Virus record (IMG/VR): IMGVR_UViG_3300033146_004974
Coordinates: 1-64,000 of that record
Direction: 5' to 3' (one strand)
Origin: a virus
DNA length: 64,000 nt
Part shown: piece after piece, positions 1 through 64,000 of the stretch
Layout: each line of letters opens with the position of its first letter
How positions within the stretch are numbered: the stretch's first letter is position 1
The notes under the pieces: model-generated
What the model saw: only the letters and a program-made list of their open reading frames with translations
Told to the model about the DNA's origin: nothing
Database searches by the model: none
Program-made: the position numbers and the translations under genes

Positions 1-337
1 TACGGCTGATTTTAAACCTCTTTTGAAAATCATGAAAGATCCTGCAAGTTACATGGTTTCTAGAGAGGTTGGCCAAGAGGAAGCACAAGAGGAAATGAGG
101 AAAGCACGAGAAAAGAAAGATGCAAACAATGATCGTCTTAAAAGACAACAAGGTTGGAGAAGAAAGCCTGATATTCAAGATGATGAAGATGCTTCCAAGC
201 GTGACAGCATTCCAATGTCTCAAGAAGATATAATGAAATTGCTTAAGCAACAAGAGGAAGAAAATAAAAAAAATCTTCAAGAGGCAGTTGATAATGAAAT
301 TTATAAACAAATCGTTGAAGAATTGGGGCACGCTTAA
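1..337 (+). CDS. hypothetical charged protein, probably 5'-truncated by the window edge
   Basis: ORF 23..337, K/E-rich, followed by a terminator; true start likely upstream. Confidence 0.6.
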   Translation, partial: TADFKPLLKIMKDPASYMVSREVGQEEAQEEMRKAREKKDANNDRLKRQQGWRRKPDIQDDEDASKRDSIPMSQEDIMKLLKQQEEENKKNLQEAVDNEIYKQIVEELGHA

Positions 338-350
338 ATGCATTTTCAAC

Positions 351-377
351 AAGCCAACCTTGAAAGGTTGGCTTTTT
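351..377 (+). terminator. intrinsic terminator
   Basis: AAGCCAACCT-TGAA-AGGTTGGCTT hairpin followed by a T tract. Confidence 0.8.
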
Positions 378-442
378 GTGTTTTTTGACCAACAAAGGAA
401 ATACTTAACTTGACTGTTTTAAAAAACCAAGGAGAGTATTAT

Positions 443-3292
443 ATGGCGAACGAAAAAAAATTCAATTTTGTCAGTCCTGGTATCAGAGTTAACGAAATTG
501 ATAACTCTGGTAGACCAAATGTGGCAAAAAATATAGGGCCTGTTATCATTGGGCGTGCGGAACGAGGTCCGCATATTCCAACTACAGTAAATTCAATGGC
601 AGAATTCATTGAAACTTATGGGAATCCAATTCCCGGTGGTGCTGGCGGTGATATTTGGAGAGATGGAAATAAAGTTGCTCCCGCTTACGGAACATATGCA
701 ATGCAAGGTTGGCTAAGAAGCAATTCACCGGCAACTTTTATTCGACTTTTGGGACATGAGCATCAAGATTCGACAAGCGATGGACGTGCTGGTTGGGAAG
801 TGCAAGATTTAGGAACTTCTGCAACAAATGGTGGTGCTTATGGTCTATTCATTGTTGATTCAGGATCTTCACCTTCTGATGTCCAGACTGGCTCTTTAGC
901 AGCCATTTTTTATATTCAATCTGGTTCTATTCAGTTAAAGGGGAACATTGCTGGGACTTCTGCGCTAACTGCTTCCGTTGGAACAATGATTGGCTCAACT
1001 GGTGCTGATAAAGAGTTTAAAATCATCATTCGCAACGGTAGCTTAGAGACTGTCAAAGAAACTACATTCAATTTTAATGAAAGCTCAAAAAAATTCATCC
1101 GTAAAGTGTTCAACACAAACCCAACCTTGGTAAACACTGATGTAACCCCATCTGATGTAACATCAAATTATTGGCTTGGTGAAACTTTTGAAAAATTCGT
1201 CAATGAAAAGGTAACGAATTCTGGTGCAGGAGAAAATTTCGGTATCCTTGTTGGATTGAAGGACCCTACTAGTGATAGTGAACAAGCATCGTTTCGTTTT
1301 GGTTGCCGCCCAGGACAAAGTGGTTGGGTTATTGCGCAAGATTTGAACACAGTTGGCGGATCTTCAAACAATTTTGATGCTTCGACAATGACCAAACTTT
1401 TCAAAATTCATGGTTTACATTCTGGGGAATGGTTGCAGAAAAATGTAAAAATAAGTATTTCTGAAATTACTCCATCAATTAATGAGAATGAACCATATGG
1501 TACTTTTACTGTAACATTGCGTGATATTGCCGATTCTGATAACGCAATTCAAATTATTGAAAGATATAAGAATTGTTCTTTGAATCCTAATTCGCCAAAC
1601 TACATTGCTAAAAAGATCGGTGACAAACATTTGGTTTGGAATGATCGCGAACGCAAATATTATGAATATGGATCATACAATAATCAGAGTAAATTCATTC
1701 GAGTTGAAATGAATTCAATTGTTGATAATGGAGGCATTCCTGCTGAAATGTTGCCATTTGGATTTCATGGGCCAATTCGTCACAAAGGTTTCGCAATTGC
1801 GGAAGGTAATGTGAGAGTTTTTGATGATTATGATACAGATTATGAAGAGGCATTCGCCGCTGGTGAAGGAACAATTTACGATATCCATCATAGTGCTGTT
1901 GGAGATGGTTTTTACGCTGGCGACGACGAACTGACCGCATCTTTTCAATTCCCAACTTTAACTCTTCGTGGCGACACCTATTCTGGTTCCTTATCCGATC
2001 CTCGTCAAGCATATTTTGGCATTGAAGTGGGCAAAAGTTCAGCTTCAACAATTTTTCAAAGAGGTTTCTCTGATTATGTAAGACCATTATGTTATGGATT
2101 TGATAGTTTTGCTGAAGAAAGTGAGACAGAAACTTCCTTTGTTTTCACTCTTGATGATATTTCAGGTTCTTCCAATAATCATGCTTTTTATGTTTCAGGC
2201 TCTAGAGCTAGCGGTACTTCCTTGACTGCCAATGGAACTTATAAAGATGTTTTGGACGCAGATTATGGCAAATTTACTTTACCATTTTTTGGCGGTTTTG
2301 ATGGTTTAAACACTCTTGAGCAAGATCCTTTTAGGAATTCATTGTTAGTAGGTGCCAATGATTTGAACAGCTATAGCTATAACACAATCAAACGCGCCAT
2401 TGATTCTGTCAAAGATCCTGAAGAATTTGATTTGAATCTGATCTCTATGCCTGGTCTAACCGAATCTTCTTTGAATCAGCATATGATTTTTATTGCAGAA
2501 GATAGAAGTGATTGCATGGCGATTATAGATCTTGAAGGTAGCTATGTACCTCCTTCTGAGAATACTTCTGACGAAGTTAACCGTCTTGGTTCTGTATCAG
2601 CAGTTATTTCAGAAATGGAAATAAGTGGATATAATTCATCATATGCTGCTGCTTACTTTGATTGGATTAGGATAAAGGATACAATTTCTGGGAATGATCT
2701 ATGGGTTCCACCATCAGTTGCAGCTATTGGAACAATCAGCTATACTCAGAAGACGAAGGATTTATGGTATGCTCCTGCTGGCACTTCAAGATCTTTAACA
2801 AATGGTGCTGCTGGCGTTCCTGTAATTGGTATTCGACAGCGTTTGCGAACAAAAGATAGAGACAAGCTTTATCTTTCACGCATTAATCCAATTACAGATT
2901 ACAAAGGCAATATTGTTATCTGGGGCCAGAAAACAATGAATTTGCCAAGGTCAAACCGAGCAAATTCGGCACTTTCGAGGATTGATGTTCGGCTTCTAGT
3001 TAACCATATCAAGAAACGTATTTCACAAATTAGTATGGACTTTATTTTTGAGAAAAATATCTTCCAGACTTGGCTAAAATGGAAGGGGCAAGTCTCCCCA
3101 TTCTTAGAAGACATTAAAGCACGATATGGACTAGAACGATTTAATATTATTCTCGATTCCTCTACTACAACTGATGAACTCGTTGATAGAAATGTAATGT
3201 ATGCAGTTGTTTCAATAGTTCCAGCTAAATCTATTGAAGCTATCGAAGTTGATCTGCAAGTAAACAACAGCGGTGCTTCATTCGCAGAATAA
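443..3292 (+). CDS. contractile tail sheath protein (gp18-like)
   Basis: N-terminal FVSPGIRVNEID; C-terminal WVPPS, WYAPAG, RINPI, IWGQKT, RIDVRLL sheath motifs; SD GGAG before ATG 443. Confidence 0.95.
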   Translation: MANEKKFNFVSPGIRVNEIDNSGRPNVAKNIGPVIIGRAERGPHIPTTVNSMAEFIETYGNPIPGGAGGDIWRDGNKVAPAYGTYAMQGWLRSNSPATFIRLLGHEHQDSTSDGRAGWEVQDLGTSATNGGAYGLFIVDSGSSPSDVQTGSLAAIFYIQSGSIQLKGNIAGTSALTASVGTMIGSTGADKEFKIIIRNGSLETVKETTFNFNESSKKFIRKVFNTNPTLVNTDVTPSDVTSNYWLGETFEKFVNEKVTNSGAGENFGILVGLKDPTSDSEQASFRFGCRPGQSGWVIAQDLNTVGGSSNNFDASTMTKLFKIHGLHSGEWLQKNVKISISEITPSINENEPYGTFTVTLRDIADSDNAIQIIERYKNCSLNPNSPNYIAKKIGDKHLVWNDRERKYYEYGSYNNQSKFIRVEMNSIVDNGGIPAEMLPFGFHGPIRHKGFAIAEGNVRVFDDYDTDYEEAFAAGEGTIYDIHHSAVGDGFYAGDDELTASFQFPTLTLRGDTYSGSLSDPRQAYFGIEVGKSSASTIFQRGFSDYVRPLCYGFDSFAEESETETSFVFTLDDISGSSNNHAFYVSGSRASGTSLTANGTYKDVLDADYGKFTLPFFGGFDGLNTLEQDPFRNSLLVGANDLNSYSYNTIKRAIDSVKDPEEFDLNLISMPGLTESSLNQHMIFIAEDRSDCMAIIDLEGSYVPPSENTSDEVNRLGSVSAVISEMEISGYNSSYAAAYFDWIRIKDTISGNDLWVPPSVAAIGTISYTQKTKDLWYAPAGTSRSLTNGAAGVPVIGIRQRLRTKDRDKLYLSRINPITDYKGNIVIWGQKTMNLPRSNRANSALSRIDVRLLVNHIKKRISQISMDFIFEKNIFQTWLKWKGQVSPFLEDIKARYGLERFNIILDSSTTTDELVDRNVMYAVVSIVPAKSIEAIEVDLQVNNSGASFAE

Positions 3293-3293
3293 A

Positions 3294-3314
3294 AGGCAGG
3301 TTTTTAACCTGCCT
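3294..3314 (+). other. intergenic hairpin between sheath and tube genes (weak terminator or processing site)
   Basis: AGGCAGGTT-TTT-AACCTGCCT, no clear U tract. Confidence 0.5.
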
Positions 3315-3344
3315 CTCTATTTAAAATTAAAGGAGAAATGAATT

Positions 3345-3896
3345 ATGACTTATTGGTCTTCACCAAATGCTGAACCGAAACGAGACTTTAGATGGGTTCT
3401 CGGATTTGGAGATGGTTTGACACGAATTGATGCGTATATGTGTAAAAATGCTGAACGCCCCACTTTTTCACAAGAGGAAGCTGAAGTAGCTTTTTTAAAC
3501 CACACTTTTTATTATCCTGGAAGGTTGAAATGGAAGGAACTTGCTTTAACTCTCTATGATAAAATTGACCCAAATGGTGCAAATCGTGTTTATCAAATGA
3601 TCAGAAATGCTGGTTATCATTTGCCAGAAAATCCAGATGATTATGCCACTGTTTCAAAATCTGCCGCTGTTGCAAGTCTTGGTGCGCTAGTCTTAACACA
3701 AATTAATGCCGCTGGCCATCCTATTGAAATTTGGACCTTGAAAAATGCTTGGATTAAGGATTTCACTCCCAGCAAGTGGGATTATACCAGTAATGAAGTA
3801 GCGACATTGGATATTACCATTCGTTTTGACTTTGCAAAACTAGAACAGATGCCTGCTTCGCCAGAATTCCAGAATTTCGAACCAGAACTACCATAA
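3345..3896 (+). CDS. tail tube protein (gp19-like)
   Basis: EPKRDFRW, YYPGRLKW, WTLKNAWI, ITIRFD motifs; directly follows sheath. Confidence 0.9.
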   Translation: MTYWSSPNAEPKRDFRWVLGFGDGLTRIDAYMCKNAERPTFSQEEAEVAFLNHTFYYPGRLKWKELALTLYDKIDPNGANRVYQMIRNAGYHLPENPDDYATVSKSAAVASLGALVLTQINAAGHPIEIWTLKNAWIKDFTPSKWDYTSNEVATLDITIRFDFAKLEQMPASPEFQNFEPELP

Positions 3897-3916
3897 TAAC
3901 AGAAACAGGAAGGTAA

Positions 3917-4765
3917 ATGAGAAACGAGAATCGCTTACCAAGTGTGCAGCAAATTCATCAAGAGAAGGCTGAAGCGGTTGATGAATTTGCTTCTTATTTT
4001 GAAGAGTACAACACAGAATTTGTACCCTTGGCAACTGAAGGGAAACTATATCCAGAAGGTCATTCATTGCGTTCAGGAGAGATTGAATTAAGATATCCAG
4101 ACACCAATTCGCAGACAATTTTGCAAAACAAGTCTTATATTAAAAAAGGAATTGTTTACGAAAAATTTCTGCAATCGTTGGTTGTTGATAAGGGAATAAA
4201 AATTGGTGATGTTTATGCTTCAGATATTGCTTCAATGCTTATTCATACAAGAGTACTAATGTTCGGAAACGATTTTAGAACAACTGTACGATGTCCTGTT
4301 TGTAATGGACAGAACAAGGTTACAATTGATCTTTCAGAACAGCACTTTAGCATGAGAGCTGAAAAAGAACTTGAAGCAGAAAACATCAAACGGAATGGGG
4401 AAGAGTTTGAAATTGTTTTGAGCAATGGTTTGAAAGTTGTTTATAAATTATTGCTTGGGAAAGAACAAAACTATCTAACTCAAATATCTTCAAAAAAGAA
4501 GAAAAACAGCTTGCAGCATGATCCTATCAAAGATTTATTCAATGTGGTTGTTAAGAAAGTTTTGACAGAAGAAGGTAAGGAAATGCCTTTACATGTTTTT
4601 CTTGACAGAGCGCCTTTAAAATTGACTTCGCAAGTTATCATGGCTTACAACTTTTCTGAGCCTAACACTGATATTACATCGGATTTCACATGTGAGCATT
4701 GTTTCAATTATGAAGAAGATTTGGTGATTCCTTTAACAGTCAACTTTTTTCGTCCGAAACTCTGA
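3917..4765 (+). CDS. baseplate hub / tail assembly chaperone (gp26-like)
   Basis: VPLATEGKLYP, CPVC and CEHC zinc pairs, ends PLTVNFFRP; between tube and tape measure. Confidence 0.75.
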   Translation: MRNENRLPSVQQIHQEKAEAVDEFASYFEEYNTEFVPLATEGKLYPEGHSLRSGEIELRYPDTNSQTILQNKSYIKKGIVYEKFLQSLVVDKGIKIGDVYASDIASMLIHTRVLMFGNDFRTTVRCPVCNGQNKVTIDLSEQHFSMRAEKELEAENIKRNGEEFEIVLSNGLKVVYKLLLGKEQNYLTQISSKKKKNSLQHDPIKDLFNVVVKKVLTEEGKEMPLHVFLDRAPLKLTSQVIMAYNFSEPNTDITSDFTCEHCFNYEEDLVIPLTVNFFRPKL

Positions 4766-4964
4766 TAGGATTGAGCCTAAAAACTTTTTCTTTGACGAGG
4801 AATATTTAAAAACAATTTTTAAACAGATTAATAGCTTGGTTGTTTATGGTAATCACAACTTTAAATATCTTGTTAATATCCCAACAGGTTTGAGAGACTT
4901 TCTCATAGCAGATTTTATCGAGATTAAACAAAAGGAAGCAGAAGCTCATAAGAAGAATAAGTGA
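4746..4964 (+). CDS. ATG-less extension ORF of the chaperone (probable +1 frameshift product)
   Basis: Frame open 4737-4964, encodes ...IEPKNFFFDEEYLKTIFKQINSLVVYGNHNFKYLVNIPTGLRDFLIADFIEIKQKEAEAHKKNK; no ATG; overlaps TTTTTTC at the end of the upstream gene. Confidence 0.65.
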   Translation, partial: FFVRNSDRIEPKNFFFDEEYLKTIFKQINSLVVYGNHNFKYLVNIPTGLRDFLIADFIEIKQKEAEAHKKNK

Positions 4965-4993
4965 AAGGCTGGTTTTGACCAGCCTTTTTTTTT
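4964..4993 (+). terminator. intrinsic terminator
   Basis: AAAGGCTGGT-TTTG-ACCAGCCTTT followed by a long T tract. Confidence 0.85.
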
Positions 4994-5020
4994 ACATTCT
5001 AATTAAAATAGGAGAAAGAA

Positions 5021-5329
5021 ATGGAGATTATAGATTTCACTGATAAAAATAAATTGCTGACAGAAAGCTGGTTAGCATCTTTTGGAGGAATCGTTAAATC
5101 AATTCTTGGCCGTATGCTTGGGGATTCAACACCATTCCCTTTTAAGGTCAAAGGATCGAAACGAGAGGTTGAGTCTTTCTTAAATTCGTTAAAGGGAGAG
5201 TATAAATATATTAAGTCTATTCGCAAAAATGGACTGAATTCGGCTGCTACCTTTAAAAATAAAGCGAAATTGCAACGTGCTGTTAGGAATTTTGAAAAGG
5301 AGACTGGGTTGATGTGGCCCTTTGAATAA
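5021..5329 (+). CDS. hypothetical virion-associated protein
   Basis: SD AGGAG; lies in the tail module. Confidence 0.7.
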   Translation: MEIIDFTDKNKLLTESWLASFGGIVKSILGRMLGDSTPFPFKVKGSKREVESFLNSLKGEYKYIKSIRKNGLNSAATFKNKAKLQRAVRNFEKETGLMWPFE

Positions 5330-5334
5330 AAATT

Positions 5335-8130
5335 ATGCCAGCGAATGATCAAGCCAAAATGGTTGCAGCTTTCAAAAGAATGGATAAACTTCTTGAGAAA
5401 AATGTTAAACAACAAAAAGATCTTGCAGACATTTTGAAAGAAATGAGCAACAAAATTGGCAAAATCAAGGGTGCCAAGGATAGCTCATCAAATGTAAATA
5501 AATCACCTGATGCGAAAGATGAGATGAAGAGGTCCGAAAAAGAATTAAAAAATCTTCGCAAACAAAAAGAGCTTCAAAATACGATTTCAAGGGAATTAGA
5601 AACACAATTTGAAGCTCATGTTAGCAACATGAAGCTAATAAGTGAAGAATATGAAATTCGCAAACAAATTCATCAACTTAGCATATTAACATATGGCCAC
5701 AATTCTGCACAAGCTATCGCACAAGCTGAGCTTGTGCGAGAAGCAAAAGCAAGATATGAATTAGCAGTTCGTCAACAAGGAATTGATGAACTTGGAGAAC
5801 AACATGCTTTAAGATTGGCTGAAGTAATGGGAGGCGTTCGCAAAGATAGCCAAACTTTTGCCGGGAACTTTGTCAAAGCATTGAACACTTCCGGTGGCTT
5901 AACAAGAATGATGCAAGGTTTCAAAAGGGGAATGAAGGATACTCTATTCTCTCTTGAAGCAATGACAACAGCGGGTTTGGACAAGATTATCGAGTCAACA
6001 ATGCTTGTTGCAATTCAAACAGAACAAGCAATTTCTTCATTTCAAAAAGCGACTGGCGCATCTGATGAATATGCTAGTCAAATTGAAGTTGTTCATAATG
6101 AAACAATGCGTTATGGAGTTGATGCGACACAAGCTGCTGAAGCAATGACAAATTTGAGTCATGAGATGATGAATTTTAACACATTATCTTCTCAAACTCA
6201 AAATGAATTGGCTGGAACGATTGCGCTGCTTGATCAAATTGGAGTTTCTGCAACAACAAGTTCTAAATCCATGGATTTGATGATAAATTCTATGGGACTA
6301 AGCACAACTGAGGCACAACAATTCACAAATGAATTAGCAGATCTTGGCGCAATGCTTGGGAACAGTGCACAAGCATTTGAAGATTTCAATGCATCAGCAA
6401 AAGTTTTGCACGCTTATGGAAAAGATGCAAAATCTGTTTTTATTGAACTTGAAAAATCCGCAAAAGCTACCAAAATTCAAATGAGTGAGTTGCTTGTTAT
6501 CACGAATCAATTTGATACATTTGAAGGAGCTGCTGAGGCTGCCGCTGGGTTGAATTCAATTCTTGGTGGAGGTTTGCTTAATGCTTCACAACTTGTTTTA
6601 GCGTCAGAAGAAGAGAGGATTCGGTTGCTTATCGAATCAATCCAGCTTTCTGGAAAAAGCTGGGATGCTATGAAAAAGCATGAGAGAATGGCGATTGCAA
6701 ATGCTGCTGGTATCAATGATATGACAGTGGCGAATAAACTTTTCAGCATGTCCTTGTCGGCTTATGATGAATCAATGGTCAAAAATGAAAAAATGGCTGA
6801 ATCTCAGAAAGCTCTTGAGGAGCGTGCAATGGAAGTTAAGGCTATTTGGGAAGAATGGAAAATCATTATTCAGCAGACTGCAATTGCAATGCAACCTTTG
6901 CTCGACATTGTGAAAACCTTTGTTGAATGGATCATCGAAGCGAATGAGGCTTTGGGAGGGAAATTAATCCCAATTTTGACTGGTGCTGGTTTGGCCTATA
7001 TAGTATTCGGGAAGGTTGTTAATGTTGTTTTAAGCGGTCTTTCATTGGGATTGAAAGCAACTGGGGCTGCTGCTACAACAGCATCTCCAGGAATTGTAAC
7101 ATTGGGTAATGCTCTTGGCACTTTTGCAACCGCTGCCGCAAAAGCAGTCCCGGTTGTTTTAGGATTCGCAGCGTCAATTCTTGTTGCATCAATTGGAATT
7201 GGATTGGTTGTTGGTTCGCTCGTCCTTTTGGCTTACGCCTTGAAAGATATGTCAGGGGAAGGTGTAACAACCCTTGCAGTAATGGCGGGGTTAATTTTGG
7301 CAGTTGGTTTTGCGGGGAGTGCAGCATCAAGTGGAATGATTCAGTTTGGTGCCGGTATGTTGCTGGTTGGGGCAGGAGTTGCGTTGATTGGTGCCGGGAT
7401 TTGGTTAATGGCAGAAGGTTTTGAAACCTTTGTCGAATCATTTCAGAATCTTGATTTGAATAAGTTTATGCAGTTTTCCCTTTCGTTGATGGCTTTTTCA
7501 GCAGCGCTGGGAATCCTTGTTCCAGTTTTGGCAGCATTTGCTTTGATATCTTTGCCAGCATTTCTTGGTTTGTCAATGTTTTCTGCTGGTCTTGCCTTGA
7601 TGAAAGAAGCTCTGGGTTCTACAAATGATTTGGACAATTTGGCCACTCTTTTTGAATCTTTGGCGAAAATTGTTGAAGAATCAGAGAAACTTAGCAAACT
7701 CCCAGGAATTATTGGAGATGTTGTTGACAAATTGAACGCACTAAATATGGTCAAACTTCTTTTGGCGAATGCTCTTGGTTCATGGTTTGATGCGTTCAAT
7801 GATGATGGCTGGATTGCGCAAATCAATGCAGTTGGGAACAAAATTAAACCTGTTGTCGAACTTGTTTCAACGATTAATTCAGAAAAAGTACAGCAAGTTT
7901 CTGAATTGGCTCAAAGCATTAAAGTTATAACAGAGAGTACTGCTAATCCAAGCAAGGAACAAGTTGAATTGTTAAAAGCGATTGCTTCCAAGTCTGATGG
8001 GCACGAAAATGGTGGAATTGTTGTTAAAGTTTATTTAGACAGTAAAGAGATTTCTGCAAAAGCTGTTAAAAGAATTGAAAACAATAGAACAAAATCTTAT
8101 AATTTTGCCAAGAGGATAAAAAGTACATAA
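5335..8130 (+). CDS. tail tape measure protein
   Basis: 931 aa, Ala/Gln/Glu helical N-half, long hydrophobic Ala/Gly-rich segment, VKVYLDSKEI C-terminus; synteny. Confidence 0.85.
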   Translation: MPANDQAKMVAAFKRMDKLLEKNVKQQKDLADILKEMSNKIGKIKGAKDSSSNVNKSPDAKDEMKRSEKELKNLRKQKELQNTISRELETQFEAHVSNMKLISEEYEIRKQIHQLSILTYGHNSAQAIAQAELVREAKARYELAVRQQGIDELGEQHALRLAEVMGGVRKDSQTFAGNFVKALNTSGGLTRMMQGFKRGMKDTLFSLEAMTTAGLDKIIESTMLVAIQTEQAISSFQKATGASDEYASQIEVVHNETMRYGVDATQAAEAMTNLSHEMMNFNTLSSQTQNELAGTIALLDQIGVSATTSSKSMDLMINSMGLSTTEAQQFTNELADLGAMLGNSAQAFEDFNASAKVLHAYGKDAKSVFIELEKSAKATKIQMSELLVITNQFDTFEGAAEAAAGLNSILGGGLLNASQLVLASEEERIRLLIESIQLSGKSWDAMKKHERMAIANAAGINDMTVANKLFSMSLSAYDESMVKNEKMAESQKALEERAMEVKAIWEEWKIIIQQTAIAMQPLLDIVKTFVEWIIEANEALGGKLIPILTGAGLAYIVFGKVVNVVLSGLSLGLKATGAAATTASPGIVTLGNALGTFATAAAKAVPVVLGFAASILVASIGIGLVVGSLVLLAYALKDMSGEGVTTLAVMAGLILAVGFAGSAASSGMIQFGAGMLLVGAGVALIGAGIWLMAEGFETFVESFQNLDLNKFMQFSLSLMAFSAALGILVPVLAAFALISLPAFLGLSMFSAGLALMKEALGSTNDLDNLATLFESLAKIVEESEKLSKLPGIIGDVVDKLNALNMVKLLLANALGSWFDAFNDDGWIAQINAVGNKIKPVVELVSTINSEKVQQVSELAQSIKVITESTANPSKEQVELLKAIASKSDGHENGGIVVKVYLDSKEISAKAVKRIENNRTKSYNFAKRIKST

Positions 8131-9092
8131 TGGAAGGAAAAAAAGCAAAAAAACACAATAGTCCTTTTGAAGATATTAAAGAAGATCCATATGTTAATAT
8201 CCTTTCCAACAATTATACTAAATTAAAAATTTATTCAGTACCAGCAAATTCTGAAATTTCGTTTAATGCAATGTTGACAAATTTTAGCGATAAATTTTCT
8301 CAAAATTGGGAAGAAACTGCTGTGTACGGTAGGATGGATGAAATTTTGACATTTGCAGGAACAATTCGAGAAATAAATATATCATTCAATGTTCCTGCGT
8401 ATTCAGCATTAGAAGCGTTTAAAAATATGGAAAAAATTTCAAAACTGGCTAGTTTCCAATATCCGGGATATGAGGAGCATTTTTCAAGCGAAGATTGGAT
8501 GTTTGCAAACGCGAATACGATTAGCACTCCACCATTATTTAAAGTGAAAATGGGGAATTTAATAACATTGCCGACTGCTGCCAATGTTGGTTCGGCAAAA
8601 AGTGCTGGTTTGTTGTGCAAAATGAGTGGATTTGAATTCAATCCTGTTAATGAAATGGGGTATTTTACACCAGCAAAAGGAGCGTTTTTGCCAAAGCTTG
8701 TTGAACTTTCTTTTGATCTGAAAGTTTTACATACTCACGAACTAGGATGGGGTATGGACCATAAAAAAAGGACCAATCCAAATAATAGTAGCCAAAGAAG
8801 GGGGGCTAATTTCCCATATTTGATTGCAAACGATGGTGGTGGTCCTGGAAGAGAAGATGCTTTTTATGAGGAACCAGTTGGAAACTCATGTGAAAATGTT
8901 TCTCAAGGAATAAGCGAAGGAGAAGTATGTAATGAATGTGGTGGCAATTGCCCAGATGTTGATTGTTCTATGTCTTCTGATCCTCAATGCATTAATGATG
9001 ATAGAACTTCTATCCAAGAGGAAATGAACGAAACGCATAATCAAATTGTCGAAGATTCGCTTGTTAATATGCTATTCAGTCAAGGGACTTAA
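8130..9092 (+). CDS. baseplate / tail-tube initiator protein
   Basis: FSDKFSQNW..VYGRMD..F.GT.REI.ISF and PPLFKVKMGNL; follows tape measure; Cys-rich C-terminal tail. Confidence 0.7.
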   Translation: MEGKKAKKHNSPFEDIKEDPYVNILSNNYTKLKIYSVPANSEISFNAMLTNFSDKFSQNWEETAVYGRMDEILTFAGTIREINISFNVPAYSALEAFKNMEKISKLASFQYPGYEEHFSSEDWMFANANTISTPPLFKVKMGNLITLPTAANVGSAKSAGLLCKMSGFEFNPVNEMGYFTPAKGAFLPKLVELSFDLKVLHTHELGWGMDHKKRTNPNNSSQRRGANFPYLIANDGGGPGREDAFYEEPVGNSCENVSQGISEGEVCNECGGNCPDVDCSMSSDPQCINDDRTSIQEEMNETHNQIVEDSLVNMLFSQGT

Positions 9093-9097
9093 TAAAA

Positions 9098-9430
9098 ATG
9101 AGATATGATTCTAAAAAAGCTTTGCGATTGGATAATGAACGTTATCAAGAGTGGTTTGATAATCTTGGAGTGAAGTTTGTTAATCTTTATCCAACTTTCC
9201 CAATAAAATACCCTAATGCTGATAAAATGAGGAATATTAAGTTGGTAACTCATATTTGGAAAAGCGGTGATTCTTTAAGCAACCTTGCAGAAAATTTTTA
9301 TAAACATTGGAAATATTGGGAAGTTATTGCAATTTTCAATATGAGACCAACTGACGCATTCTATAGAATTGGTGATAAAGTCTATATTCCACAGCCTTTA
9401 GAAATGGCTTTGCAAATTTTGGAGTTGTAA
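9098..9430 (+). CDS. LysM-like baseplate wedge protein (gp53-like)
   Basis: HIWKSGDSLSNLAENFY..YWEVIAIFN..GDKVYIP. Confidence 0.8.
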   Translation: MRYDSKKALRLDNERYQEWFDNLGVKFVNLYPTFPIKYPNADKMRNIKLVTHIWKSGDSLSNLAENFYKHWKYWEVIAIFNMRPTDAFYRIGDKVYIPQPLEMALQILEL

Positions 9431-9431
9431 A

Positions 9432-12359
9432 GTGGCTGGTGAAATTAATTTTGATCAAACTATAGTAACGCGCGATAACATGAGGGCAGAGAAAAAAGCT
9501 CTTGAAGAATCTTCAAGCGAGAATGCTATACCTGATGCCAAGGAACACAATGATTCTTCAAAAAGTTCTTATCGCAACCAATGTACGCTTTTAGTAGCAG
9601 CAAAAAAATTGGCAGAAGCTAATGCGAATAATCCCGACTTCGGATACAAAAATTTTATTCCATTAAAAAGTGGTTCTGGGAAAAGAACTTCAACATTTCT
9701 TGCGAGGAAAGGTGTCAACGAACTTTTTTCACTTGATAGTGCACAAGCTTCGTCATTAATCCCAAGAATCCGTTTATTTAAAAGTTTCCCGCTAGAGAAT
9801 CCTGAAGATTTGACCAACACAAGAGATGTTGAATTTAAGTTTCGTTCACATTTTTCAGATTTTTCCTTTAACTACAACACCTTAACTCTTTCAAACAACT
9901 TACAAGAAGATGATATAACACTTGGTGTTCCGAAAGATGTTGGGCTAAAGAGCTTTACAATAACTGTTGAAGGAGGCGATTTTACAACAAGGAATTTAAT
10001 TCAAGCAGAATTGACGATTGTCATGCGTTCACTTGAAGATTTGCTTGATCACTGCAATTATGAAATCCATGATGGTAAGGAGTATAAAGTAAGGTATATA
10101 GATCTTGCTTCGCTACCTCTAAATGGTGCTGAACTTTGGAAGTTTGATCCTTATTATTATACAATAAAAGCGGTTATAGGGTGGGCCAAACCTTCTGGGG
10201 ATGTTTTGACAAGAACTCTCTGGGAGAATATTGATGGGTTTACGACGACATATGCTTTGAATGTTATTGACCATGAAATCAATATGAATGAAAATGGCCA
10301 AGTGGAACTAAAAGTGACTTACAAGGGTACAGCGGACGCCTTGATGCTGTCTGATAGAACTAACATCCTAAGCAATCCCGAAATAAGACAATTAGAATTG
10401 GATTCGATTGAGATCAAAAAGAAAGAGCTGACTTCAACAAAAGAAAAAATCGAAGTTGAAGGGGAACTTTCTAAACAGTATGGCCAAGAGCGGTGGGAAA
10501 AAGTCGAAAAAAATCTTGGTGATACAACACTAGAAGAGATAGAAGGCGATATGGATGTTGGATATATATCTGCTGGTTCAAGATATACCGACAATCATTA
10601 TAAAAGCGCTATAGAATTGGCACGCGATCAGAAGAAACGAATTGCCAAAAATCGTGAAAAATATGTCGAAGATAATGGAGATTTGTTGGGCAGCGATTTG
10701 TTTGAAAAAAAAGAGACGATTGATAAACATCTAGAAGAGGTGCAACAGGAACGCTCCAATGTTCTAAACAAGTTAAGAATTAGTAAAAACAAACGCTATC
10801 AAGATATCATTCAAGGGATGTTGGAGCGTGGAAGAGTTTTTTATGTCGATATCCCGAAGCACGATATTGAATTTATTCATAGCGTTTTGGAAGTTAACAA
10901 TCTTTCATTTGGTATGTTTGACAATTTTGTTCGTGGCCTCGAAACAACTGACGTAGCAACTTTGAGCAGAAATGAATTGCAAGAGTCTGCCGCTGCCAGA
11001 TTCCCATTCCAGAATATCAAAATTGTTTCAAGCGACTTACCATTTGATTCTGTTGTGACACTTTTTGGCACTGCAAATTTGCAAAAAGAAGTTGATGGCC
11101 TTTCAATGAGTGATGAACAGGATGAGCAAGCGATTCACAAATTGGGTCAAAAAACAATTGCCGAAAGAACTCATGGATTTTTTAAGGGTGAAGGGGTAGA
11201 CAACGTATTAGAAGATGTTAGAGAAATTGATGATTTCTTCGAGGGGGATAACCCTGAATATACTCGGAATACATTTGTCTTCCTTGGTGACATTATTGAA
11301 GAGGCATTAAACCCATTATATTCTATTGAAACTCCATTCCCCTTCATAAAGAATATGACAATTTTATTGGGAGATATCCAGCTTTTTTCTGGCGATAGAA
11401 AATTTTCGATTAATATTGCAGATTTGCCAATTTCTTTTGAACTTTTTTTTGAGTGGTTTTTGAATAAAATTGTGAAACCGCAGAGAAACAAGTATCATTT
11501 GAGGGAATTTCTTTCTGATATTGTCGCTGAGATCGTTCCGGCTGCCATTAAATCACAATGTTTTGAAAATAGGATGTTCCGTTTAAACCAGATTGATGTC
11601 AGCACTTTTACGCTTCAAACAAAAAATGGAGAAAACCCTATTGCCAATCTTGTTCAAACACCACATCAAAATTTAAACAGAAGACTTGACCTAGAAAGGA
11701 GGGATGTTATAGATTTCTTCCAGCAAAGTTATTTAGCAAGTTTCAAAACAGATAAGACAGATTTTACATATGTTTTATTAAATTCTGGGCAGGTAAATGA
11801 TGGGAATTTCAATGGAGATCCTATAGAAGATTTTGAACAAGGAATTTATCATTTTTGGATTGGTAACAGTAGAGGGTTATTGAAAACAATTAAGTTTAAA
11901 AACAACACTTTGGCACATGTCCGTGAGGCTAATCTGCAAAAGGTAGATTCAAAACAATTAGATATTATTGCCAAATATTATGATGTTGAAATGACAATGA
12001 TTGGCAATAGCCTATTTTTGACAGGACAACTAATTTATATCAATCCAACTCTTTTTGGTTATGGAGACCCAGCAAATGTTAATTCTATTGCGTACAAATT
12101 GGGAATTGGTGGTTATTATTTAATAACTAGAGTTGAAAGTGAATTCACCAACGGTTCTTTTGAAACAGTTATTGACGCTAAATGGCAATCTTTTGTTAAA
12201 GAAAATGGTGATGAAGGTGAGGCTGGTGGAAGAAAAGTTAACGCATTTGATATAGCACCAGATATTGAGGTTGTATTGCCGAAAAAAGAAGAATATCACT
12301 CATCTTTAGAAAACGTAGTAAATACAATTAAAAAACGGCTAGAAGAAGATGGCGATTAA
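9432..12359 (+). CDS. large baseplate hub-like protein
   Basis: 975 aa; C-terminal MTMIGNSLFLTGQLIYI and GGYYLITRVESEF..FETVI resemble hub (gp27/gpD-type) C-termini. Confidence 0.6.
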   Translation: MAGEINFDQTIVTRDNMRAEKKALEESSSENAIPDAKEHNDSSKSSYRNQCTLLVAAKKLAEANANNPDFGYKNFIPLKSGSGKRTSTFLARKGVNELFSLDSAQASSLIPRIRLFKSFPLENPEDLTNTRDVEFKFRSHFSDFSFNYNTLTLSNNLQEDDITLGVPKDVGLKSFTITVEGGDFTTRNLIQAELTIVMRSLEDLLDHCNYEIHDGKEYKVRYIDLASLPLNGAELWKFDPYYYTIKAVIGWAKPSGDVLTRTLWENIDGFTTTYALNVIDHEINMNENGQVELKVTYKGTADALMLSDRTNILSNPEIRQLELDSIEIKKKELTSTKEKIEVEGELSKQYGQERWEKVEKNLGDTTLEEIEGDMDVGYISAGSRYTDNHYKSAIELARDQKKRIAKNREKYVEDNGDLLGSDLFEKKETIDKHLEEVQQERSNVLNKLRISKNKRYQDIIQGMLERGRVFYVDIPKHDIEFIHSVLEVNNLSFGMFDNFVRGLETTDVATLSRNELQESAAARFPFQNIKIVSSDLPFDSVVTLFGTANLQKEVDGLSMSDEQDEQAIHKLGQKTIAERTHGFFKGEGVDNVLEDVREIDDFFEGDNPEYTRNTFVFLGDIIEEALNPLYSIETPFPFIKNMTILLGDIQLFSGDRKFSINIADLPISFELFFEWFLNKIVKPQRNKYHLREFLSDIVAEIVPAAIKSQCFENRMFRLNQIDVSTFTLQTKNGENPIANLVQTPHQNLNRRLDLERRDVIDFFQQSYLASFKTDKTDFTYVLLNSGQVNDGNFNGDPIEDFEQGIYHFWIGNSRGLLKTIKFKNNTLAHVREANLQKVDSKQLDIIAKYYDVEMTMIGNSLFLTGQLIYINPTLFGYGDPANVNSIAYKLGIGGYYLITRVESEFTNGSFETVIDAKWQSFVKENGDEGEAGGRKVNAFDIAPDIEVVLPKKEEYHSSLENVVNTIKKRLEEDGD

Positions 12360-13401
12360 GAAAAAAAATATTCAATTTAAAAAGCTTAAGGATCATTTCA
12401 AAAGAAATAAGAAAAGATTTAATAGCATTTCATTGCTTGAAGATAAAAGATTCTATGGCAAAGTGGATGCTCAAGGAGATTTGGTGATGCCTTCAGAAAA
12501 TTTCCTGAAGGTGAGCCGATACAATCAAAAAGTTTTTGCATTAGATTTTGTTATCCATTCTTTAGACAATTTGTTAAATGCTCTTTATAAAAAAATATCA
12601 TTTGGGAGAATTAAACAAGATTCTGTTCTGTTTGGGCTAAGACCCGTTTCCGGTTGGGAAAGTCTTGATCAGCTTTTCAAGAACCATTTGAACATTGCTT
12701 ACAATTATTATGTTCATAAGTTTATTCAAGAAAATATTTTTATCGAAAGTGTATCATTTTTTTTGGATAAATTTCTTCACTTTTATAATCAACAAATGTT
12801 CACGATCAATCGTTCAACATATATCAAAAATTCCACTTGCCCCAACGAAATGAGTGGTTTTATTATCAACCTTAATAAGCAAAATGAAAGATGGCCTTCA
12901 GACAGATTTTTTAATGATTGGTTAATCTTGGCTAATTCATTTGGTTTTTACGTTGACAATGAGCGCCCATGGAGGATTATTGCCAATTTAAATTCACAAG
13001 TAATCATGCAAGAAACTGCTGAATCGATGTTTAAAAACAAATTCTATAACATTGAGCTTTCTGAAATTGAGAATATGCAACTTTGTCTTTGGCAAATTTA
13101 CTCAAACGTGGTCAAGCTCCGACCCGAAGTTGTCAAGCCATATGTTAACAAAAATTATTCAACGAAAGCAAGAAGTTTCAAACCAAACCAACTGAGTCTC
13201 AAACAATTCGTGGACAAGCTTGACAGACACGGGTGGATAATGGTGTACTTGCAAACGCGAGCAATCGAGTTAAAGGTGCTACACAAGCTTGACAAAAGCA
13301 TAATTGATAGCGAGGTTGCGACTTTTGACACAATCGAAATGAGGTTTGGAATTTTAAGCGCTGTGAGATATATTAACAACTTTTTGGGAAATATAAAATG
13401 A
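12349..13401 (+). CDS. hypothetical protein (possibly structural)
   Basis: 350-aa ORF overlapping both neighbours. Confidence 0.65.
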   Translation: MAIKKKNIQFKKLKDHFKRNKKRFNSISLLEDKRFYGKVDAQGDLVMPSENFLKVSRYNQKVFALDFVIHSLDNLLNALYKKISFGRIKQDSVLFGLRPVSGWESLDQLFKNHLNIAYNYYVHKFIQENIFIESVSFFLDKFLHFYNQQMFTINRSTYIKNSTCPNEMSGFIINLNKQNERWPSDRFFNDWLILANSFGFYVDNERPWRIIANLNSQVIMQETAESMFKNKFYNIELSEIENMQLCLWQIYSNVVKLRPEVVKPYVNKNYSTKARSFKPNQLSLKQFVDKLDRHGWIMVYLQTRAIELKVLHKLDKSIIDSEVATFDTIEMRFGILSAVRYINNFLGNIK

Positions 13402-14564
13402 TTTATCACATTTTTTTTGAGGGTGAGCAAATGGTTGCTTACTATTCTCAAGAAACTGGGCTTGTTGATGCAAAGGTTCTTCCCAATGAAGAACCTTTTT
13501 CAATTTGGGATATTTCTCCTGGGACATTGAAATTTTTTGAAGGAAAAGAATACAAGATTCTCAGTATTGAAAACGACCTATCAACTCTTGCAAAAAGGGC
13601 AGGCTTGGAAGAACAGTGGGAACAGAATATTCAACGAAATCAGGCGATTTTCAATTCAATACAGACTTCACATGTTTTTGTTTCAAGGCCAGTATTCAAA
13701 TATTTCCCAAGACACATTCTGGAAAAGTATTTGTTCTTGAAATGTGAATTGATGAAAAATTGGATAAAGCCAATCAATCTTCATCATAAACAAAAATTGG
13801 CAATTGTTTGCAAAGATATTGAAACAAATGTCTTAAATATTTCAAAACTTCATGGGAACCATTTGTTCCAAAGAATTCGTTTTAATCCTTTTGGAGGAAA
13901 AACTGGGCGGTTTGTTTTAAAAGAAAATTCTTTCCCAATCATGAACTTGAAAAAAGAAGAAAGATTTAAGATTATTCCAAACAACGATTTCTTTTTAGAA
14001 ATTGATTATAATGCAATTGATATAAGATCGTTTCTATTCTTGTGTGGGATTGAACAACCATTACATGATCCTCACGAATGGCATCGTCAAAAGTTGTTCC
14101 CTAATTTTTCAAGACAAGAGGTGAAACAAATTTTTTTCAAATGGTTGTATGGTGGGAAATGTGCTGAAGAAGTTGACACTGCCTTAAACAAGCTGTATTG
14201 CCCCTCTAAGCTCGCACAATGGAAACGCAAGCAAGAGTCCATAAAAACTGTTGAAAGCAATCTGGGAGTGAATGTGGAAGGATTTGACATGATTGTGACA
14301 GATCCTTTTGGAGAGAGTGCAATTGCAGATGAAAGAAGAGCCAATTCTTATTTGATGCAAAGGACAAGTGCTAGCATATTCTCAAGAGGTCTTGTTAGAG
14401 TCTGGGAGATGTTGAGAGGAAAAAGAAGCAAGATTGTTTATGCAATTCATGACAGTGTGGTCATCGACTTTGCGCATGAAGATGAAGGCATGATTGGCGA
14501 CCTTAAAAAAGCCTTTGAAAACTGTGAGTTGGCACATTTTAAAGCGAATGTGAAAAAACTTTGA
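13398..14564 (+). CDS. minimal family-A DNA polymerase-like protein (palm/fingers only)
   Basis: KTGRF, motif A DYNAIDIR, motif B RQEVKQIFFKWLYG, ANSYLMQRTSA, motif C IHDSVV; no exonuclease motifs seen. Confidence 0.8.
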   Translation: MIYHIFFEGEQMVAYYSQETGLVDAKVLPNEEPFSIWDISPGTLKFFEGKEYKILSIENDLSTLAKRAGLEEQWEQNIQRNQAIFNSIQTSHVFVSRPVFKYFPRHILEKYLFLKCELMKNWIKPINLHHKQKLAIVCKDIETNVLNISKLHGNHLFQRIRFNPFGGKTGRFVLKENSFPIMNLKKEERFKIIPNNDFFLEIDYNAIDIRSFLFLCGIEQPLHDPHEWHRQKLFPNFSRQEVKQIFFKWLYGGKCAEEVDTALNKLYCPSKLAQWKRKQESIKTVESNLGVNVEGFDMIVTDPFGESAIADERRANSYLMQRTSASIFSRGLVRVWEMLRGKRSKIVYAIHDSVVIDFAHEDEGMIGDLKKAFENCELAHFKANVKKL

Positions 14565-14583
14565 ATTTCATGTCGCTTTTCGC

Positions 14584-14612
14584 TTGATTTTTGGCCAAAA
14601 GTATGATATAAT
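14584..14612 (+). promoter_or_regulatory. sigma70-type promoter at the start of the long non-coding region
   Basis: TTGATT-N17-TATAAT with TG just upstream of -10; spacer contains palindrome TTTTGGCCAAAA. Confidence 0.65.
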
Positions 14613-15050
14613 CAAGGAACATCAAACATGTTGATAAGGACAGTTTGAAACATATATTAAAAAAAAATAAAGTTTAACAATTCAATTTTATAATAAAAAG
14701 ATTTCACAATAACAATCCAAAACACAAAGTCTTCCAAATAAATTTAAGGGCCGACCTCTGTCTTTTGATAAATCAAAAGAAATTTCCCAAGTTTTATTTG
14801 AAGCAGATACTTATTAAAAAACCTTTTGAAAAAAATGTTAAATTGTAACTTAGAAAGAAAAGAGTTCTAAAAAGGTCATAAACAAGTTGATAATATCTAA
14901 GAGTGATTTGGGATCAGATTTAAAATTTATAAAAATAAAAGAAAGTCTATCCCAGCATTTGAGATGGTAAAAATCCCAGAGAGAGAATGGTGAACAAGTT
15001 CGCTGTAAGAGCGAAAGATTGCACTAATAGTGTGGAATATAGAGAAAATT

Positions 15051-15106
15051 TTAAAACCACGCAAATTCATAGCGTGCTTGACAGATGCGCCGGACGGTGT
15101 TACAGT
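15051..15106 (+). promoter_or_regulatory. phage promoter family member (upstream of tRNA-Lys)
   Basis: TTAAAAC..AATTC..TTGACA-N17-TACAGT. Confidence 0.7.
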
Positions 15107-15128
15107 GTGTGCATGACTTGAGGTTGAA

Positions 15129-15200
15129 GGGACTTTAGCTTAACGGTAAAGCAACTGACTTTTAATCAGTAGATTCTGAGTTCAAATCTCAGGAGTCCCA
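15129..15200 (+). tRNA. tRNA-Lys (anticodon TTT), CCA not encoded
   Basis: GGGACTT/GAGTCCC acceptor stem, ACTGA-CTTTTAA-TCAGT anticodon arm, CTGAG-TTCAAAT-CTCAG T arm. Confidence 0.92.
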
Positions 15201-15296
15201 TGACAAGTAAAAGAGGAGGACAGGGATTATAAAAACATATCCCAGTGGAAATTGATTTGTAAAAGGTTATATTTTTTTAAAGGACAAGGAAAGAAG

Positions 15297-15569
15297 ATGA
15301 TTACAAACTTAAAGCAATTGGTTGAAAATATCCCAGAAGAGTTTAAAGATCTTACGACAAAGAGAGCAAATGTTCGTTTTGAAGGCGAAACAAGCACTAT
15401 CGAACTCAAAAAAGATGAAGGTTATGAGGCAATATACACTTATTCAGATGAGAATGGAATTTTTGTGCGGATTACAACTCCTAAAACTTCCAATTGGAAT
15501 GCGATGATTAGACAACTTGGAACAATGATGTCCAAGTCCCACGTGATTCTTCATGATTTTGTGAGCTGA
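15297..15569 (+). CDS. hypothetical protein
   Basis: AAGGA SD before ATG 15297. Confidence 0.6.
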   Translation: MITNLKQLVENIPEEFKDLTTKRANVRFEGETSTIELKKDEGYEAIYTYSDENGIFVRITTPKTSNWNAMIRQLGTMMSKSHVILHDFVS

Positions 15570-15571
15570 GA

Positions 15572-16393
15572 ATGAAAATTATAACAATAGGTGAAGCAAG
15601 CTTTCAAATAGGGCTCAAATATTCATTGCATTCAGCATGCGAAGTTTTAAGCATTGACTCAGAAAGAAAAAATAATAGAACTATTGTTATAAATGAACAA
15701 AATTCGGCAAAAGAATACGAAAGGAATTTTGCTATTGATTTAGATCTTTTGCCACTTGGAGAAGAGATCTTTTTATTTGTCTCAGATGGATCAAAAATTT
15801 CTGGGATAACTTTGAGTCTGCTTGCCGTTCTGATTTCAAGAAACAATAGAATCAATCTTATCCAGATTCAGACTGAAAAATCTTTGATGACAAAAGAAGT
15901 TGAAAAGCATAGTGTAATCTTTAACAAAGTGCTAAAAGATGTTGCTTTATCAGGTTATATCGAAAGATTATTGATTTTTAATAATCAGAGACTAATTAAT
16001 CTCGTTAGAAAAGAACCTGGTGTTAATTTTATTAATCTTTATTCAAGAATTAATGAATTGATCTCATGGTATTTGTTTCTATTGTACGAAGGTCTCGAAG
16101 GGGAAAGATTATATGGCTCAAAATTCAACAAAGTGGCAGAATATGCCAGAATCGAAACACTTGGAGTACTTAACTTAGAGACTTTTGAGACGGTTCTTTT
16201 TGCGGAGTTTAAACAGCCGAGAAGCAAACATTTTTTCATTTTTTTGAACAAGGAGGATGCGCGAAACACAGAGATAGCCAACAGAATCATAAATAATATC
16301 AGAAAAACAGAAGATCAAATGCAAATCACCTTCACAGTACACTCAACAATGGACAGAAGTGAAGGTTTGTGCCTAACAAGAACATCAATTTAA
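15572..16393 (+). CDS. degenerate tubulin/FtsZ-like protein
   Basis: N-terminal IITIGEASFQIG (cf. IGxGxAGxxI), FLFVSDGSKISG at the GGGTGSG position, LLIFNNQRL (cf. xDN), INELIS helix. Confidence 0.45.
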   Translation: MKIITIGEASFQIGLKYSLHSACEVLSIDSERKNNRTIVINEQNSAKEYERNFAIDLDLLPLGEEIFLFVSDGSKISGITLSLLAVLISRNNRINLIQIQTEKSLMTKEVEKHSVIFNKVLKDVALSGYIERLLIFNNQRLINLVRKEPGVNFINLYSRINELISWYLFLLYEGLEGERLYGSKFNKVAEYARIETLGVLNLETFETVLFAEFKQPRSKHFFIFLNKEDARNTEIANRIINNIRKTEDQMQITFTVHSTMDRSEGLCLTRTSI

Positions 16394-16409
16394 CAAAAAG
16401 GAAAGACCA

Positions 16410-17276
16410 ATGGCTTTTAATTTAGACGCAATCAAACAAAAATTTCAGGACGCCAGCGAAGGGAAAAACATCAAGTCTGGAGGCAACAACCAGACATTTT
16501 TCTTTAAATGTCAAGAGAACGAAACAAGAATAATCCGCCTCATTGAACACCCAGAAGTGAAATTGGAAAATGATTTTGCCGAAGAAAGGCATTTTCATTA
16601 TGTGACAATTCCAGGTCAAAAGGAGCGCGTTGCTTTCATTTGTCCTAAAAGAACCTATGGTGGCGAATGTCCAATCTGCAATCTTTCTTACGCATTGTGG
16701 GATCAGGTCAAAGAGAGATGGCCAAGTCGTGATGAAAGATTTAACAATCCAGAAGCAAACAGGGTTTCACGCCTTGTTAAGTCGCTTTTCTCTGTTCATC
16801 GCTTTTATTCTTACGTCCTCCCACGGAAATTGAACGAGAATGAACAAGGACCTCTTATTTGGGGTTATTCTAGCAACGTTCATGATAAACTCATGAAATA
16901 TTTCGTTGATGAAGATTGGGGCAACATTGCCGATGTTCATGAAGGCTTTGACATCAAAGCAGAGTTGGTAAAGGGGAAGCAATTCAATGAGTACAGCATT
17001 AAAATTCGTCCAAAGTCTGTTCCATTGGCTTCTTCAGACGAAGAAATCCAGGAGATTTTTGACAAAACATCATTGATTTCTTCTGGCGAAATGGCAAAAT
17101 ATTTTGTCAAAATGCCTCATGAAGAAATGGTAAATCTTGCTGACAAGTTCTATAAGGGATATGTTCTGGCAACTGGCGGAACTGTCGAAGATGTTTCAAA
17201 CGAAAGTATGAGAGGCGGAGACGATGACGCTTCGACAAAATTTGCAGCATTTGATGATCCAGATATTCCATTCTAA
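16410..17276 (+). CDS. single-stranded DNA-binding protein (gp32-like)
   Basis: IIRLI, HFHY, CPKRTYGGECPIC zinc site, DWGNIADVHEGFDI, acidic tail ending DDPDIPF. Confidence 0.88.
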   Translation: MAFNLDAIKQKFQDASEGKNIKSGGNNQTFFFKCQENETRIIRLIEHPEVKLENDFAEERHFHYVTIPGQKERVAFICPKRTYGGECPICNLSYALWDQVKERWPSRDERFNNPEANRVSRLVKSLFSVHRFYSYVLPRKLNENEQGPLIWGYSSNVHDKLMKYFVDEDWGNIADVHEGFDIKAELVKGKQFNEYSIKIRPKSVPLASSDEEIQEIFDKTSLISSGEMAKYFVKMPHEEMVNLADKFYKGYVLATGGTVEDVSNESMRGGDDDASTKFAAFDDPDIPF

Positions 17277-17287
17277 AGCGCGTTAAA

Positions 17288-17319
17288 AATCCTGCTTCAC
17301 CATTTTGTGAAGCAGGATT
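17288..17319 (+). terminator. hairpin/terminator after SSB
   Basis: AATCCTGCTTCAC...GTGAAGCAGGATT 13-bp stem. Confidence 0.7.
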
Positions 17320-17333
17320 CAAAAGTTTTTAAT

Positions 17334-17389
17334 TTGAAACACGCCACATTTTCACCATGCTTGACAAAACAGCGCTATTGTGGCATGGT
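17334..17389 (+). promoter_or_regulatory. phage promoter family member
   Basis: TTGAAAC 27 nt before TTGACA-N17-CATGGT. Confidence 0.65.
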
Positions 17390-17426
17390 GGGAAATGTGG
17401 TGCAAACCTTAGCACATGGAGAGAAA

Positions 17427-18188
17427 ATGTCAGCACAACAAATCCTCGAAAGAATCGTTGAACAATTTGATATTGATTATGTCGAATTTGCTATAAACGA
17501 GTTTGATTGCAACATGATCGAATGGGAAAAACCGAGATTGCAATATGCGATGAACAACAGGGGAAACAGAGAGATATTCTACCAAATTGTGAGGAGATTC
17601 AAATATTCGAATAAGGAGATGCGAAAGGCATTAAAAGTTTATTTAAATGAAATGTCTGGCATAAATGAGTTGGTTGTTTCGTTTATTTTAAACAAGCTGG
17701 GGAAAGATCGTTATGAATTTGATTTGAGTGAGGAAATGGTCGAAGTGAAAAACACTTCGATGTTAAGAGTATTAATGAGGCACAGTTCTTTAACAGCTTT
17801 GAAAAAAGCTGCACTAAGAAAAGTTGAGCAATATGATGTACAAGTTTTTTTTGAAGAACCTTTTTTATATTCAAGAGAATATAAAAAAATTGGCGAGCAG
17901 TTTTTGTTAACTTTTTTGTTGGCAGCAATAGAAGTTAACAAAACAGAATTGTTCAGATTTGTTGTTAACGAGTTTGAACAATTGGATTTGACTTCTAATA
18001 ACAACATGCTGTTGCAGGCTGCGATTGAACACGAATGCGATGATGAGCTTATTGACATTTTGATTGAAAGAGGGGCCAGTTTTAATTCAATTGGGATGGA
18101 ACTGGCCCCTCTTGGGGATTGGAGCACTACTACTTCCAAATGGGAATTAATGAAACAGTTGTACAATTTCATAAACGAAAAGAAATAA
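17427..18188 (+). CDS. ankyrin-repeat-like protein
   Basis: LLAAIEVNKTELFRFVV, LLQAAIEHECDDELIDILIERGAS. Confidence 0.55.
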   Translation: MSAQQILERIVEQFDIDYVEFAINEFDCNMIEWEKPRLQYAMNNRGNREIFYQIVRRFKYSNKEMRKALKVYLNEMSGINELVVSFILNKLGKDRYEFDLSEEMVEVKNTSMLRVLMRHSSLTALKKAALRKVEQYDVQVFFEEPFLYSREYKKIGEQFLLTFLLAAIEVNKTELFRFVVNEFEQLDLTSNNNMLLQAAIEHECDDELIDILIERGASFNSIGMELAPLGDWSTTTSKWELMKQLYNFINEKK

Positions 18189-18190
18189 AG

Positions 18191-19327
18191 ATGTTCTTGA
18201 GTGGTGAAAAATTCTTTGAAACTTCACAATTGTACAAGCATAGACAAAAAATGAAACTTCCAAAACAGTCTGGAACTCCTTGGCTCAACGACAGAACAAT
18301 TTTCTTAACAAAAACTGGTTCACAAGCTTATGGAACATCTTTGCCGACTTCTGATTTGGACATCAGAGGAATTGCAGTTGCTCCAAAAGAATTTTATCAT
18401 GGTTTTGTGAAGAAGTTTGAACAAGCTATTTTCAAAGAGCCCGATGCGGTTGTCTATGAATTGCAAAAATTTATGGACCTTGCAGCCAAGGCCAATCCAT
18501 CAATTTTGGAAATGCTTTGGACAGATCCAGAAGATCATTTGAAAGTGACTTCAAGTGCTCAAAAACTGCTGGATAACCGTGACTTATTCTTATCCAAGAA
18601 GGTGAGATATACTTTTCTGGGATACGCAATGAGTCAATTGAAGAGAATCAAAACTCATAAAAAATGGCTGCTCAATCCTCCCAAAAAACAGCCAAAACGT
18701 TCTGATTTTGATCTCCCAAAAAGGAAACCTTTGCCTCGTGAACAAATGGGCGCTTTAAATTCTTTGATCCAAAGAAAGCTTGACTCTTGGCAAATTGATT
18801 GGGAAATTTTTGAGATCAACGAAAGGAGAAAATTTAAAGAAGAATTGCAAGAGATTCTTGAAGAAATGCAGTTGGGAAAAGGCGAGCAACAATTTTCTGC
18901 TGCTGCAAGAGTTATTGGAATCGATGAAAATTTTGTACAGCTTTTGATGAGAGAAAGGGGATATGCTGATGCCAAAAAGAATTGGAAGAATTATCAGAAC
19001 TGGAAGTTAAACAGGAATAAAAAAAGAGCTGCTTTGGAAGCAGCATTCGGATATGATGCAAAACATGCAATGCATCTTGTTCGATTGTGTCGCATGGGTA
19101 CAGAAATTTTAGAAACTGGAATTGTCCGAGTCCGAAGACCTGACGCTGAAGAACTTTTGGAAATCAGAAGTGGGGCATGGCCTTATGAAAAACTCATCAA
19201 TTGGGTTGAAAAACAGGAAGACAAATTCGCAGAGTTGTACAAAACAAGCGATTTGCCGAACAAGCCCAACAGACAAAAGCTTGACAAATTGTGCTGCGAA
19301 ATTGTTGGAGAAATGATGGAAAAATGA
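18191..19327 (+). CDS. Pol-beta superfamily nucleotidyltransferase (RlaP/YcgL/NrdC.11-like)
   Basis: GSQAYGTSLPTSDLDIRG, ANPSILEMLW, GYDAKHAMHLVRL. Confidence 0.88.
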   Translation: MFLSGEKFFETSQLYKHRQKMKLPKQSGTPWLNDRTIFLTKTGSQAYGTSLPTSDLDIRGIAVAPKEFYHGFVKKFEQAIFKEPDAVVYELQKFMDLAAKANPSILEMLWTDPEDHLKVTSSAQKLLDNRDLFLSKKVRYTFLGYAMSQLKRIKTHKKWLLNPPKKQPKRSDFDLPKRKPLPREQMGALNSLIQRKLDSWQIDWEIFEINERRKFKEELQEILEEMQLGKGEQQFSAAARVIGIDENFVQLLMRERGYADAKKNWKNYQNWKLNRNKKRAALEAAFGYDAKHAMHLVRLCRMGTEILETGIVRVRRPDAEELLEIRSGAWPYEKLINWVEKQEDKFAELYKTSDLPNKPNRQKLDKLCCEIVGEMMEK

Positions 19328-19474
19328 TGAACAACATTGATTGGAAAAGTCAATCGAAAACCTTTTGAGGACAATTTCAAAGGAAATCCCAGAATTTGAA
19401 ATTGTCGAAAAGAAAAAAAGTTGGTTCATGAAGTTTTTGTCAATTCTTCTGTTTTTTAATAAAAACTTCATGAA
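19324..19474 (+). pseudogene. frameshifted 5' fragment of the 19868 gene
   Basis: Reads MMNNIDWKSQSKTF-stop; 1-bp deletion relative to copy 2. Confidence 0.75.
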
Positions 19475-19492
19475 ACCACAAGGTTAGAAGAA

Positions 19493-19732
19493 ATGGGGAT
19501 AGACCAGAGGACCATACAGATGAACCGGAAGACACAAAGAGATATTGAGCAACTTTTCGAGGAGAGACTTCGACGATACCTCACCCGCGAATTGTTGCCA
19601 CTGTACGGGATAAAATTATACAACCAGCCAATCTTCCTCAAATTGAAGCTAGATAAATCTATTGTCTGCGAGGTGTACACGGCTCTGATGAAGATGCACG
19701 AGGCACGAATATCTTCCTGCGAGGACAAATGA
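19493..19732 (+). CDS. hypothetical 79-aa protein in the inserted segment
   Basis: ORF fills the insert; visibly more GC-rich than its flanks. Confidence 0.5.
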   Translation: MGIDQRTIQMNRKTQRDIEQLFEERLRRYLTRELLPLYGIKLYNQPIFLKLKLDKSIVCEVYTALMKMHEARISSCEDK

Positions 19733-19867
19733 TGGAGCAATCAATTGGGTTGAAAAACAGGAAGACAAATTCGCAGAGTTGTACAAAACAAGCGATTTGC
19801 CAAACAAGCCCAATAGAAAAAGGCTTGACAAATTGTGTTGCGAAATCGTTGAAGAAATGTTGGAGAA

Positions 19868-20530
19868 ATGATGAATAGCATTGATTGGGAGAGGTCAATT
19901 GAAAACCTTTTGAGGACAATTTCAAAGGAGATCCCAGAATTTGAAATTGTTGAAAAGGAAAAAAGTTGGTTCATGAAGTTTTTGTCAATTCTTCTGTTTT
20001 TTAACAAAAACTTCATGAAGATGACAACAACGATTGGAAACAAAGTTTATATTCCAAAGGAGGTGAATGAAGGAGAAAGAAAAAGGGCATTTGCTATTCT
20101 TGCGCACGAATTTGCGCATTTGCGTGATTTCAAAGAGGGGAAGCTTTCATTTTCTTACGGTTATTTGTCGTCACAAATTGATTTTATTTTCTTTCTCCCA
20201 TTCATTATGATATCATTTGCGGCACATGAGCCGATCTTGGCGTTTTGGTTATTGTCAATTGGCCTTTTTAAACTTCTCCCCGGTTCTTTTTTTCGTTCGC
20301 AAGCGGAAGTGCGCGGATATGTGGCGAATAGTCTGGTTAACGAATTAGTTTATGGCTATAGAACTGATTTTGATGTGCTTTGGGACAAGACTTTTCTTTC
20401 ATGGAAATATTACAAGATGGGAGTAGGATGCGACAAAGAATATTTCCGAATATATTTCAATCATTTGCATGATACGGACCACTATACTTATATCAAAGAA
20501 TCATTATGCGTGATAGAGGGTGTTTTATAG
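19868..20530 (+). CDS. putative membrane zincin metallopeptidase
   Basis: LAHEFAH (HExxH), downstream AEVRGY, hydrophobic segments. Confidence 0.65.
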   Translation: MMNSIDWERSIENLLRTISKEIPEFEIVEKEKSWFMKFLSILLFFNKNFMKMTTTIGNKVYIPKEVNEGERKRAFAILAHEFAHLRDFKEGKLSFSYGYLSSQIDFIFFLPFIMISFAAHEPILAFWLLSIGLFKLLPGSFFRSQAEVRGYVANSLVNELVYGYRTDFDVLWDKTFLSWKYYKMGVGCDKEYFRIYFNHLHDTDHYTYIKESLCVIEGVL

Positions 20531-20727
20531 CAACTTCTTCAGAGAAGTTTTTTCTCAAAACAAAACTTGATAGAAAAATATTGATTAAGCTTTTTTCAAT
20601 TTTTTACGAATATGACAGGAGTATTTATGTCTCAATTGGAGTGAATATAACTCCAAAGAATTATCAAGTGTTGACAACAGATGAGTTATTTCCAGATTTA
20701 ACACCTTATTTGAGCGAAGGAGAATAA
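20506..20727 (+). CDS. hypothetical protein
   Basis: Fills the gap; start uncertain. Confidence 0.4.
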   Translation: MRDRGCFIATSSEKFFLKTKLDRKILIKLFSIFYEYDRSIYVSIGVNITPKNYQVLTTDELFPDLTPYLSEGE

Positions 20728-20728
20728 A

Positions 20729-21226
20729 ATGGACTTCAAGACAATTATGCAAACTGCACCAATGGAACTTGTCAATAAAGTTGAAGCATTGAAGGATGTT
20801 AAGGAAAGCAATATTCATCATCCTGAAATGAATGCTTATCAGCACACAATGATTGTGGTTGATCGACTTGACAAAACAAGGGATAAGAATTTAATTCTCA
20901 GTGCCTTTTTCCATGATATGGGAAAAGTTGGCACTAAAAAGAAGATCAACAACATTGTTGGAGAAATATTCGTCAATCATGACAGAATTTCTTCTGAACT
21001 TGTAAACAAATTTTCGAAATTTGTTCGAAGAATGAAAGCTGATCCAGAGATTGTTTCGAAAATTGTGAAGCACCATATGCAAATGAAGTTTTTTCACAGC
21101 TTAACGAAGGAACAAAGATCTCTTTTGAAGGAAGATGCTGAACTGTTCCGTATGATGGTCATTTTTCGTGAAGCAAATGATATGACAAGAGAATTCAATG
21201 TTCGCAGCTTTCATGAGTACCGATGA
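20729..21226 (+). CDS. stand-alone HD-domain phosphohydrolase
   Basis: HHPEMNAYQHT, FFHDMGK, HHM; same pattern as the HD domain of the CCA enzyme at 57062. Confidence 0.8.
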   Translation: MDFKTIMQTAPMELVNKVEALKDVKESNIHHPEMNAYQHTMIVVDRLDKTRDKNLILSAFFHDMGKVGTKKKINNIVGEIFVNHDRISSELVNKFSKFVRRMKADPEIVSKIVKHHMQMKFFHSLTKEQRSLLKEDAELFRMMVIFREANDMTREFNVRSFHEYR

Positions 21227-22185
21227 GATATTTAATCGTCGATATGACGAATCAATTTATTCGCTCTTGGATTGTCGCGCCACAATTGGACAATGATGGG
21301 AGACCGATTGGTGGCGTAATTGGTTCGTTGCAAATCATTCAAAAGGTGATTAAAAAAACCGTTCCTGATCGTGTTATAATCGTTTGGGATGAAAAGGGAG
21401 GTTCTGATAAGCGAAAAGCTATCAATGAGAATTACAAAGGCAACAGAGGATTCCTCAAGCCATTGCACAGCGGTTCTATGACGAATAAAGAAATTATGTC
21501 AAACCGTTTTTGGCAAGAGGATAGAGTGAGGGAATATTTAAGTGCCTTACCATTTTTGCAATTTAAGTTTGCAGGGGTTGAAGCAGATGATGTGATTGCT
21601 CAAATTAAAAACCGTTTGCCAGATGATGAAAAAATCATCATGTCAGCGGACCATGATATGTTTCAATTGTTGGATAAAAAGACGTTGGTTTATAAACCGA
21701 CTCCTAGAAAAACAATTGAAGACAAAATGTTGAACACGTTCGACATGATTAAAGAATATGGAATTCATCCGAATAATTTTGCTTTGGCAAAAGCAGTTGC
21801 AGGAGATAATTCAGACAACATTAAGGGAATCAAACGGGTCGGTTTTAAAACGTTGCTGAAAGAATTCCCAGAATTTTCTAAATCAGAAGAAATAAGTGCT
21901 GCGAAGCTTGTTGCAATGGCAAATGAGAAGAGGAAGACATCAAAGAAAAAGATTTTCGAAAATCTTGCGGAGAATTTAGAGCTGCTTGAGGAGAATTATT
22001 CCATCATTCAGTTGAAGAATCCTTACACAACAGATCATATCGAATTTGAATTTAAAGATCTTCGTGAAAAGGAGGTAAGATTTGATAAGAATCGTTTCCT
22101 TTCGATGTTTGAAAATGATAAAATTAAGGAGATGTTTTATATAACCTTGATCAAAGCATGTGATAGAATTATCAAGGCTATATAG
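21223..22185 (+). CDS. 5'-3' exonuclease / flap endonuclease (T4 RNase H-like)
   Basis: LIVD, NYKGNR, EADDVIA, SADHD, GDNSDNIKGIKRVG. Confidence 0.92.
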   Translation: MRYLIVDMTNQFIRSWIVAPQLDNDGRPIGGVIGSLQIIQKVIKKTVPDRVIIVWDEKGGSDKRKAINENYKGNRGFLKPLHSGSMTNKEIMSNRFWQEDRVREYLSALPFLQFKFAGVEADDVIAQIKNRLPDDEKIIMSADHDMFQLLDKKTLVYKPTPRKTIEDKMLNTFDMIKEYGIHPNNFALAKAVAGDNSDNIKGIKRVGFKTLLKEFPEFSKSEEISAAKLVAMANEKRKTSKKKIFENLAENLELLEENYSIIQLKNPYTTDHIEFEFKDLREKEVRFDKNRFLSMFENDKIKEMFYITLIKACDRIIKAI

Positions 22186-22204
22186 ATTTTACAAGGAGTG
22201 CAAG

Positions 22205-22393
22205 ATGAGTGTAAAAGAACAAGATTTGGTGAAGATTATAAATAAAATTTTGAAACGTGGTGAAAGAAGCATAGCTATCCCAGCGGATAAGCAAGATGTG
22301 ATTGTTGAACATTTTGAGGGAAAAGGCTGGGAGGTTTCAAAAAACGGATTGCTTTTGGAATTCAAAGGTAGACAAACTCTTCTTCTAGACTAA
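22205..22393 (+). CDS. hypothetical protein
   Basis: SD AGGAG. Confidence 0.55.
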   Translation: MSVKEQDLVKIINKILKRGERSIAIPADKQDVIVEHFEGKGWEVSKNGLLLEFKGRQTLLLD

Positions 22394-22402
22394 AAGGTCA
22401 CA

Positions 22403-22720
22403 ATGAGTGAAAGGAAGAAACTTGAATTTCTTTTGAAGGCTGCTGCTGGTGAAGAAACGCTAGGAAAAAGTGCAGCAACAATGTTGGCAGTTGCGATGGG
22501 GATTCACATTGTGTCTCATCATCCTTTGGATTCAGGAGATTTGGGAAGGTGCATCAAAATTGTTCAAATGTTCCCAGAAATCGAAGATTCATTTGAGGCT
22601 CTGAAAAATCTTCCTCATTGGGAGTCGATTATCGAGAATTGGGGCAAATTAGTAAAAGAAATGCGCTCCTTAAATGGAACGTATGCGTATTTGAATAATG
22701 GAGAACTGATTAGGACCTAA
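22403..22720 (+). CDS. hypothetical phage protein
   Basis: G.S..TM, HPLDSGDLGRC motif. Confidence 0.65.
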   Translation: MSERKKLEFLLKAAAGEETLGKSAATMLAVAMGIHIVSHHPLDSGDLGRCIKIVQMFPEIEDSFEALKNLPHWESIIENWGKLVKEMRSLNGTYAYLNNGELIRT

Positions 22721-22721
22721 A

Positions 22722-22898
22722 ATGGCTAAAAAGAACAAGAAAGAAGATTTGAAGAAACGTGATCCATTTGCTTATCAACTCATTTTTAGAACGGGGAAGG
22801 GCGGTCATAAGGACAAGAGGAAAAAGGGTTCAAAAAAGCAACAAGCTCAAAGAATGATTGATGATGCTTTGGAAGATGAGTGGGAAGATGACGAATAA
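22722..22898 (+). CDS. small basic/acidic protein, possibly ArfA-like
   Basis: Translated by hand (58 aa, not in the ORF track): MAKKNKKEDLKKRDPFAYQLIFRTGKGGHKDKRKKGSKKQQAQRMIDDALEDEWEDDE. Confidence 0.6.
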   Translation: MAKKNKKEDLKKRDPFAYQLIFRTGKGGHKDKRKKGSKKQQAQRMIDDALEDEWEDDE

Positions 22899-23394
22899 AG
22901 AACAACAAAGAGAGTTTATTTATCATATTGTAGCATTGGAGGGGCCAATTGCGAGAAGTGAACTTGTGAAGTTAGGTGAGAAGGCAGGATTAAAGGTCTC
23001 AGAAATAAACGCTTCTGTTAGGCACTTAACTGAAAACAATCATTTATTATTTAATAGCGAAATGCGTTTAGAGTGCAAGAAAGAAATTGTTAAGCACAGT
23101 GCTGAATTTGAGTGTTATGATTCGGTAAAGGAAATTCTTGTCAAAAGCTCTTTTCTTTACGAGGAGGTTGATGATAAAATTTTTGTCACTCTTGATTCAT
23201 CAAGATTCAAACATGATGAACTGGAAAGAACAATTTTCAAAAAACTAAGAGAAGTTATGCCTCATCGTTTTAAGAAAAATAAGGGAAAGTATTACAGATT
23301 GTCGCGTTCCATTCCTGCATCTTCTGGCACAAGAAGATATGAACTCTATTCAGAGGATATTTCTGCAATTATTCCGAAAAAGTTTGCTGTTTGA
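22888..23394 (+). CDS. hypothetical protein with possible N-terminal winged HTH
   Basis: GPIARSELVKL..VSEINASVRHLTENNHL. Confidence 0.5.
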   Translation: MTNKEQQREFIYHIVALEGPIARSELVKLGEKAGLKVSEINASVRHLTENNHLLFNSEMRLECKKEIVKHSAEFECYDSVKEILVKSSFLYEEVDDKIFVTLDSSRFKHDELERTIFKKLREVMPHRFKKNKGKYYRLSRSIPASSGTRRYELYSEDISAIIPKKFAV

Positions 23395-23446
23395 AACTCG
23401 AAAGATTAGCGTGAGGCTTGACAAACACGACTAAACAGGGTATGCT
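23391..23446 (+). promoter_or_regulatory. phage promoter family member
   Basis: TTGAAAC 27 nt before TTGACA-N17-TATGCT. Confidence 0.75.
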
Positions 23447-23467
23447 GAAGGCACATTGGAGGGGATT

Positions 23468-23854
23468 ATGAGTGAGAAGACACAAATCGAACACCCTGAT
23501 TATTATAATCAGGGCAACATTGAAGTCATTGACGCCATCAATGATTGGAAATTGAATTTTAATCTTGGGAACACCGTCAAATACATTGTCAGGAAAGATT
23601 TTAAAGGCAATGACCCAATTGATGAATTGGAAAAAGCACTTTTTTATTTGAAGTACGAAATTAAAATGCTTGAGCAAATGCGTGATGGTCTTGGTAAAAT
23701 TATCAAAGTTGATAAGGGAGTTGGCGATGAAAAAGTTGTTGCTCTTTTGAAGAAGAGTATTGAAGAAGGTAATTTGACTCCACAAGAGGTTAACGATTTT
23801 TTTGAAATGAACGAAAGTCTGCCGGAACTTCCTGAAGAAGTGGAGGAAATTTGA
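23468..23854 (+). CDS. DUF3310-like protein
   Basis: HPDYY..GNIEVIDAI..NFNLGNTVKYI.R..K..DELEKALFYL. Confidence 0.85.
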   Translation: MSEKTQIEHPDYYNQGNIEVIDAINDWKLNFNLGNTVKYIVRKDFKGNDPIDELEKALFYLKYEIKMLEQMRDGLGKIIKVDKGVGDEKVVALLKKSIEEGNLTPQEVNDFFEMNESLPELPEEVEEI

Positions 23855-23951
23855 TGCAATATCTGCTAGACATTACTCATATCTTTTTCAGCAAAAGGAC
23901 AAGAAAATGGGTTCAATATGATCTAGCATATTGGAGGGCAATCGGGAAAAG

Positions 23952-24323
23952 ATGAGTGTCTACGATTTAGAACATGCTTTAAGAATCTTGCATGAAGGAG
24001 GTGACACATATTATAATCCAAAAAGGATTTTCAGAAGGGATTTAAATATTATTTTAAAGCCTAGAGTGAAAATCGATTCTATCCAACTTCAGAAGTACAA
24101 AGTTGATGATATCATTTTATGTGAAGTTGGTGGAGTTACAAGAATAGCCAAATGTTTACAATACAGTTGGCTTGAAAAGAAAACAATTTTTTCTACAACC
24201 ATATATGCGATTTTGGCCGGGAATGATAAGGTTATATACGGATGGACTAACCGCATATATGGTTTGCTAAACGAACGATACTATTCAAAAATAGAGAGGA
24301 ATGATGAGAGAAGTAGGAATTGA
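23952..24323 (+). CDS. hypothetical protein
   Basis: ORF in operon. Confidence 0.55.
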   Translation: MSVYDLEHALRILHEGGDTYYNPKRIFRRDLNIILKPRVKIDSIQLQKYKVDDIILCEVGGVTRIAKCLQYSWLEKKTIFSTTIYAILAGNDKVIYGWTNRIYGLLNERYYSKIERNDERSRN

Positions 24324-24558
24324 TACAATCATTGAAGAAGGGGTGGCACGTTTTTCTGGCTACAACAAAGGCTTTTGGCATTTTGTAGTCGAGTGGCGAG
24401 GGAGCTTTTATGCTTTCCGAATCCATGGGAAAGATTTGAGCGAAGCAAAGTTCAACCACAAAATGCCAGCGAAGTTCTATGAAAAATTCATCAGAAGTGA
24501 GTGGATTAACAAACTCATGTCTGATAGGAAACTGAAGACTGTCCAATTTGACATTTAA
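24301..24558 (+). CDS. hypothetical protein
   Basis: SD GAGGA. Confidence 0.55.
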   Translation: MMREVGIDTIIEEGVARFSGYNKGFWHFVVEWRGSFYAFRIHGKDLSEAKFNHKMPAKFYEKFIRSEWINKLMSDRKLKTVQFDI

Positions 24559-24579
24559 TTCCCTCCACAAGAATCATCC

Positions 24580-24607
24580 AAGGCAGAGTCATTCTGCCTT
24601 TTTTTTT
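24580..24607 (+). terminator. intrinsic terminator
   Basis: AAGGCAGA-GTCAT-TCTGCCTT plus T tract. Confidence 0.8.
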
Positions 24608-24617
24608 GAGGATTTAC

Positions 24618-25565
24618 ATGCGCGAATTTAAAAAGCCAGATGTTGTCATGGCACTAACCCTAAACATCAACAATCCTTGGAGTAGGATTGTTATCAAATC
24701 GGCTGTTGTTAACGATAGTCCACTTTATTCAGTTAGAAAATCTCAGCTTGATTACGAATTTGGTGAGAAGTTTTTAGCGGCGGAAACTGAAGAGGAAAAA
24801 GAAGAGATTCGCCAAGAGGCCATCGAGAAGATTCATTGCTTACTCAACCACAAAGGCGAAAATCGAAGGAAGTATGTCATTGCCAGAACTGCACTCATTT
24901 TTTATGATGAAGCAACGACAAGTAGGTTTTTAGATTGGTTTGAGGAATGGGAAAAAGAATTCGGAAGGGAGACGGCACTTGTTGCAAAATCTCCTTATTT
25001 CAAATTTGAGAAGTACCGCGTCAATGTTTCTATTATGTTGACAACAGAAGAGTACAAACAATTTATTGAAGATTTCCCTTGGCAAGCATATGTGAGAGTT
25101 TACAAGGAATGGTTGCCGAGTGAAGGGCCTGAAATAGAATGGGATGGGGATTATATGGATGAAAGGTACATGCTTTGGGATTCATCAAAACCAGAGTTTG
25201 AACCGGAAAAAGTTGTCCCAATGGTAGAGGAGAAATACGAATGGTACGAGAAACCTGATTTAGCGCTCCCTGATGGATATGATCCAAGAGGGTTGAAGTT
25301 TTCAAAGCAGGTGACGAATCTTGAAGCAACTTATTACAATGCTGTTAAGCAAGAGAAGAAAGAGGATCTCCTTGAACTCTTGAAGACTTCTTTAAAGCGA
25401 AAGAAGGCGGCTAATGAGATTAACGAACTTATTTCAAAAAATTACGACAACTACCTCTCATCTGATGGTGATTTGCTATCTGATTTAAACAAACTTGAAC
25501 CAAAACCTTCCAAGAAAACTGTTGAGAAAGTTATAGAACTTTTTAAGGAATTCAATGAAAGCTGA
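24618..25565 (+). CDS. hypothetical protein
   Basis: Long ORF, SD GAGGA, overlaps helicase start. Confidence 0.7.
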   Translation: MREFKKPDVVMALTLNINNPWSRIVIKSAVVNDSPLYSVRKSQLDYEFGEKFLAAETEEEKEEIRQEAIEKIHCLLNHKGENRRKYVIARTALIFYDEATTSRFLDWFEEWEKEFGRETALVAKSPYFKFEKYRVNVSIMLTTEEYKQFIEDFPWQAYVRVYKEWLPSEGPEIEWDGDYMDERYMLWDSSKPEFEPEKVVPMVEEKYEWYEKPDLALPDGYDPRGLKFSKQVTNLEATYYNAVKQEKKEDLLELLKTSLKRKKAANEINELISKNYDNYLSSDGDLLSDLNKLEPKPSKKTVEKVIELFKEFNES

Positions 25566-26904
25566 TTTTGACAGAATTTTCCAAGAGAAATTGGTCCAGA
25601 TAGTTTTTTTTGACCACAAATTTGCAACTCAAATCGAAGAATTGATTAAATTTGATTATTTTGATTTGGAGCATCTTAGTGGATTCATGAGGATTTTTTA
25701 TTCTTATAAAAAAGAATATGGGATCTTTCCTCAAAGTATTCTGTTTGGTTCAATTTTGAAGCTTGAAATGCCGAAGAAGACAAATGACGACATTATTGTC
25801 CGGGATAAGGCATTGGCATTTCTGGAGACGATTAAAGACAACAAACCAATCGAGGAAGAAAAATATATTAAAGATAAATTTCTGGATTTCGTTAAAAATA
25901 AGGCGTTGATCGAAACATTCCAAGAGTGCATCCCATTGATTGAGCGAAACGAAGTTGAGACAATTCGCGATAAAATTGGCGAAGTACTCAAAATGGGGAT
26001 TGATCAAAATTTTGGCCACGATTATTTCAACGATTTTGAAGACAGGTATAGAGCAAATTCAAGGGAGGTTATTTCTACTGGTTGGAAAGAAATTGACGCA
26101 ATAACAAAGGGTGGGCTTGCGAAGAAGGAATTGAGCGTCATCATTGGTTCAACGGGGAGTGGGAAATCTTTTTTGTTGACTCATCTTGTAGCAGAAGCAG
26201 TCAAACAAGGTTTGAATGCAATTTACTATTCTTTTGAACTTTCAGAAGGTGTAATTGGGCAAAGAATTGATGGAAAATTGAGTGGTATTGCCCTAGATTT
26301 GCTGGAGTATAAAAAAGATGTTGTCGAATCGAAGATTAACAACATTTTCAGTAAAACTGGAGCAATTCTTGTCATAAAAGATTATCCACAATTTTCTGTG
26401 ACTGTTCAAACGCTTAAAAATCATATTCATCGCCTTAAATCTGTTAAGAATTTCTACCCAGATTTGGTTGCGGTTGATTATGGAGATCTTTTAAAGGGCA
26501 GAGATGATTCTTTTGAGGCTACAAGGCACAATTTGAAGCGCAATTTTGATATGCTTCGGAATATGGCTGCTGAATTGAATATTGCTGTTGTAACAGCAAC
26601 GCAAACGAATAGAAAAGGGTTGACACAAAAAGTTGTAACACTTGAGGATATTAGCGAAAGTTATGGCAAAACACAGAATGCTGATTTGATTGTGACAATT
26701 TCCAGAACTCTTGAAGATAAAGAAGAGAATACTGGAAGGATGTTAGTGGCAAAGAATCGCAACGGGCCAGATGGAATTGTTTTTCCAATGGAGATTGACT
26801 ATGGACATTCGGTAATAAATGTGTTAGAAAGACAGACGGGAGCAGTTTCAAAGCGGATTGATATGGACAAGATCCAGGATGCAATTCGTGGAAGAAAAAA
26901 ATGA
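25555..26904 (+). CDS. replicative DNA helicase (DnaB/gp41-like)
   Basis: Walker A GSTGSGKS, YSFEL, VDYGDL, TATQTNR, AKNRNG. Confidence 0.95.
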   Translation: MKADFDRIFQEKLVQIVFFDHKFATQIEELIKFDYFDLEHLSGFMRIFYSYKKEYGIFPQSILFGSILKLEMPKKTNDDIIVRDKALAFLETIKDNKPIEEEKYIKDKFLDFVKNKALIETFQECIPLIERNEVETIRDKIGEVLKMGIDQNFGHDYFNDFEDRYRANSREVISTGWKEIDAITKGGLAKKELSVIIGSTGSGKSFLLTHLVAEAVKQGLNAIYYSFELSEGVIGQRIDGKLSGIALDLLEYKKDVVESKINNIFSKTGAILVIKDYPQFSVTVQTLKNHIHRLKSVKNFYPDLVAVDYGDLLKGRDDSFEATRHNLKRNFDMLRNMAAELNIAVVTATQTNRKGLTQKVVTLEDISESYGKTQNADLIVTISRTLEDKEENTGRMLVAKNRNGPDGIVFPMEIDYGHSVINVLERQTGAVSKRIDMDKIQDAIRGRKK

Positions 26905-26917
26905 GATTGCTCTCTGG

Positions 26918-26990
26918 GGGACTCTAGCTTAATGGTTAAAGCACCTGACTCATAATCAGTAGATTCTGAGTTCGAATCTCAGGAGTCCCA
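26918..26990 (+). tRNA. tRNA with CAT anticodon (elongator Met or Ile2), CCA not encoded
   Basis: GGGACTC/GAGTCCC acceptor stem, CTGA-CTCATAA-TCAG arm, TTCGAAT T loop; G1:C72 pair argues against initiator. Confidence 0.9.
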
Positions 26991-27000
26991 TGGAGGAAAA

Positions 27001-27429
27001 ATGAAAAATTTTAACAAAGAGTTTTTTGCATGTCAGGAATGCAATTTGAAAGAGGTTTTTGATTATTCTAAAATGAATGAAAAACCTTATTTTACAAGAA
27101 ATGGAGAAATGTTTTGTTACAAACACTTGATTCATAGAATTGAAAAAGATAATTTTCAACAATTTGTTGAAAAGGTCATTAGAACAGAATTTTTAACAAC
27201 AGAAATAATGAGTCAGACAATTTACTTTGTCGAAGAGAAATTACGCATCATCAAAGAAGAAATTGCTGACTTTCTGCAATCATCTCTCATTTTTCAGCAG
27301 AAAATGCAAAAATTTCGCGAACTCGAATTTAACACGCACGCTTGGTTGAGCCGTGAACAATTATCTTTTTATCGTGAAAGGCATTGTGCTTATTTTGAAG
27401 CAATATTAACTGCTTATAAAATTTGTTAA
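27001..27429 (+). CDS. hypothetical protein, N-terminal CxxC
   Basis: SD GGAGG; CQEC...CYKH. Confidence 0.6.
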   Translation: MKNFNKEFFACQECNLKEVFDYSKMNEKPYFTRNGEMFCYKHLIHRIEKDNFQQFVEKVIRTEFLTTEIMSQTIYFVEEKLRIIKEEIADFLQSSLIFQQKMQKFRELEFNTHAWLSREQLSFYRERHCAYFEAILTAYKIC

Positions 27430-27524
27430 AAAACTTGTTTTTCGCAGATTGAAATGCCTCAACTGTTTTAAAAACGAAACGGTATTTAAAAAACCTAATG
27501 TGATTGTAAGGGAGTTCGAGATAA

Positions 27525-29936
27525 ATGAGAAAATTTTTGAGAAAAGAGGTTGAAAAAGCGTGTTTGGAATATTTTTTAGGTGATTCATTAGCAGCGAACG
27601 TTTCATACACAAAATATCTCCTAAAAGATAAGGAGGGTTTCTTCTTAGAAAAGACTCCAGACGAAATGCATTGGAGGATGGCAAAAGAATTTGCCAGAAT
27701 TGAATGCAATTATTCTCAAGAGAATTTTAAAGAAGTAGCCAAACGTTTTTATAATCTTTTTAAACATTTCAAATATATTGTGCCACAAGGTTCTGTAATG
27801 TATGGCTTAGGAAATCCTAAAGCCATTTCGTTATCGAATTGTACAGTTTTACCATCTCCATCTGATTCTATTAGCGGAATTTTCAAAACAACTGGAGATA
27901 TGGCCAACCTCTTCAAAAGGCGTTGTGGGGTTGGTCTTGATATTTCTTCGTTGCGTTGGGATGGAGCATATGTTGATAACTCCGCAAATTCCTCAACTGG
28001 TGCATGGAGTTTTGCCGATCTTTTTTCGTATGTGACCAAAAAGATTGGTCAGAATAATAGAAGGGGAGCGCTTCTGATTTCACTGGATGTTAGACATCCA
28101 GATGTTGTCAAATTTGCCACTTCTAAGTACGATGAAACAAAAGTCACTGGAGCGAATATTTCGTTAAAATTGGTTGATGAATTTTATCAAGCAGTCGAAA
28201 ATGGCGAAAAATTCACACTCCAATGGCCAGTTGATTCCGCGAATCCTTCTTTTGTGCAAGAGGTTGATGCAAGAGAATTATTTGAAACGATTGTCGAAGC
28301 AGCGACAAAAACAGCGGCACCTGGGATCTTTAATTTTGATCGAATGTTGCGATACACTCCGACATATGCTTACGAAGCATTAAGGACTATAACAACAAAT
28401 CCTTGTGGCGAAGTCCCTCTTGGGGCGAATGATTCGTGCAGATTGATTTCACACAATTTGCTAAGTTATGTTATCGATCCATTTACGAAAGATGCTCGAT
28501 TTGATTTTGAATTGTTTGATAAGCATTGCAGATTTAAGACAAGGCTTGGAGACAATCTCGTTGAATTGGAATTAGAAAAGATTCTTCAAATTTTGGAAAA
28601 ACTGGATGATGAAGATGAAATCGACTTATGGAATAAGTTCTATAAAATCGGGAAGTTAGGAAGACGTTTAGGACTTGGCACTCATGGTTTGGCTGATGCT
28701 TTAGCGGCATTGAGAATCAGATACGATTCTGACGAAGCATTAGAAATGGTTGACGAGATTTATCGTAAACAGATGATTTCTTGTTATGACGAAAGCGTTA
28801 ATCTCGCAATAGAACGTGGTTCATTTGAACTTTTCAATTGGGAATTAGAAAAGGACAATGAATTTATCAAACAACTCCCAGAATGGTTGCAAAAAAGAAT
28901 TGCTAAGCATGGACGAAGGAATGTCGCATTGTTAACAAATGCGCCAACTGGTTCTGTTGCGATTGAATCACAGGTTACAAGCGGTCTGGAACCAGTTTTT
29001 CGATTTGTTCATGATAGACGACGAAAGCTGACAGAAAGTGAAAACATCAAACCTGATTTTGTTGACAAAACTGGCGATAGATTTATCAAATTCAAAGTTT
29101 TCCATCACAATGTTGAAAGATGGCGGAAGGTAACAAACGGAGATGTCAATAACTTGCCTGATTACTTTGTTTCATCAGACAAAATCAGTTGGCAAAAACG
29201 TGTTGAGCTTCAGGGAGTCATTCAAAAGAGTGTTGATAATTCAATAAGTTCGACCATCAATCTTCCAAAAGGGACTTCTGTCGAAATTGTCAAAGAAATT
29301 TACATGGAAGCCTGGCGCAAAGGGTTAAAAGGTGTTACAGTCTATATTGATGGCACCAAAGATGGAATTTTATTGTCGGAAGAGTCAGAAAAAGAAGAAT
29401 TTATTCAAAAAGATGCCTTAAAAAGACCTGAGAAACTGGAATGTGATATCCACCGTATGACAATTAAGGGGCAAAAATATATAATTTTTGTTGGATTGTA
29501 CAATAAAAAACCTTATGAAGTCATGGGTGGTTCTTCTGAACACATTGAGGTTCCAAACAATTTGATGAAGGGATTTTTGTATAAAAAACAATTTAAAACA
29601 GTAAACAGTAAGTATCGTTTTGAATCTGGGGATTTTGAGATAAAGGAAATTACCAAAGTTTTTGATAATCCGAATAACGAAGTTGTAACGCGACTTGTTT
29701 CTTTCGGTTTAAGACATGGTGCAAAACCTTCTGATATTGTTAGCCAGCTTCAAAAGGACCCGGATTCAGATTTCTTTTCGTTCTCAAAATCTTTAGCTAG
29801 AGCTTTGAAGAAGTATATCAAAGATGGAGAAAAAGTCAGCACAAGATATTGTAAAGAGTGTGGTGAAGAAAATTCATTAGAGTATCAAGAGGGATGTGTA
29901 ACCTGCATGAATTGTGGGTGGTCAAAATGTGGTTGA
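27525..29936 (+). CDS. nrdJ: class II (adenosylcobalamin-dependent) ribonucleotide reductase
   Basis: SLSNC, TNPCGEVPL, APTGS, C-terminal CKEC..GCVTCMNCGWSKC; no beta subunit in the window. Confidence 0.9.
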   Translation: MRKFLRKEVEKACLEYFLGDSLAANVSYTKYLLKDKEGFFLEKTPDEMHWRMAKEFARIECNYSQENFKEVAKRFYNLFKHFKYIVPQGSVMYGLGNPKAISLSNCTVLPSPSDSISGIFKTTGDMANLFKRRCGVGLDISSLRWDGAYVDNSANSSTGAWSFADLFSYVTKKIGQNNRRGALLISLDVRHPDVVKFATSKYDETKVTGANISLKLVDEFYQAVENGEKFTLQWPVDSANPSFVQEVDARELFETIVEAATKTAAPGIFNFDRMLRYTPTYAYEALRTITTNPCGEVPLGANDSCRLISHNLLSYVIDPFTKDARFDFELFDKHCRFKTRLGDNLVELELEKILQILEKLDDEDEIDLWNKFYKIGKLGRRLGLGTHGLADALAALRIRYDSDEALEMVDEIYRKQMISCYDESVNLAIERGSFELFNWELEKDNEFIKQLPEWLQKRIAKHGRRNVALLTNAPTGSVAIESQVTSGLEPVFRFVHDRRRKLTESENIKPDFVDKTGDRFIKFKVFHHNVERWRKVTNGDVNNLPDYFVSSDKISWQKRVELQGVIQKSVDNSISSTINLPKGTSVEIVKEIYMEAWRKGLKGVTVYIDGTKDGILLSEESEKEEFIQKDALKRPEKLECDIHRMTIKGQKYIIFVGLYNKKPYEVMGGSSEHIEVPNNLMKGFLYKKQFKTVNSKYRFESGDFEIKEITKVFDNPNNEVVTRLVSFGLRHGAKPSDIVSQLQKDPDSDFFSFSKSLARALKKYIKDGEKVSTRYCKECGEENSLEYQEGCVTCMNCGWSKCG

Positions 29937-29949
29937 AAAAGGGGATTTT

Positions 29950-30684
29950 ATGAAGCTGTATGAAGATGATATTGGCGAAGTTGAATTTGTGGATTGCATG
30001 GGTGATGATTTAGCGATTGTCAATGCCGCAAGAATCAGCTTTTCCAATGAAAAAAAGTTGCTTGATCTTTCTGATAGGAAATTGTTGAGATATATGTTGA
30101 AGAATGGTCATTGGTCTCCATTTGATCAAGCGTATGTCAAGTTTAAGATCAAAGTCCCGCTTTTTGTGCGAAGTCAGCATCATCGTCATTGTTCACAAAA
30201 ATTTAATGAAATTTCGAGACGATATGTCGCAGTGGATATGGAGATGTATAATAATCCAGAAGGACTGCGAAGGCAGCACAAAGTGAATAAACAAGGTTCT
30301 TATGATGAATTTTTCAATCCACAGTTGACGAATGATTCTGAATTATATTTTGAGAATGGTTGTTTTTCATCATATCCAGATGAATCAGTTAATCTTGTTC
30401 AGTATCTTGAACAGTATCATCAGCTCACGTTGCATATTTATAATACTCTTGTTTCATGGGGGTTTGCAAAGGAGCAAGTGCGCGGATATTTGCCTCAAAA
30501 TTTATACACAACTTATATTGCGACAGGTTCGGTGCGCAGCTTTATTCATTATCTTCAACAGCGATTGGATACTCATGCACAATGGGAGCACCGGAAGGTT
30601 GCAGAAGTTATTGAAAGACATCTGAGAGAACATTTCCCAATAACTTTTAAAATTCTTGATGAACTGGCATTAGAGGAGGGTTAA
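29950..30684 (+). CDS. thyX: flavin-dependent thymidylate synthase
   Basis: NAARIS, GHWSPF, QHHRH..FNEISRRY, HAQWE. Confidence 0.92.
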   Translation: MKLYEDDIGEVEFVDCMGDDLAIVNAARISFSNEKKLLDLSDRKLLRYMLKNGHWSPFDQAYVKFKIKVPLFVRSQHHRHCSQKFNEISRRYVAVDMEMYNNPEGLRRQHKVNKQGSYDEFFNPQLTNDSELYFENGCFSSYPDESVNLVQYLEQYHQLTLHIYNTLVSWGFAKEQVRGYLPQNLYTTYIATGSVRSFIHYLQQRLDTHAQWEHRKVAEVIERHLREHFPITFKILDELALEEG

Positions 30685-30687
30685 GAA

Positions 30688-30987
30688 ATGCTTATGACAT
30701 TCAACGATTATGTTCTTGTAGAAAAGTTTGATGCCAAGAAGGCATATGTTGATAAGAAGATTGCGGAAACATCTTTCGATTTTGGCGAACAAAATTTGAC
30801 CATTGATGAAAAATTTTGTTGGGTGACAGTCACAACGAAATATGAAAATGATAAGGTTACTCTGCATAAAAATCAGAAATTACTTGTTTTTTCGCATCTT
30901 ATCGAAAAGGTTGAGTACATTGATTTTGATGGTGTCGAAAAAGAATTGACAATAATTCCATTATCTTCTATTGTGATATCAAAGTGA
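30688..30987 (+). CDS. divergent GroES-like co-chaperonin
   Basis: 99 aa; FNDYVLVEK start, KLLVF, DFDGVEKELTIIPLSSIV end match the GroES pattern. Confidence 0.5.
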   Translation: MLMTFNDYVLVEKFDAKKAYVDKKIAETSFDFGEQNLTIDEKFCWVTVTTKYENDKVTLHKNQKLLVFSHLIEKVEYIDFDGVEKELTIIPLSSIVISK

Positions 30988-31895
30988 GAAATATCGTTGT
31001 TGGGAATTCAGTAGAATCAGTCATATTCGCGTGGAAAAATGATTTTATTATGATTCATTATGATGGCCCAACAACCTTGTATGATTACTTTGAACCAGAT
31101 TTGAATTTGGCCCAATATTTTTTCCCAAAGTTAATTCTCAAAGATCGCCAAATTCAAATGATAGAAGGTTTGAAAAAGGTTGGCCCAACGATCCACAATC
31201 TCAAGGCAATGCTCTTGTTCGATCTTGGACTGCAAGGCTTGCTTCCTTTTTCCGATAGAGTTACAAATATCACAATTCTTGAGGAAGAAAACAAATTAAA
31301 GGTTTCTCTTGATGATGTTACAACAGAAACGATTGAATATGATGGATTGATCCTGTTTGAAACTCATATTGTTGAAAATTCTGAAGCAAACTTTGTTGAT
31401 GGAATTGAGGGGGAATATGTAGTCATTGATTGGTTCATAATTAGGAGACTCCTAAAAAGAAATTTGGAATATTATGAACGGGATAATAAATTTGTGAACA
31501 ATTTTCATATAACATCTGCGATATCAAGCAATAGAAAATTGTTGGTCTCCAAATCTTATTTGACTCTTGAAGAATTGGAGAAAGAGTTTGACTCGAATGC
31601 TGTTCTTCATGAGATTGATAAAATCTTGATTGATAATGATTTTCAAAATGCAGTGAGACATCAGCAAAAAGCTAATAAATCTGATTTTCTACTAGAGCCG
31701 ATTAGGAGAATCAAATTTAAAAACTGGTTTTTTTATGATGAAGATAATGGAAATATCGAATATAGAAATGATACTTTAGAAATGTTGTTAGAAAATATTA
31801 AACCGAAAGAAAGGAAATTGCCGTGGATTTTTCCAAAATTTCCAAAGAGCGCTATAGCCATTTCTCGTTTGTGGCAGGAATTATTCCACTTCTAA
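30984..31895 (+). CDS. hypothetical protein with degenerate Rossmann-like start
   Basis: MRNIVVGNSVESVIFA; TIEYDGLILF. Confidence 0.5.
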   Translation: MRNIVVGNSVESVIFAWKNDFIMIHYDGPTTLYDYFEPDLNLAQYFFPKLILKDRQIQMIEGLKKVGPTIHNLKAMLLFDLGLQGLLPFSDRVTNITILEEENKLKVSLDDVTTETIEYDGLILFETHIVENSEANFVDGIEGEYVVIDWFIIRRLLKRNLEYYERDNKFVNNFHITSAISSNRKLLVSKSYLTLEELEKEFDSNAVLHEIDKILIDNDFQNAVRHQQKANKSDFLLEPIRRIKFKNWFFYDEDNGNIEYRNDTLEMLLENIKPKERKLPWIFPKFPKSAIAISRLWQELFHF

Positions 31896-32692
31896 ATCTA
31901 TCAAATTTAGAATATGATTTGCCATATGATCCTTGGATGTTGCCGACAAGCGAGACGACAACGATTATTGAAAATGCAATCAATTCATGTGCAATGGCTG
32001 GATGTACTGATATATGGATTGTGGCACCAAATTTCATTCATCCAATGTTGAAGAAAATATTTGGTGATGCCATTTTGAGTCCAAGGATATATACAAATGC
32101 GATAGAAATTAAAAAAAAGAATGCAAAAACGGGATTTAGAACCGCCTTTCATGCGAACAAAAGAATAATCCCTCTATTCTATATTCAGTTGGAACCAGAC
32201 GATATGATATATAATGCTAATACAGCATTCTCTATTTTATATGCATCTTATATTCCATCAAGATTAATAAAGAATTTTTCCAATTATGCGTTACCAGATA
32301 TGTTTTACGTTCATCCTCCATTCACTGTCAATGATCCGAATGAACTGAAACAAGTATCACACTTTAAAAGATTAGATAAAGCAAATTTCGGAGAATTGCT
32401 TTGCATAACTGATGGGGAAAAGAATGCTGCGAATGGGTATCAACTTCCTTTTGCATATCATTTGAATTCGCTTGAAAGAATGCACGAAAATTATAAAAAC
32501 AGTAAAGAGAAAACTGTTCAAAATATGTTGAAAGGGATTGATTACAAAAATTTTGAAATAAGTTGGCACCATGATTTGAGAAATTGGGAAGATTATTGTA
32601 GTTTTCTTATGAACAAAGAGCGAAGAAAAAAAACAGTGTTGAAGAGAAGACTCTTGAACAATCAAGTTTTAAACAGAATAGGAAAAGAATGA
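31823..32692 (+). CDS. sugar-phosphate nucleotidyltransferase-like (GT-A fold) protein, degenerate
   Basis: AGIIPL..PWMLP..IIENAINSCAMAGCTDIWIVA. Confidence 0.5.
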   Translation: MDFSKISKERYSHFSFVAGIIPLLNLSNLEYDLPYDPWMLPTSETTTIIENAINSCAMAGCTDIWIVAPNFIHPMLKKIFGDAILSPRIYTNAIEIKKKNAKTGFRTAFHANKRIIPLFYIQLEPDDMIYNANTAFSILYASYIPSRLIKNFSNYALPDMFYVHPPFTVNDPNELKQVSHFKRLDKANFGELLCITDGEKNAANGYQLPFAYHLNSLERMHENYKNSKEKTVQNMLKGIDYKNFEISWHHDLRNWEDYCSFLMNKERRKKTVLKRRLLNNQVLNRIGKE

Positions 32693-35600
32693 AAAAGATT
32701 AATTTTGTCAATCTTCATGCGCATTCAGGATTCTCTATTTTCGATGGTTTCGGAATGCCCGGAGAATATATGGATTATGCCTTCGAGAATGGCATGAATG
32801 CCCACGCCTTAACAGACCACGGCAATATGAATGGCTTTTCATACCAAATCTTACACGCAAAGAAGATGAAGGAAGCTGGGAAGGTATTAAAGCCGATTTA
32901 TGGTGTTGAAGCTTATTTTGTACCTTCTGTGAAAGAATGGAAAGCGGCGATGGACCAAAAGCAGTTTTCCAAGAGGGCCAAAAAGATTGATGATGATGCA
33001 AGAAGATTAAATCCAGAAGAGTTGGCCACCTTAAATAAAAGAAGGCATGTTGTTCTTCTGGCCCAGGACAAAAAGGGTTTGAAAAACCTTTTTCAGCTAG
33101 TATCAAAATCACACATGGGAGACAATTTTTATAGAAAGCCAAGAATTGACTTGGATTTAATTAAAAAACATAATGAAGGTTTGGTCTGTACTTCTGCTTG
33201 CCTTGGCGGGTTAATGAATATGGAGTGGTGGATCAATGAAGATAAAGATAGAGCCATTGAGCAAATGGCTTTCTGGGCAGACCGATTTAAACAGATTTTT
33301 GGCAGACGTTTTTTTATCGAACTTCAATGGAACGATATTGAAGAACAGCATTTGACCAATATTATCAATATTGAAATTGCAAAAAAACTCGAATTAGAAC
33401 TTATTTCAACTGCTGATTGTCATTATCCAACACCTGAAGATTTTCAGAATAGATATTTGTATAACAAGCTTGGCTGGTTGAATTCATATAACAATGAAGA
33501 GTTCGTAATGCCAGAAAGCGCAGAAGAAATTGGCTACCATTTGTATCCCAAAAATGGCGAGCAAATGATGGAGTCTTTTGAAAAATCTTCTGAAAAGATG
33601 GGATACAAATATGACAAGGATTTGGTCTTAAAAAGCATAACAAATGCATATAAAATTTCTGAAGAGTTGATTGGGAATATCGAATTCGACACAAAAGTTC
33701 GACTGCCTGATTTTGTTGTCCCAGAAAATGTTGATGTCAATGAACATCTGAGGGAAGTTGCTGTAGCAGGACTACTGTCAAAAAATCTTGACTCGAAAGA
33801 ATATCGCGAAAGATTAGAAGAAGAATTGGAAGTAATCGAGAGTCAAGATTTTTCAAAATATTTCCTTACTTCAAGAGCATATATCAAAGAGGCAAAGGAT
33901 ATAACTTTGATTGGCCCTTCACGCGGTTCAGCGGGTGGTTCATTAGTTTCATATGTGCTTGGCATTACCCAACTTGATCCTATTAAATGGGGATTGCAAT
34001 TTTCAAGATTCTTGACAAGAGGTGCTAAAGGATATCCAGATATTGATACTGATTTTGGTGACAACTTGGCTGTACATGATCACTTAATAAAAAAGTGGGG
34101 TGAGCAGAGTGTTGTTTCAATTACAAACTTTAACAGGTTGAAGTTTAAATCTGTTTTGAAAGATCTTTCAAAACTATTTGGAGTCAGTTTTGAGGAGGTC
34201 AATGCAGTAACAACGGTGATGGAGGAAGAAGCGAAAGGGCCTGCAATGGCTGCAAAAGGTATTAAGGTAGGTGCATATACATTGAGTGGCGACGAGCTTA
34301 GAACGCATTCTGAGACCTTAAAGGCGTATCTCAAAAAGTATCCTGATGTTGATAAATATATTGACACACTGCAAGGTCAAATTCGTTCTGTTAGTCGTCA
34401 TGCTGGTGGAATGTTGGTTTCAAATAATTTAATTGAAGAAATGCCATTAATTCGCTCTGCTGCTTTATCAAAAGATAAGAAAGAAGCCAGAAAAAAACAA
34501 GGATTGAATGGTTATATCCTTCAGACGCCGTGGTCTGAAGGGCAGAATGTACGCCACCTAGAACCATTAGGGTTCATTAAATTTGATAGACTTGGCTTAT
34601 CAACATTGTTGATGTTCCAAAGCTGCATCGAAAACATTTTGGAAAAGCAAAATGGGCAAGAGGCTTCTTTTGACGAAGTGCAGAAGTGGTATAATAAAAA
34701 TATGTCGCCAGATGTTTTAGATTTGGATGATCAAAAAGTTTGGAAATATGTTTTTCAAGATGGGAGATGGCCAGGAATTTTTCAATTTACTGAAAGTGGT
34801 GCTCAAGAGCTTTGTAAGTCCGTTGCGCCAACAAACATTAACGAATTGTCTGCTGTTACTTCATTATACCGCCCAGGGCCTTTAGGGGCTGGTGCTGATA
34901 AAGATTATTTGACTTACAAAAATAATCCGTTGAGGATTAGATATGAACATAAAATTCTTGAAGGGATTTTGTCTAAAACATATGGGATGATTGTTTATCA
35001 AGAGCAGATTTCTGCAATTGCTTCACAACTTGGTGGGTTAACGAGTGATGAAGGGCAATTTTTCAGAAAGTTGTTGACAAAAAAAGGAACTGGGAAAGAT
35101 GGCTACCTTCAAACTTTAGAAGAAAAATTCTTAAAAGGTTGCGAACTAAATGGGATGAGCAATCTCATGGCCAATAAACTTTTGGAAAAATTAGTTTATT
35201 TTGCCGCATATGGTTTCAATGAAATTCACGCCATTGCTTATTCAATTATTTCGTATCAATGCGCATGGTTTTTTACATATTATTCTGCTGAATGGTTAGC
35301 GGCAGTTTTAGAAAGGGTTCCTGAGAAGCAAAAAGTTTCCGCAATCAATGCGACAAAATCATATGGTTTTGCAATCAAATCGCCAGATGTTAACCAATCA
35401 AGCAGAAAATGGAAGCCAATTGGAGATGGCTCAACAATTGCGCAACCTCTTTCAGCAGTCAAAGGAATTGGTGCCAAAGCGATTGAGGAAATCTTTGAAC
35501 AACGTCCGTTGACGATGGACAAATTGTTGTTTGGAATTAGTAAAAGGAAAGTTAACAAAAAGGTGTTAACATCTTTGTTTAAGTCTGGTGCACTTGATGA

Positions 35601-36099
35601 TCTAATCGATTTGGAAGTATACAGTAATTTTAAACACTTTTATTTGGCAGCTTTAGAAACAAGGCCAAAGACTAGAAAAGCGCTTGAAAAAAAGATCAAA
35701 GAAACGAAAGGTTGTGACGATTTTGATGAACAAGAGTATATCCAATTCAAGGTTGAATCATCAGGGATTTACCCAGTTTTTTATATTGTAGATCCAGAAA
35801 TGGAGGACAGATTAAAAGAATTCAACATGAAATGTCTTGGCGAATTTGATGGGACAACAGACCAACTATTCTGGGGGATAGTAAAGGAGACAGAGTTAAA
35901 AAGGACTAAAAGAGGAAGTTTATATAACGTTGTAACAATGATTGATACAACATTTAAGGAGATCAAGATCAATTGTTGGTCATGGCAAGAGACTGATGTG
36001 GTTCACAAAAATCATGTATATTTTTTCAGAGTCGATCATGCTCCAAAATGGGGTTTTTCGACAAGAAGTTTCAAAAAGAATTTTAGAATGATTAAGTAA
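32689..36099 (+). CDS. dnaE: DNA polymerase III alpha subunit
   Basis: PHP domain NLHAHS/LTDHG, SRGSAGGSL, PDIDTD, RHAGG, KFDRLGL, YGFNEIHA; no intein seen. Confidence 0.97.
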   Translation: MKKINFVNLHAHSGFSIFDGFGMPGEYMDYAFENGMNAHALTDHGNMNGFSYQILHAKKMKEAGKVLKPIYGVEAYFVPSVKEWKAAMDQKQFSKRAKKIDDDARRLNPEELATLNKRRHVVLLAQDKKGLKNLFQLVSKSHMGDNFYRKPRIDLDLIKKHNEGLVCTSACLGGLMNMEWWINEDKDRAIEQMAFWADRFKQIFGRRFFIELQWNDIEEQHLTNIINIEIAKKLELELISTADCHYPTPEDFQNRYLYNKLGWLNSYNNEEFVMPESAEEIGYHLYPKNGEQMMESFEKSSEKMGYKYDKDLVLKSITNAYKISEELIGNIEFDTKVRLPDFVVPENVDVNEHLREVAVAGLLSKNLDSKEYRERLEEELEVIESQDFSKYFLTSRAYIKEAKDITLIGPSRGSAGGSLVSYVLGITQLDPIKWGLQFSRFLTRGAKGYPDIDTDFGDNLAVHDHLIKKWGEQSVVSITNFNRLKFKSVLKDLSKLFGVSFEEVNAVTTVMEEEAKGPAMAAKGIKVGAYTLSGDELRTHSETLKAYLKKYPDVDKYIDTLQGQIRSVSRHAGGMLVSNNLIEEMPLIRSAALSKDKKEARKKQGLNGYILQTPWSEGQNVRHLEPLGFIKFDRLGLSTLLMFQSCIENILEKQNGQEASFDEVQKWYNKNMSPDVLDLDDQKVWKYVFQDGRWPGIFQFTESGAQELCKSVAPTNINELSAVTSLYRPGPLGAGADKDYLTYKNNPLRIRYEHKILEGILSKTYGMIVYQEQISAIASQLGGLTSDEGQFFRKLLTKKGTGKDGYLQTLEEKFLKGCELNGMSNLMANKLLEKLVYFAAYGFNEIHAIAYSIISYQCAWFFTYYSAEWLAAVLERVPEKQKVSAINATKSYGFAIKSPDVNQSSRKWKPIGDGSTIAQPLSAVKGIGAKAIEEIFEQRPLTMDKLLFGISKRKVNKKVLTSLFKSGALDDLIDLEVYSNFKHFYLAALETRPKTRKALEKKIKETKGCDDFDEQEYIQFKVESSGIYPVFYIVDPEMEDRLKEFNMKCLGEFDGTTDQLFWGIVKETELKRTKRGSLYNVVTMIDTTFKEIKINCWSWQETDVVHKNHVYFFRVDHAPKWGFSTRSFKKNFRMIK

Positions 36100-36109
36100 A
36101 GGAAAGCGA

Positions 36110-36577
36110 ATGTATATTAAATTTTCATTAGAGGAAGAAGGGATGAAGGCTCCAACTAGGAGCAATCGGTCTGATGCGGGACTGGATGTTTATTTCAACC
36201 AGGCTGATTCGCATCTTTCATCTATAACAGTACATCCAGGCCAGAATTATTTGTTTGCGACAGGTTGCAGATTTGAAATTCCACATGGTTACGCATTGAT
36301 GGTTAAAAACCGTTCTGGGATGGCATCAAGACATAATTTGTTGAAAGGTGCTCAATTGATTGATGCAGGTTATTCAGGAGTTGTTTACATTGATTTACAT
36401 AATGTTGGGGAAGAGGCGGTAACAATCAAAAATGGCACCAAGATCGCTCAATTGGTTTTAGTTCCGGTTTTATCGTTTGATCTGGTTCAAGCTGACAAAG
36501 ATGATTTGTATTCCAAAGAAATTGTTTTCTCAGAAAGGGGAGAAGGAGGGTTTGGCTCAACGGATTCAAAAAAGTAA
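36110..36577 (+). CDS. dut: trimeric dUTPase
   Basis: DAGLD, RSG, IDAGYSG, KIAQL, RGEGGFGST. Confidence 0.96.
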   Translation: MYIKFSLEEEGMKAPTRSNRSDAGLDVYFNQADSHLSSITVHPGQNYLFATGCRFEIPHGYALMVKNRSGMASRHNLLKGAQLIDAGYSGVVYIDLHNVGEEAVTIKNGTKIAQLVLVPVLSFDLVQADKDDLYSKEIVFSERGEGGFGSTDSKK

Positions 36578-36578
36578 G

Positions 36579-36622
36579 AATTGACGAGTTGCTTGACAAT
36601 ACAGCGCTGCTTATGAGATAGT
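36579..36622 (+). promoter_or_regulatory. phage promoter family member
   Basis: AATTG 14 nt before TTGACA-N18-GATAGT; spacer ACAGCGCT shared with the 17361 promoter. Confidence 0.55.
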
Positions 36623-36663
36623 GAAGGTGCATGGCATTAATGCCACAACAAGGAGAGGTCAGA

Positions 36664-36969
36664 ATGAGTTTAATTGATACAATCAACAACACATTTGAGC
36701 AAATTGAAGAGAAGTTAGAACAAAACACATCAACAAAGGAGGAGCATGTTAAAGCCTTTGTCGAAGAATTTGAAAAGATTGAAGAACAGTTTGCTGCTCT
36801 TCGCGAAGAAAGGAAACAATTAATTGATGAGTACACAAACAATAATTGGTTGACAAAGGATGATGTCAAAATGATTAAGCGTGCGATCAGAATCGTGAAG
36901 TCAGAAACGGATTTTGAAGAGTTAGCAGAATTTATCAATCCTGCGATGGAAGCATTAGGCGAAGTTTGA
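36664..36969 (+). CDS. small coiled-coil DNA-binding protein (GapR/T4 DsbA-like)
   Basis: KAFVEEFEKIEEQFAALREERKQLIDEY..DVKMIKRAIRI. Confidence 0.55.
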   Translation: MSLIDTINNTFEQIEEKLEQNTSTKEEHVKAFVEEFEKIEEQFAALREERKQLIDEYTNNNWLTKDDVKMIKRAIRIVKSETDFEELAEFINPAMEALGEV

Positions 36970-37304
36970 TGCTAATTGACGATTTTGAAACCTTCAAATT
37001 TCATTATTTGGAGGGGTCAAAAAAGACCATAAAACTTCCGATCTGTTCAAAGGAAAAGATGGATTTCTTTTTTAAACTTCAACAAGACAAGTTTTCTAAA
37101 GTTGATTTCATTTTGCTTATTATAAAGGCATATATAAATCATGACAGAAGATTGATAAGCTTGATACGGGAAGAACAGAAACGAAAAAAGACCTTTTCGA
37201 CCGAAGTTTTCAAAAAAATGAAAAAGAATGATAAAAAAGTTTATTCAAGTCTAGATAATTATACTTTCGGAGAGGAAGGTGATATTCTTTTTGAGGAAGA
37301 ATAA
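36966..37304 (+). CDS. hypothetical protein
   Basis: ORF in operon. Confidence 0.55.
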   Translation: MMLIDDFETFKFHYLEGSKKTIKLPICSKEKMDFFFKLQQDKFSKVDFILLIIKAYINHDRRLISLIREEQKRKKTFSTEVFKKMKKNDKKVYSSLDNYTFGEEGDILFEEE

Positions 37305-37341
37305 ACTATATAAATTGTTACGAAAAATAAAGGAGCAAAGA

Positions 37342-37848
37342 ATGGATATTGACAAATGGGCAGAAATTGCAGGCACAAACGAAGCTACTCGCAAACTTAT
37401 CAAGGAAGCTTACCGTCTTGAAGAGGTAGACAGTGCAGGTCTGGAAAAAGATGAGGAAGTCCTTGAAGAAGAGGAAGAATTAGAAATCGATGATGAGTCG
37501 ATGGAAGAAATGTCTGAGCCTGATGAAGAAATGGGCGAAGAAATGGGCGAAGAAATGGATGAGGAAATGCCTTTGGAAGAACCTGACGATGAAATGCTGA
37601 TGGGAAATGAGGAAGGGCAAGAGAAAAATGATTTGCTTTACAAACAAGTCATTAACGCCTTGGCACCAATTTTTGGAGTCGAAATAGAAATTGATTCTGA
37701 TGTTTCTCCAGAAGGTGATATGGAAGTTATGTCGGATGAGGTTTCTGATGGCATGGAAGGTGAAGAAGTTGATGAGGAAATGTTGGCTGAAGCATTTAAA
37801 CGAGTAGAAAAAAAGATTCGCTCTCAATTTAGAATCAAAAAGAGATAA
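37342..37848 (+). CDS. highly acidic low-complexity protein (possible head scaffold/internal protein)
   Basis: E/D/M-rich, EEMG repeats, strong SD AAGGAG. Confidence 0.65.
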   Translation: MDIDKWAEIAGTNEATRKLIKEAYRLEEVDSAGLEKDEEVLEEEEELEIDDESMEEMSEPDEEMGEEMGEEMDEEMPLEEPDDEMLMGNEEGQEKNDLLYKQVINALAPIFGVEIEIDSDVSPEGDMEVMSDEVSDGMEGEEVDEEMLAEAFKRVEKKIRSQFRIKKR

Positions 37849-37868
37849 GTGAAGCTAATCAAGTGAAT

Positions 37869-37894
37869 AAAGGCCATTTATGGCCTTTTTTTTT
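37869..37894 (+). terminator. intrinsic terminator
   Basis: AAAGGCCAT-TT-ATGGCCTTT plus T tract. Confidence 0.75.
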
Positions 37895-38004
37895 AGGAGA
37901 TGTGATGGAATCCTTGAAGGAGAAGATAGTAAGAATTGCCAAAGATTTATTGAAAAAAAAGAAAAATGAAGATGTACTCTTATTACAACCTAGCAAGGAA
38001 AAAG

Positions 38005-38619
38005 ATGGAAACAAACGATAAAAATCCAATTTTTGTGCCAAAGATTGTCCACATTCATGGAGAAATAGATGATACAAATGCCGCAAAAGCAATTGATCAA
38101 ATGTATGCAGTCAGGAGCTACATGAAAGAAACTGTTGTGATTAATGAGCGTGTAATGATTGAAGAACGCTCTGCAAAAGCAACAATTCTCTTAAAAAAGA
38201 ATCCAGAAATAACTTTAAGGGTTTCTTCAACCGGAGGTGGGGTCTATGATATGCTTTCTATTCTTGATACAATGGAAAATCTTAAAAGAACAATAGCCAT
38301 TAAGACTATTGCAACTGGGTATGTAATGTCGGCGGCAGTTCCTTTAATTGCTTTTGGCACAAAAGGAAGAAGGTTTGCTGGGAAACGTTGTCAATTCATG
38401 ATTCATGGAATTGCAGGGGGAGCTTATGGTAAACTTGTTGAAATTGTAGAGACAACCAAGCATTTGAAGCATCTTCAAAAGCTGTATATCGAAGCCTTGC
38501 TTGCAACAACAAACTTCCCCCCAAAGAAATTTGAAGAAATTGTCAAAAGCAGAGGGGAATTTTATTTCACTTCACAAGAGGCGCTGAAGTTCGGCATTAT
38601 TGATAAAATTATTGATTGA
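38005..38619 (+). CDS. ClpP-like serine protease
   Basis: SSTGGGVY, GYVMSAA (Ser), FMIHG (His), YFTSQEALKFGIIDKI; start uncertain. Confidence 0.88.
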   Translation: METNDKNPIFVPKIVHIHGEIDDTNAAKAIDQMYAVRSYMKETVVINERVMIEERSAKATILLKKNPEITLRVSSTGGGVYDMLSILDTMENLKRTIAIKTIATGYVMSAAVPLIAFGTKGRRFAGKRCQFMIHGIAGGAYGKLVEIVETTKHLKHLQKLYIEALLATTNFPPKKFEEIVKSRGEFYFTSQEALKFGIIDKIID

Positions 38620-38627
38620 GGGTGAGA

Positions 38628-39419
38628 ATGTTGTTAAGGAATATGGCAAGAATTTTTGCTCCTTCGTTGCACGACAAATGGCAAGTTAAAATGAGAAAGA
38701 CTCTTGCCGAATCTTTAACAAGAAATGAAAAAGTTGTGGTGCCAGAAAAGAAAGAAAAATGTATCATTTGTCATGATGAAGAAGTTGCAATCAAATGGTC
38801 AAAAGTTGTGAATGTTCATGACAACAACGCTTTAAAATCTGAAAGAGGAAATTATTCCAGAAGAAGGTCTGGTACAAAACCAAAAATGATTGTGACACAC
38901 TGGGATGTTACCAAAAGTGCCGAATCATGTTGCAAAGTTTTGAATCGTGTTGGACTATCTAGTCATTTTGTTATTGATAATGATGGGACAATTTTTCAAA
39001 TGCTTGACACCAAGCACAAAGCGTGGCACGCTGGGAAGGTTAACAAATTTTCAATAGGCATCGACATATCAAATGCTTATTATCTAAAACATCAAGATTG
39101 GTACATTAAAAATGGGTTTGGCCCTCGACCAATTATGAGTGATTGTTATATTCATGGGAAAAAATTGAAGCCATTTCTTGGTTTTTTCCCTATCCAAATC
39201 CAAGCTTACAAAGAACTGCTAAAAGCGTTAATGAACGCTTATTCAATAAAAAATGATTATCCAACTGAGGATGGCAATCTAATTAAAACAGTTTATAAAC
39301 CTGCTGTTAAAGGTGATTTTTCTGGATTTGTTGCACATTATCATGTATCAAAAAACAAGAAAGATGTCGCCGGGTTAGATTTTAGTAGAATTTGGAGCGA
39401 AATTGAAGAATATTATTAA
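38628..39419 (+). CDS. N-acetylmuramoyl-L-alanine amidase (Amidase_2), putative endolysin
   Basis: IVTHW, SSHFVIDNDG.I.Q, AWHAG..N..SIGID, VAHY..K.D. Confidence 0.9.
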   Translation: MLLRNMARIFAPSLHDKWQVKMRKTLAESLTRNEKVVVPEKKEKCIICHDEEVAIKWSKVVNVHDNNALKSERGNYSRRRSGTKPKMIVTHWDVTKSAESCCKVLNRVGLSSHFVIDNDGTIFQMLDTKHKAWHAGKVNKFSIGIDISNAYYLKHQDWYIKNGFGPRPIMSDCYIHGKKLKPFLGFFPIQIQAYKELLKALMNAYSIKNDYPTEDGNLIKTVYKPAVKGDFSGFVAHYHVSKNKKDVAGLDFSRIWSEIEEYY

Positions 39420-40905
39420 AGATTATGTTAAAAAAGAATATAAGAATCTCCCTGAACCTGTTATTGCCGATGATTTGAGCATTATTGTTTCGGAAGGTTA
39501 CAAAAGTGCAATGAATCATTTGCTTCTTGAAGCGAAGTTTGATTATTCCCAATTACCGACGGAAATGAAATCAAGGATATCCCTTTTCAACTCTATGCTC
39601 AAAAAAAAGGGAGATGATTTTCTGACTCTTGTGGACAAAAAACTATTGGCCGATTCAGTGAACAAATTGTCAGACACGGATGGCAGCATTGATAGCACTA
39701 AACTGATAACAGAGTTTATGAGCGGTTCATCAATCGGGAATTTTGATTTAAGCAAGAAAAATATCAAAAGCATTTTAAACGTTTTTGGCCAAAAAGGGGT
39801 GAGCATATTCATTCTCTCAGAGAATGGTTCATTGATTGGCAATTTTTCTGATCTAATAACCTTTTTATCGTCAAAAGATGGTGAAAAAGGCTATGAGGTA
39901 ATTGTTGCCAGGACAGAAAAGGGAAGGCTTTCATTTTCAAGTTTCAACATCACAAGAGAAAATTTTTTCTACTTTTTCCCAGCTAAGAAATACTTTGAAT
40001 ATACTCCAGATGATTTTGCAAAAGAAAATTCCTTAGAAGTACTTGGGAACAAAATTCCAACGCACAGGAAAGATTTGAGCAAAATTATTTCGCTGAATGA
40101 AGAAGTGAAAGTTGAGATCTTTTCTGACATTAATGGCAACATTTTCTCTGATATCAAAGATTTTGACAAAGAAGAGTTTTTCGAGAAGGTTTTGCCATTT
40201 TCCGGGAGAGTTGGACAATCTGATTCAATAAGAACCGATTTGCCTGATGGGATGGATGGATATAAATCTGCAATTGAACTTGTTAAATCTCACCCAGAAT
40301 CAGAAGAAATTTTGCAGAAATATGCAATGTATGCAGGTATGACTGAAAAAGAATTTTATGATACAATTTCTCCAAAAAATGGAAGGAAAAGGTCATATGG
40401 AACAATTTTTAAGAATCGTTTTGAATTAATTCTGAAGGTTGCGAACAAAATTAATAAGATGAAAAGGAAGCTTGGAACTGAAAGTGAAATGAAGCCAGGG
40501 CTTCCAATTCAGAATGCTCTTGTTGAGCTTGAGGATTTTGCCGAGAAGAAACCTACTTTGAAAGATTTAAAGGATTTGGCTATTTTTGATCCAATCTCTT
40601 GGGGCAATATTCTTATTAACAATTTAAAATATCAGAAAAATGGGTTTGTTGGAGGTGAATTTGAGTTGACCAAAAGAAAACTGGAAAAAAACATCGTCAA
40701 ACTTGGTTCTATTCCGAATGACCCTAACTATTATACAAAAGCTTCTGACAAAATTGATAAATTGATAGAAAAGAAAATTGATGATTTAAATTCATCAACA
40801 AACCATATTATCGATTTTGTTAGAGATTCGTTGAAACGACAATCAAAACGTGTTAAGCTCGAAAAAGAGTTGAACAAATTCAAAGAGCAAATTGGAGGTT
40901 TCTAA
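39403..40905 (+). CDS. hypothetical protein
   Basis: 500-aa ORF. Confidence 0.7.
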   Translation: MKNIIKDYVKKEYKNLPEPVIADDLSIIVSEGYKSAMNHLLLEAKFDYSQLPTEMKSRISLFNSMLKKKGDDFLTLVDKKLLADSVNKLSDTDGSIDSTKLITEFMSGSSIGNFDLSKKNIKSILNVFGQKGVSIFILSENGSLIGNFSDLITFLSSKDGEKGYEVIVARTEKGRLSFSSFNITRENFFYFFPAKKYFEYTPDDFAKENSLEVLGNKIPTHRKDLSKIISLNEEVKVEIFSDINGNIFSDIKDFDKEEFFEKVLPFSGRVGQSDSIRTDLPDGMDGYKSAIELVKSHPESEEILQKYAMYAGMTEKEFYDTISPKNGRKRSYGTIFKNRFELILKVANKINKMKRKLGTESEMKPGLPIQNALVELEDFAEKKPTLKDLKDLAIFDPISWGNILINNLKYQKNGFVGGEFELTKRKLEKNIVKLGSIPNDPNYYTKASDKIDKLIEKKIDDLNSSTNHIIDFVRDSLKRQSKRVKLEKELNKFKEQIGGF

Positions 40906-42482
40906 TGAAGAAAAAAATCCTTTTCGATCAAGAATTGCGTCGCGAGATTCTAGAAGGTGTTAGGAAGTTATCAAAAGCCGTTAGTTCAACGTTGGGGCCA
41001 AAGGGACGGAATGTCATTATTCGTCACAAGGAGAAATTGCCATTCATGACAAAAGATGGCGTAACTGTCGCGCAATCTTTTGTCATTTCTGACAATGTTG
41101 TGCAGAATGCGGCTGCACAAATTGTTAAAGAAGTCTCGCTGAATACAAACAAAGAAGTTGGTGATGGTACAACAACTGCCACAATTTTGACTCATAGTAT
41201 TCTTGAAAATTCTGATAAATACTTGACGAGTGGGATTTCTCCAATTGAATTACAAAGGGGAATTGAAAAGATTTCCTCATTTATTCTTGATGAAATTCAT
41301 TCAGAAAAACAATTTGTCAAGACTGAAGAGGATGTTAAGAACATTGCAACAATTTCTGCCAATGGTGATGAAGAAATTGCAGAAATTGTTGCAACTGCCG
41401 TGACATCCGTTGGTTTAGATGGTGCTGTGACAGTTGAAAACGGTTTTGGGAAAACAAGTCTTGATATGAAAGAAGGCTTCCTCTATCCTTCTGGATTTTT
41501 GACACCACATTTTATCACGAATCTTGATTTAAGGAATACGACCACATTAAATCCTTTCATTTTTATCACTGATTATGACATTAGTGCTGTTGAGCATTTC
41601 ATGCCTGTTATCGAAGTGGCGGCGGCAGTTAACAGAGATGTTTTACTTATTGCACCAAGTATTAATAAAACGGCCTTGAAAGCTTTGATCAGCAATGAAT
41701 TATCGGAAAAGACTGTTAATCGTGTAATACCGATTGAAGCAGCTTTTTTCGGCAATCGTCAAAGTGATGTTTTATTTGATTTGGCCACAAAGGTTGGCGC
41801 GACAGTTATTTCAATTAAAAACAATCTCGTTTTTGGCCAGGCTGCCATTAAACATCTCGGAACAGCAGAGAAAGTTGAAATCAACAATTATCAAACACTA
41901 TTTTTGGCTGTTGGCAATCAGGAGGAAATCGATTATCGCTTGAAAGATATCGAACATCAAATGAAACAACCGAACACTCCGCCAGAGGATGAGCAATTTA
42001 TGCATGAGCGAATTCTCAGGCTAAGAAGTGCCGTTGCGATTATTCAAGCAGGGGGAAATTCTAAACTTGAAATGATTGAGAAAAAGCATAGGATTCAAGA
42101 TTCTATTGAGGCAGTTAAAGCGGCAATAACATTTGGTTATTTGCCTGGTGGCGGATCATTTCTGCTAAAGGTTGCAGACAAATTTGAGTCTGATGGTTTT
42201 TCTCTTGGTGAAAAAGGCGGTGTTGAGATTATCAAGAAAGCGTGTACCGAGCCGGTTCGACAACTTGCGAAGAACTCAGGATTAGTTCCAGACGTTGTTG
42301 TCAACACAGTTTTGAAAAGTGAAAAAAATTGTGGAGTGAATATGTCAAATGGTTTGGAATGCAATTTGATCGATTCTGGCATCATCGACCCAGCACAAGT
42401 GATTGAAGTTTCGTTTAAGAATGCTGTATCGGTTGCAGGAACTCTTTTGATGGCGGGTGTCGGGATTATTGAAGAGGAATAA
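40905..42482 (+). CDS. groEL: GroEL-like chaperonin
   Basis: TLGPKGRNV, TKDGVTVA, GDGTTTAT, PGGG, GIIDP; lacks the GGM tail. Confidence 0.95.
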   Translation: MKKKILFDQELRREILEGVRKLSKAVSSTLGPKGRNVIIRHKEKLPFMTKDGVTVAQSFVISDNVVQNAAAQIVKEVSLNTNKEVGDGTTTATILTHSILENSDKYLTSGISPIELQRGIEKISSFILDEIHSEKQFVKTEEDVKNIATISANGDEEIAEIVATAVTSVGLDGAVTVENGFGKTSLDMKEGFLYPSGFLTPHFITNLDLRNTTTLNPFIFITDYDISAVEHFMPVIEVAAAVNRDVLLIAPSINKTALKALISNELSEKTVNRVIPIEAAFFGNRQSDVLFDLATKVGATVISIKNNLVFGQAAIKHLGTAEKVEINNYQTLFLAVGNQEEIDYRLKDIEHQMKQPNTPPEDEQFMHERILRLRSAVAIIQAGGNSKLEMIEKKHRIQDSIEAVKAAITFGYLPGGGSFLLKVADKFESDGFSLGEKGGVEIIKKACTEPVRQLAKNSGLVPDVVVNTVLKSEKNCGVNMSNGLECNLIDSGIIDPAQVIEVSFKNAVSVAGTLLMAGVGIIEEE

Positions 42483-42484
42483 GG

Positions 42485-42823
42485 ATGGAGTTTTATCAAT
42501 TTTTAACAGATATAGGAGGTGTTGCAAAACTAGTTCTCTTATTCATATTGGGCGGCTTCATGCTTCATCTTAAATCGGCTGTTAACAATGGAAAGATTTC
42601 TGTTGTTATACAAAGCAGGACCAACTCCTCTTTAGAAAAAGAAAACCATATTTTAAAAGAGGAAAACTCTAAACTTTGTGTAGAAATTAAGGAAGTAAGG
42701 TTGACTGCAAAACAAATGTCGGAAGAAGTTGAAGCATGGCAAATAAAGTATATTGAAGCCCTTGAAAAAAGCAAAAAAGAGTTTTTAGAATTAAAAAAGG
42801 AGATTGAAGATGAACACACTTAG
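42485..42823 (+). CDS. membrane-anchored coiled-coil protein (holin/spanin-like?)
   Basis: Single N-terminal TM followed by a coiled coil. Confidence 0.45.
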   Translation: MEFYQFLTDIGGVAKLVLLFILGGFMLHLKSAVNNGKISVVIQSRTNSSLEKENHILKEENSKLCVEIKEVRLTAKQMSEEVEAWQIKYIEALEKSKKEFLELKKEIEDEHT

Positions 42824-42895
42824 TGACAAAGAAAGGAATAGACTTATAGTAAAAATGATGCTCTTTTTCTTCCTCTTGTTGATGATGATGTTCTA

Positions 42896-43681
42896 ATGAT
42901 TTTCAAAAAATATGAATCTTTCTTGAAAAGCAATATTCAACGCCATCACAATCGTGTATCAATGATTAAAAAAATTGATATTGCGATTGAATATGAAGAT
43001 TTTATAGATGCACAATTGCATTATGATATTGCAGTGCTTTTGCTTTCCGAAATGAGGAAAACTTGGGCACTGGATAGGATAGCAATAATTTTTTCATTTC
43101 ATAGCGAAAAAATTTTGGAAGATAGGAAAAGGGAGTTTGAGAACTTTGTTGTCAATCAGGATCAAAGGGCACAGTTAAAGAAAGTTTTGAATTATTTTGA
43201 CTTATCTAATTCTATGATATATGAAGAGAATTATATGATGAAGAAGTATTACAGAATGCGAAACGCTTTAACATTTGGTGACTATATCAATCCACAAGAT
43301 TTAGGAGGATTTGTTGGCGAAAAAAGTGTGAATAAAATCATCTCCAATCTTAACAAGCCAGCTATTTACGAGTCTGGAGATCTGTTGTTGATTAATTTCA
43401 CCAGAATGAAAAACGACAGATTTCGCAAAATCTTCGATCTTCATTATTACCAATCGAAGAATTACATCAGAAGTGGTCTCTTTTTCGTTCTGTCCGAAAC
43501 AGATATTGTTGGCCCATCAGGAAGAATGTATAGAGGATGGTTATTTACAGGCGATAGAAAATTGGATGTTCACATTGGAGAACAATTCTTAAAAAAATAC
43601 CGTTTTACTAAGAGGATGAGGAATGATATCAGGAAATTTAGAAAAGAACATGGACAATTACAATCGAAATCCTATTATTAG
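42896..43681 (+). CDS. hypothetical protein
   Basis: 261-aa ORF. Confidence 0.65.
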   Translation: MIFKKYESFLKSNIQRHHNRVSMIKKIDIAIEYEDFIDAQLHYDIAVLLLSEMRKTWALDRIAIIFSFHSEKILEDRKREFENFVVNQDQRAQLKKVLNYFDLSNSMIYEENYMMKKYYRMRNALTFGDYINPQDLGGFVGEKSVNKIISNLNKPAIYESGDLLLINFTRMKNDRFRKIFDLHYYQSKNYIRSGLFFVLSETDIVGPSGRMYRGWLFTGDRKLDVHIGEQFLKKYRFTKRMRNDIRKFRKEHGQLQSKSYY

Positions 43682-43946
43682 AGTTCAAAAAACGGTAGAT
43701 TGGAGAAATTTTAGAAACCTTTTGGAACATGAATGGAGCGAATTTCAAGATCTTGTGGAATGGGGGGGGATGGATGTTTTCAAATGGGATTCTGAAGAGA
43801 TGGCCGATTCGATGTTGAGAATTAAACTGAAATTTGACGATTTGTACACAAATTTTGAAGCTTACTTGGAAATAGAGAAAAAAATTGAAGATAACACACC
43901 AAGAAATGAAGAAGACATTCCAGAAGTTGAACATTCAGGCGATTAA
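43650..43946 (+). CDS. hypothetical protein
   Basis: ORF in operon. Confidence 0.55.
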   Translation: MDNYNRNPIIRVQKTVDWRNFRNLLEHEWSEFQDLVEWGGMDVFKWDSEEMADSMLRIKLKFDDLYTNFEAYLEIEKKIEDNTPRNEEDIPEVEHSGD

Positions 43947-44202
43947 CGCTTCAATATTGAGTGCAGAAGAAGAGCCACAATGGATTCCTAAAAAAGAAGG
44001 AGTTCAAGAGCTTTTATGGAATTTGAAAGAAGATTGTGAAGAGACTGTGAAACTGATGCTGAACTTTTTTCATCCTTCAGTTGAAACTGATGCTGAAATT
44101 AATGATGAAACTTTTGCAGAATTGTTTATCAAACTTGAGCTGAATTTTGCAATGACAGAATTGTTGAGAAGAGAGTTTTCCATTTCGCTTTTGTTGCACT
44201 GA
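43885..44202 (+). CDS. hypothetical protein
   Basis: ORF in operon; start uncertain. Confidence 0.5.
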   Translation: MKITHQEMKKTFQKLNIQAINASILSAEEEPQWIPKKEGVQELLWNLKEDCEETVKLMLNFFHPSVETDAEINDETFAELFIKLELNFAMTELLRREFSISLLLH

Positions 44203-44210
44203 AAGAGAAA

Positions 44211-44681
44211 ATGTTGAGCAAAATAGCGCTTTTTATGTTCAAGTTAAGCTCATTTTATTCGCTTGTGGCATTGTACTCTATTGTCTCATTCGGTTTCTGC
44301 ACTCTTCAGACATCATTACTAATTGGTTTTGCAGCAGTGTGGTTGATGCTGATGAACAAAGCTTTTTACTCCTTTTTCAAGTCGTATCTTGAAGTTTTGC
44401 CATTTAGGGTTGACAAAAGCAAGACTTATCAAGTTTCTTACGATATCATTTTCCCAATGGCAGTTCTGCTTTCATTCAATATGATCACCTTTTATGGATT
44501 TTTTGCAATACCTTTTCTAATTGCAGTCATCGGTAGCAAAACTTACCCATATTCTTTTGGCAAACAAATTTATTTAGTTCGTGGGGAGAAATTGTTCTAC
44601 ATCATTTCCAAACGTCCATTGTCAAAAGTGACGCATGTGCGTTGTTTGAGCAATGTTCTATATATTGATGTAGAAAGGTGA
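44211..44681 (+). CDS. multi-pass membrane protein
   Basis: About four hydrophobic segments. Confidence 0.6.
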   Translation: MLSKIALFMFKLSSFYSLVALYSIVSFGFCTLQTSLLIGFAAVWLMLMNKAFYSFFKSYLEVLPFRVDKSKTYQVSYDIIFPMAVLLSFNMITFYGFFAIPFLIAVIGSKTYPYSFGKQIYLVRGEKLFYIISKRPLSKVTHVRCLSNVLYIDVER

Positions 44682-44685
44682 TGCA

Positions 44686-44901
44686 ATGAAATTTTGCAAA
44701 GAATCGGAAGAAGTCAAATCGTTTGAAAATGATTTTGAAGCTTTTGTTTTATATGAAGAATGGGGTGTTGATGATTGTTGTTTCAAATGTTGTTTTATTT
44801 ATTTCGCATGTTGTTTTATTGCAGTTGATAATACGCCCGTCTTAGAGAACCAAGTGGGACCTACACATGTAAGTTACAATTTCAGCAGAAATTGGATGTG
44901 A
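44686..44901 (+). CDS. 71-aa Cys-rich peptide, copy 1
   Basis: Acidic N-part, core DDCCFKCCFIYFACCFIA, conserved C-part. Confidence 0.6.
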   Translation: MKFCKESEEVKSFENDFEAFVLYEEWGVDDCCFKCCFIYFACCFIAVDNTPVLENQVGPTHVSYNFSRNWM

Positions 44902-44931
44902 TACAATAAAGTTGGCAAAAGACGAAAGTCT

Positions 44932-44987
44932 TCGAAACAGCACGAATCCTCGCCGTGTTTGACTCCTGAGCGCGGGTGTGACATTGT
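44932..44987 (+). promoter_or_regulatory. phage promoter family member
   Basis: TCGAAAC..AATCC..TTGACT-N17-CATTGT. Confidence 0.7.
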
Positions 44988-45037
44988 GAAGGTGCAAGCG
45001 AAGGAATATCACAAACACGTTGTACAAGGCGTTGACA

Positions 45038-45232
45038 ATGAAATTCCGTCAAGAATCAGAAGAAGTCGAATCGTTTGAAAATGATTTCGAAACTTTTGTT
45101 ATATATGAAGAATGGGATATTGATGATTGTTATTTCGCATGTGGTCCTGCTGGAGTTGATAATACGCCCCACTTGGAGAATCAAGTGGGGCTTACACATG
45201 TAAGTTACAATTTCAGCAGAAATTGGATGTGA
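45038..45232 (+). CDS. 64-aa peptide, copy 2
   Basis: Paralog of copy 1, frame preserved, core DDCYFACGPAG. Confidence 0.6.
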   Translation: MKFRQESEEVESFENDFETFVIYEEWDIDDCYFACGPAGVDNTPHLENQVGLTHVSYNFSRNWM

Positions 45233-45262
45233 TACAACAAAGTTTGCGAAAGGTGATACATC

Positions 45263-45318
45263 TTGAAACGGCGCAAATTCGTACTGTGCTTGACTCCTAA
45301 GCGCTAGTGTGGCATTGT
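45263..45318 (+). promoter_or_regulatory. phage promoter family member
   Basis: TTGAAACGGCGCAAATTC..TTGACT-N17-CATTGT. Confidence 0.75.
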
Positions 45319-45369
45319 GAAGGTGCGAGCACGGAATCACCACAAACACGTTGCACAAGGCGTTGACAA

Positions 45370-46164
45370 ATGTATATTCAAAACTTTGTTGTTGAAGTTA
45401 CCAGAAGATGTAACATGGTTTGCTCTCATTGCTTGCGAGGGAAAGCCCAGAATCTTGAAATGAGTCGAGAAACAGTTTCGCGTTTGTTTCGCGGAATTGA
45501 TAGTATTAGGGCTTTAACGATAACAGGTGGAGAGCCAAGCCTCGCCGTCGAAAGAATTGAATGGATCATTGATGAATTGAAAAACAATCATGTCGAACTT
45601 GGCTATTTTTATATTGCAACAAATGGTAAGAAAGTTTCTCAAGAGTTTTTGATTGCTTTGATCAAACTTTATGCACTTTCTGATGAAAAAGATATGTGCC
45701 AAGTCCTTGTTTCGACAAGCTATCATGATTTGCCCGTGAATAATGATCAATTGGAACTCCTTTCGGCATTAAATTTTGTCGAGATTCAGAAGGATGCTCC
45801 TTTCGCCTTGATCGAACAAGGATTCGCAGAAAATTTGTCCGGCAACAAAAGAGAATTAAGCCTGGAATGGTTTGAAGTTGATGAAGATAGTATAATGGAT
45901 GGATATATTTATATCAATGCAAAAGGAGATTTCATTCCATCTTGCGATATGTCTTATGACAATCAAGATTTGGTTGCCAAATTTGGCAATGTGAACGATG
46001 ATGGTTTTAATTATTTTGAGGCCATTGAACAGTTTAATGAAATACAGGAATATTCTCCCATCAATGAGGACAGTGAATATGGGATTTGCTTTAGTGAGTT
46101 GATCGATAGATTGATGGAAAAGTACAAAAACATTTGGAGTTTTAAATGTTCATCTGCTGCATGA
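45370..46164 (+). CDS. radical SAM enzyme 1
   Basis: EVTRRCNMVCSHC (CxxxCxxC), ITGGEP, ATNG, YINAKGDFIPSC. Confidence 0.93.
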   Translation: MYIQNFVVEVTRRCNMVCSHCLRGKAQNLEMSRETVSRLFRGIDSIRALTITGGEPSLAVERIEWIIDELKNNHVELGYFYIATNGKKVSQEFLIALIKLYALSDEKDMCQVLVSTSYHDLPVNNDQLELLSALNFVEIQKDAPFALIEQGFAENLSGNKRELSLEWFEVDEDSIMDGYIYINAKGDFIPSCDMSYDNQDLVAKFGNVNDDGFNYFEAIEQFNEIQEYSPINEDSEYGICFSELIDRLMEKYKNIWSFKCSSAA

Positions 46165-46598
46165 TTATTGTTACAATTGTAGCATGGATTTCTCAAAATG
46201 CTTTGCATGAAATGGCGCACTTTTTGGTGGCGAAATATCATTTCAATGTTAAGCTGAAAACATTCAGAATCTTTCCTCACTTTCTGGGAAAAGATGGAGA
46301 AGTCTATTATCTCCCATTCACTCTCAAAAAGCCTGAAGGTGCGCGGTTTTTATTCGCAAGGGTTGAATGGGAAGGAGGAGAGTCAGAAAGTGCCGCAAAA
46401 ATGAGACAAGTTCTTGCAGCACCGCTTGTTGCTTCATTTGCTTTAATCCTTCTGCTGCTCATTGCAGAAAGTTTGACAGGATTCAGCTTTTTTTATTCCC
46501 CATTTTATCTAACATCAGGAATCAACATCGTTTGGTGGATTTGGGGAATGAAATTTGGCTCAAAATTTTCTGATGGCAAAAGATATTTGTCATTGTGA
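46146..46598 (+). CDS. membrane metalloprotease-like protein (M50/S2P-like)
   Basis: ALHEMAH within a TM segment, VLAAP, C-terminal SDG. Confidence 0.65.
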   Translation: MFICCMIIVTIVAWISQNALHEMAHFLVAKYHFNVKLKTFRIFPHFLGKDGEVYYLPFTLKKPEGARFLFARVEWEGGESESAAKMRQVLAAPLVASFALILLLLIAESLTGFSFFYSPFYLTSGINIVWWIWGMKFGSKFSDGKRYLSL

Positions 46599-46604
46599 GG
46601 AAAA

Positions 46605-47627
46605 ATGGAAATTTTTGACAACAAAGAATTCAAGATTCTTAGGTCAGATGAGTACAACTTCGTTTTTGACAAAAAGACTGGAGTTTTCAAAAGGTGGGGA
46701 AAGACTTTTGACGATGATCCAGAAGAAGGTCTGCCAGAAATTGCCGATATTGAAATTTCAGAAGTTTGTTCTGGAGTCTCTGGAAGTGGTTTGTGTAATT
46801 TTTGTTATAAAAGCAACACAAAGTCTGGGCGGAATATGAGCCTTGAGACCTTTAAAAAGGTCTTTTCCAATCTTCCGAAAAGCGTGACTCAAATTGCTTT
46901 TGGAATTGGTGATATTGAAGGTAATCCAGAGATTTGGGATATTTTGTGGCACACCAGAAACAATGGTGTCATTCCCAATATTACAATAAATGGACAAGGG
47001 ATAACAAAAAAAATTGCGCATAAGTTGGCCAGTGTTTGCGGCGCTGTTGCAGTCTCTTTGTACAACAAAGAATTAACATTTGATGCTGTTCATAAGCTTT
47101 CTGAAGAAGGTTTAAAGCAAGTTAATATCCATTTCTTTTTGGCTGAAGAAACATATGAAAGGGCGTTAAGAACTCTTGATGATATCAAGAATGACGAAAG
47201 ATTGGCCAATTTGAATGCGCTAGTCTTTTTGTCGCTGAAGTCAAAAGGCCGTGCCAAAGGTAATTTCCATTCTCTTTCGCAAGAGAGATTCACCAATCTT
47301 GTGGAAAAATCAATGGAAAAAGGAGTTAGAATCGGTTTTGATTCATGTTCGGCATTTAAATATCTGAATGCTGTTGGATATGAAGAACCACATATTTCAT
47401 TCACAGAGCCTTGCGAAAGCACTCTTTTTTCAATGTATATAAACGTTGAAGGAAAATTTTTTCCATGTTCTTTTATGGAAGGTGAAAAAGGTTGGGAAAA
47501 AGGAATTGATTGCACAAGTGGAGAATTTTTGAAAGCAGTATGGAATCATGGGAGAACATGCAGAACAAGAAATTTAGTGAAAATTGCAAGAAAATCTTGT
47601 GTTAATTGTCACCATTTTAAAATTTGA
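46605..47627 (+). CDS. radical SAM enzyme 2 with SPASM/twitch-like C-terminus
   Basis: CSGVSGSGLCNFC (Cx8Cx2C), NITING, PCES..YINVEGKFFPCSF..CVNC. Confidence 0.88.
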   Translation: MEIFDNKEFKILRSDEYNFVFDKKTGVFKRWGKTFDDDPEEGLPEIADIEISEVCSGVSGSGLCNFCYKSNTKSGRNMSLETFKKVFSNLPKSVTQIAFGIGDIEGNPEIWDILWHTRNNGVIPNITINGQGITKKIAHKLASVCGAVAVSLYNKELTFDAVHKLSEEGLKQVNIHFFLAEETYERALRTLDDIKNDERLANLNALVFLSLKSKGRAKGNFHSLSQERFTNLVEKSMEKGVRIGFDSCSAFKYLNAVGYEEPHISFTEPCESTLFSMYINVEGKFFPCSFMEGEKGWEKGIDCTSGEFLKAVWNHGRTCRTRNLVKIARKSCVNCHHFKI

Positions 47628-47637
47628 GGGAAAATAA

Positions 47638-48162
47638 GTGAAAGTTAGACACGGTTTTGTTTCAAATTCATCGTCAAGTTCGTTTCAATGCGGAGTTTGT
47701 GATGAAATTGCATCAGGTTGGGATGTCTCTTTTGAAGATTGGGGGATATATCAGTGCGGCATTTGTGAACAAACATATTGCGAACATCATGCGTTACCAT
47801 TGACGTTTGGGAATGTCCAAAGGGGAGTTGAAAAACTGATAAAAAACAGTGAAAAATCATTTTCCAATGATTTTCATGTTGACCAAGAAGTTTTGCAAAT
47901 TTTGCAGAATCATTCTGGGATGCTTGATGAACACGGACTGGATGATTTGCAAGAACTTTTCGAAGCCGGGACAAAATGGTCTGAACCAATGGTGAGAAAC
48001 TTTGTTGCAACAGTTTGTTGTCCAATGTGTTCAATGCAAAAGATGTCTCCAAGATTATATGTTAAGTACATCTTGAAACATCATTTGAAGATGACTGAAG
48101 AAGAGGTGCTGGCTTCTTTGAGAGGGAATGGTGTTACATTTGAACAACTTATGTCACCATGA
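47638..48162 (+). CDS. 'FVSNSSSSS'-motif Cys-rich protein
   Basis: MKVRHGFVSNSSSSSF N-terminus; CGVC, CGIC..CEHH, CPMC. Confidence 0.8.
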   Translation: MKVRHGFVSNSSSSSFQCGVCDEIASGWDVSFEDWGIYQCGICEQTYCEHHALPLTFGNVQRGVEKLIKNSEKSFSNDFHVDQEVLQILQNHSGMLDEHGLDDLQELFEAGTKWSEPMVRNFVATVCCPMCSMQKMSPRLYVKYILKHHLKMTEEEVLASLRGNGVTFEQLMSP

Positions 48163-48220
48163 ACTCAGGAGGAGAAGAACAGTGAACAAATTACAATAAC
48201 GTAAAAAGCTGAGGAAAAAA

Positions 48221-49474
48221 ATGAGTACATTCACATTCAAAGAAGTTTTGGCTGCAATCCCATATCTCATTGACAATCAGACTGGGAAGAAAAAGTTTGG
48301 CATCATGCTTCGTGGTCCACATGGAATTGGCAAAAGCGAATTTATTGCTCAAATTGGCCACAAATTGGGGAGAAAAGTTCTTGATGTTCGTCTTTCACAA
48401 AAAAGTGAAGGCGATTTGATGGGATTGCCAACAATTGTTGAAGGAGATGATGGTTTTTCTTCAACAAGATTCCACTCTCCAGAATGGTTTATGCAAGCCT
48501 GTCGCGAACCAGTTGTTCTTAATATGGATGAGTGGGATCGAGCAATAACAGAAGTTCGCCAAGGAGCTTTTGAAATTGGCGATTCAAGAAAGCTGGATAT
48601 GAAAGAGCTTCATCCAGATACTTTAGTTTTTACAGCGTGCAATTCTGGAACTGAATTGACTTCTGGTCAATATGATGTTAATGATCTTGATCCAGCGGAA
48701 CTTGATCGTTGGTTTGTCATTGATTTAGAACCTTCCGTTGACGACTGGTTGGCGTGGGCTTCAAAAAATGAAATTCCAGAAGTGATTTGGGATTTTCATA
48801 ATGAAAATTCAAGAACCACAAATCATCTGGAATTCAATGGGGTTTCAGAACCAAACAAGATTTACCCTTCGAGAAGAAGTTGGGCAAGATTTGCGGACGC
48901 AATCAATAATTATCTTCTTCTTGAAAAGAAAAAAAATGTTGGGGAAATGGATAAAGAAATCCTTTTCTTCCTTGGTTGCGGATTTCTGGGGGATGAGACA
49001 ACAGCAGCTTTTATTAAATACACTCAAGAGTACAAACATGGTGAAAAACCTTCCCTGGAAGACATTCTTGACCATGGGAAGTTCCACAAGTTGAAGACCT
49101 GTGAAGCAACTGATCACATTGCAATTGTGGAGAAGTTTAAGAAAAAATATCCTGTCACAAAGGGTGATACATTCATTCTTAATGGGCAACAGATTGAGAA
49201 TCTTGCGGAGTATGCAGTAAATTATTGCCCACCTGAAGTAGCAATTTTGTTGTTTAATCATGTCACTTTCCTTCCTGCAAAGGATGAAGAAATTCAAGTT
49301 TTGATGAGACGAACGAGGAGAGAAAGAGGGAGCACTCACCCAACGGGACGGTTGTTTTCAGATGCAATGAGAATTTATAATTGCAAAGTTTTTGAAAAGA
49401 GAACAGGGGAGTTGACAACATTCAAAAAGTATTTTGCTTCATTTGCTGGGAAATCTTCTCTGATCAGTTTTTAA
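48221..49474 (+). CDS. MoxR-like AAA+ ATPase
   Basis: GPHGIGKS, DVRLSQ, NMDEWDR, DPAELDRW, PSRRSW. Confidence 0.9.
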   Translation: MSTFTFKEVLAAIPYLIDNQTGKKKFGIMLRGPHGIGKSEFIAQIGHKLGRKVLDVRLSQKSEGDLMGLPTIVEGDDGFSSTRFHSPEWFMQACREPVVLNMDEWDRAITEVRQGAFEIGDSRKLDMKELHPDTLVFTACNSGTELTSGQYDVNDLDPAELDRWFVIDLEPSVDDWLAWASKNEIPEVIWDFHNENSRTTNHLEFNGVSEPNKIYPSRRSWARFADAINNYLLLEKKKNVGEMDKEILFFLGCGFLGDETTAAFIKYTQEYKHGEKPSLEDILDHGKFHKLKTCEATDHIAIVEKFKKKYPVTKGDTFILNGQQIENLAEYAVNYCPPEVAILLFNHVTFLPAKDEEIQVLMRRTRRERGSTHPTGRLFSDAMRIYNCKVFEKRTGELTTFKKYFASFAGKSSLISF

Positions 49475-49513
49475 ACGCAATGCTTTTGCATTGCGGAATT
49501 GGGGTGGTGAAAA

Positions 49514-50830
49514 ATGTCTCTTTTTGAAAAAGAAGTCGTCAGATTATTATACGAAGAACCGTTTTTTGCAGCTTTGTCAATGAGGATTAATAAACGTGCG
49601 ATAAAAGGTGGGCATATTGCAGGAGTGGGGATTGTCAATGGACGTTTGGAAATGGTTTATAATGAAGAAATGTTTTTCAGTCTCGATGCTGAAACGCGTC
49701 TTGGGCTTTTAAAACATGAAATGTATCACATTGTTTTGGCGCATTTAACGGAAAGGCTACTGTACTCAGACGAATCAAAAGAGATGCAAGAAATTTATGC
49801 AGTTGTTGCTAACATCGCTAAAGATTTAGCAATTAATACGCATATCCCCTCATTGAGCGGTGTTAAAAAGGTGCTTGTTAAAGGTGAAATGCAGGAAATT
49901 TATTTTTGTATTCCAGGTGGTAAGGGATATGAAAAATATCCTCCGAATTTGACTTCTGAAGCATATTACGACATGCTTAAAAAAGATGAGGAATTCCTCG
50001 CGACATTCAAATGTTCAGTTTGTAAAAAGAAGATTCCATTTAATGAAAAAGACGAGCTGAAAGATGATTATTGCAAAGGTTGCAAAGGTTACGGCGGGGT
50101 TTTGGGAGAAAGTGGTCCAGAACATGGGAATCACGATAAGCATGAAGGATTTGGAGAATCGAAAGTCAATGATGCGATTCTTAAGGATGTTCTAAACAAG
50201 GCTTACAAAGATGGATTGCGCAAAGGTTTTGGGTCTTTGTCGCATGAATATCAGGAGCTTTTGAAAAATTATTTTTCAAACTATGTTGATTGGAAGATGC
50301 TTTTTAGAAGATTTGTAAAATTTTCCATCAGAAATGGAAAAAAATCATCTTTGATGAAGTTGAACAAACGATATCCTTATATGTTTGCAGGAAAGAAATA
50401 TAACAGAACTGCCAACATTGCGGTGTCAATTGACGAAAGCGGCTCTGTTAGCAATGAAATGCTTGAAGTGTTCATAGCAGAGCTGAACTCTCTTTCGAGA
50501 ATGGTGGAATTTACTGTTATCCCTTTTGACACAAAGATAAACAAAAAAAATATCTTTGTGTGGAAAAAGGGGAGCAAATTAGATTTTATTCGTCGCCAAG
50601 CTGGCGGAACCGACTTCGATGCACCGACAAACTGGGTGAATGAGAATAAATCTCCAAATGGTTCTAAATTTGATGGTCACATTATTCTAACAGATTTAGA
50701 AGCTCCTCAACCTGGCCCAAGTCGTTGTAAAAGAATGTGGATTACAACTGAATCATGCAGTAATAGCTATTTCGATCCAAAAAGCATTGGAGAAGTTGTT
50801 ACTTATATCCCGGATGAACAACTAAGATAA
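49514..50830 (+). CDS. VWA-like domain metallopeptidase (DUF2201-type)
   Basis: KHEMYH, NIAKDLAIN, IDESGSV (MIDAS), GGTDF, LTD. Confidence 0.9.
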   Translation: MSLFEKEVVRLLYEEPFFAALSMRINKRAIKGGHIAGVGIVNGRLEMVYNEEMFFSLDAETRLGLLKHEMYHIVLAHLTERLLYSDESKEMQEIYAVVANIAKDLAINTHIPSLSGVKKVLVKGEMQEIYFCIPGGKGYEKYPPNLTSEAYYDMLKKDEEFLATFKCSVCKKKIPFNEKDELKDDYCKGCKGYGGVLGESGPEHGNHDKHEGFGESKVNDAILKDVLNKAYKDGLRKGFGSLSHEYQELLKNYFSNYVDWKMLFRRFVKFSIRNGKKSSLMKLNKRYPYMFAGKKYNRTANIAVSIDESGSVSNEMLEVFIAELNSLSRMVEFTVIPFDTKINKKNIFVWKKGSKLDFIRRQAGGTDFDAPTNWVNENKSPNGSKFDGHIILTDLEAPQPGPSRCKRMWITTESCSNSYFDPKSIGEVVTYIPDEQLR

Positions 50831-50841
50831 AAGGAAGGAAA

Positions 50842-51168
50842 ATGAGTAAAGAAATTTTAAAAACTGAACAAACACAAGAGAAGTTACAGGCTGTTGAGAT
50901 TGAAGTTGTGAAGCAACGTTCGATTTTAAAACTTTTAGATTTTTTAAACGAATCCAGTTACAATTATGATTTTGTAAATGGCAAAGGGCACTTCTTTCGT
51001 TTGAGATTGAAGATTGCTGGACAAGAAATGAACGAATATGCTACAATTGATTTTCATTTTTTATTTGCAGCAGCAGAAGGTGAATATCAGTTTTTGAACA
51101 AATTTAAGAATTATTTGCTTTCCATCTTAACAATTATAGACACGGAATTGTTAAGATGGAAAGCATAA
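50842..51168 (+). CDS. hypothetical protein
   Basis: SD AAGGA. Confidence 0.6.
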   Translation: MSKEILKTEQTQEKLQAVEIEVVKQRSILKLLDFLNESSYNYDFVNGKGHFFRLRLKIAGQEMNEYATIDFHFLFAAAEGEYQFLNKFKNYLLSILTIIDTELLRWKA

Positions 51169-51314
51169 TGAAAAATGAAAAACCACCATCTTCTTAGGTA
51201 CACCCGCGCGCATTATGCGCGCGGCACGCAAGAGCGTTATAGTAAAAAGAATGATAACCTTCAGGGGGCTAAAATTTATTGCTAGTTTTCAGAAAATTTT
51301 AAAAGGAAGCTACA

Positions 51315-51521
51315 ATGAAATTTAAGGAGTTTTCACCAAATATTAATGCAGCTTTCACCGGATGGACGTTGTTCGAAACGATTAGAATAATGTCAAAGGA
51401 AGGTGAAGTGGTGATGAGATGCGAAAATATGGACTGGCTTTGGGAATATCAAGAGATTGATGGAATTAAGGTGCAAACCATATTTAAAATAGGGCAATAT
51501 TTCTCAAGAGTTGAACAATAA
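51315..51521 (+). CDS. hypothetical protein
   Basis: SD AAGGA. Confidence 0.55.
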   Translation: MKFKEFSPNINAAFTGWTLFETIRIMSKEGEVVMRCENMDWLWEYQEIDGIKVQTIFKIGQYFSRVEQ

Positions 51522-51640
51522 ATGTGATGGTTAAAACGTGAGGTCAAAAATGGTTAATATCATTTTAACAATGGCTTGGCTATCCATTTTGATAGCCTTC
51601 GCCATTCTTTTTTATTTAAGATTTAGCCATGAATAGCTCG

Positions 51641-51690
51641 GAATTCGCGCGCCACTTGACTAGACATGTGCCTATGTTAATGTCTAGTCA
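51641..51690 (+). promoter_or_regulatory. promoter overlapped by an 11-bp inverted repeat; probably leaderless
   Basis: GAATTC..TTGACT-N16-TAATGT; TGACTAGACAT-N12-ATGTCTAGTCA ends at ATG 51690. Confidence 0.55.
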
Positions 51691-52442
51691 TGGCATGGCA
51701 AAGGGGGAGTAGCGTGCGACAAAAAATAGAATTTCTCTTGAATTCGATTACGAACGTTAAAACAGGAAGACATGCTATAAGAAAGATGTCTAGACTTTTA
51801 AAGGAAAATGGCGAATTTGTTGCACCAATTGGTTTGGGCAATATAAAAACGGGATTGCCCGGATTTTATCGAAAGGTTGGTGACAATTGTCCAACTTGTA
51901 AGTTTAAAAACGATGGGTGTTACGCTCAACTTGGTTATGTTGGGATTGTTGAAAAACGTTCTCCAACTTCTTCTGAAGCGGCTTTGAACGGATTTCTTAT
52001 CTCCACAATTGTTTCGCAAAAATATTACAACAAACCTTCAAGATTGTTTGTATCTGGTGATATTTTTATAAATGGAGAATATGACAAAGAATTACATAAT
52101 TCTTTAATTGAAGCTGGACAAATTCTCCAAACAATTTTTGGAACAGAAACTCTTGCATATGGATACACTCATGGCAAAAATCTTTTAAAAGAAATTAAAG
52201 AATTGAAGAGTGCTGGAATTGTTTTATTGCAATCAGAATTTCATGGTGTTGGAGGTTCTGTTGTTCATCATTTTAATAAATTTGATGAGCTAAAAAGTAA
52301 TGAATTTCGCTACATAAAATGTCCTGCACAGCTCAGAAAAGATTTCCAATGCAGTGATTGCAAATTATGTATCAAATCTTATGAAAAGAAGTTGTGCATT
52401 GTTTTTAATCCACATGGGGCACTGAAAGGGAAATTCAAATGA
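51690..52442 (+). CDS. Cys-rich phage protein (GP88-like)
   Basis: NIKTG, CPTC..GCYA, RLFVSGD, YGYTH, CPAQ..CSDCKLC. Confidence 0.7.
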   Translation: MAWQRGSSVRQKIEFLLNSITNVKTGRHAIRKMSRLLKENGEFVAPIGLGNIKTGLPGFYRKVGDNCPTCKFKNDGCYAQLGYVGIVEKRSPTSSEAALNGFLISTIVSQKYYNKPSRLFVSGDIFINGEYDKELHNSLIEAGQILQTIFGTETLAYGYTHGKNLLKEIKELKSAGIVLLQSEFHGVGGSVVHHFNKFDELKSNEFRYIKCPAQLRKDFQCSDCKLCIKSYEKKLCIVFNPHGALKGKFK

Positions 52443-53170
52443 GAATTCAAATTGTTTCTGATCTGCACATTGAAAATTATGCAGATTACAATTGGCTTAT
52501 TGAAGAGATAATAGCAACAAAAAACAAATATAAATCCGACATTCTTGCAATTGCAGGAGATGTCGGAAATTATCCGAAAAATTTAGAATTGATTGAAAAA
52601 TTTGGGAAATATTTTTCTCAAGTTATTTTTGTATGGGGGAACCACGATTATTACAACAACCGTGGAAAATTAATTTTAGAAACCGAAAAAAGATTCGCAA
52701 AATCGGATAATATCCATTGGTTGCAACAAAATAGAATCGAAATTGATGGTCAAGGGTTTATTGGGGCGACATGCTGGTTCCCCAAAAGAAAAGATGATCA
52801 AAAATATGCTCACATGATGGCCAACAAAATTTATTCTGAATCAGAAGGAATGTCGTGGATTTATTCTCAACATCGCTTGGCAAAGAAATTTTTTAAAGAA
52901 AATATGAAAGATGGTGATATAGTTTTGACTCACCATATGCCAACATATCGATGCGTGAGTCCAAAATTTTCTGGTTCCCCTTTGAATCGTTTTTTTGTCT
53001 CTTCAATGACGAAAGAAATTAAAAAGGCTAAACCTTCTTTGTGGATTTGTGGTCATACACATGACAAATTTTCGGTAGAACAGTTTGAAACAGCAATTGT
53101 AGCAAATCCTTTTGGATATCCGAGCGAGATAAGGTTGCGAGGAATTTCAGAACTTGTTTTGGAATGGTGA
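52439..53170 (+). CDS. calcineurin-like metallophosphoesterase
   Basis: SDLH, AGD, GNHD, THH.P, GHTH, NPFGY. Confidence 0.93.
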   Translation: MRIQIVSDLHIENYADYNWLIEEIIATKNKYKSDILAIAGDVGNYPKNLELIEKFGKYFSQVIFVWGNHDYYNNRGKLILETEKRFAKSDNIHWLQQNRIEIDGQGFIGATCWFPKRKDDQKYAHMMANKIYSESEGMSWIYSQHRLAKKFFKENMKDGDIVLTHHMPTYRCVSPKFSGSPLNRFFVSSMTKEIKKAKPSLWICGHTHDKFSVEQFETAIVANPFGYPSEIRLRGISELVLEW

Positions 53171-53187
53171 GCACTGTTTGAAACATT

Positions 53188-53244
53188 CTGAAACGGCACG
53201 AATTCACGCTCCGCTTGACAAAACAGAGGTGTTCATGCGACGCT
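53188..53244 (+). promoter_or_regulatory. phage promoter family member
   Basis: CTGAAACGGCACGAATTC..TTGACA; -10 element weak. Confidence 0.65.
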
Positions 53245-53289
53245 TAGATTGTGGGAAAGACATAAAGCGTTGACCAAACGGGGGGAAAA

Positions 53290-53517
53290 ATGAAAAAGAA
53301 TCTTTGGATCATTGCAAAAAAAAGTCAGGGAGCAGAAATTGTTTACTGTTTTCATGATTCTTTTCATGGAGCTACCAAGGATTTAAGAGAGAATCGTTAT
53401 CCATTCTCTCACTACCTTCGAAGAGAAAATGACAACGATTTTTATCGTTGTCATTTCTGCAAAAGGAAGATGCGATTAAATGAAAGATGTTCTTGCACGA
53501 TTCCTAAAAGAGGATGA
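53290..53517 (+). CDS. small protein with C-terminal zinc finger
   Basis: CHFC..CSC. Confidence 0.55.
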   Translation: MKKNLWIIAKKSQGAEIVYCFHDSFHGATKDLRENRYPFSHYLRRENDNDFYRCHFCKRKMRLNERCSCTIPKRG

Positions 53518-53942
53518 GTAAGTATTTCTCGGAAGAGGGAAAGATTGTTCAATTGTCCAGAAGACAAAAAAATATCGTTTCCCTAGCAAAGAATATCTCT
53601 TTTCAATCACAACATCCGACTTTTTTTCATGGTGCCGTTCTAGTTCGTGGTTCAATAATCATTAACACAGCGTGCAATACCTTGGACTATTCTTACTTTG
53701 GGAATAGATTTAGAAATGATGGTTTCAAAGCGACTCGTCACGCTGAGTTGAGTGTCATTTTAGGAATTCCCAGGAAAAATACAACTGGTTCTGATATTTA
53801 TGTTGTCAGGACTAATAAAGATTCTATGTTTTGTAATTCAAAACCTTGCATGATGTGTAGCAATGCTATGTTATATGTTGGCATCAAAAGAGTCTTTTTC
53901 TCTGATGAAAAAGGATTCATCAGAGTTATCAAATTGCTATAG
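53514..53942 (+). CDS. zinc-dependent cytidine/dCMP-type deaminase
   Basis: HGAVL, HAE, SKPCMMC, GIKRVFFS. Confidence 0.88.
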   Translation: MSKYFSEEGKIVQLSRRQKNIVSLAKNISFQSQHPTFFHGAVLVRGSIIINTACNTLDYSYFGNRFRNDGFKATRHAELSVILGIPRKNTTGSDIYVVRTNKDSMFCNSKPCMMCSNAMLYVGIKRVFFSDEKGFIRVIKLL

Positions 53943-53961
53943 CCTCGCCCTGGGAGAAACG

Positions 53962-55308
53962 ATGCGTCAAGTAAGAATCCATTCAACAAGAGTTAAAGAT
54001 TTTGAAAGAAGGTTGCGCGCAATTGAAAAGAAGGCGCGCAAGGCTGGAATCGAACCACCAAAGGCTCAATTTTCGACTCTTGAAGAAGTTCCTTATTTTT
54101 CCTATGATGGGAAAGATTTGGATTCTTATGATGGTTCGAGAACTCCCCGTGGATATCATGTCTATCATATTTATATGGTGACAAAACCCGATTATCAACT
54201 CCCTGGAGGATGGGAGTTGAAAGCTGCAATTGAACATGAAGAGGAAGCCAACATGATTTATTCATGGGATGGAGATAAATCTTATGAAGAATTCAGAAAA
54301 GCTCCTGCCATTTGTGATCATTGCAAAACGAATCGCAAAAGGAATTTGACATATCTTGTCAAAAATTCTGAAGGGGACCTAAGACAAGTTGGCAAAACTT
54401 GTTTGAAGGAATATATGGGAATCGATGCTGCGAAAGCGTTGCTAGCCATTGATTCAACTCGTTTGGAAAATATGGGTTGGGATGGTGAGGCAAAAATTCC
54501 ATCAAGATATCCAATTCATTTGACAATTGCTCTTGCAAAAGAGGAGATTGAAACAAGTGGATATCATAAAACCTCGGAAAAAAACTCGACGAAAGATGCT
54601 GTTATCGAAACGTTTATGATGTTGGAAAGCAGGAACGAAAAAGTCTTGCAAAGCGCCAAGGGCTATATTGCAAAAGCTTTAGACAAACATGGACAGTATG
54701 CAAAGGAAGCTGTTATTTGGATGAAGTCCGAAACTTTTGACAATGATTATTTAAACAATTTGAAGGCAATCTGTTTAACTTCTTCTGTTTCAACAAAGAG
54801 AATGGGACTTCTCGTTTCAATGCCTTTGGCATATGACAATCATTTGAAAAAGTTGAATGCAGACAAAACAAATGACATTGAATCTGTTTATTTTGGAAGA
54901 GTCGGGGATAAGATTGGCACTCTTTTGACAAAAAGTGATCGCACTTGTGAAAGATTGACTTATTTCACCAATTTAAAAACTGGTGAAATTGTCGCATTTT
55001 CCGACACTAGATTGACCAATTTGCGAGCACAAGATTATGACAAATCTATGCTAGCAGGTTTGTTTTTAACTGTTACCACAAGGAAAGTTGTCGATGGTTA
55101 TTACGGTGTTAGTACATTATTAAAAATGGTTGACTCCGAAGGGCATTTGTTCGTTTATTTTAAAAGCGGATATTTTGACGAAGTAGTTGATCCCGGTGAT
55201 CAAATTATTTTGAAAGGAACAATCAAGAGGCATGAAATTTTCAACAATGTTAAGCAAACAGTTTTGACAAGATGCTCAATCACTAAACTTCAAGGTGTAG
55301 AAGAATGA
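53962..55308 (+). CDS. conserved phage protein with zinc finger and C-terminal OB-fold-like region
   Basis: CDHC..R.R..QVG.TC; C-terminal LKGTIKRH..KQTVLTRC. Confidence 0.7.
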   Translation: MRQVRIHSTRVKDFERRLRAIEKKARKAGIEPPKAQFSTLEEVPYFSYDGKDLDSYDGSRTPRGYHVYHIYMVTKPDYQLPGGWELKAAIEHEEEANMIYSWDGDKSYEEFRKAPAICDHCKTNRKRNLTYLVKNSEGDLRQVGKTCLKEYMGIDAAKALLAIDSTRLENMGWDGEAKIPSRYPIHLTIALAKEEIETSGYHKTSEKNSTKDAVIETFMMLESRNEKVLQSAKGYIAKALDKHGQYAKEAVIWMKSETFDNDYLNNLKAICLTSSVSTKRMGLLVSMPLAYDNHLKKLNADKTNDIESVYFGRVGDKIGTLLTKSDRTCERLTYFTNLKTGEIVAFSDTRLTNLRAQDYDKSMLAGLFLTVTTRKVVDGYYGVSTLLKMVDSEGHLFVYFKSGYFDEVVDPGDQIILKGTIKRHEIFNNVKQTVLTRCSITKLQGVEE

Positions 55309-55505
55309 AAGTTTACAAGAAAATTGAATATATTTTACAGTGCGACATATGTCGCACAATCCTAAGCTTCACGATTGGCGAAGCTCTTGAAAACGATAAC
55401 CAATTGGAATGCCCAGAATGCCACAATTTTTTAATGGTTGGCGAGGATATCCCAAGCGTATATCTCACCATTGAAGAATATGAGGAAAAGGAAAAAAGAC
55501 GTTGA
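55305..55505 (+). CDS. zinc-ribbon protein
   Basis: CDIC..CPEC. Confidence 0.6.
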   Translation: MKVYKKIEYILQCDICRTILSFTIGEALENDNQLECPECHNFLMVGEDIPSVYLTIEEYEEKEKRR

Positions 55506-55963
55506 AAAACGGATTTTCTAAAAAAAGAGTTCGCAAAGGATTCCCTGAATTGGTCCATGGTGAATATTATACTACAAATGTTCAACCATTCTGGAACAGG
55601 TTTGTACCATTTGATAAAGACTTGAAACTTTCAATGTTTGCTTTGTCAATTTCTTTTGAAAATTTAGAACCTTTCGCCATTGGGGTTAGGAATTTAAATG
55701 GCGAATTTCTTGTGGGATATGAAAAGACAATTCTAGGAAACGAATTGTTCACTTCGTTCGATGGCCAGAAGGAATTTTTAAACAGATTCATCACGAATCC
55801 AGAAATCAGTTTTTTATTGGTTTGGCAAAGTTTGCTTATCAATGCAGATGAGCAACAGAAGATTCCATACCTTTTGTCGAAGGAATTTGTTAACTTTTCT
55901 GGAATCGTGTTAAGAGGGAATGCGCAAAGGGTTAAGAGCTTTTCTCTTTTTGCAAAACCGTAA
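55502..55963 (+). CDS. hypothetical protein
   Basis: ORF in operon. Confidence 0.55.
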   Translation: MKNGFSKKRVRKGFPELVHGEYYTTNVQPFWNRFVPFDKDLKLSMFALSISFENLEPFAIGVRNLNGEFLVGYEKTILGNELFTSFDGQKEFLNRFITNPEISFLLVWQSLLINADEQQKIPYLLSKEFVNFSGIVLRGNAQRVKSFSLFAKP

Positions 55964-55972
55964 GGAAAGATC

Positions 55973-56110
55973 ATGAATTTTGAAGAATCAGTCAAGCCTT
56001 CTCTTTTTGAGGAATTTGTTGAAGAACATGAATGCCTCGAATGTGGGGAATTTTTTGAAAATTGTCGTTGTAACGAAATGTTGCAAGATTTGGAAGAAGA
56101 TTTTGTTTAA
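55973..56110 (+). CDS. 45-aa acidic zinc-finger peptide
   Basis: Translated by hand: MNFEESVKPSLFEEFVEEHECLECGEFFENCRCNEMLQDLEEDFV; SD AAGGA. Confidence 0.6.
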   Translation: MNFEESVKPSLFEEFVEEHECLECGEFFENCRCNEMLQDLEEDFV

Positions 56111-56115
56111 AAATC

Positions 56116-56172
56116 TTGAAACGGCGCAAATTCATGCGCAGTTTGACAAAACAGGTGTGCACATGCCATGCT
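56116..56172 (+). promoter_or_regulatory. phage promoter family member
   Basis: TTGAAACGGCGCAAATTC..TTGACA-N18-CATGCT. Confidence 0.75.
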
Positions 56173-56222
56173 TGAATTGTGGGCGAGACGAGAGGGAAAG
56201 ACATTCAACGAAGGACTACAGA

Positions 56223-56381
56223 ATGAGGTTTTTCACAACATTTGCTTTCATTCTTTCCTGCAATTTGATCTCTCTGATTGTTGCAGATGTCAATCCTCTT
56301 TTAACAAGCTGTTTAGTTTTTGCAGGGATGCTGTACGGCGTCTGGGCAAGTTATGGCAGCTCGCTAAAAAGGAAGAAGTGA
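56223..56381 (+). CDS. small two-TM membrane protein
   Basis: MRFFTTFAFILS...; SD AAGGA. Confidence 0.5.
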   Translation: MRFFTTFAFILSCNLISLIVADVNPLLTSCLVFAGMLYGVWASYGSSLKRKK

Positions 56382-56413
56382 AGTCATTCCAAACCTTAAC
56401 GAGAGAATCGAAA

Positions 56414-56668
56414 ATGCGATTTAAATACTCCCCTTGGGGAAAAGTTCAACACTGTCATAAATTCTGTCGAGGAATTTATTCGGTTTCAACAGCGGGTCAT
56501 GGAGGAATTTATGTTTCTCCATCCTTGAACAAAAACATTCCAGAAGAATATAGAAATTCTTCTGGATGGTATGAAGAAGATTTAGAGGCGGCGATTCCTA
56601 TGTATTTCCTTAATTTGCCAAATGGCAAAAGTGCATGGGAATCGTATCAAAAGTTTTATCTAACTTGA
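56414..56668 (+). CDS. DUF7007-like protein
   Basis: SPWG.VQ..GI..VSTAGHGG..WYEED. Confidence 0.7.
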   Translation: MRFKYSPWGKVQHCHKFCRGIYSVSTAGHGGIYVSPSLNKNIPEEYRNSSGWYEEDLEAAIPMYFLNLPNGKSAWESYQKFYLT

Positions 56669-56688
56669 TTTCGAAAAGGAGTTCTCAT

Positions 56689-56919
56689 ATGTCAAGAGGG
56701 AAAATGTATATATTAGTCGATGATTCCCAGTGTGTGGGTTGTTATTCGGACTTGCACGAGGCTCGCAAGGTCCAAACGAGTCAGACATATCCTTGTCTAA
56801 TAAGGATAGGAAGATGTTCAAAAGAGATCGAACGTGGAGACTATGTATCTTTGGTGAGTGTAATATATGACCCAGCAGTAGGGAATATCCCATATTACAC
56901 TCATTACGCGAAGAAGTGA
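56689..56919 (+). CDS. hypothetical protein
   Basis: SD AAGGAG. Confidence 0.55.
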   Translation: MSRGKMYILVDDSQCVGCYSDLHEARKVQTSQTYPCLIRIGRCSKEIERGDYVSLVSVIYDPAVGNIPYYTHYAKK

Positions 56920-56922
56920 GGG

Positions 56923-56984
56923 GGCAAAGATTTTTTAATGAGTTGTGTATTCCCTTTTGTAAAACTCATTAAAAAATCTTTGCC
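56923..56984. repeat. perfect 22-bp inverted repeat with 18-nt spacer
   Basis: GGCAAAGATTTTTTAATGAGTT / AACTCATTAAAAAATCTTTGCC. Confidence 0.9.
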
Positions 56985-57061
56985 TACAAAGAAGATGAAA
57001 GATGTGAATTTCTTTTGTTTTCATTTGACTACAAAAATTCGCACATTGCAGGGATTTCAGC

Positions 57062-58420
57062 ATGAAAGTTGATGTCAAAAGAGTTGAAAACCAAGAGTTT
57101 CAAACCGCTTTGAAACTGATGAAAAAGGTTGAAGCGGAAGGGTATGAAATTCTTATTGTAGGAGGTTTTGTTCGAGATCTTCTTTTGGGAAGGAATTCTG
57201 ATGACATTGATTTGAGCACAAATTGCCCTGAAGATGTTTTGAGCACTCTTTTTGAAACATTTGACATCGGAAAATCCAAATCTTTTGGAATTTCCGTTGT
57301 CAAATTGAATGATTTTGTTTTTGAGGTTGCGCAGTTTCGCCAAGATATTTATGAAAGAATGGGCAAAGGAGCTTCTTTTGCAAAGGTTGTCAACTCTTTC
57401 AAAAGCGATGCTGCCAGAAGAGATTTTACGATCAATGCGTTAGGCTTGCGGAATGATGGGACAATCATAGACCATTTCGAAGGTCAAAAAGATCTTCGCC
57501 AAAAATGCGTCAAAGCAATAGGCGTTCCTGCGCAAAGATTTGAAGAAGATGTTGTCCGAATCTTGAGAGCAATTAGATTTTCTTCAAGATTGGGATTCAC
57601 CATCGAGGAGAAAACGTTGAAAGAGATTGAAAATTTCTCAAGCAAAATGAGTGCGGTCGCTTGGGAAAGAGTTTTGAAAGAGTTGAAAAAAATGGCTTCC
57701 GGGAATGGGACTCAGTTTGCGCACGCAATTGAATTGTTGGCAAAGACTGGTGTTCTCCGGGAGATTATTCCAGAGCTTCTGCAATTGCAAGGTTTGGAAC
57801 AAAATGCGGACCATCATCCTGAAGGAAATGTCTGGGAACATACCTTGGCAGCGTTAAAGTGTAGCAACTCCCAAAATCCTTTGGTGAATTTTGCGATTCT
57901 TTTTCATGACATTGGAAAGATTGGAACTCATTCAGATGAGAATGGGAAACACAGTTATCACGGTCATGAAAAAGAGTCGTCGAAGATGTTTCGAATGATT
58001 GCGAAACGTCTGAAGATGTCAAATTCTGACATTGAGGCAATCGATTTTGCGATCTTGAATCACATGAAGTTTCACAGAATCCCAGAAATGAAGTTGGGAA
58101 AAGTTGCGAAACTGATTGGTGATAAGAATTTTGAGGTTTTGCAAAAGGTTGCGGAAGCTGATACCAAATGCAGACTTCACGCATTTAAACCAGAATCTTG
58201 GCAAAAGGTTCAGGATAAGATTGGCAAAGCAAGTCAGAAAATGGATATTGCAAAAGATTTGCCATCCGTTTCTGGCAAAATGATCATGCAGATTTTGGGA
58301 ATTCCTCCCGGACCAAAAGTTGGGATTGTCAAAAAAGCTGTTGGCAACGAAATCCTTGAATTTGGAATGCCCCAAGATTTAGAAGGTTTGGTCAGGAGGA
58401 TTGGAAATGAAATTTCATAA
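57062..58420 (+). CDS. cca: tRNA nucleotidyltransferase (CCA-adding) with HD domain
   Basis: VGGFVRDLLLG..DIDL, DAARRDFTINA, EDVVRILRAIRF, HHPEG..HT, FHDIGK. Confidence 0.93.
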   Translation: MKVDVKRVENQEFQTALKLMKKVEAEGYEILIVGGFVRDLLLGRNSDDIDLSTNCPEDVLSTLFETFDIGKSKSFGISVVKLNDFVFEVAQFRQDIYERMGKGASFAKVVNSFKSDAARRDFTINALGLRNDGTIIDHFEGQKDLRQKCVKAIGVPAQRFEEDVVRILRAIRFSSRLGFTIEEKTLKEIENFSSKMSAVAWERVLKELKKMASGNGTQFAHAIELLAKTGVLREIIPELLQLQGLEQNADHHPEGNVWEHTLAALKCSNSQNPLVNFAILFHDIGKIGTHSDENGKHSYHGHEKESSKMFRMIAKRLKMSNSDIEAIDFAILNHMKFHRIPEMKLGKVAKLIGDKNFEVLQKVAEADTKCRLHAFKPESWQKVQDKIGKASQKMDIAKDLPSVSGKMIMQILGIPPGPKVGIVKKAVGNEILEFGMPQDLEGLVRRIGNEIS

Positions 58421-59378
58421 GTTTGATGGCATCAAAAATTCTATTCCAAAGGAAGTGGCTCGTTTGGTTAGAATATTCCGAAAAGACGGGATTGTTCTGG
58501 ACAATCAAACATGGATTGTGACAGAAAAGATCCATGGGACCAATTTGGGAGTTTATTACCTTCCATCGGAAGGGTTCAAGATCGCTTCAAGAAACGGTTT
58601 TACTGGCACAGGCTTTTTTGGTTCTCATGAAGTTATTATAAGAATCAAAGAACAAGTCAAAAAGCTTTGGGGGAACATTTGTGAGCCAGAAATCCCTTTA
58701 GTTTTGCATGGAGAACTCTATGGAGGATTCTTTGACGGCGTTTCAAAGAATCGAAGAGTTCAAAAAGGAGTTCAATACCGTTCCGACCATGGTTTTGCAA
58801 TCTTTGATGTGAGAATCGGGGATGAATTGCAAACATGGTCAGAAATGATTCCACGCCTTGAAGAAGTTGGGTTGGAATATCAACGAATTTTATTCACAGG
58901 AACTTTGAAACAATGTCTTGAATTTCCTGAAGAATTTGATTCGTTGAAACCAAAGGAGCTTGGGTTGGGAACTGATGAGCAAAACCTTGCTGAAGGAATT
59001 GTTCTAAAAACTGATAAGCCGATGTTTGCCAAAGATAGAAGGGCAATCTTGAAAAAAAAGAACAAAACATTTTCAGAACGAGCATGTAAAAAGGAGGCGA
59101 CGATCAAGTCTCAAAACGAGATCCCTGGAAGTGTTCTTCGCGAATTTCAAACCGTTGCGGAGTTTGTGACGTTGAATCGCTTGAGGAATGTCGTATCTCA
59201 TGTTGGATTCGATTCAATGAAGGATTTTGGCAAAGTCTTGAAAGAGTTCGTCGAAGATGTTATTTCAGATTATCTTGACGAAGAAGAGAGAGAAATCTGG
59301 GATGGAAGAATGAGAAAAATGTTGACAAGAGAATGCGCACTCTTGATGAAAGATTCTATTGAAAAAGATTTGATTTAA
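58407..59378 (+). CDS. RNA ligase, Rnl2 family
   Basis: TEKIHGTN, GELYG, FDV, AEGIVLK, KKKN..FSE, VTLNRLRNV.S. Confidence 0.92.
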   Translation: MKFHKFDGIKNSIPKEVARLVRIFRKDGIVLDNQTWIVTEKIHGTNLGVYYLPSEGFKIASRNGFTGTGFFGSHEVIIRIKEQVKKLWGNICEPEIPLVLHGELYGGFFDGVSKNRRVQKGVQYRSDHGFAIFDVRIGDELQTWSEMIPRLEEVGLEYQRILFTGTLKQCLEFPEEFDSLKPKELGLGTDEQNLAEGIVLKTDKPMFAKDRRAILKKKNKTFSERACKKEATIKSQNEIPGSVLREFQTVAEFVTLNRLRNVVSHVGFDSMKDFGKVLKEFVEDVISDYLDEEEREIWDGRMRKMLTRECALLMKDSIEKDLI

Positions 59379-59459
59379 TGGGGATTTGGATTCTGAATTG
59401 TTCCTGCTTGTTCCTGATTATCATCACCATCATCATCATAACCAGAAGGAGTTGAAAAA

Positions 59460-59690
59460 ATGACATTCCAACAGTGGAAAGAAGAGTTGAATGTTTACAT
59501 GCGACAAAGCCATTTGGGAATGACGTTAACAGAATTCCCAGAAATGGAAGTTGGGATGAGGGAGGCATTCACTTCTGGGAATTCCCCCGGCATTTTCTGG
59601 GAAAGTGAGTTGATCCCGATGCTTGAAGAAATGTTTGGACCATTGATGTCCGACTTTCTTAATGATGAAGAAGCTTGGGACATGGGATAA
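59460..59690 (+). CDS. hypothetical acidic protein
   Basis: SD AGGAG. Confidence 0.6.
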   Translation: MTFQQWKEELNVYMRQSHLGMTLTEFPEMEVGMREAFTSGNSPGIFWESELIPMLEEMFGPLMSDFLNDEEAWDMG

Positions 59691-59692
59691 AA

Positions 59693-60262
59693 ATGAGATG
59701 GATTGTTTTGGTTGGAGCAAATCGCTTTGAAAGAATTCGTCGTCTAAGAATTCTTAGCAAAGATGCTGAAAACTATTGTTATTTTCATGACAAGATTTTG
59801 AGACGAATGAAGGAGAACAATCCATTTTCGTATGAAAAGTGGCTATTCCGAGCTATTGAAAACGAAAGTCGTTACGGGAAGTTGACGGTTTTTATTGAAG
59901 AATTGGGCGATAATTTTTTGCCAGACGAGTTGATTGATTTTGTTCAACACTTGAAAAACGAACATCCAGAAATGAGAGTTATCATTTCGACAGATTCTCG
60001 TTTTCTTATGGCTCAAATGAGGAAGGAGGAATTGTTAATTGTCACCGATTCTGGAGTTAAACCATTCAAAATTGAACCTCGCTTGAGCTTGGCTTCTGAT
60101 TTTGACATGGAAATGTATCAAAAAACCGTTGCTAATTCATTGGCGAGGGATTTTCAAAGATTTAAATATCTTGAGCATTCAGCCGATGATATTGAGGGCT
60201 TCAAAGAGTTTTCAACCCTTCAAGAAAAACTTTTTCGCGAAGGGTTGTTGACCAAAAGGTGA
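59693..60262 (+). CDS. degenerate, miniaturised ABC-type ATPase (AAA_21/OLD-like)
   Basis: IVLVGANRFER (eroded Walker A), VFIEELGDNFLP (Walker B/D-loop), RVIISTDSRFL (H-loop, His to Asp). Confidence 0.6.
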   Translation: MRWIVLVGANRFERIRRLRILSKDAENYCYFHDKILRRMKENNPFSYEKWLFRAIENESRYGKLTVFIEELGDNFLPDELIDFVQHLKNEHPEMRVIISTDSRFLMAQMRKEELLIVTDSGVKPFKIEPRLSLASDFDMEMYQKTVANSLARDFQRFKYLEHSADDIEGFKEFSTLQEKLFREGLLTKR

Positions 60263-60266
60263 AAAA

Positions 60267-61250
60267 ATGTTGTGGGCAATTCTTTTTTTATACCTTTTGC
60301 CAGTTCCTTTTTATTTCATGAAGTTATATCAAGACTATCATGACCGAACAAATTCGGCCAGAAAAGACAAGGGGTGGCAAATCTTTTGGGAATCTTTAAA
60401 ATACCCAAAAGAAATTTGGAGAAATTTTAAGGAAAAAAGAATTGCCAAGAAATATATTATCCTCGAACTGAATGCGCCCAAAGAAGAGAGCAGGCAGTTT
60501 TTTGAGGAGTTTATGAGTGATAGGAGAAAAATGCGCAGCTATATGCACAAAAAAAATGCGCAATGGGTTCCTGTTGCTGTTGATCGGGGGTTTAAGATAA
60601 AATTCACTCCTCCTATGAACAAAGAAGAAAATGAATTGGCAATGTTTGTTGGATTATGTTATAAATTTTCGACAAATCATTGGGCAACAATTGTCGATTC
60701 GTTTGAAGCCTTTACAGACATGTTTGGAATCAAATTCCACAATGGAGATATTTTTCTTCAATATTTCTTTGCTTCTGCTTATTGGGAAAAATATGGTGAA
60801 CTTCCCGTGAATAAATTGCGGACATTTGCTGAAGTTTTGGAGATTGCCCTTCAAGCAAGTTTGTTTTGGAAATTCTGGGAAGAGATTTATTTCAGGCGAA
60901 TGATTCATTTGCCAAAAAGTGATTTAGCATTTTATCAAATGCACTTAATGTCCGCAAAATTCGTTTCAGCAGAATTTTATCAAGTTGCTGAAGAGGTGGT
61001 GGAATTTCTTCTTAATTATGAAGAAAAAAAAGAAGATGAATTGATCGAAGAAGAGGATGAATTGATCGAAGAAGAGGATGAATTGATCGAAGAAGAGGAT
61101 GAATTGATCGAAGAAGAGGATGAATATGAAGATGAATTGATCGAAGAAGAGGATGAATTGATCGAAGAAGAGGATGAATTGATCGAAGAAGAGGATGAAT
61201 TGATCGAAGAAGAGGATGAGGAGACATTTGATGACATCGTTGCTTATTAA
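60267..61250 (+). CDS. membrane-anchored protein with acidic repeat tail (paralog A)
   Basis: N-terminal TM; IALQASLFWKFW; (DELIEEE) repeats. Confidence 0.7.
   Translation: MLWAILFLYLLPVPFYFMKLYQDYHDRTNSARKDKGWQIFWESLKYPKEIWRNFKEKRIAKKYIILELNAPKEESRQFFEEFMSDRRKMRSYMHKKNAQWVPVAVDRGFKIKFTPPMNKEENELAMFVGLCYKFSTNHWATIVDSFEAFTDMFGIKFHNGDIFLQYFFASAYWEKYGELPVNKLRTFAEVLEIALQASLFWKFWEEIYFRRMIHLPKSDLAFYQMHLMSAKFVSAEFYQVAEEVVEFLLNYEEKKEDELIEEEDELIEEEDELIEEEDELIEEEDEYEDELIEEEDELIEEEDELIEEEDELIEEEDEETFDDIVAY
61035..61214 (+). repeat. perfect 21-bp tandem repeat, 4 + 4 units
   Basis: GATGAATTGATCGAAGAAGAG x4, GATGAATATGAA, x4. Confidence 0.95.
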
Positions 61251-61358
61251 TTTGTACATCTTTGGCGTTCTGATCAACATTGCATTTTGCAAGAACCTTT
61301 CGCCAATGATTTTAGTGCCATTTTATCCATCTGCAAAAGAAGTTTTTGGGAGAAGAGA

Positions 61359-62162
61359 ATGAGTCCATTTTCGTTTTTTGGTGCAATACTTTTGGCAAGC
61401 ATACTACTTTTCTTTTTAAACTTGATTCAAGTGCCATATAGCAAATTTGGCTATTGGCTTTTCATTCCTTTTGGGTATCTTTTCGCGTCCGAAAAGGAAG
61501 AAAAGGAGAGAATTGTATATGATTGCACTTTAGAAGTTGAAAAGTGGATAGCAGAACGTTTCATCAAAGAATATATGTTGCCTAAAAGCGCTGAAGATCC
61601 TGTTTTAAATTTTGTCAAAATTCGATGGCATTTTCCAAGTCCCAAAACGAATTTGGAAAAAGGAGTGTGGAATATCCTCGGATGGGAAATGGTTTTTGAA
61701 AATGACAAAAAGTACTTCACAACAGTTCAAGAAACTTTTTACAACTTTTATATAACATTTGTTAATGATTCTTCGCATTATGGTTTCGTGACACCAATTC
61801 TTACAATTTATTTTGTCCATTTGTGGTTGAAAGATCATAAAATTCCAGAAGAATTGTTTGTGACTAATGAAGAATTGACCAATATTGCCCTAAAATCAAA
61901 AATGTTCTGGAAGTTCTGGTACAAGCATGGAGTCAAAACATTTTTGGAAAAAGATTTGACATTGAATGATGTCAGATTTCTCAGAGAATTTTTACCACTT
62001 TCAAGGGGATTTGAGGAATTTGATGATGATGGCTGGGAGATAAAAATTTGGAGTCATCTTGAAGGAGCGGAAAGCATCATTGAAGATCTTTATCTCGAAG
62101 AGGCTTCGAAAAAGGAACAAGATTTGAAAGAAATTCCACTCAGGTTTATGATGAGTGAATGA
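61359..62162 (+). CDS. membrane-anchored protein (paralog B)
   Basis: N-terminal TMs; IALKSKMFWKFW matches paralog A. Confidence 0.7.
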   Translation: MSPFSFFGAILLASILLFFLNLIQVPYSKFGYWLFIPFGYLFASEKEEKERIVYDCTLEVEKWIAERFIKEYMLPKSAEDPVLNFVKIRWHFPSPKTNLEKGVWNILGWEMVFENDKKYFTTVQETFYNFYITFVNDSSHYGFVTPILTIYFVHLWLKDHKIPEELFVTNEELTNIALKSKMFWKFWYKHGVKTFLEKDLTLNDVRFLREFLPLSRGFEEFDDDGWEIKIWSHLEGAESIIEDLYLEEASKKEQDLKEIPLRFMMSE

Positions 62163-62204
62163 GATAAATATTACCAATTTCCATTCTACAAATTGAGGAA
62201 ATAT

Positions 62205-63170
62205 ATGAGTTTTATTATACCTCTTCAAGAGATTTTTGAAGAAGAAACCCCAGAAGAAATTCAGGGAATCATGAAAAACATTCCTCAAGAAGTTTTAAAC
62301 ATTTTGAGGGATGTTCCTCCAGAAGTCGAAACTAAAGAGCCTGCAAATAATGTTGACTCTTTGGTAAGACTTGCTAGCAAAAACGAATTGGATACGATTA
62401 GAGAAATACCGATCCCTGATTTAAATCCAAACTCATTGAACGCTGCGCTAAAAACATGTATTGCAAAAGATTATCGAGAGCTTTTTGAATATCTTTATGG
62501 TATTTTTAAGAAAACGCCAATTCATAGCAAGAAGACAAAGGTCAACGGATTGTTTGAATTTTCAGTCGCCCAAAATTCGATATATTTTGTCGAACTGTTA
62601 GCGAACAAACACAAATATCTTGATCCTTTCCCACCGATGAATCGCGCAATTTCTCATGGATTTGTTGATATTATCACAAAATTATTAAAAATTTTCCCAG
62701 AAATAGATAACATTTATGATTTTCAGAAATTTTTAACTCGTGCGATAAGGGATGATAATCTCATCTCCATCAAGTTTTTTTTGGATAAGGGTGCACTCAT
62801 TCATTCTGATGTTGATAAACCATTTTTGGAGGCGTCAAAATTTTCACCCAACTTCCTCAAATTCTTTTTTGAAAGCGGAGAAACAGTCCAGGAAGGAACA
62901 ATGCGGCAAGCCCTATTGAACGCAGTACATGAAGGTTATCCAGACATTGTTGAATTGCTTGTCAAAAATGGAGCCAGCCTAGAGGAAGAGGACTTAGAAT
63001 TCTTTTTCGAATATGATGGCGAAGATTTTTTTGATTATGTTCAAATCTTTATTGAAAATGGTTTAAGCCCTCGTGCACATGATGATTATTTTTTGAAGAT
63101 GGCTGTGGATCAATATGACACATTTATAATCAATTTTTTGCTTAGGGAGATTGCAAAAAATGATTTTTAA
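62205..63170 (+). CDS. ankyrin-repeat protein
   Basis: AISHGFVDIITKLL, AIRDDNLISIKFFLDKGA, AVHEGYPDIVELLVKNGA. Confidence 0.85.
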   Translation: MSFIIPLQEIFEEETPEEIQGIMKNIPQEVLNILRDVPPEVETKEPANNVDSLVRLASKNELDTIREIPIPDLNPNSLNAALKTCIAKDYRELFEYLYGIFKKTPIHSKKTKVNGLFEFSVAQNSIYFVELLANKHKYLDPFPPMNRAISHGFVDIITKLLKIFPEIDNIYDFQKFLTRAIRDDNLISIKFFLDKGALIHSDVDKPFLEASKFSPNFLKFFFESGETVQEGTMRQALLNAVHEGYPDIVELLVKNGASLEEEDLEFFFEYDGEDFFDYVQIFIENGLSPRAHDDYFLKMAVDQYDTFIINFLLREIAKNDF

Positions 63171-64000
63171 TATTTTGGAAGAAGCAGGGAGCTTGAAAGG
63201 CAATGCGCAAATCGAATTCCTCAAAAATCACCGAAGCAATGAAAGATTGCAGTTCTTTTTGGAAGTTGTTTGCACAGATGTCAGGTTAAAATGCAAATTT
63301 CCTTCTGCAACCTGCTGCAAAAATGCAGAAGAATTTGATGCAGAAGAAAGTTTGGAACAAGAAATGAGGAACGCAATTGCGAATTTGTTTGGGACCGATG
63401 AGTTGCGTTCGAGGTTGACGAATCTTGCAGAAAGGTCTACAAATTTTCAATTAAAGTGGATTAAAAGAATCTGGAACAAAAAGTTGAGAATAGGAATTGG
63501 CAAAAGAGTTTACGAGAAAGTGTGGGGAAAACCAAAAACAAATTTTTCTGTTTGTTTATGCAAAAAGTGGAAGGGGAAAGAATTTGCAACTGATGAATGG
63601 ATTGCTGAACCAAAATTGGACGGAGTTCGTTGCATAATCTTGATTGACCAAAACGGAAATGCTATTGCTAAATCAAGGAATGGCAAAGTGCTCCCTGGCG
63701 CGAAACATGTTGCACAAATTTTAGGACAAAAAGTTTCCAACATTGTTCTAGATGGAGAAATTGTTTACAAAGATTTCAGAACATCAGTTTCATTGGTCAA
63801 ATCTGAATCGAATTGGGAATCTTCAAAGCTGATTTTTCATGCGTTTGACGGAATGCCATATGATCTTTGGCCCCAAACTTGGGAGAAAGATATAAAATTC
63901 AGAAAAAGGTGGTTGCGTGAACAATTGAGCCAAGTTGATTCAAAGAATATTGAACTTGTTCCATCATTTTTGATTTCAGAAAAGGGGAGCGATTTTGATG
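63160..64000 (+). CDS. ATP-dependent DNA ligase, 3'-truncated by the window
   Basis: Translated by hand from ATG 63160: KLRIGIG, EPKLDGVRC (KxDG), SRNGK, LDGEI, FHAFD. Confidence 0.9.
   Translation, partial: MIFNILEEAGSLKGNAQIEFLKNHRSNERLQFFLEVVCTDVRLKCKFPSATCCKNAEEFDAEESLEQEMRNAIANLFGTDELRSRLTNLAERSTNFQLKWIKRIWNKKLRIGIGKRVYEKVWGKPKTNFSVCLCKKWKGKEFATDEWIAEPKLDGVRCIILIDQNGNAIAKSRNGKVLPGAKHVAQILGQKVSNIVLDGEIVYKDFRTSVSLVKSESNWESSKLIFHAFDGMPYDLWPQTWEKDIKFRKRWLREQLSQVDSKNIELVPSFLISEKGSDFD

Follow-up and report, generated by a model that had tools for sequence, protein, structure and literature searches.

Why should a virus that encodes a full-length DnaE also carry a second, much smaller polymerase of family A? 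The question is raised by one gene in the 64,000-nucleotide stretch of viral DNA analysed here (the window, part of a longer IMG/VR record). A sequence-only reading of the window had described the product as a PolA without thumb or exonuclease and with an altered steric gate, and had proposed that it might use ribonucleotides and serve primer synthesis, gap filling or an origin-related function rather than act as the replicase. We used profile searches, structure prediction and the comparison of related genomes to ask what kind of polymerase this is and what it is likely to do.

Identity of the polymerase gene

The polymerase ORF (Table 1) starts at an ATG that shares a 4-nt overlap with the stop of the preceding ORF. 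Against a family HMM built from 16 relatives, with the window protein left out, it scores 215 bits (E 8e-66), while the next-best of the six-frame pieces of 12000-15300 has an E of 1.7; the match is therefore far beyond chance. With PF00476, the mark of a canonical Pol I, the protein reaches 22.9 bits, below the Pfam gathering cut-off of 34.3, and a PF00476 search across the whole record gave no match. A PDB sequence search with the single window protein returned Klenow only, at E 0.13. Using hhalign, the family profile places residues 159-388 on residues 656-924 of E. coli Pol I (prob 96%, E 4.8e-9), pairing D203 with D705, D208 with E710, R171 with R668 and H351-D352 with H881-D882. The ORF encodes a genuine family-A polymerase of 388 aa, and the TGR, motif A Asp, motif B R/K/F/Y and motif C HD by which it had originally been recognised are confirmed by their positions and by the hhalign alignment.

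Table 1. Positions of the polymerase, its parts and neighbouring genes in the window
Feature	Coordinates	Strand	Basis
divPolA1-type mini family-A DNA polymerase, 388 aa	13398..14564	+	ORF, family HMM, AF2, VIA, hhalign to E. coli Pol I and immuto divPolA1
N-terminal stub (residues 1-104), 3'-5' exonuclease domain remnant without catalytic residues	13398..13709	+	structural alignment; no DxE
Thumb deletion site (residues 141-162)	13818..13883	+	residue spacing versus E. coli Pol I; model without helix in 143-185
TGR motif, residues 169-171 (R171 = Pol I R668)	13902..13910	+	hhalign, alignment of relatives
Motif A DYNAIDIR, residues 203-210, catalytic D203 (= D705)	14004..14027	+	hhalign
Steric-gate position D208 (= E710)	14019-14021	+	hhalign
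Motif B / O-helix: R239, K243, F247, Y251 (= R754, K758, F762, Y766)	14112..14150	+	hhalign
~19-residue insert in fingers, unique to window copy	14238..14294	+	Y251-Q321 spacing; alignment
Motif C HDSVVID, residues 351-357, D352 (= D882)	14448..14468	+	hhalign
Tubulin/FtsZ-fold protein, 273 aa	15572..16393	+	blastp E 1e-18 to 1e-13 to neighbour ORFs of relatives
gp32-like single-strand DNA-binding protein	16410..17276	+	PF08804 E 1.9e-11
Separate 5'-3' exonuclease / flap endonuclease (FEN)	21223..22185	+	PF02739 E 9e-25, PF01367
DnaB-type replicative helicase	25555..26904	+	PF03796 E 5.7e-26; phrog_19 E 2.5e-70
Full-length DnaE (Pol III alpha), 'regular' polymerase	32689..36099	+	PHP, pol3_alpha, finger, HHH_6 domains
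GroEL	40905-42482		family search of window
ATP-dependent DNA ligase, extends to 64395 of record	63151..63999	+	family search

Judged from the alignment, both catalytic aspartates and the nucleotide-binding residues are retained in the window copy. Among 170 relatives, the residue matching D203 is kept in all 170, D352 in 167, R171 in 165, K243 in 169 and Y251 in 160, and Phe stands at the F762 position in 140.

These features, together with the comparison below, indicate that the gene belongs to the divPolA1 group of miniaturised Klenow-like DNA polymerases, a kind already described in 2024. The group was defined from 14 phage genomes and is described as having a truncated thumb and an inactivated exonuclease, in phages where GroEL/GroES lie near a further, 'regular' DNAP that belongs to family A, B or C (Yutin et al. 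2024, PMC11348598). A profile of 143 sequences, headed by the window protein, matches gene 1 of Flavobacterium phage immuto (L108:1-1326) at an hhalign prob of 98.8% (E 6e-17, 280 columns). With the window protein as sole query, tblastn at 1e-3 fails to retrieve immuto; the copy in G001, a complete relative collinear with the window, finds it only at E 4e-4 with 27% identity. The relationship between the window polymerase and the immuto divPolA1 is, by these measures, a distant one. Our searches place about 292 clusters in the family at E<=1e-30 and find ~380-aa relatives at 373 viral-contig loci, which makes divPolA1 much more widespread than the original 14 genomes had shown.

A Pol I core without a thumb

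The AF2 model was made from the 143-sequence alignment, an earlier model from 17 sequences having been poor (pLDDT 65.1), and reaches a pLDDT of 92.6 and a pTM of 0.90. In the VIA comparison, 332-356 of its 388 residues align to the KlenTaq and Bst large fragments (Z 24.5), and every one of the top 50 structural matches is a DNA polymerase. Foldseek matched the model to Taq and to the apicoplast polymerase at E 4e-12. The structure prediction against Klenow-type enzymes that the sequence-only reading had suggested thus recovers a Pol I fold from which the thumb is gone.

The loss of the thumb is also clear from residue spacing. I141 and F162 are separated by 20 residues, against 118 for the matching I540-Y659 in E. 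coli Pol I, and 12 residues separate DIETNVLNI (140-148) from RFNPF (161 onwards); the model is without helices from 143 to 185. Across the family the spacing at this site is 8-39 residues, and the searches show that other unusual features of divPolA1 vary as well, namely Glu or Asp at the gate and Ser in place of E883.

The loss of the exonuclease is confirmed as well. The searched exonuclease families have no match in the polymerase and no DxE is present, but a folded domain stub of roughly 100 residues remains: the structural alignment begins at model residue 1 (KlenTaq 305, Bst 316), and residues 1 to ~104 are folded. Within this stub the family-conserved D7, C12, C98 and D101 are replaced in the window copy by F, M, P and K.

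A conserved replication module

In relatives, the gene directly after the polymerase usually encodes a tubulin/FtsZ-fold protein, which is present in the window too (Table 1). Its fold is assigned from an Atlas structure search, in which the neighbour-family member P0275 gave a TM of 0.83-0.84 to PF00091 clusters; the protein has no PDB or Pfam sequence match, and hhalign against E. coli FtsZ gave a prob of only 6%. A 105-aa ORF at 15252-15569 has no family match. Across 80 loci, genes within 10 kb of the polymerase include SSB at 58, FEN at 49 and DnaB at 43, the FEN gene lying 3-6 genes from the polymerase and not adjacent to it. RecA/UvsX, found in relatives, gave no match in the 85.8-kb window record. 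The polymerase is placed at the head of a conserved SSB-(RecA)-FEN-DnaB module and co-occurs with DnaE and, in relatives, with a primase.

The 180 ORFs scanned in G001 contain DnaE and the mini-PolA as the only polymerases, and its DnaE is 45% identical to that of the window. DnaE is present in 3/3 relatives that are at least 88% complete, and PolB in none of five records. In large T4-like phages divPolA1 accompanies a full replicase, which in this case is DnaE.

A probable role in gap filling

We infer catalytic activity, low processivity and a gap-filling role for the window polymerase. More fully, it probably is an active, DNA-templated and dNTP-using enzyme without proofreading that carries out short-patch synthesis in the replication module, beside DnaE. 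Truncation of the thumb in E. coli Pol I leaves activity in place and lowers processivity and fidelity (Minnick 1996, cited in PMC10061031), from which the low processivity proposed here would follow. In such a scheme, RNA primers would be laid by a DnaG-like primase and elongation carried out by DnaE; the primers would then be removed by the separately encoded flap endonuclease, the short (Okazaki) gaps filled by the divPolA1-type polymerase and the strand sealed by the phage ligase. The mini polymerase and FEN together would amount to a Pol I split over separate genes. The earlier suggestion that DnaE is accompanied by another polymerase, one that is non-replicative and probably distributive, is supported, with gap filling as a sensible role. 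A naturally thumbless Pol I core of ~380 residues bears on how labour is divided between the polymerases of a phage replisome, and represents a minimal polymerase scaffold.

Several observations were counted against this explanation: the position of Pol I E883 is Ser in the window copy and in 107 of 143 relatives, FEN is not adjacent, RecA/UvsX was not found in the record, and the window copy departs from the family at its C-terminus and in conserved columns (see below). Furthermore, divPolA1 is reported to occur also beside full PolA replicases (PMC11348598), which could fill gaps themselves, so gap filling is perhaps not its conserved job.

Another possible role would be primer hand-off or recombination-primed synthesis, in which the enzyme makes a short DNA extension of RNA primers or of RecA/UvsX D-loops before a swappable main polymerase takes over, much as Pol alpha does, or DnaE in Bacillus. 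The position of the polymerase gene ahead of SSB, RecA, FEN and DnaB is consistent with this, as is the report that the 'regular' polymerase differs among divPolA1 phages between families A, B and C (PMC11348598), which would leave divPolA1 as the polymerase that stays constant in the module. As no RecA was found in the window record, and as sequence alone does not separate hand-off from gap filling, we give this role a small chance.

A function in repair or lesion bypass, by a low-fidelity polymerase that lacks an exonuclease, in the manner of Pol nu or Pol theta, and acts on UV or base damage, seems unlikely. An enzyme without proofreading or thumb would suit it, and PD-(D/E)XK nucleases are encoded both by G001, together with the UV endonuclease UvdE, and by the window record, together with an ATP-dependent ligase; against this, the gene is fixed among replication genes rather than repair genes, and UvdE lies far from the polymerase gene in G001.

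The primase and the steric gate

Family searches confirm that DnaE, helicase and SSB are present in the 64-kb window and that the primase families searched there have no match. Since the record is an 85,850-b fragment with an estimated completeness of 42%, some 115 kb of the genome being missing, this absence means little. Genomes of 155-190 kb are given for divPolA1 phages (PMC11348598), and the collinear relatives G001-G003 span 160-191 kb. The window record is without the genome region where relatives keep their primase. G001 encodes a 305-aa DnaG-like primase (phrog_47 E 1.8e-36; PF08275 28.1 bits) with an orthologue in 4/4 further relatives. These primases were recognised via DNAG_N, the Zn ribbon and phrog_47; Toprim_2 (PF13155) was found in none of the five. 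The proposal that the polymerase stands in for a missing primase is not supported by a lineage in which all five relatives examined have one.

The gate position had been read correctly as Asp within motif A, D208 matching E710 in hhalign. E710 and F762 are named as the Pol I residues that discriminate against ribonucleotides (PMC7581432), and a family-A enzyme that uses rNTPs would be recognised by loss of the acidic gate side chain (E710 to a small residue) and/or of F762/Y766. Here the Asp is a conservative change, and F247 and Y251 are present. The conservation of the gate among homologs, a check set beforehand, went against ribonucleotide use: the 170 relatives have Glu in 132, Asp in 35, His in two and Gln in one, and all 16 first matches have Glu. 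On a FastTree tree with 59 of 140 inner forks open, and so weakly resolved, Glu and Asp switch at least eight times, as expected of a conservative, tolerated swap. Among the papers listed by our literature search, none on a polymerase mentions E710D or E615D, the Asp form of the gate. To judge from the Glu and Phe that most relatives have at the E710 and F762 positions, the window polymerase most likely uses dNTPs. The sequence-only reading had itself named three findings that would refute it, and two of these were made: a Glu majority among homologs and a canonical primase in the lineage.

Two readings would still give the gate a part to play. It is quite unlikely, in our view, that divPolA1 is a constant lagging-strand polymerase with a swappable main replicase, in which lineages with an Asp or His gate have relaxed sugar selection and act in the extension and hand-off of primers, or prime as CcPol does with the help of an SSB-type partner, rather than simply filling gaps. 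Very unlikely is the proposal that the Asp gate relaxes sugar selection so that the enzyme uses ribonucleotides, or makes or extends primers in place of a primase, perhaps with a partner as CcPol needs MP. Asp and His (the latter also in immuto) are unusual at the E710 position for family A, there is an SSB gene 1.8 kb downstream, and CcPol, whose family-A core is trimmed and whose thumb is shortened, is described as priming de novo when given its ssDNA-binding partner MP (PMC7581432; PMC10061031). However, CcPol itself is reported to have Glu at the gate and to prime with dNTPs (PMC7581432), the gene that usually adjoins the polymerase has a tubulin fold and not an OB fold, and the majority Glu, its repeated exchange with Asp, the retained F247 and Y251 and the primases of relatives all stand against it. 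The gene is explained as that of a divPolA1-type polymerase, probably one that fills gaps, and a primase or ribonucleotide function is unlikely.

Divergence of the window copy

The window copy is divergent and, in the alignment, looks the least canonical of the family. The spacing from Y251 to Q321 is 69 residues, against 45-55 in 142 other relatives, and the insert responsible is the lowest-confidence block of the AF2 model (pLDDT 66). After position 379 the protein has 9 residues, against 18-22 in relatives, and it is missing a Gly kept in 138/142 of them. Its agreement with conserved columns is the fifth lowest of 143.

The ORF ends at CTT_TGA after an A6 run, and a +1-frame stretch, KNF...FGQKYDIIKE, resembles the GKNFG...KEI end that is missing from this copy. 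A C-terminal frameshift was considered and rejected, as the HMM tests did not support it. Joining the frames leaves the family HMM score unchanged (215.4 versus 215.6; 20 shuffles, 215.3-215.7), the +1-frame piece alone scores -1.9, and with a 19-position C-terminal HMM it scores -2.2 bits and does not rank among the best 10 of 3312 six-frame pieces. Sequencing run X1 yielded a contig of 162 bases that matches 14161-14322 at 99% identity, and nothing covering the 3' end of the gene.

That the copy is inactive or in decay, having lost its C-terminal end and drifted at conserved positions, as the short C-terminus, missing Gly, unique insert, F/M/P/K substitutions and low conformity might suggest, is highly improbable given a frame open across 388 codons, complete catalytic and nucleotide-binding residues, a match to 26/30 columns conserved at >=90%, a model confident along its full length and nearest relatives that are likewise long-branched (FastTree).

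Comparison with known systems

Pol I/Klenow, KlenTaq and the Bst large fragment have a common fold with the window enzyme over 332-356 residues and share its TGR, A, B and C motifs; filling primer gaps together with a 5' nuclease is a job of Pol I and, presumably, of the window enzyme. The latter is ~200 residues smaller than the Pol I large fragment, its thumb of ~100 residues gone and its exonuclease reduced to a stub, and its fingers are shorter, with a spacing of 69 residues (45-55 across the family) against 82 in Pol I. It also differs from Pol I in its separate FEN gene in place of a fused 5' nuclease, its Ser for E883 and its score below the PF00476 cut-off. The thumb, 3'-5' exonuclease and fused 5'-3' exonuclease that make up the canonical Pol I (PF00476, cluster 1 of PMC10201439) are not the domain set found here.

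CcPol-MP from the SCCmec of staphylococci and the Pol-SSB pairs found on mobile elements of Bacillota are described as N-terminally trimmed family-A polymerases with a shortened thumb, like the window enzyme (PMC7581432; PMC10061031). According to these accounts, CcPol-MP likewise belongs to a mobile genome with the polymerase gene beside a replicative helicase and an SSB-type protein; it has an adjoining small OB-fold partner and an MCM-like helicase, the comparison being one of published descriptions. The window, in contrast, has a tubulin-fold neighbour, a gp32-like SSB and DnaB, with a DnaG-like primase in relatives. The divPolA2 of barbaviruses is presented as another second, divergent and thumb-less PolA alongside a regular polymerase, and differs in its unrelated N-terminal globular domain, variable gene neighbourhood and RNA-polymerase-like structural matches (PMC11348598).

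The divPolA1 of immuto has, like the window protein, a family-A palm with its catalytic residues, a truncated thumb and a dead or absent 3'-5' exonuclease. Its gene order is polymerase, SSB, RecA, 5'-3' exonuclease, DnaB and RNR, and the window likewise has SSB, FEN and DnaB. The features of the group found in the window protein are homology to immuto, the short thumb, loss of the exonuclease, the palm residues and downstream replication genes, and the window also has a 'regular' DNAP, DnaE, with GroEL nearby. The immuto protein differs in its length of 441 aa, a thumb remnant of ~33 residues, TSR for TGR, a His gate and YDA for HDS, and is without the tubulin-fold gene that the marine subgroup usually has directly downstream.

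Structure of the mini-PolA protein

All the family A motifs named in the sequence-only reading (TGR and motifs A, B and C) are present in mini-PolA, and the lack of a thumb is borne out. The thumb site spans 20 residues (I141-F162) versus 118 between I540 and Y659 of E. coli Pol I, and the AlphaFold model has no helices in residues 143-185. This model, based on a 143-sequence alignment, is confident (pLDDT 92.6, pTM 0.90). Foldseek returned 184 PDB matches at E≤0.001, the top ones all family A DNA polymerases, and VIA-align placed model residues 1-388 on the large fragments KlenTaq 305-824 and Bst 316-869 (Z 24.5, rmsd 3.6 Å, 332-356 residues aligned). The family profile aligns residues 159-388 with Pol I 656-924 (probability 96%, E 4.8e-9), with D208 falling on the steric-gate Glu710, and matches the anchor DIETNVLNI to RIERNGVKID, the bridge being MIERAGLRIT of Flavobacterium phage immuto. 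By these structural and profile alignments the protein is a shrunken large fragment, with a ~104-residue stub for the exonuclease domain (described earlier as missing), no thumb and shorter fingers. It is barely visible to single-sequence tools: Pfam PF00476 scores 22.9 bits (cut-off 34.3) and has no match in a search of the whole 85,850-base record, and a PDB search reaches Klenow at E 0.13.

The window copy is among the most divergent, matching 45 of 59 columns of at least 75% conservation (rank 5 of 143) and 26 of the 30 conserved at ≥90%, and it alone has an insert of ~19 residues in the fingers (281-299). Stub positions 7, 12, 98 and 101 (window-copy numbering) are Asp-Cys-Cys-Asp in 63 of the 143 family members and D-C-C-E in 10 more, and could mark a metal site or what is left of the exonuclease center; the window copy has F/M/P/K. 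Its C-terminus stops 9 residues past position 379, versus 18-22, before the family's GKNxG...KEI end, which its closest Asp-gate relatives have in full. The gene ends ...AAA AAA CTT TGA, and reading on in the +1 frame gives 23 further open codons that include KNF and FGQKY, faintly like the family's GKNFG end. The stop, CTT_TGA after an A6 run, is also the slippery word of the prfB +1 frameshift site; a C-terminal +1 frameshift restoring the family end found no support in three statistical tests, and public reads had no coverage here.

Features of the window, its record and relatives
Feature	Position	Strand	Remark
Mini-PolA ORF	13398-14564	+	388 aa
TGR	residues 169-171		mini-PolA
Motif A DYNAIDIR	residues 203-210		mini-PolA
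Motif B	R239, K243, F247, Y251		mini-PolA
Motif C HDSVVID	residues 351-357		mini-PolA
Mini-PolA gene end	14547-14631
Insert, ~1 kb	14565-15571
tRNA-Lys(UUU)	15129-15200		in insert
105-aa ORF	15252-15569		in insert; no family match
Tubulin-fold neighbor	15572-16393	+	also in relatives, e.g. L034:10996-11832
tRNA-Met(CAT)	26918-26990		second tRNA of window
Two unnamed ORFs	30984-32692	+	303 and 289 aa
gp32-like SSB			replication block
5'-3' exonuclease (FEN)			replication block
DnaB-type helicase			replication block
Ribonucleotide reductase + ThyX			replication block
DnaE, full	32689-36099		replication block; 1136 aa
dUTPase			replication block
ClpP-like protease + GroEL			replication block
RNA-repair-type genes	18119-19327, 20729-21226, 57062-58420, 58401-59378; record 75107-75601
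Ankyrin-repeat proteins	17307-18188, 62193-63170; record 64398-64946, 79593-82235 (-)		four
Ribosomal protein S21 of G001	L086:19304-19543

Gene neighborhood

CheckV rates the record, of which the window is the opening 64 kb, 42% complete. Nearly all long ORFs of the window lie on the + strand. The mini-PolA ORF, its start codon (ATG) overlapping the stop codon of the ORF 5' of it, sits between T4-like tail genes (sheath, tube, baseplate hub) and a replication/nucleotide-metabolism block. In 58 of the 77 loci having a downstream ORF, a ~280-aa protein is encoded directly 3', overlapping mini-PolA by 4 nt in 41 of the 58; in the window phage the ~1 kb insert, of which a 560-base piece is AT-rich and has no ORF, parts the two genes. 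The more than 120 homologs of this neighbor are all unnamed and have no Pfam domain. The ESM Atlas model of one member (P0275) matches PF00091 tubulin and TubZ-like phage clusters over its whole length (TM 0.83-0.84), and on this model the neighbor, with a GTP-loop motif GSxxxSG rather than GGGTGTG, looks like a short phage tubulin.

The two unnamed ORFs directly 5' of DnaE, for which no family was found, might encode accessory replicase subunits; the second is kept beside DnaE in a complete phage relative (G001). Elsewhere, an RNA-repair-type set (RlaP nucleotidyltransferase, HD proteins, CCA-adding enzyme, Rnl2-type RNA ligase and a 'Swiss Army Knife' RNA-repair HAD domain) suggests tRNA repair in infection. 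Proteins with ankyrin repeats, of which there are four, are unusual in a phage; one, of 880 aa, is encoded on the opposite strand.

Relatives, steric gate and primase

A word-indexed search found 20 relatives (218-394 aa, 30-39% identity), and a profile run against 1.84 billion representatives gave 292 at E≤1e-30, nearly all of 360-410 aa. Among 491 matched viral-contig stretches, 373 encode a relative. An HMM from 16 relatives, the window protein left out, scores its ORF at 215 bits (E 8e-66).

The earlier proposal that the Asp gate marks ribonucleotide use finds no support in this comparison. The gate residue is Glu in all 16 first relatives and, across 170, Glu in 132, Asp in 35, His in 2 and Gln in 1, so homologs mostly keep Glu. 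In a FastTree tree built from 143 full-length members, the well-supported branches by themselves require eight or more Glu/Asp changes, and parsimony needs 18-21. This weakly resolved tree places the window protein in a small, long-branched group of seven, all Asp-gate. The Asp gate is therefore a recurrent, tolerated variant and no special feature of this gene. The Phe and Tyr of motif B are retained, and no second change goes consistently with the Asp gate. A family-wide change absent from the earlier account is Ser at the Pol I E883 position (107 of 143 members). Our literature search turned up no published data on Asp at the steric gate, so the choice of sugar may be somewhat relaxed by it.

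The idea that the enzyme stands in for a missing primase is not supported either, the window's record being a fragment. Primase families had no match in the window or in 26 ORFs from the record's last 21.8 kb, but a DnaG-like primase occurs in five of five relatives examined. G001 (190,698 bases, rated 100% complete) is collinear with the window from sheath to AAA ATPase. Among all its 180 ORFs of ≥75 aa, the only polymerases are DnaE and mini-PolA, and a 305-aa DnaG-like primase is encoded (PF08275 28.1 bits, cut-off 26; Zn ribbon 22.9 bits, under cut-off; phrog_47 'DNA primase' E 1.8e-36). Its gene lies near terminase and portal genes, a region outside the window's fragment; orthologues were found in four of four further relatives and none in the window's 85,850-base record. 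A Toprim_2 search of the same five relatives found nothing; PolB is in none of five records, and DnaE is in all three relatives of ≥88% completeness. G001 also encodes ribosomal protein S21 and a single 4403-aa ORF (in L099) of no family.

Discussion

Mini-PolA is a family A core that retains every catalytic and nucleotide-binding residue and has neither thumb nor proofreading. It co-occurs with a full replicase and primase, and its position at the start of an SSB-(RecA)-FEN-DnaB module is fixed: SSB lies within 10 kb at 58 of 80 loci, FEN at 49 and DnaB at 43. E. coli Pol I with a truncated thumb is still active, but with lower processivity and fidelity (Minnick 1996, cited in PMC10061031). 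The simplest inference, and probably the right one, is that mini-PolA polymerizes DNA distributively in short patches and, together with a separate FEN and ATP-dependent ligase, would do the work of Pol I at Okazaki junctions.

Because full PolA replicases are among the polymerases described beside divPolA1, the group of additional phage polymerases in Yutin et al. 2024 (PMC11348598), other roles have to be weighed. Primer hand-off or D-loop extension seems unlikely, and a repair polymerase slightly less likely. Ribonucleotide use or priming is not supported and appears improbable. The staphylococcal SCCmec primase-polymerase CcPol-MP, in which a trimmed PolA is paired with a protein that binds ssDNA, shows that priming is possible (PMC7581432, PMC10061031), and CcPol, as described in PMC7581432, keeps the equivalents of E710 and F762, the residues named there as discriminating against ribonucleotides in Pol I, and uses dNTPs even in priming.

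Mini-PolA has published kin. As Yutin et al. describe it (PMC11348598), divPolA1 occurs in 14 phages of 155-190 kb, keeps the catalytic residues of the palm, has a truncated thumb and inactivated exonuclease, and always has a 'regular' DNAP, from family A, B or C, encoded alongside; conserved replication genes follow downstream, and GroEL/GroES lie near the regular DNAP. Table 1 of the 19-cluster PolA classification (PMC10201439) has no group of this thumbless kind, and that paper has the exonuclease seemingly kept in all phage PolAs. In the type phage, immuto, divPolA1 is gene 1, followed by SSB, RecA, 5'-3' exonuclease, DnaB and RNR. The family profile matches the immuto polymerase (probability 98.8%, E 6e-17, 280 columns) better than E. 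coli Pol I. The kinship is distant: tblastn with the window protein alone did not reach immuto, and with the G001 copy it gave just E 4e-4. Unlike most of the mini-PolA loci, immuto is without the tubulin-fold neighbor gene. Within the published divPolA1 group of predicted polymerases, the mini-PolA gene is a divergent new member.

Follow-up and report, generated by a model that had tools for sequence, protein, structure and literature searches.

Does the 3.5-kb cluster of co-oriented genes described here encode one peptide-maturation pathway, or do several unrelated functions happen to lie side by side? The window that we analysed is a stretch of 64,000 nucleotides (positions 1 to 64,000) of the IMG/VR virus record IMGVR_UViG_3300033146_004974. 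The initial annotation read the cluster as a RiPP-like system, with two paralogous short peptides as precursors, radical-SAM enzymes (rSAM1 and rSAM2) as maturases and a membrane protease. The genes and motifs on which that reading was built are all present, as are the multi-TM gene upstream and the MoxR and VWA genes downstream (Table 1); every listed ORF lies on the + strand. A radical-SAM modification system is also probably present, in the form of rSAM2 and a tagged protein; a single RiPP pathway is not supported. We consider it rather likely that the cluster consists of separate accessory modules placed side by side, with rSAM2 and the adjacent tagged-protein gene as the functional unit. 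Relatives were found for rSAM1, rSAM2, the HExxH protein and the Cys-rich protein, so these ORFs are more than chance. The collections hold no close relative of the source phage, the best rSAM1 relative being 45% identical.

Table 1. Features of the cluster and its flanks (positions in the window)
Feature	Position	Strand	Remarks
Multi-TM ORF	44211-44681	+	upstream of cluster
pepA	44686-44901	+	71 aa; belongs to a small-protein family of this phage, MKFR...[IV]D...FxRxW[QM]
Spacer copy 1 (non-coding, ~135 nt)	44902-45037	+	82% identity to copy 2
pepB	45038-45232	+	64 aa; pepA paralogue (80% identity), same family
Spacer copy 2 (non-coding)	45233-45369	+	directly upstream of rSAM1
rSAM1	45370-46164	+	264 aa; CNMVCSHC (CX3CX2C)
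Mini M50/site-2-protease-like membrane protein (HExxH protein)	46146-46598	+	150 aa; HEMAH, C-terminal SDG
rSAM2	46605-47627	+	340 aa; C-SGVSGSGL-C-NF-C (CX8CX2C); phrog_7293
N-terminal tag, 16 residues, (M)KVRHGFVSNSSSSSF	47638-47685	+	start of Cys-rich protein
Tagged Cys-rich acidic protein	47638-48162	+	174 aa, pI 5.3, GTG start
AAA_5/MoxR-like ATPase	48221-49474	+	downstream
DUF2201 VWA protein	49514-50830	+	downstream

The peptide genes are indeed paralogous and lie in a tandem duplication (44684-45038 and 45036-45369, 81-86% identity) that spans both of them and also copies approximately 135 nt of non-coding DNA. We place the start of pepB at the ATG at 45038, where the ORF lister instead begins at the TTG at 45020. 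The 3' end of rSAM1 overlaps the HExxH gene by 19 nt, and the gap between rSAM2 and the gene for the Cys-rich protein is 11 nt. Rfam gives no match within 43500-51500. A Pfam scan of the ten proteins of 42896-50830 finds no RRE and no ABC exporter or transporter family, in agreement with the initial annotation, and for rSAM1 and rSAM2 themselves there is no Pfam match to RRE or PqqD at E-values up to 0.1.

rSAM2 is assigned to phrog_7293 with an E-value of 6.8e-88 and matches 173 GenBank phage records. Its family is virus-dominated and has an unusual CX6-8CX2C motif and a conserved N-terminal extension; the conserved N-terminus is 45 residues long, and its conserved segment reads YNxxFNxxTGxFxRWG. 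In an alignment of 40 sequences C55, C64, C67, C248, C270, C288 and C335 are invariant. The four further invariant cysteines beyond the core motif, together with a match of the C-terminus to the twitch region of BtrN (E-value 1e-4), indicate that rSAM2 has one predicted twitch-like auxiliary cluster, in line with the SPASM/twitch-like C-terminus suggested earlier.

The protein encoded next to rSAM2 begins with a tag common to small acidic phage proteins that are unrelated in all other respects. The tag occupies their first 16 residues, with the consensus MKxRxGFVSNSSSSSF. Among 22 tagged proteins (56-205 amino acids, all acidic) K2, R4, F7, S9, N10, S11-13, S15 and F16 are invariant, and the bodies are mutually unalignable. 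Both AGY and TCN codons are used at each serine position of the tag (196 distinct tag DNA 33-mers), which shows that the tag is selected as protein. In the 85.85-kb record of the source phage, which covers 42% of the genome, a tag HMM has a single match (E-value 1.8e-10; next best 0.4). The Cys-rich protein that carries it has relatives in 62 viral loci, and its conserved C18, C40 and C128-P-x-C131 suggest a zinc site. A literature search found no paper with the tag motif.

How closely are enzyme and tag associated? Searched with a degenerate pattern, all ten of the other rSAM2-bearing phage records, the T4-like phages Miro and GAP161 among them, contain the tag, in 2 to 15 copies; the reversed pattern, used as a control, has no matches. 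Among 50 control phage records that carry rSAM1 (33 of them at least 90% complete, all hand-picked from the 80 rSAM1 records and thus non-random), neither the tag (0/50) nor rSAM2 (0/50) occurs. The records behind these counts are phylogenetically non-independent. Starting from the tag, rSAM2 lies within 8 kb in 44 of 62 IMG/VR loci and somewhere in the record in 48 of the 62, four of these being beyond 8 kb. The 14 tag-bearing records without rSAM2 are all fragments, at most 45% complete, although the enzyme may be truly absent from some of them. Where both are present, the nearest tag is on the strand of rSAM2 in 42 of 42 loci, at a median distance of 389 nt. In a comparison of 76 loci, the tagged proteins (68 loci) and rSAM2 (59 loci) are the only families that recur; no third recurrent component, whether protease, exporter or portal partner, was found in these loci. 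rSAM2 and a tagged protein form a pair found again and again in big phages, one that probably marks an undescribed protein-modification system.

It is tempting to hypothesize that rSAM2 acts as the writer in a system of tag-directed radical modification that the virus itself encodes, with as many as 15 unrelated acidic early proteins in one phage as targets, a tentative reading to which we give slightly under an even chance. The enzyme is always accompanied by small acidic proteins, 1 to 15 of them, which are alike in their first 16 residues only. It would recognise the N-terminal tag and radically modify a residue in or beside the serine run. For the chemistry, which is a guess, one may think of oxidation, epimerisation or cross-linking. 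Such a modification would be the protein-level counterpart of leader-guided RiPP maturation, and phage effector proteins in general may mature through it. In the source phage, a single tagged, zinc-ribbon-like Cys-rich protein would be the putative substrate, and enzyme and substrate may represent a minimal pair.

Known systems offer partial parallels. Like RiPP maturation of the SuiB/CteB/SkfB/ChlB type, rSAM2 combines a radical-SAM core with one twitch-like auxiliary cluster and accompanies many genes with a short common N-terminal sequence. However, its partners are full-size proteins with unrelated bodies rather than short peptides, the common part is limited to 16 residues from Met1, the cluster motif of the rSAM2 family is CX6-8CX2C, and there is no Pfam match to RRE and no recurrent protease or exporter. 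A second parallel is anSME, a SPASM enzyme that modifies Ser or Cys in folded-protein substrates at the motif (C/S)xPxR. The role proposed for rSAM2 is likewise directed to a short motif on whole proteins, for which a Ser-rich target is plausible. In contrast to the anSME substrates, the tag lacks (C/S)xPxR, which counts against the explanation that we favour, and the cysteines of rSAM2 suffice for one auxiliary cluster, not two. The sequence matches listed for rSAM2 include none to anSME.

What, then, might rSAM1 do? It is a small CX3CX2C enzyme of a widespread phage family (123 relatives, rSAM1 included), modelled with a SPASM/twitch-clade fold of the anSME/BtrN/EpeE kind. The AF2 model has a pLDDT of 88.1, and its VIA Z scores to anSME (15.7, nominally the top fold match), BtrN (15.6) and EpeE (15.5) are tied. 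PF04055 is matched with 29.8 bits, at a cut-off of 29.5. Beyond the core motif C192 is the sole further invariant cysteine of the family alignment, in which no conserved auxiliary-cluster cysteines were found. None of the 80 loci of rSAM1 relatives encodes anything related to the peptides, to the HExxH protein, to rSAM2 or to the Cys-rich protein, and the neighbours vary among the 16 diverse loci inspected out of these 80. Since the rSAM1 family stands alone elsewhere, a host or small-molecule substrate becomes more likely.

One form of this idea takes rSAM1 as viperin-like, or as another enzyme modifying small molecules or nucleotides in anti-host-defence or metabolism, unrelated to its neighbours; we regard this as possible, if on the unlikely side. 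The solitary occurrence and the unconserved auxiliary-cluster cysteines agree with it, as do matches to PADLOC pVip (E-value 1.8e-12, residues 9-96) and to the NCBIfam prokaryotic viperin model (E-value 1.9e-10, residues 10-96) and Z scores of 12-13 to viperins. Yet the viperin matches extend over residues 9-96 only, the NCBIfam score (40.4 bits) falls far short of the cut-off (180), and SPASM/twitch enzymes outscore viperins in the fold comparison (15.5-15.7). As a full-length viperin or pVip, rSAM1 was rejected, its match being partial and far under the cut-off.

The HExxH protein resembles a site-2 protease or peptidase M50 in having HExxH, a later DG and several TM segments, but it differs in its size (130-171 amino acids only in this family), the lack of a PDZ domain and a sub-cut-off score to PF02163 (E-value 1.3e-4; 21.8 bits under the cut-off of 27.2). 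In the Atlas, its neighbours by feature and by structure are clusters of M50 proteins (for structure, TM 0.73 by query), and the 13 remote relatives all keep H21, E22, H25, D143 and G144. A relative of rSAM1 or rSAM2 is nearby in 0 of 10 loci of these mini-M50 relatives, which have no radical-SAM neighbour. Thus rSAM1 and the mini-M50 protease each appear to stand alone elsewhere, with no conserved link.

The peptides, judged by their sequences, are strays from a family of at least 26 MKFR...[IV]D...FxRxW[QM] small proteins that belongs to this phage and is spread over its genome. Both align with the family members of an array, and a regex search of the whole record returns pepA, pepB and five array members, and nothing else. 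An HMM built from array members with pepB left out recovers pepB with an E-value of 7.6e-4 (2115 ORFs); with array members alone, pepA is matched weakly (E-value 0.23). The two copies differ by a Cys-rich 7-residue insertion on the pepA side, a 21-nt indel that changes the cysteine count (8 versus 2), and pN/pS of pepB against pepA is 0.49. The predicted structure of pepB has no confident fold (pLDDT 55.7). These peptides would then be displaced, recently duplicated members of the family. The absence of such a fold would also be expected of a substrate peptide, an observation that goes against separate modules.

Could rSAM1 nevertheless modify pepA and pepB, for example by epimerisation, with the mini-M50 protease processing them at the membrane, as a minimal epipeptide-like module beside rSAM2 and the tag? 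YydH of Bacillus subtilis is a putative M50-type protease, and in EpeE a cysteine serves as hydrogen donor, a place that the invariant C192 after the core could take in the rSAM1 family. Among solved structures in the PDB, YydG/EpeE is the top match of the rSAM1 profile (E-value 9.4e-10), and among the fold matches EpeE shares the top place; this match and the 19-nt overlap of rSAM1 with the M50 gene both speak against separate modules. So does the gene order, which is the same as that of yydF-yydG-yydH in the B. subtilis YydFGHIJ (EpeXEPAB) operon, where a precursor peptide is followed by an rSAM epimerase and by a putative protease anchored in the membrane (PMC7026026). On the other side, the linkage is confined to the source phage (0/80 rSAM1 loci, 0/10 mini-M50 loci), the phage cluster has no ABC transporter and rSAM1 no conserved auxiliary-cluster cysteines. 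The sequence match is confined to 125 positions at the N-terminus, anSME and BtrN tie with EpeE as fold matches, and no YydG-specific NCBIfam model is among the best 25 of 43 matches of rSAM1. In addition, pepA and pepB come from a large phage-specific family and their cores are unconserved. We consider such a module unlikely.

For the rSAM2 side of the cluster, the tag might instead be a signal that governs sorting or stability, as in packaging, injection, secretion or degradation, with rSAM2 acting on another substrate but required for the same process. Capsid-targeting sequences of T4 internal proteins are similar shared N-terminal segments, diverse proteins are here alike only in a segment that starts at Met1, and enzyme and tags can be about 20 kb apart. 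A signal of this kind leaves unexplained why genomes with the tag depend so strictly on a single radical-SAM family (10/10 versus 0/50) and why tag and enzyme are neighbours on one strand in all 42 loci, and no further conserved component, for example a protease or portal partner, recurs; we judge it distinctly unlikely.

The single RiPP-like pathway of the initial annotation, with pepA and pepB as precursors, both rSAMs as maturases and the HExxH protein as leader protease, has in its favour the close, co-oriented packing, Cys-rich peptides without a confident fold, the likeness of the rSAM1 fold to peptide maturases and the twitch-like auxiliary cluster of rSAM2, but is very improbable given that nothing related to the peptides or to the HExxH protein is encoded at the rSAM1 (0/80), rSAM2 (0/14) or tag loci (0/62), that the peptide family is sited elsewhere in the genome, that the peptide cysteines are unconserved between copies and that RRE and exporter are absent from the Pfam scan. 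The comparison set in advance for that reading, co-occurrence of rSAM homologues with such peptides, thus went against it, and co-inheritance of precursor and maturase fails; its caution that each rSAM may have a substrate of its own holds. It is extremely improbable that rSAM1 and the mini-M50 protease serve the MKFR...WQ family as a hypervariable library of precursors. The order of peptide, rSAM and protease can come from chance juxtaposition in phage accessory regions, which matters for automated RiPP mining.

We return to rSAM2 as a tag-directed writer. If it modifies the tag, phages would own a leader-guided radical maturation that acts on whole proteins instead of peptides, present in phages as different as the T4-like ones of Klebsiella and Enterobacter and jumbo phages of 460 kb. 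A role would then be assigned to many "hypothetical" acidic early proteins, as well as to a radical-SAM gene of no known function in cultured, therapy-relevant Klebsiella phages. The phrog_7293 radical-SAM gene of the T4-like phages RB16, RB43, KP15, KP27, Miro and GAP161 is 42-43% identical to rSAM2 over the full length and has the same cysteine pattern. There each phage has two tagged proteins. The distance between enzyme and tag is approximately 20 kb, as in Miro and GAP161, and this separation goes against a tight rSAM2-tag unit. The window would hold the simplest case, one enzyme and one putative substrate 11 nt apart.

The source record, 85,850 bases long (42% complete by the CheckV estimate), belongs to a large uncultured phage, with a G+C content of approximately 36% and nearly all of its long ORFs on the + strand; the window covers its first 64 kb. 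The collections searched contain nothing closely related to this phage; the best relative of its first radical-SAM enzyme (rSAM1), out of 5.8 billion clustered proteins, is 45% identical. All of the ORFs and motifs named in the initial annotation are present in the sequence. They include two paralogous small peptides (pepA and pepB), rSAM1, a predicted HExxH membrane protease (here called mini-M50), a second radical-SAM enzyme (rSAM2) and a Cys-rich protein. The cluster is followed downstream by genes for an AAA_5/MoxR-like ATPase and for a DUF2201 VWA protein.

Genes of the cluster, with the basis of each call.
Feature	Position	Strand	Basis
pepA	44686-44901	+	ORF listing
pepB	ATG at 45038, end 45232	+	ORF listing
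rSAM1	45370-46164	+	CNMVCSHC
HExxH membrane protein (mini-M50)	46146-46598	+	HEMAH; 19-nt overlap with rSAM1
rSAM2	46605-47627	+	CX8CX2C
Cys-rich protein	47638-48162	+	GTG start; N-terminus (M)KVRHGFVSNSSSSSF

rSAM2 and a 16-residue N-terminal tag (MKxRxGFVSNSSSSSF), which the Cys-rich protein carries, are mutually dependent at the genome level and usually adjacent. The enzyme has no Pfam match and is assigned to phrog_7293 (E 6.8e-88). It matches 173 GenBank phage records with 42-43% identity over the full length, most of them T4-like phages of Klebsiella, Enterobacter, Cronobacter and Citrobacter, and its Atlas placement is in virus-dominated clusters. In an alignment of 40 of the 55 rSAM2 ORFs, seven cysteines never vary (C55, C64, C67, C248, C270, C288 and C335), and there is a conserved segment in the N-terminal part, YNxxFNxxTGxFxRWG. 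At its C-terminal end the enzyme has a match to the BtrN twitch region (E 1e-4), and a search with rSAM2 alone against PDB sequences returned nothing relevant. A gene of the rSAM2 type is split in two in Klebsiella phage Kpn35c1, beside a GIY-YIG homing-endonuclease gene (paper on Raoultella phage Rpl1 and Kpn35c1, PMC9960720).

The association is seen in several collections. We inspected six of 14 rSAM2 loci, and tblastn covered all 14. Five of the six rSAM2 loci outside the T4-like group contain 24 ORFs starting with MK[IV]RxGFVSNSSSSSF; in 80 rSAM1 loci (762 kb) there are none, and this phage's record has exactly one such ORF, the Cys-rich protein. Among the records compared, which do not represent independent lineages, a degenerate DNA pattern of the tag occurs in 10 of the 10 other rSAM2-bearing records (2-15 copies each, Miro and GAP161 included) and in 0 of 50 control rSAM1-bearing phage records, where rSAM2 is also found in 0 of 50. 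These controls were hand-picked from the 80 rSAM1 records, thinning near-duplicate gut contigs, and 33 of them are at least 90% complete. The reversed tag pattern, used as a further control, gives no match. In Klebsiella phage Miro, the tagged genes Miro114 and Miro119 lie on either side of a VWA gene, approximately 20 kb from the enzyme (region 67179-71549; the VWA gene is Miro117, 738 amino acids).

Scanning IMG/VR for DNA encoding GFVSNSSS gave 465 stretches and 62 confirmed loci, 44 of which have rSAM2 within 8 kb. For the remaining 18, rSAM2 is elsewhere in the record in four, and the 14 records without it are all 2-45% complete. Where a locus has both, the nearest tag is on the strand of rSAM2 in 42 of 42 cases, at a median distance of 389 nt. 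The species-genome collection added 10 confirmed loci, all on MAG contigs, with rSAM2 inside the locus in two. Over 76 loci, two families recur and no others: tagged proteins, in 68 loci, and rSAM2, in 59; no protease, rSAM1 or peptide recurs among them. The MoxR/VWA pair was dropped as a part of the system, since of the 62 tag loci only one (L133) has relatives of the pair close to rSAM2 and tags. In both that locus and this window the pair follows the tagged gene or genes.

What is conserved among the tagged proteins is mainly the tag itself. In 22 of them, K2, R4, F7, S9, N10, S11-13, S15 and F16 are invariant, and beyond residue 20 there is no alignment common to all; all are acidic (pI 4.2-5.8). 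Some match phrog_7397, several of these via its first 20-36 positions only. Among 196 distinct 33-mers of tag DNA, every serine position has both AGY and TCN codons, which indicates that selection acts on the protein sequence of the tag. The body of the Cys-rich protein, taken without its tag, has relatives in 15 loci with C18, C40 and C128-P-x-C131 conserved; these cysteines are likely to form a zinc site starting two residues past the tag. The whole protein has no tblastn match in GenBank phages. For ten tagged proteins of other phages Pfam gave no family, except one weak row at chance level. The idea that tagged proteins are flavodoxin-like electron donors was dropped, given the lack of a Pfam match and the unalignable bodies.

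Several subsets of tagged proteins have features of their own. Three from different phages (L089:10598-11041, L090:3671-4102, L099:7689-8042) share a C-terminal G[TQ]R[SM]C, which may be a second conserved end. A subfamily (L086:6297-6767, L087:5988-6446, L099:7227-7679) with GxTEFGW, IDHQS and a DNDNH ending in common looks like a conserved domain in its own right. One cluster has eight proteins in eight loci, with the tag within the first 60 residues in seven (its example is the L086 member).

From this association we infer that rSAM2 binds and modifies the tag. The pair would then represent leader-guided radical-SAM maturation acting on whole proteins. The tag lacks the anSME motif. In the literature library searched, queries for the tag motif, for phage SPASM enzymes and for jumbo phages with serine-rich and radical-SAM terms returned no description of such a system.

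The initial annotation had proposed a RiPP-like pathway for the cluster, and the neighborhoods of rSAM1 do not bear this out. rSAM1 barely reaches the Pfam radical-SAM model (29.8 bits versus a cut-off of 29.5). Its family comprises 123 relatives counting itself (approximately 220-300 amino acids), with at least 126 relatives in IMG/VR; a single-protein scan of IMG/VR with rSAM1 found none. In 32 aligned sequences of the 123, CX3CX2C, GGEP and TNG are invariant. C192 is the sole invariant cysteine past the core, so there is no conserved auxiliary cluster. Against PDB sequences, the family profile best matches YydG/EpeE (E 9.4e-10 over 125 positions), with viperins next. The AF2 model (pLDDT 88.1) aligns about equally to anSME (Z 15.7), BtrN (15.6) and EpeE (15.5), with viperins at 12-13; NCBIfam and PADLOC viperin matches cover the N-terminal core only and are far under their cut-offs. 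By tblastn of the 80 viral loci with rSAM1 relatives, there are no relatives of pepA, pepB, the HExxH protein, rSAM2, the Cys-rich protein, MoxR, VWA or the multi-TM protein (0/80 each). The expected co-occurrence of rSAM1 with pepA or pepB relatives is thus not found in any of the 80. The largest neighbor family is in 49 of the 80 loci, from one group of gut contigs. Neighbors vary among 16 diverse loci that we inspected by eye (of 80), none with an HExxH protein. The lack of linkage and the varied neighbors argue that rSAM1 stands alone outside this phage.

The HExxH protein scores 21.8 bits with Pfam M50, under the cut-off of 27.2; in the Atlas it falls within M50 clusters on both features and structure (TM 0.73 by query). 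HMMER, run in full on 1.84 billion representatives, gave 13 remote relatives of 130-171 amino acids. In these, H21, H25 and D143 never vary, and E22 and G144 hardly do, corresponding to HExxH and a C-terminal DG; five of the 14 mini-M50 proteins went into an alignment. Relatives of either rSAM are near mini-M50 relatives in none of 10 loci (one viral, nine metagenomic). The protein has no tblastn match in GenBank phages, and in a word-based search of 5.8 billion proteins it and the Cys-rich protein each matched only itself. In another phage (L164, 5348-6381), a mini-M50 relative comes directly after genes that look ThyX-like and DHH-type, as named by eye.

Both peptides belong to a tandem duplication, approximately 350 nt long, that includes a 135-nt spacer; since the spacer was copied with them, the sequence before rSAM1 also precedes pepB. 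The copies differ by pS 0.21 and pN 0.10, the spacers are 82% identical, and the record has no further long copy of the spacer. Past the window end (G000:C1 68306-79466) is an array of approximately 24 tightly packed small genes, many with stop/start overlap, whose family marks are an MKFR start, an [IV]D anchor and an FxRxWQ end. The regular expression 'MKF ... [FYW]x[RK]xWx-end' over the whole record finds seven ORFs: pepA, pepB and five array members. With an HMM of 18 array members, leaving out both peptides, pepB is second among non-seed ORFs (E 7.6e-4; 2115 ORFs) and pepA is weaker (E 0.23). In a 26-row alignment both keep the family start and the near-invariant Asp, with a peptide ending of NFSRNW-M versus the family xFxRxW-Q. 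These fits indicate that pepA and pepB are displaced (outlying) members of the phage's own multi-copy family. Their cysteine content differs (pepA 8, pepB 2) via a 21-nt indel. An AF2 model of pepB from the family alignment (pLDDT 55.7, no secondary structure) is uninformative on the fold, and the predicted complex of rSAM1 with pepB scores 0.02 versus a mark of 0.32, evidence neither way. A single-protein scan of IMG/VR with pepB and tblastn against GenBank phages found no relatives.

The peptides, rSAM1 and the HExxH protein are ordered as in the epipeptide operon, which has a precursor, an rSAM epimerase and a membrane-anchored putative protease (PMC7026026). It is nevertheless unlikely that they form an epipeptide-like module: none of these links is conserved, and we therefore read the upstream genes as probable separate accessory genes.

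An Rfam search of 43500-51500 gave no credible family, and neither promoter-like sites (29 versus 23.8 expected from shuffles) nor terminator-like sites (4 versus 5.1) are above expectation. The spacer in front of rSAM1 shares an exact 21-nt repeat (45260-45280) with a site 11 kb downstream, at 56113-56133. A GroEL-like chaperonin lies 2 kb upstream of the cluster (40905-42482; phrog_5725, E 7.6e-117), and downstream there are a metallophosphoesterase (52439-53170; phrog_1649) and a tRNA nucleotidyltransferase (57062-58420; phrog_2244).

Follow-up and report, generated by a model that had tools for sequence, protein, structure and literature searches.

The window, a stretch of 64 000 nt (positions 1 to 64,000 of the IMG/VR virus record IMGVR_UViG_3300033146_004974), includes two consecutive genes on the same strand, ORF A for a putative radical SAM maturase and ORF B for a protein that opens with a Ser-rich segment of 16 residues, here called the tag. 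The features of this locus are listed in Table 1. The ORF A stop and the ORF B start are 10 nt apart and, because a TAA directly precedes the GTG at 47638, no longer reading of ORF B is possible. An earlier note on this DNA had described a Cx8Cx2C radical SAM gene with, at this distance, a next gene opened by the motif and Cys pairs behind it, and this observation was borne out.

Table 1. Features of the ORF A–ORF B locus, numbered from the first nucleotide of the window
Feature	Position	Strand	Remarks
ORF A, putative radical SAM maturase	46605..47627	+	340 aa; stop codon 47625-47627
Residues 25-32 (TGVFKRWG), N-terminal beta-strand	46677..46700	+	Predicted partner of tag residues 2-6; complex and AF2
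Cluster motif C55-x8-C64-x2-C67 (CSGVSGSGLCNFC)	46767..46805	+	Read from sequence
ORF A auxiliary-cluster domain	47346..47609	+	Invariant C248, C270, C288, C335 (alignment A1)
Shine-Dalgarno-like GAGGG	47626..47630	+	7 nt upstream of ORF B GTG; read from sequence
ORF B, tagged protein, putative zinc-ribbon and helical body	47638..48162	+	174 aa, GTG start
16-residue tag MKVRHGFVSNSSSSSF	47638..47685	+	ORF B N-terminus

The enzyme and the adjacent tagged protein

The canonical radical SAM motif, CX3CX2C, binds the [4Fe-4S] cluster that cleaves SAM. The cluster cysteines of ORF A lie in the translated segment ...EVCSGVSGSGLCNFCYKSN..., and an alignment of 37 relatives (alignment A1) shows no variation at C55 and C67 and conservation of at least 90 % at C64. 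Among 41 enzyme relatives, the first loop of the motif varies from x3 to x17, and 11 of the 41 have CX3CX2C, the canonical form, in that position. The "atypical Cx8Cx2C" of the earlier note is present in ORF A but is one length variant of this loop and not a fixed motif. The AF2 model (pLDDT 95.4, pTM 0.92) was compared to known structures using Foldseek, which returned 202 matches at E<=0.001. All of the matches listed are radical SAM enzymes, the best being SkfB, CteB, TigE, SuiB and anSMEcpe, and the model and the matches agree on the partial TIM-barrel fold of this superfamily. By both its cluster cysteines and its fold, ORF A fits the radical SAM superfamily.

ORF A matches phrog_7293 (E 6.8e-88) in PHROG, there was no Pfam match at E<=0.1, Radical_SAM (PF04055) included, and no NCBIfam maturase model came close to its cut-off. 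The enzyme HMM found SkfB (E 6e-4) and the twitch region of BtrN, the latter matching the C-terminus of ORF A (E 0.005), among PDB sequences. The top PDB sequence matches of this profile, designed PPR repeats, were rejected as spurious because they arise from a single 30-residue stretch repeated many times, each time below threshold.

The hairpin motif of SPASM and twitch domains, CX9-15GX4C, is found in the C-terminal domain of ORF A as C270-x12-G283-x4-C288, together with C248 and C335. The full seven-Cys SPASM motif (CX2CX5CX3C), a feature that serves a second auxiliary cluster, is absent from ORF A, which includes C332-x2-C335 only. Judged from these residues, the domain is a reduced SPASM of the twitch-like type and, as just four auxiliary cysteines are invariant in alignment A1, the enzyme would hold one auxiliary cluster. 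At the other end, and unlike the RiPP maturases, ORF A has no detectable PqqD-like winged-helix RRE; there was no PqqD match, and residues 1-31 form a sheet of four beta-strands and no helices in the AF2 model. Residues 28-31 are one of the strands, and in alignment A1 the nearby G26 never varies, with G32 retained in at least 90 % of the sequences.

The translation of ORF B starts MKVRHGFVSNSSSSSFQCGVCDE... and includes cysteines at C18/C21, C40/C43, C48 and C127-C128/C131. Of the positions in the body, C18, C21, C40, H45, C48, C128, P129 and C131 are conserved in alignment A2. Residues 1-12 are the most conserved yet have no secondary structure in the AF2 model (pLDDT 81.5 overall, mean of 51 for residues 1-10). 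A full HMMER search assigned 1131 cluster representatives to the ORF B subfamily at E<=1e-3, and a search of the ESM Atlas returned only unnamed viral clusters. There were no matches to the PDB for the ORF B model by Foldseek at E<=0.001, to cultured phages by tblastn, or to PHROG at E<=0.01, a word-indexed search of 5.8 billion proteins returned ORF B itself alone among 15 candidates, and a Pfam scan of ORF B together with ten further tagged proteins gave nothing usable.

Distribution of the tag and its linkage to the enzyme

The consensus of the tag family is M-K-[IV]-R-x-G-F-V-S-N-S-S-S-S-S-F. K2, R4, N10, S11 and S12 are invariant in alignment A2, which is independent of the regular expression used to find tags. 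Statements on invariance rest on this alignment because the regular expression fixes N10 and S12 and the DNA pattern requires, for at least one copy in each locus, K2, R4, G6, F7, V8, N10 and F16. This degenerate (restricted) DNA pattern of 46 bits was found in at least 120 viral loci, and 327 tagged ORFs were counted in 120 viral loci among the matches listed, a frequency far beyond chance. Some copies encode a serine of the tag by TCN where others use AGY, so the tag is conserved at the protein level, and conservation of the DNA itself, as a repeat or recombination site, was ruled out. A glycyl-radical-like reading of R-x-G-F was also dropped, G6 being substituted in some tags. The tag includes no Cys and fits no radical SAM substrate motif known to us.

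The protein bodies behind the tag range from ~70 to ~300 aa and fall into 87 BLAST groups with no links between groups. Up to 13 tagged proteins, mostly small and acidic, were found in one 20-kb locus (in related phages). The median pI of the tagged bodies is 4.45 and 92 % are below 5.5, values that are indicative only as the background consists of mechanical ORFs. Nine of the ten other tagged proteins match phrog_7397 via their N-termini.

The enzyme and the tag are linked in both directions. Starting from the tag, the enzyme is inside 43 of 120 short loci (among the matches listed) and in 74 of 99 whole contigs (38/49 and 36/50), the 99 being those searched for the enzyme out of 107 unique contigs. 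It was present in all 16 tag-seeded contigs that are >=90 % complete and in all 38 that are >=52 % complete, and each of the 25 contigs without it is <=51 % complete. Starting from the enzyme, at least one tag ORF lies within 10 kb in 74 of 80 loci (none within 10 kb in the remaining six), and the tags detected in these 80 loci with the protein regular expression are all on the same strand as the enzyme (264 same, 0 opposite). As a baseline, the enzyme is found in 173 of 50,697 cultured-phage records; two tagged proteins of phage Miro are in 175 and 174 such records, with the same host breakdown as the enzyme. The enzyme is the only non-tag family that is widely shared: it occurs in 47 of the loci, and the next family in 13.

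The tag also covaries with the enzyme clade. A divergent enzyme clade (36-37 % identity) is accompanied in 9 of 9 contigs by tags with Thr at position 9 only, and no Thr9 tag was found with a main-clade enzyme; this probably reflects a single evolutionary event. The pair is present in cultured phages of E. coli and Klebsiella, e.g. RB43, RB16 and Miro. The Miro enzyme is CPT_Miro164, with CPT_Miro114 and CPT_Miro119 as tagged proteins. In Slopekvirus phages the tagged genes are ~20 kb from the enzyme and adjacency is, therefore, not universal. A literature search on the tag motif, the enzyme and the pairing found no description of the system within its scope, and the Slopekvirus paper, to that extent, gives annotation only. 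The statement in the earlier note that the motif recurs near radical SAM genes held for phages, while its "anaerobe proteins" proved for the most part to be on MAG contigs whose taxon labels are very mixed; a genuine bacterial cassette was also among them.

Relationship to known maturases and defence loci

The rSAM barrel and Cys-rich auxiliary-cluster domain of ORF A resemble those of the RiPP maturases SkfB (6EFN), CteB (5WHY) and SuiB (5V1T), with Foldseek E values of 1.2e-10 to 5.7e-9, though sequence identity is only 13-16 %. As in those systems, a single enzyme would recognise a peptide segment that is conserved in a substrate linked to it genetically. However, instead of a leader-core peptide the segment is an N-terminal tag of 16 residues, borne by folded proteins of 70-300 aa, and it lacks a Cys, Lys or Trp with which the known cross-links could form. 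The anaerobic sulfatase-maturating enzymes (anSME, among them anSMEcpe and AtsB) are protein-modifying radical SAM enzymes that oxidise a Ser or Cys side chain. anSMEcpe (4K36-4K39) is among the top fold matches of ORF A (E 1.2e-8), and a Ser-rich tag would suit dehydrogenase chemistry of the anSME and BtrN type. Differences from anSME are that its substrate motif (C/S)-x-(P/A)-x-R is missing from the tag, that no sulfatase is present, and that anSME has two auxiliary clusters whereas the invariant cysteines of the ORF A family point to one.

A further parallel is with the FxSxx-COOH peptide-processing systems, which belong to the vWA-MoxR conflict systems and in which, according to the part of the source consulted, the conserved peptide is C-terminal and is freed by a zincin peptidase (Kaur et al. 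2020, PMC7159879). As described there, a radical SAM-SPASM gene lies beside small, fast-diverging proteins that keep one short terminal peptide, in conflict contexts, and the arrangement here is similar apart from the N-terminal position of the tag. MoxR-like ATPase and vWA/metallopeptidase genes, like those of the vWA-MoxR systems (PMC7159879, same part), also follow ORF B in the window, but relatives of MoxR and vWA are near the enzyme in only 2/249 and 4/249 loci. Accordingly, MoxR/vWA, a second radical SAM gene and an M50-like gene were rejected as members of the system; of the 249 loci, between 0 and 4 had relatives of these genes close to the enzyme or tags.

In bacterial chromosomes and plasmids, the pAt plasmid of Agrobacterium among the latter, a single tagged gene overlaps the radical SAM gene beside an Avs2-like NACHT gene. 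The gene order is STAND protein, small ORF, tagged protein, radical SAM enzyme, and the STAND protein matches Avs2 models (E 1.1e-15). The bacterial enzyme shares 32-40 % identity (best local tblastn) with phage-clade enzymes. It exceeds the cut-offs for PF04055 (53.7 bits, cut-off 29.5) and, narrowly, for SPASM PF13186 (21.8 bits, cut-off 21.5), and bacterial relatives keep CX2CX5CX3C. For the radical SAM proteins, PADLOC gave no more than weak generic viperin matches. No Avs2-type STAND NTPase was found in the phage window; these were seen in the bacterial cassettes only.

The cassettes recall the anti-phage operon KpAvs2-Avap1-Avap2, which as described in the portion consulted of Bechon et al. 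2024 (PMC11564622) comprises an Avs2-type STAND NTPase, a radical SAM protein without known substrate and a small accessory protein, Avap2, defined by DUF6375 (PF19902). Both pair a STAND protein with a radical SAM enzyme and small proteins, the comparison with Avap1 being by description only (PMC11564622, same portion). The cassettes differ from the KpAvs2 operon in that both the tagged proteins and the small ORF were without DUF6375, giving no PF19902 match at E<=10. PF19902 was above cut-off in none of five cassette-bearing genomes and none of four further genomes, and was not found in 400 genomes of one class, where the control was equally silent throughout. The 120 homologues listed carry no precomputed Pfam domain.

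Interpretation of the enzyme-tag pair

Many large phages and some bacterial defence loci carry both the enzyme and the tag, and the tag is therefore a probable handle for the enzyme. Structure prediction points the same way. The ORF A-ORF B complex was predicted with ipSAE values of 0.85, 0.83 and 0.85, against 0.02 for the best control. In calibration runs, 58 of 80 solved complexes attained the mark used, as did 2 of 110 mismatched pairs; the setup of those runs differs from that used here, where the complex was folded with its own alignments and ligands. Contacts agreed between runs to at least 78 %, and the pLDDT of the partner was 47-49, its own fold being uncertain. On the ORF B side the predicted interface is exactly residues 1-17, and on the enzyme side it includes residues 25-32 (the lowest-error contacts) and the barrel interior, with the tag predicted to be bound within the barrel. 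The invariant barrel-lining residues at this interface are D48, A98, G100, N125, T127, G146, N174 and H176, and further G244, D246, S247, S276, Y278 and C288-F290.

The tag is probably the point at which the enzyme grips many unrelated proteins and probably also the site that it modifies. The earlier proposal of a portable tag on variable proteins as candidate substrate of the adjacent radical SAM enzyme gains support from the linkage, same-strand clustering and covariation in the sequences, and from the modelled complex together with the disordered, maximally conserved N-terminus of ORF B. With up to 13 tagged proteins of unrelated body in a locus, a tagging system with one enzyme and many substrates is therefore proposed. 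On the evidence of sequences and models, we consider it reasonably probable that ORF A is a peptide/protein maturase of the SPASM/twitch class and ORF B one client protein with a modified tag. Tag residues 2-6 (K-V-R-H-G) would dock as an added beta-strand on the N-terminal sheet of the enzyme, so placed that residues 7-16 (FVSNSSSSSF) would span the open barrel face above the SAM/[4Fe-4S] site. The 5'-deoxyadenosyl radical would then take a hydrogen from one Asn or Ser of the tag and the auxiliary cluster accept an electron. We infer a covalent change on the tag, and the likeliest outcome would be a two-electron oxidation, either of Ser to formylglycine (cf. anSME, BtrN) or forming a carbon cross-link to Phe7 or Phe16.

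The tag may instead be a docking handle that the enzyme binds without modifying, the tagged proteins being interchangeable adaptors or regulators that bring host proteins, nucleic acids or small molecules to the radical SAM enzyme or switch it on or off. The 87 body groups suit a set of adaptors as well as a set of substrates and the linkage data fit equally well. In the KpAvs2 operon, no substrate is known for Avap1, and the partner of Avap2 is the STAND protein, to which it binds, as far as the portion consulted goes (PMC11564622). We nevertheless regard docking alone as rather unlikely, as the predicted interface is not just a peripheral strand but crosses the barrel interior with family-invariant residues, the invariant N10, S11 and S12 exceed the needs of a docking strand, and the closest structural matches are to enzymes whose target is the very peptide they bind.

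Two explanations would leave the enzyme out. The internal proteins of phage T4 carry a capsid-targeting sequence, and a peptide kept unchanged at the N-terminus of small phage proteins that otherwise vary resembles one. A tagged protein of Miro also has a match to phrog_132, "head-tail adaptor" (E 1.1e-9). A signal directing proteins to the capsid, secretion or a protease, with the radical SAM gene co-occurring by shared ancestry, is however quite improbable given that bacterial chromosomes and plasmids, which offer no capsid, also carry the pair beside NACHT genes, that linkage runs both ways across very diverse contigs with the tag covarying with enzyme clade, and that the predicted complex passes its controls. 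Least credible, and very improbable, is that FVSNSSSSSF is a structural or catalytic loop (e.g. phosphate-binding) of one divergent superfamily unrelated to the radical SAM enzyme. Several body groups do share short conserved C-terminal motifs (GGRDG, GAGRNG, SHH, GTRYC), and SSSSF forms the first beta-strand of the ORF B zinc ribbon in the AF2 model. However, the most conserved residues, 1-12, are modelled as unstructured and with low confidence, the bodies are too varied in length and grouping, with no Pfam family, to suggest one superfamily, and the linkage to the enzyme is left unexplained.

The pair could also be a weapon shared by phages and bacteria in their arms race, a wider reading that we think unlikely as a whole. 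The bacterial tagged protein, matured by the radical SAM enzyme, would be an effector or co-factor of the Avs2-like NLR immune sensor. Large phages, in turn, would have acquired the enzyme and equipped dozens of acidic anti-defence proteins with the 16-residue tag. A single radical reaction, giving for example a reactive formylglycine aldehyde from Ser or a cyclophane staple, would arm or stabilise this fast-evolving arsenal, and the phage tagged proteins could act as decoys for the bacterial enzyme.

Should the tag truly be modified, a widespread post-translational modification system would exist in large phages and bacterial defence loci, extending the RiPP-style logic of one maturase and a shared recognition sequence from peptides to folded proteins. 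It could account for the unexplained radical SAM partners of Avs2-type immune operons, could supply a compact 16-residue enzymatic protein tag, and would offer a first clue to function for at least 1131 phage protein clusters without an assigned family.

The radical SAM enzyme and its surroundings

It was noted earlier that a radical SAM (rSAM) protein is followed by a protein with an Asn/poly-Ser leader, and the reading of the enzyme (ORF A) and the tagged protein (ORF B) bears this out: the ORF B start lies 10 nt beyond the ORF A stop, is preceded by a GAGGG ribosome-binding site and comes immediately after a TAA. The source viral contig of 85,850 bp carries no tagged ORF besides ORF B. The genes directly upstream (44686-46598) may form a separate peptide-modification module, and no recurrence of them was found in 124 related loci. 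Relatives of the downstream MoxR and vWA proteins were near the enzyme in 2 and 4 of 249 loci, respectively; a vWA protein is also located between the two tagged genes of phage Miro.

Features of the window and of the compared loci (L-numbers)
Feature	Position	Strand	Description
Paralogous small peptides	window 44686-44901, 45020-45232		Two; Cys-containing, MKF...ESEEV...FSRNWM ends; directly upstream of ORF A
Second rSAM	window 45370-46164		Canonical CX3CX2C; Pfam 29.8 bits; weak SPASM match
M50-like membrane protein	window 46146-46598		Overlaps second rSAM gene
ORF A, rSAM enzyme	window 46605-47627	+	340 aa; contains CSGVSGSGLCNFC (C55-x8-C64-x2-C67)
ORF B, tagged protein	window 47638-48162	+	174 aa; GTG start; reads MKVRHGFVSNSSSSSF, then Cys pairs
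MoxR-like AAA ATPase	window 48221-49474		Downstream of ORF B
DUF2201 protein	window 49514-50830		HExxH metallopeptidase and vWA-like domains; downstream of MoxR-like gene
250-aa protein	window 51690-52442		C-terminus matches DUF7227 (E 1.3e-11)
Thr9-linked enzyme clade	L097 5182-6261; L102 5845-6906		CVHGASGLCIQSGVQC (C-x7-C-x6-C)
CPT_Miro114 (phage Miro)	L127 680-1150		Tagged; matches phrog_132 'head-tail adaptor' (E 1.1e-9)
Four-gene cassette	L142 659-5365; L162 244-2439; L256 1586-6038	one strand	Small ORF of 120-140 aa; L142 cassette lies amid type I restriction-modification gene fragments

A Pfam search of ORF A returned nothing at E<=0.1. It matches phrog_7293 (E 6.8e-88), and relatives sharing ~43 % identity occur in 173 of 50,697 cultured-phage records, those of T4-like phages of Klebsiella, Enterobacter, Cronobacter, Citrobacter and Escherichia. 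When 37 relatives were aligned (A1), C55, C67 and Y68 were invariant, C64 was kept in at least 90 %, and four more cysteines (C248, C270, C288 and C335) were invariant and include the hairpin motif C-x12-G-x4-C typical of SPASM/twitch domains. The CX8CX2C motif, initially considered atypical, proved to be only a length variant and not a different cluster type, because the spacing of the first two cluster cysteines ranges from 3 to 17 residues across 41 sequences, 11 of which have the canonical CX3CX2C.

The AlphaFold2 model of ORF A (pLDDT 95.4, pTM 0.92) has a four-stranded N-terminal sheet before the barrel, and its top PDB fold matches (E 1e-10 to 1e-6) were SkfB, CteB, TigE, SuiB, anSMEcpe and EpeE, all of them peptide- or protein-modifying rSAMs; viperins and DesII were also among the matches. 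Credible profile matches were limited to SkfB (E 6e-4) and to BtrN in its twitch region (E 0.005), and no NCBIfam maturase model came close to its cut-off. A bacterial orthologue clears the Pfam cut-offs for Radical_SAM (53.7 bits) and SPASM (21.8 bits) and retains the full CX2CX5CX3C; the phage enzymes retain only one auxiliary-cluster set. In several contigs (G033, G047, G086, G087 and G088), the enzyme gene matches as two pieces, either ~120-1000 bases apart or in one open frame with an insertion, and a Slopekvirus paper reports the gene split beside a GIY-YIG homing endonuclease gene (PMC9960720).

One tag on many proteins

IMG/VR was searched at the DNA level with a degenerate, restricted pattern encoding K-x-R-x-G-F-V-S-N-S-S-S-S-S-F, which found at least 120 stretches, from 107 contigs among the matches listed. 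These listed matches hold 327 tagged ORFs (299 unique, 284 at least 60 aa long), 308 of which have the tag at a constant offset from the start codon, with the consensus M-K-[IV]-R-x-G-F-V-S-N-S-S-S-S-S-F-[IV]-[IV]. Though the regex presets N10 and S12, the HMMER-derived alignment of ORF B (A2) is independent of it, and there K2, R4, N10, S11 and S12 are invariant. Ser codons alternate between TCN and AGY from copy to copy, and hence selection is on the peptide.

Past residue 18, BLAST separates the bodies into 87 components (the largest with 30, 30, 24, 23 and 17 members among the matches listed). They are acidic (median pI 4.45, judged against a crude background set). No Pfam family was found for 10 other tagged proteins, and nine of the ten match phrog_7397 via their N-termini. 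At their C-termini, unrelated body groups carry short conserved motifs such as G(A/G)GR(D/N)G, ...SHH and GTR(Y/S)C, a hint of a possible second common terminal signal. Some GenBank records label the gene at the place of CPT_Miro114 a head-tail adaptor, which is doubtful because its neighbours are small genes with no annotation beyond 'hypothetical'.

ORF B is a member of a zinc-ribbon subfamily (1131 cluster representatives at E<=1e-3) with conserved C18, C21, C40, H45, C48 and C128-P-x-C131 in A2, and its body has no PDB fold match. In the AlphaFold2 model (pLDDT 81.5), residues 1-12 are without secondary structure, the first ten have a mean pLDDT of 51, and the first strand starts from S13. 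The most conserved residues are thus the least structured, so the modelled tag looks like a linear motif that a partner recognises.

Linkage and covariation of tag and enzyme

The proposed adjacency of motif and rSAM held from both sides. Within the short loci found via the tag pattern, the enzyme was present in 43 of 120 (matches listed), and on whole contigs in 38/49 and 36/50, i.e. 74/99 (of 107 contigs among the matches listed). It was present in 16/16 such contigs at least 90 % complete and in all 38 at least 52 % complete; each of the 25 contigs in which it was missed is at most 51 % complete. In loci found via ORF A homology (best 80 of 113, tags counted within 10 kb), 74/80 have at least one tagged ORF, with up to 13 per locus, and 264/264 tags are on the strand of the enzyme. 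For one of the six exceptions (L220), tags lie 45 kb off on the same contig, in L106. When all ORFs were clustered, the enzyme was the only non-tag family common to many loci (47 loci vs 13 for the next). Of the two tagged proteins of phage Miro, one is found in 175 cultured-phage records and the other in 174, against 173 for the enzyme, all with the same host spectrum, these phages being one related clade in which the tagged genes are ~20 kb away from the enzyme.

Nine contigs carry a divergent enzyme clade (36-37 % identity) with the cluster region CVHGASGLCIQSGVQC, which lacks the CX2C spacing that every other member retains. All 30 tags in 13 loci of this lineage read FVTNSSSSSF, and no Thr9 tag was found with a main-clade enzyme among the compared contigs. 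The comparison shows, at the sequence level, that the enzyme and all paralogous tags in a genome change jointly; the covariation probably goes back to a single evolutionary event.

Among 185,579 species genomes, the tag pattern was found in 48 stretches, mostly MAG contigs whose taxon labels are very mixed, and the enzyme was within 8 kb in 22 of them. Five genomes, labelled Verrucomicrobiota, Terriglobales, Sulfuricurvum (two) and Fimbriimonadaceae (four higher-taxon labels), share a cassette on one strand of a STAND NTPase, a 130-141-aa ORF, one tagged protein (~135 aa, MKIRxGFV[ST]NSSSTSF) and an overlapping rSAM-SPASM gene. The STAND protein has SMEK_N and NACHT domains and matched PADLOC Avs2 models (E 1.1e-15). 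The enzyme is on seven Alphaproteobacteria plasmids at >=80 % coverage and the cassette also on Agrobacterium, Rhizobium and Rhodobacter plasmids; in Agrobacterium pAt Ach5 all four genes have annotations, the tagged protein opening with MKLKMDFVSNSSSTSF. The cassette resembles the KpAvs2-Avap1(rSAM)-Avap2 operon, in which Avap1 is required against some phages and has no known substrate (PMC11564622). DUF6375 of Avap2 was not detectable in the cassette proteins, and hence we do not claim membership.

Predicted complex and proposed chemistry

ORF A (A1) was modelled with ORF B residues 1-45 (A2), SAM and two [4Fe-4S] clusters. The ipSAE was 0.85, 0.83 and 0.85 (best control 0.02), a mark that 58/80 solved complexes and 2/110 mismatched pairs attained in the calibration of the tool; this calibration is only approximate here, as custom alignments were supplied and ligands included. 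Between runs, agreement covered at least 78 % of contacts, with partner pLDDT at least 47. With confidence, the interface takes in residues 1-17 of the tag and no others: 2-6 pair with strand 25-32 of the enzyme and its residues 265-268, and the remainder contacts barrel-lining residues D48, A98, G100, N125, T127, G146, N174, H176, G244, D246, S247, S276, Y278 and C288-F290, which are invariant across the enzyme family. The model supports binding of the tag by the enzyme.

A literature search for the tag motif or the enzyme-tag system found no paper. Slopekvirus papers give the annotation 'peptide-modifying radical SAM enzyme' and no more (PMC9960720), and the nearest printed concept is that of Kaur et al. 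2020 (PMC7159879), where the conserved peptide is C-terminal. No invariant Cys outside the two clusters was found in the 37 relatives of A1, which argues against a Cys-dependent epimerase. The best-supported reading is that enzyme and tag are a protein-level, RiPP-like system, in which tag residues 2-6 would be a mini-leader docking by beta-augmentation and the core FVSNSSSSSF would be presented to the radical site. Tag positions 9, 13 and 14 tolerate Ser/Thr, and a two-electron oxidation or a cross-link would fit both this tolerance and the twitch/SPASM domain.
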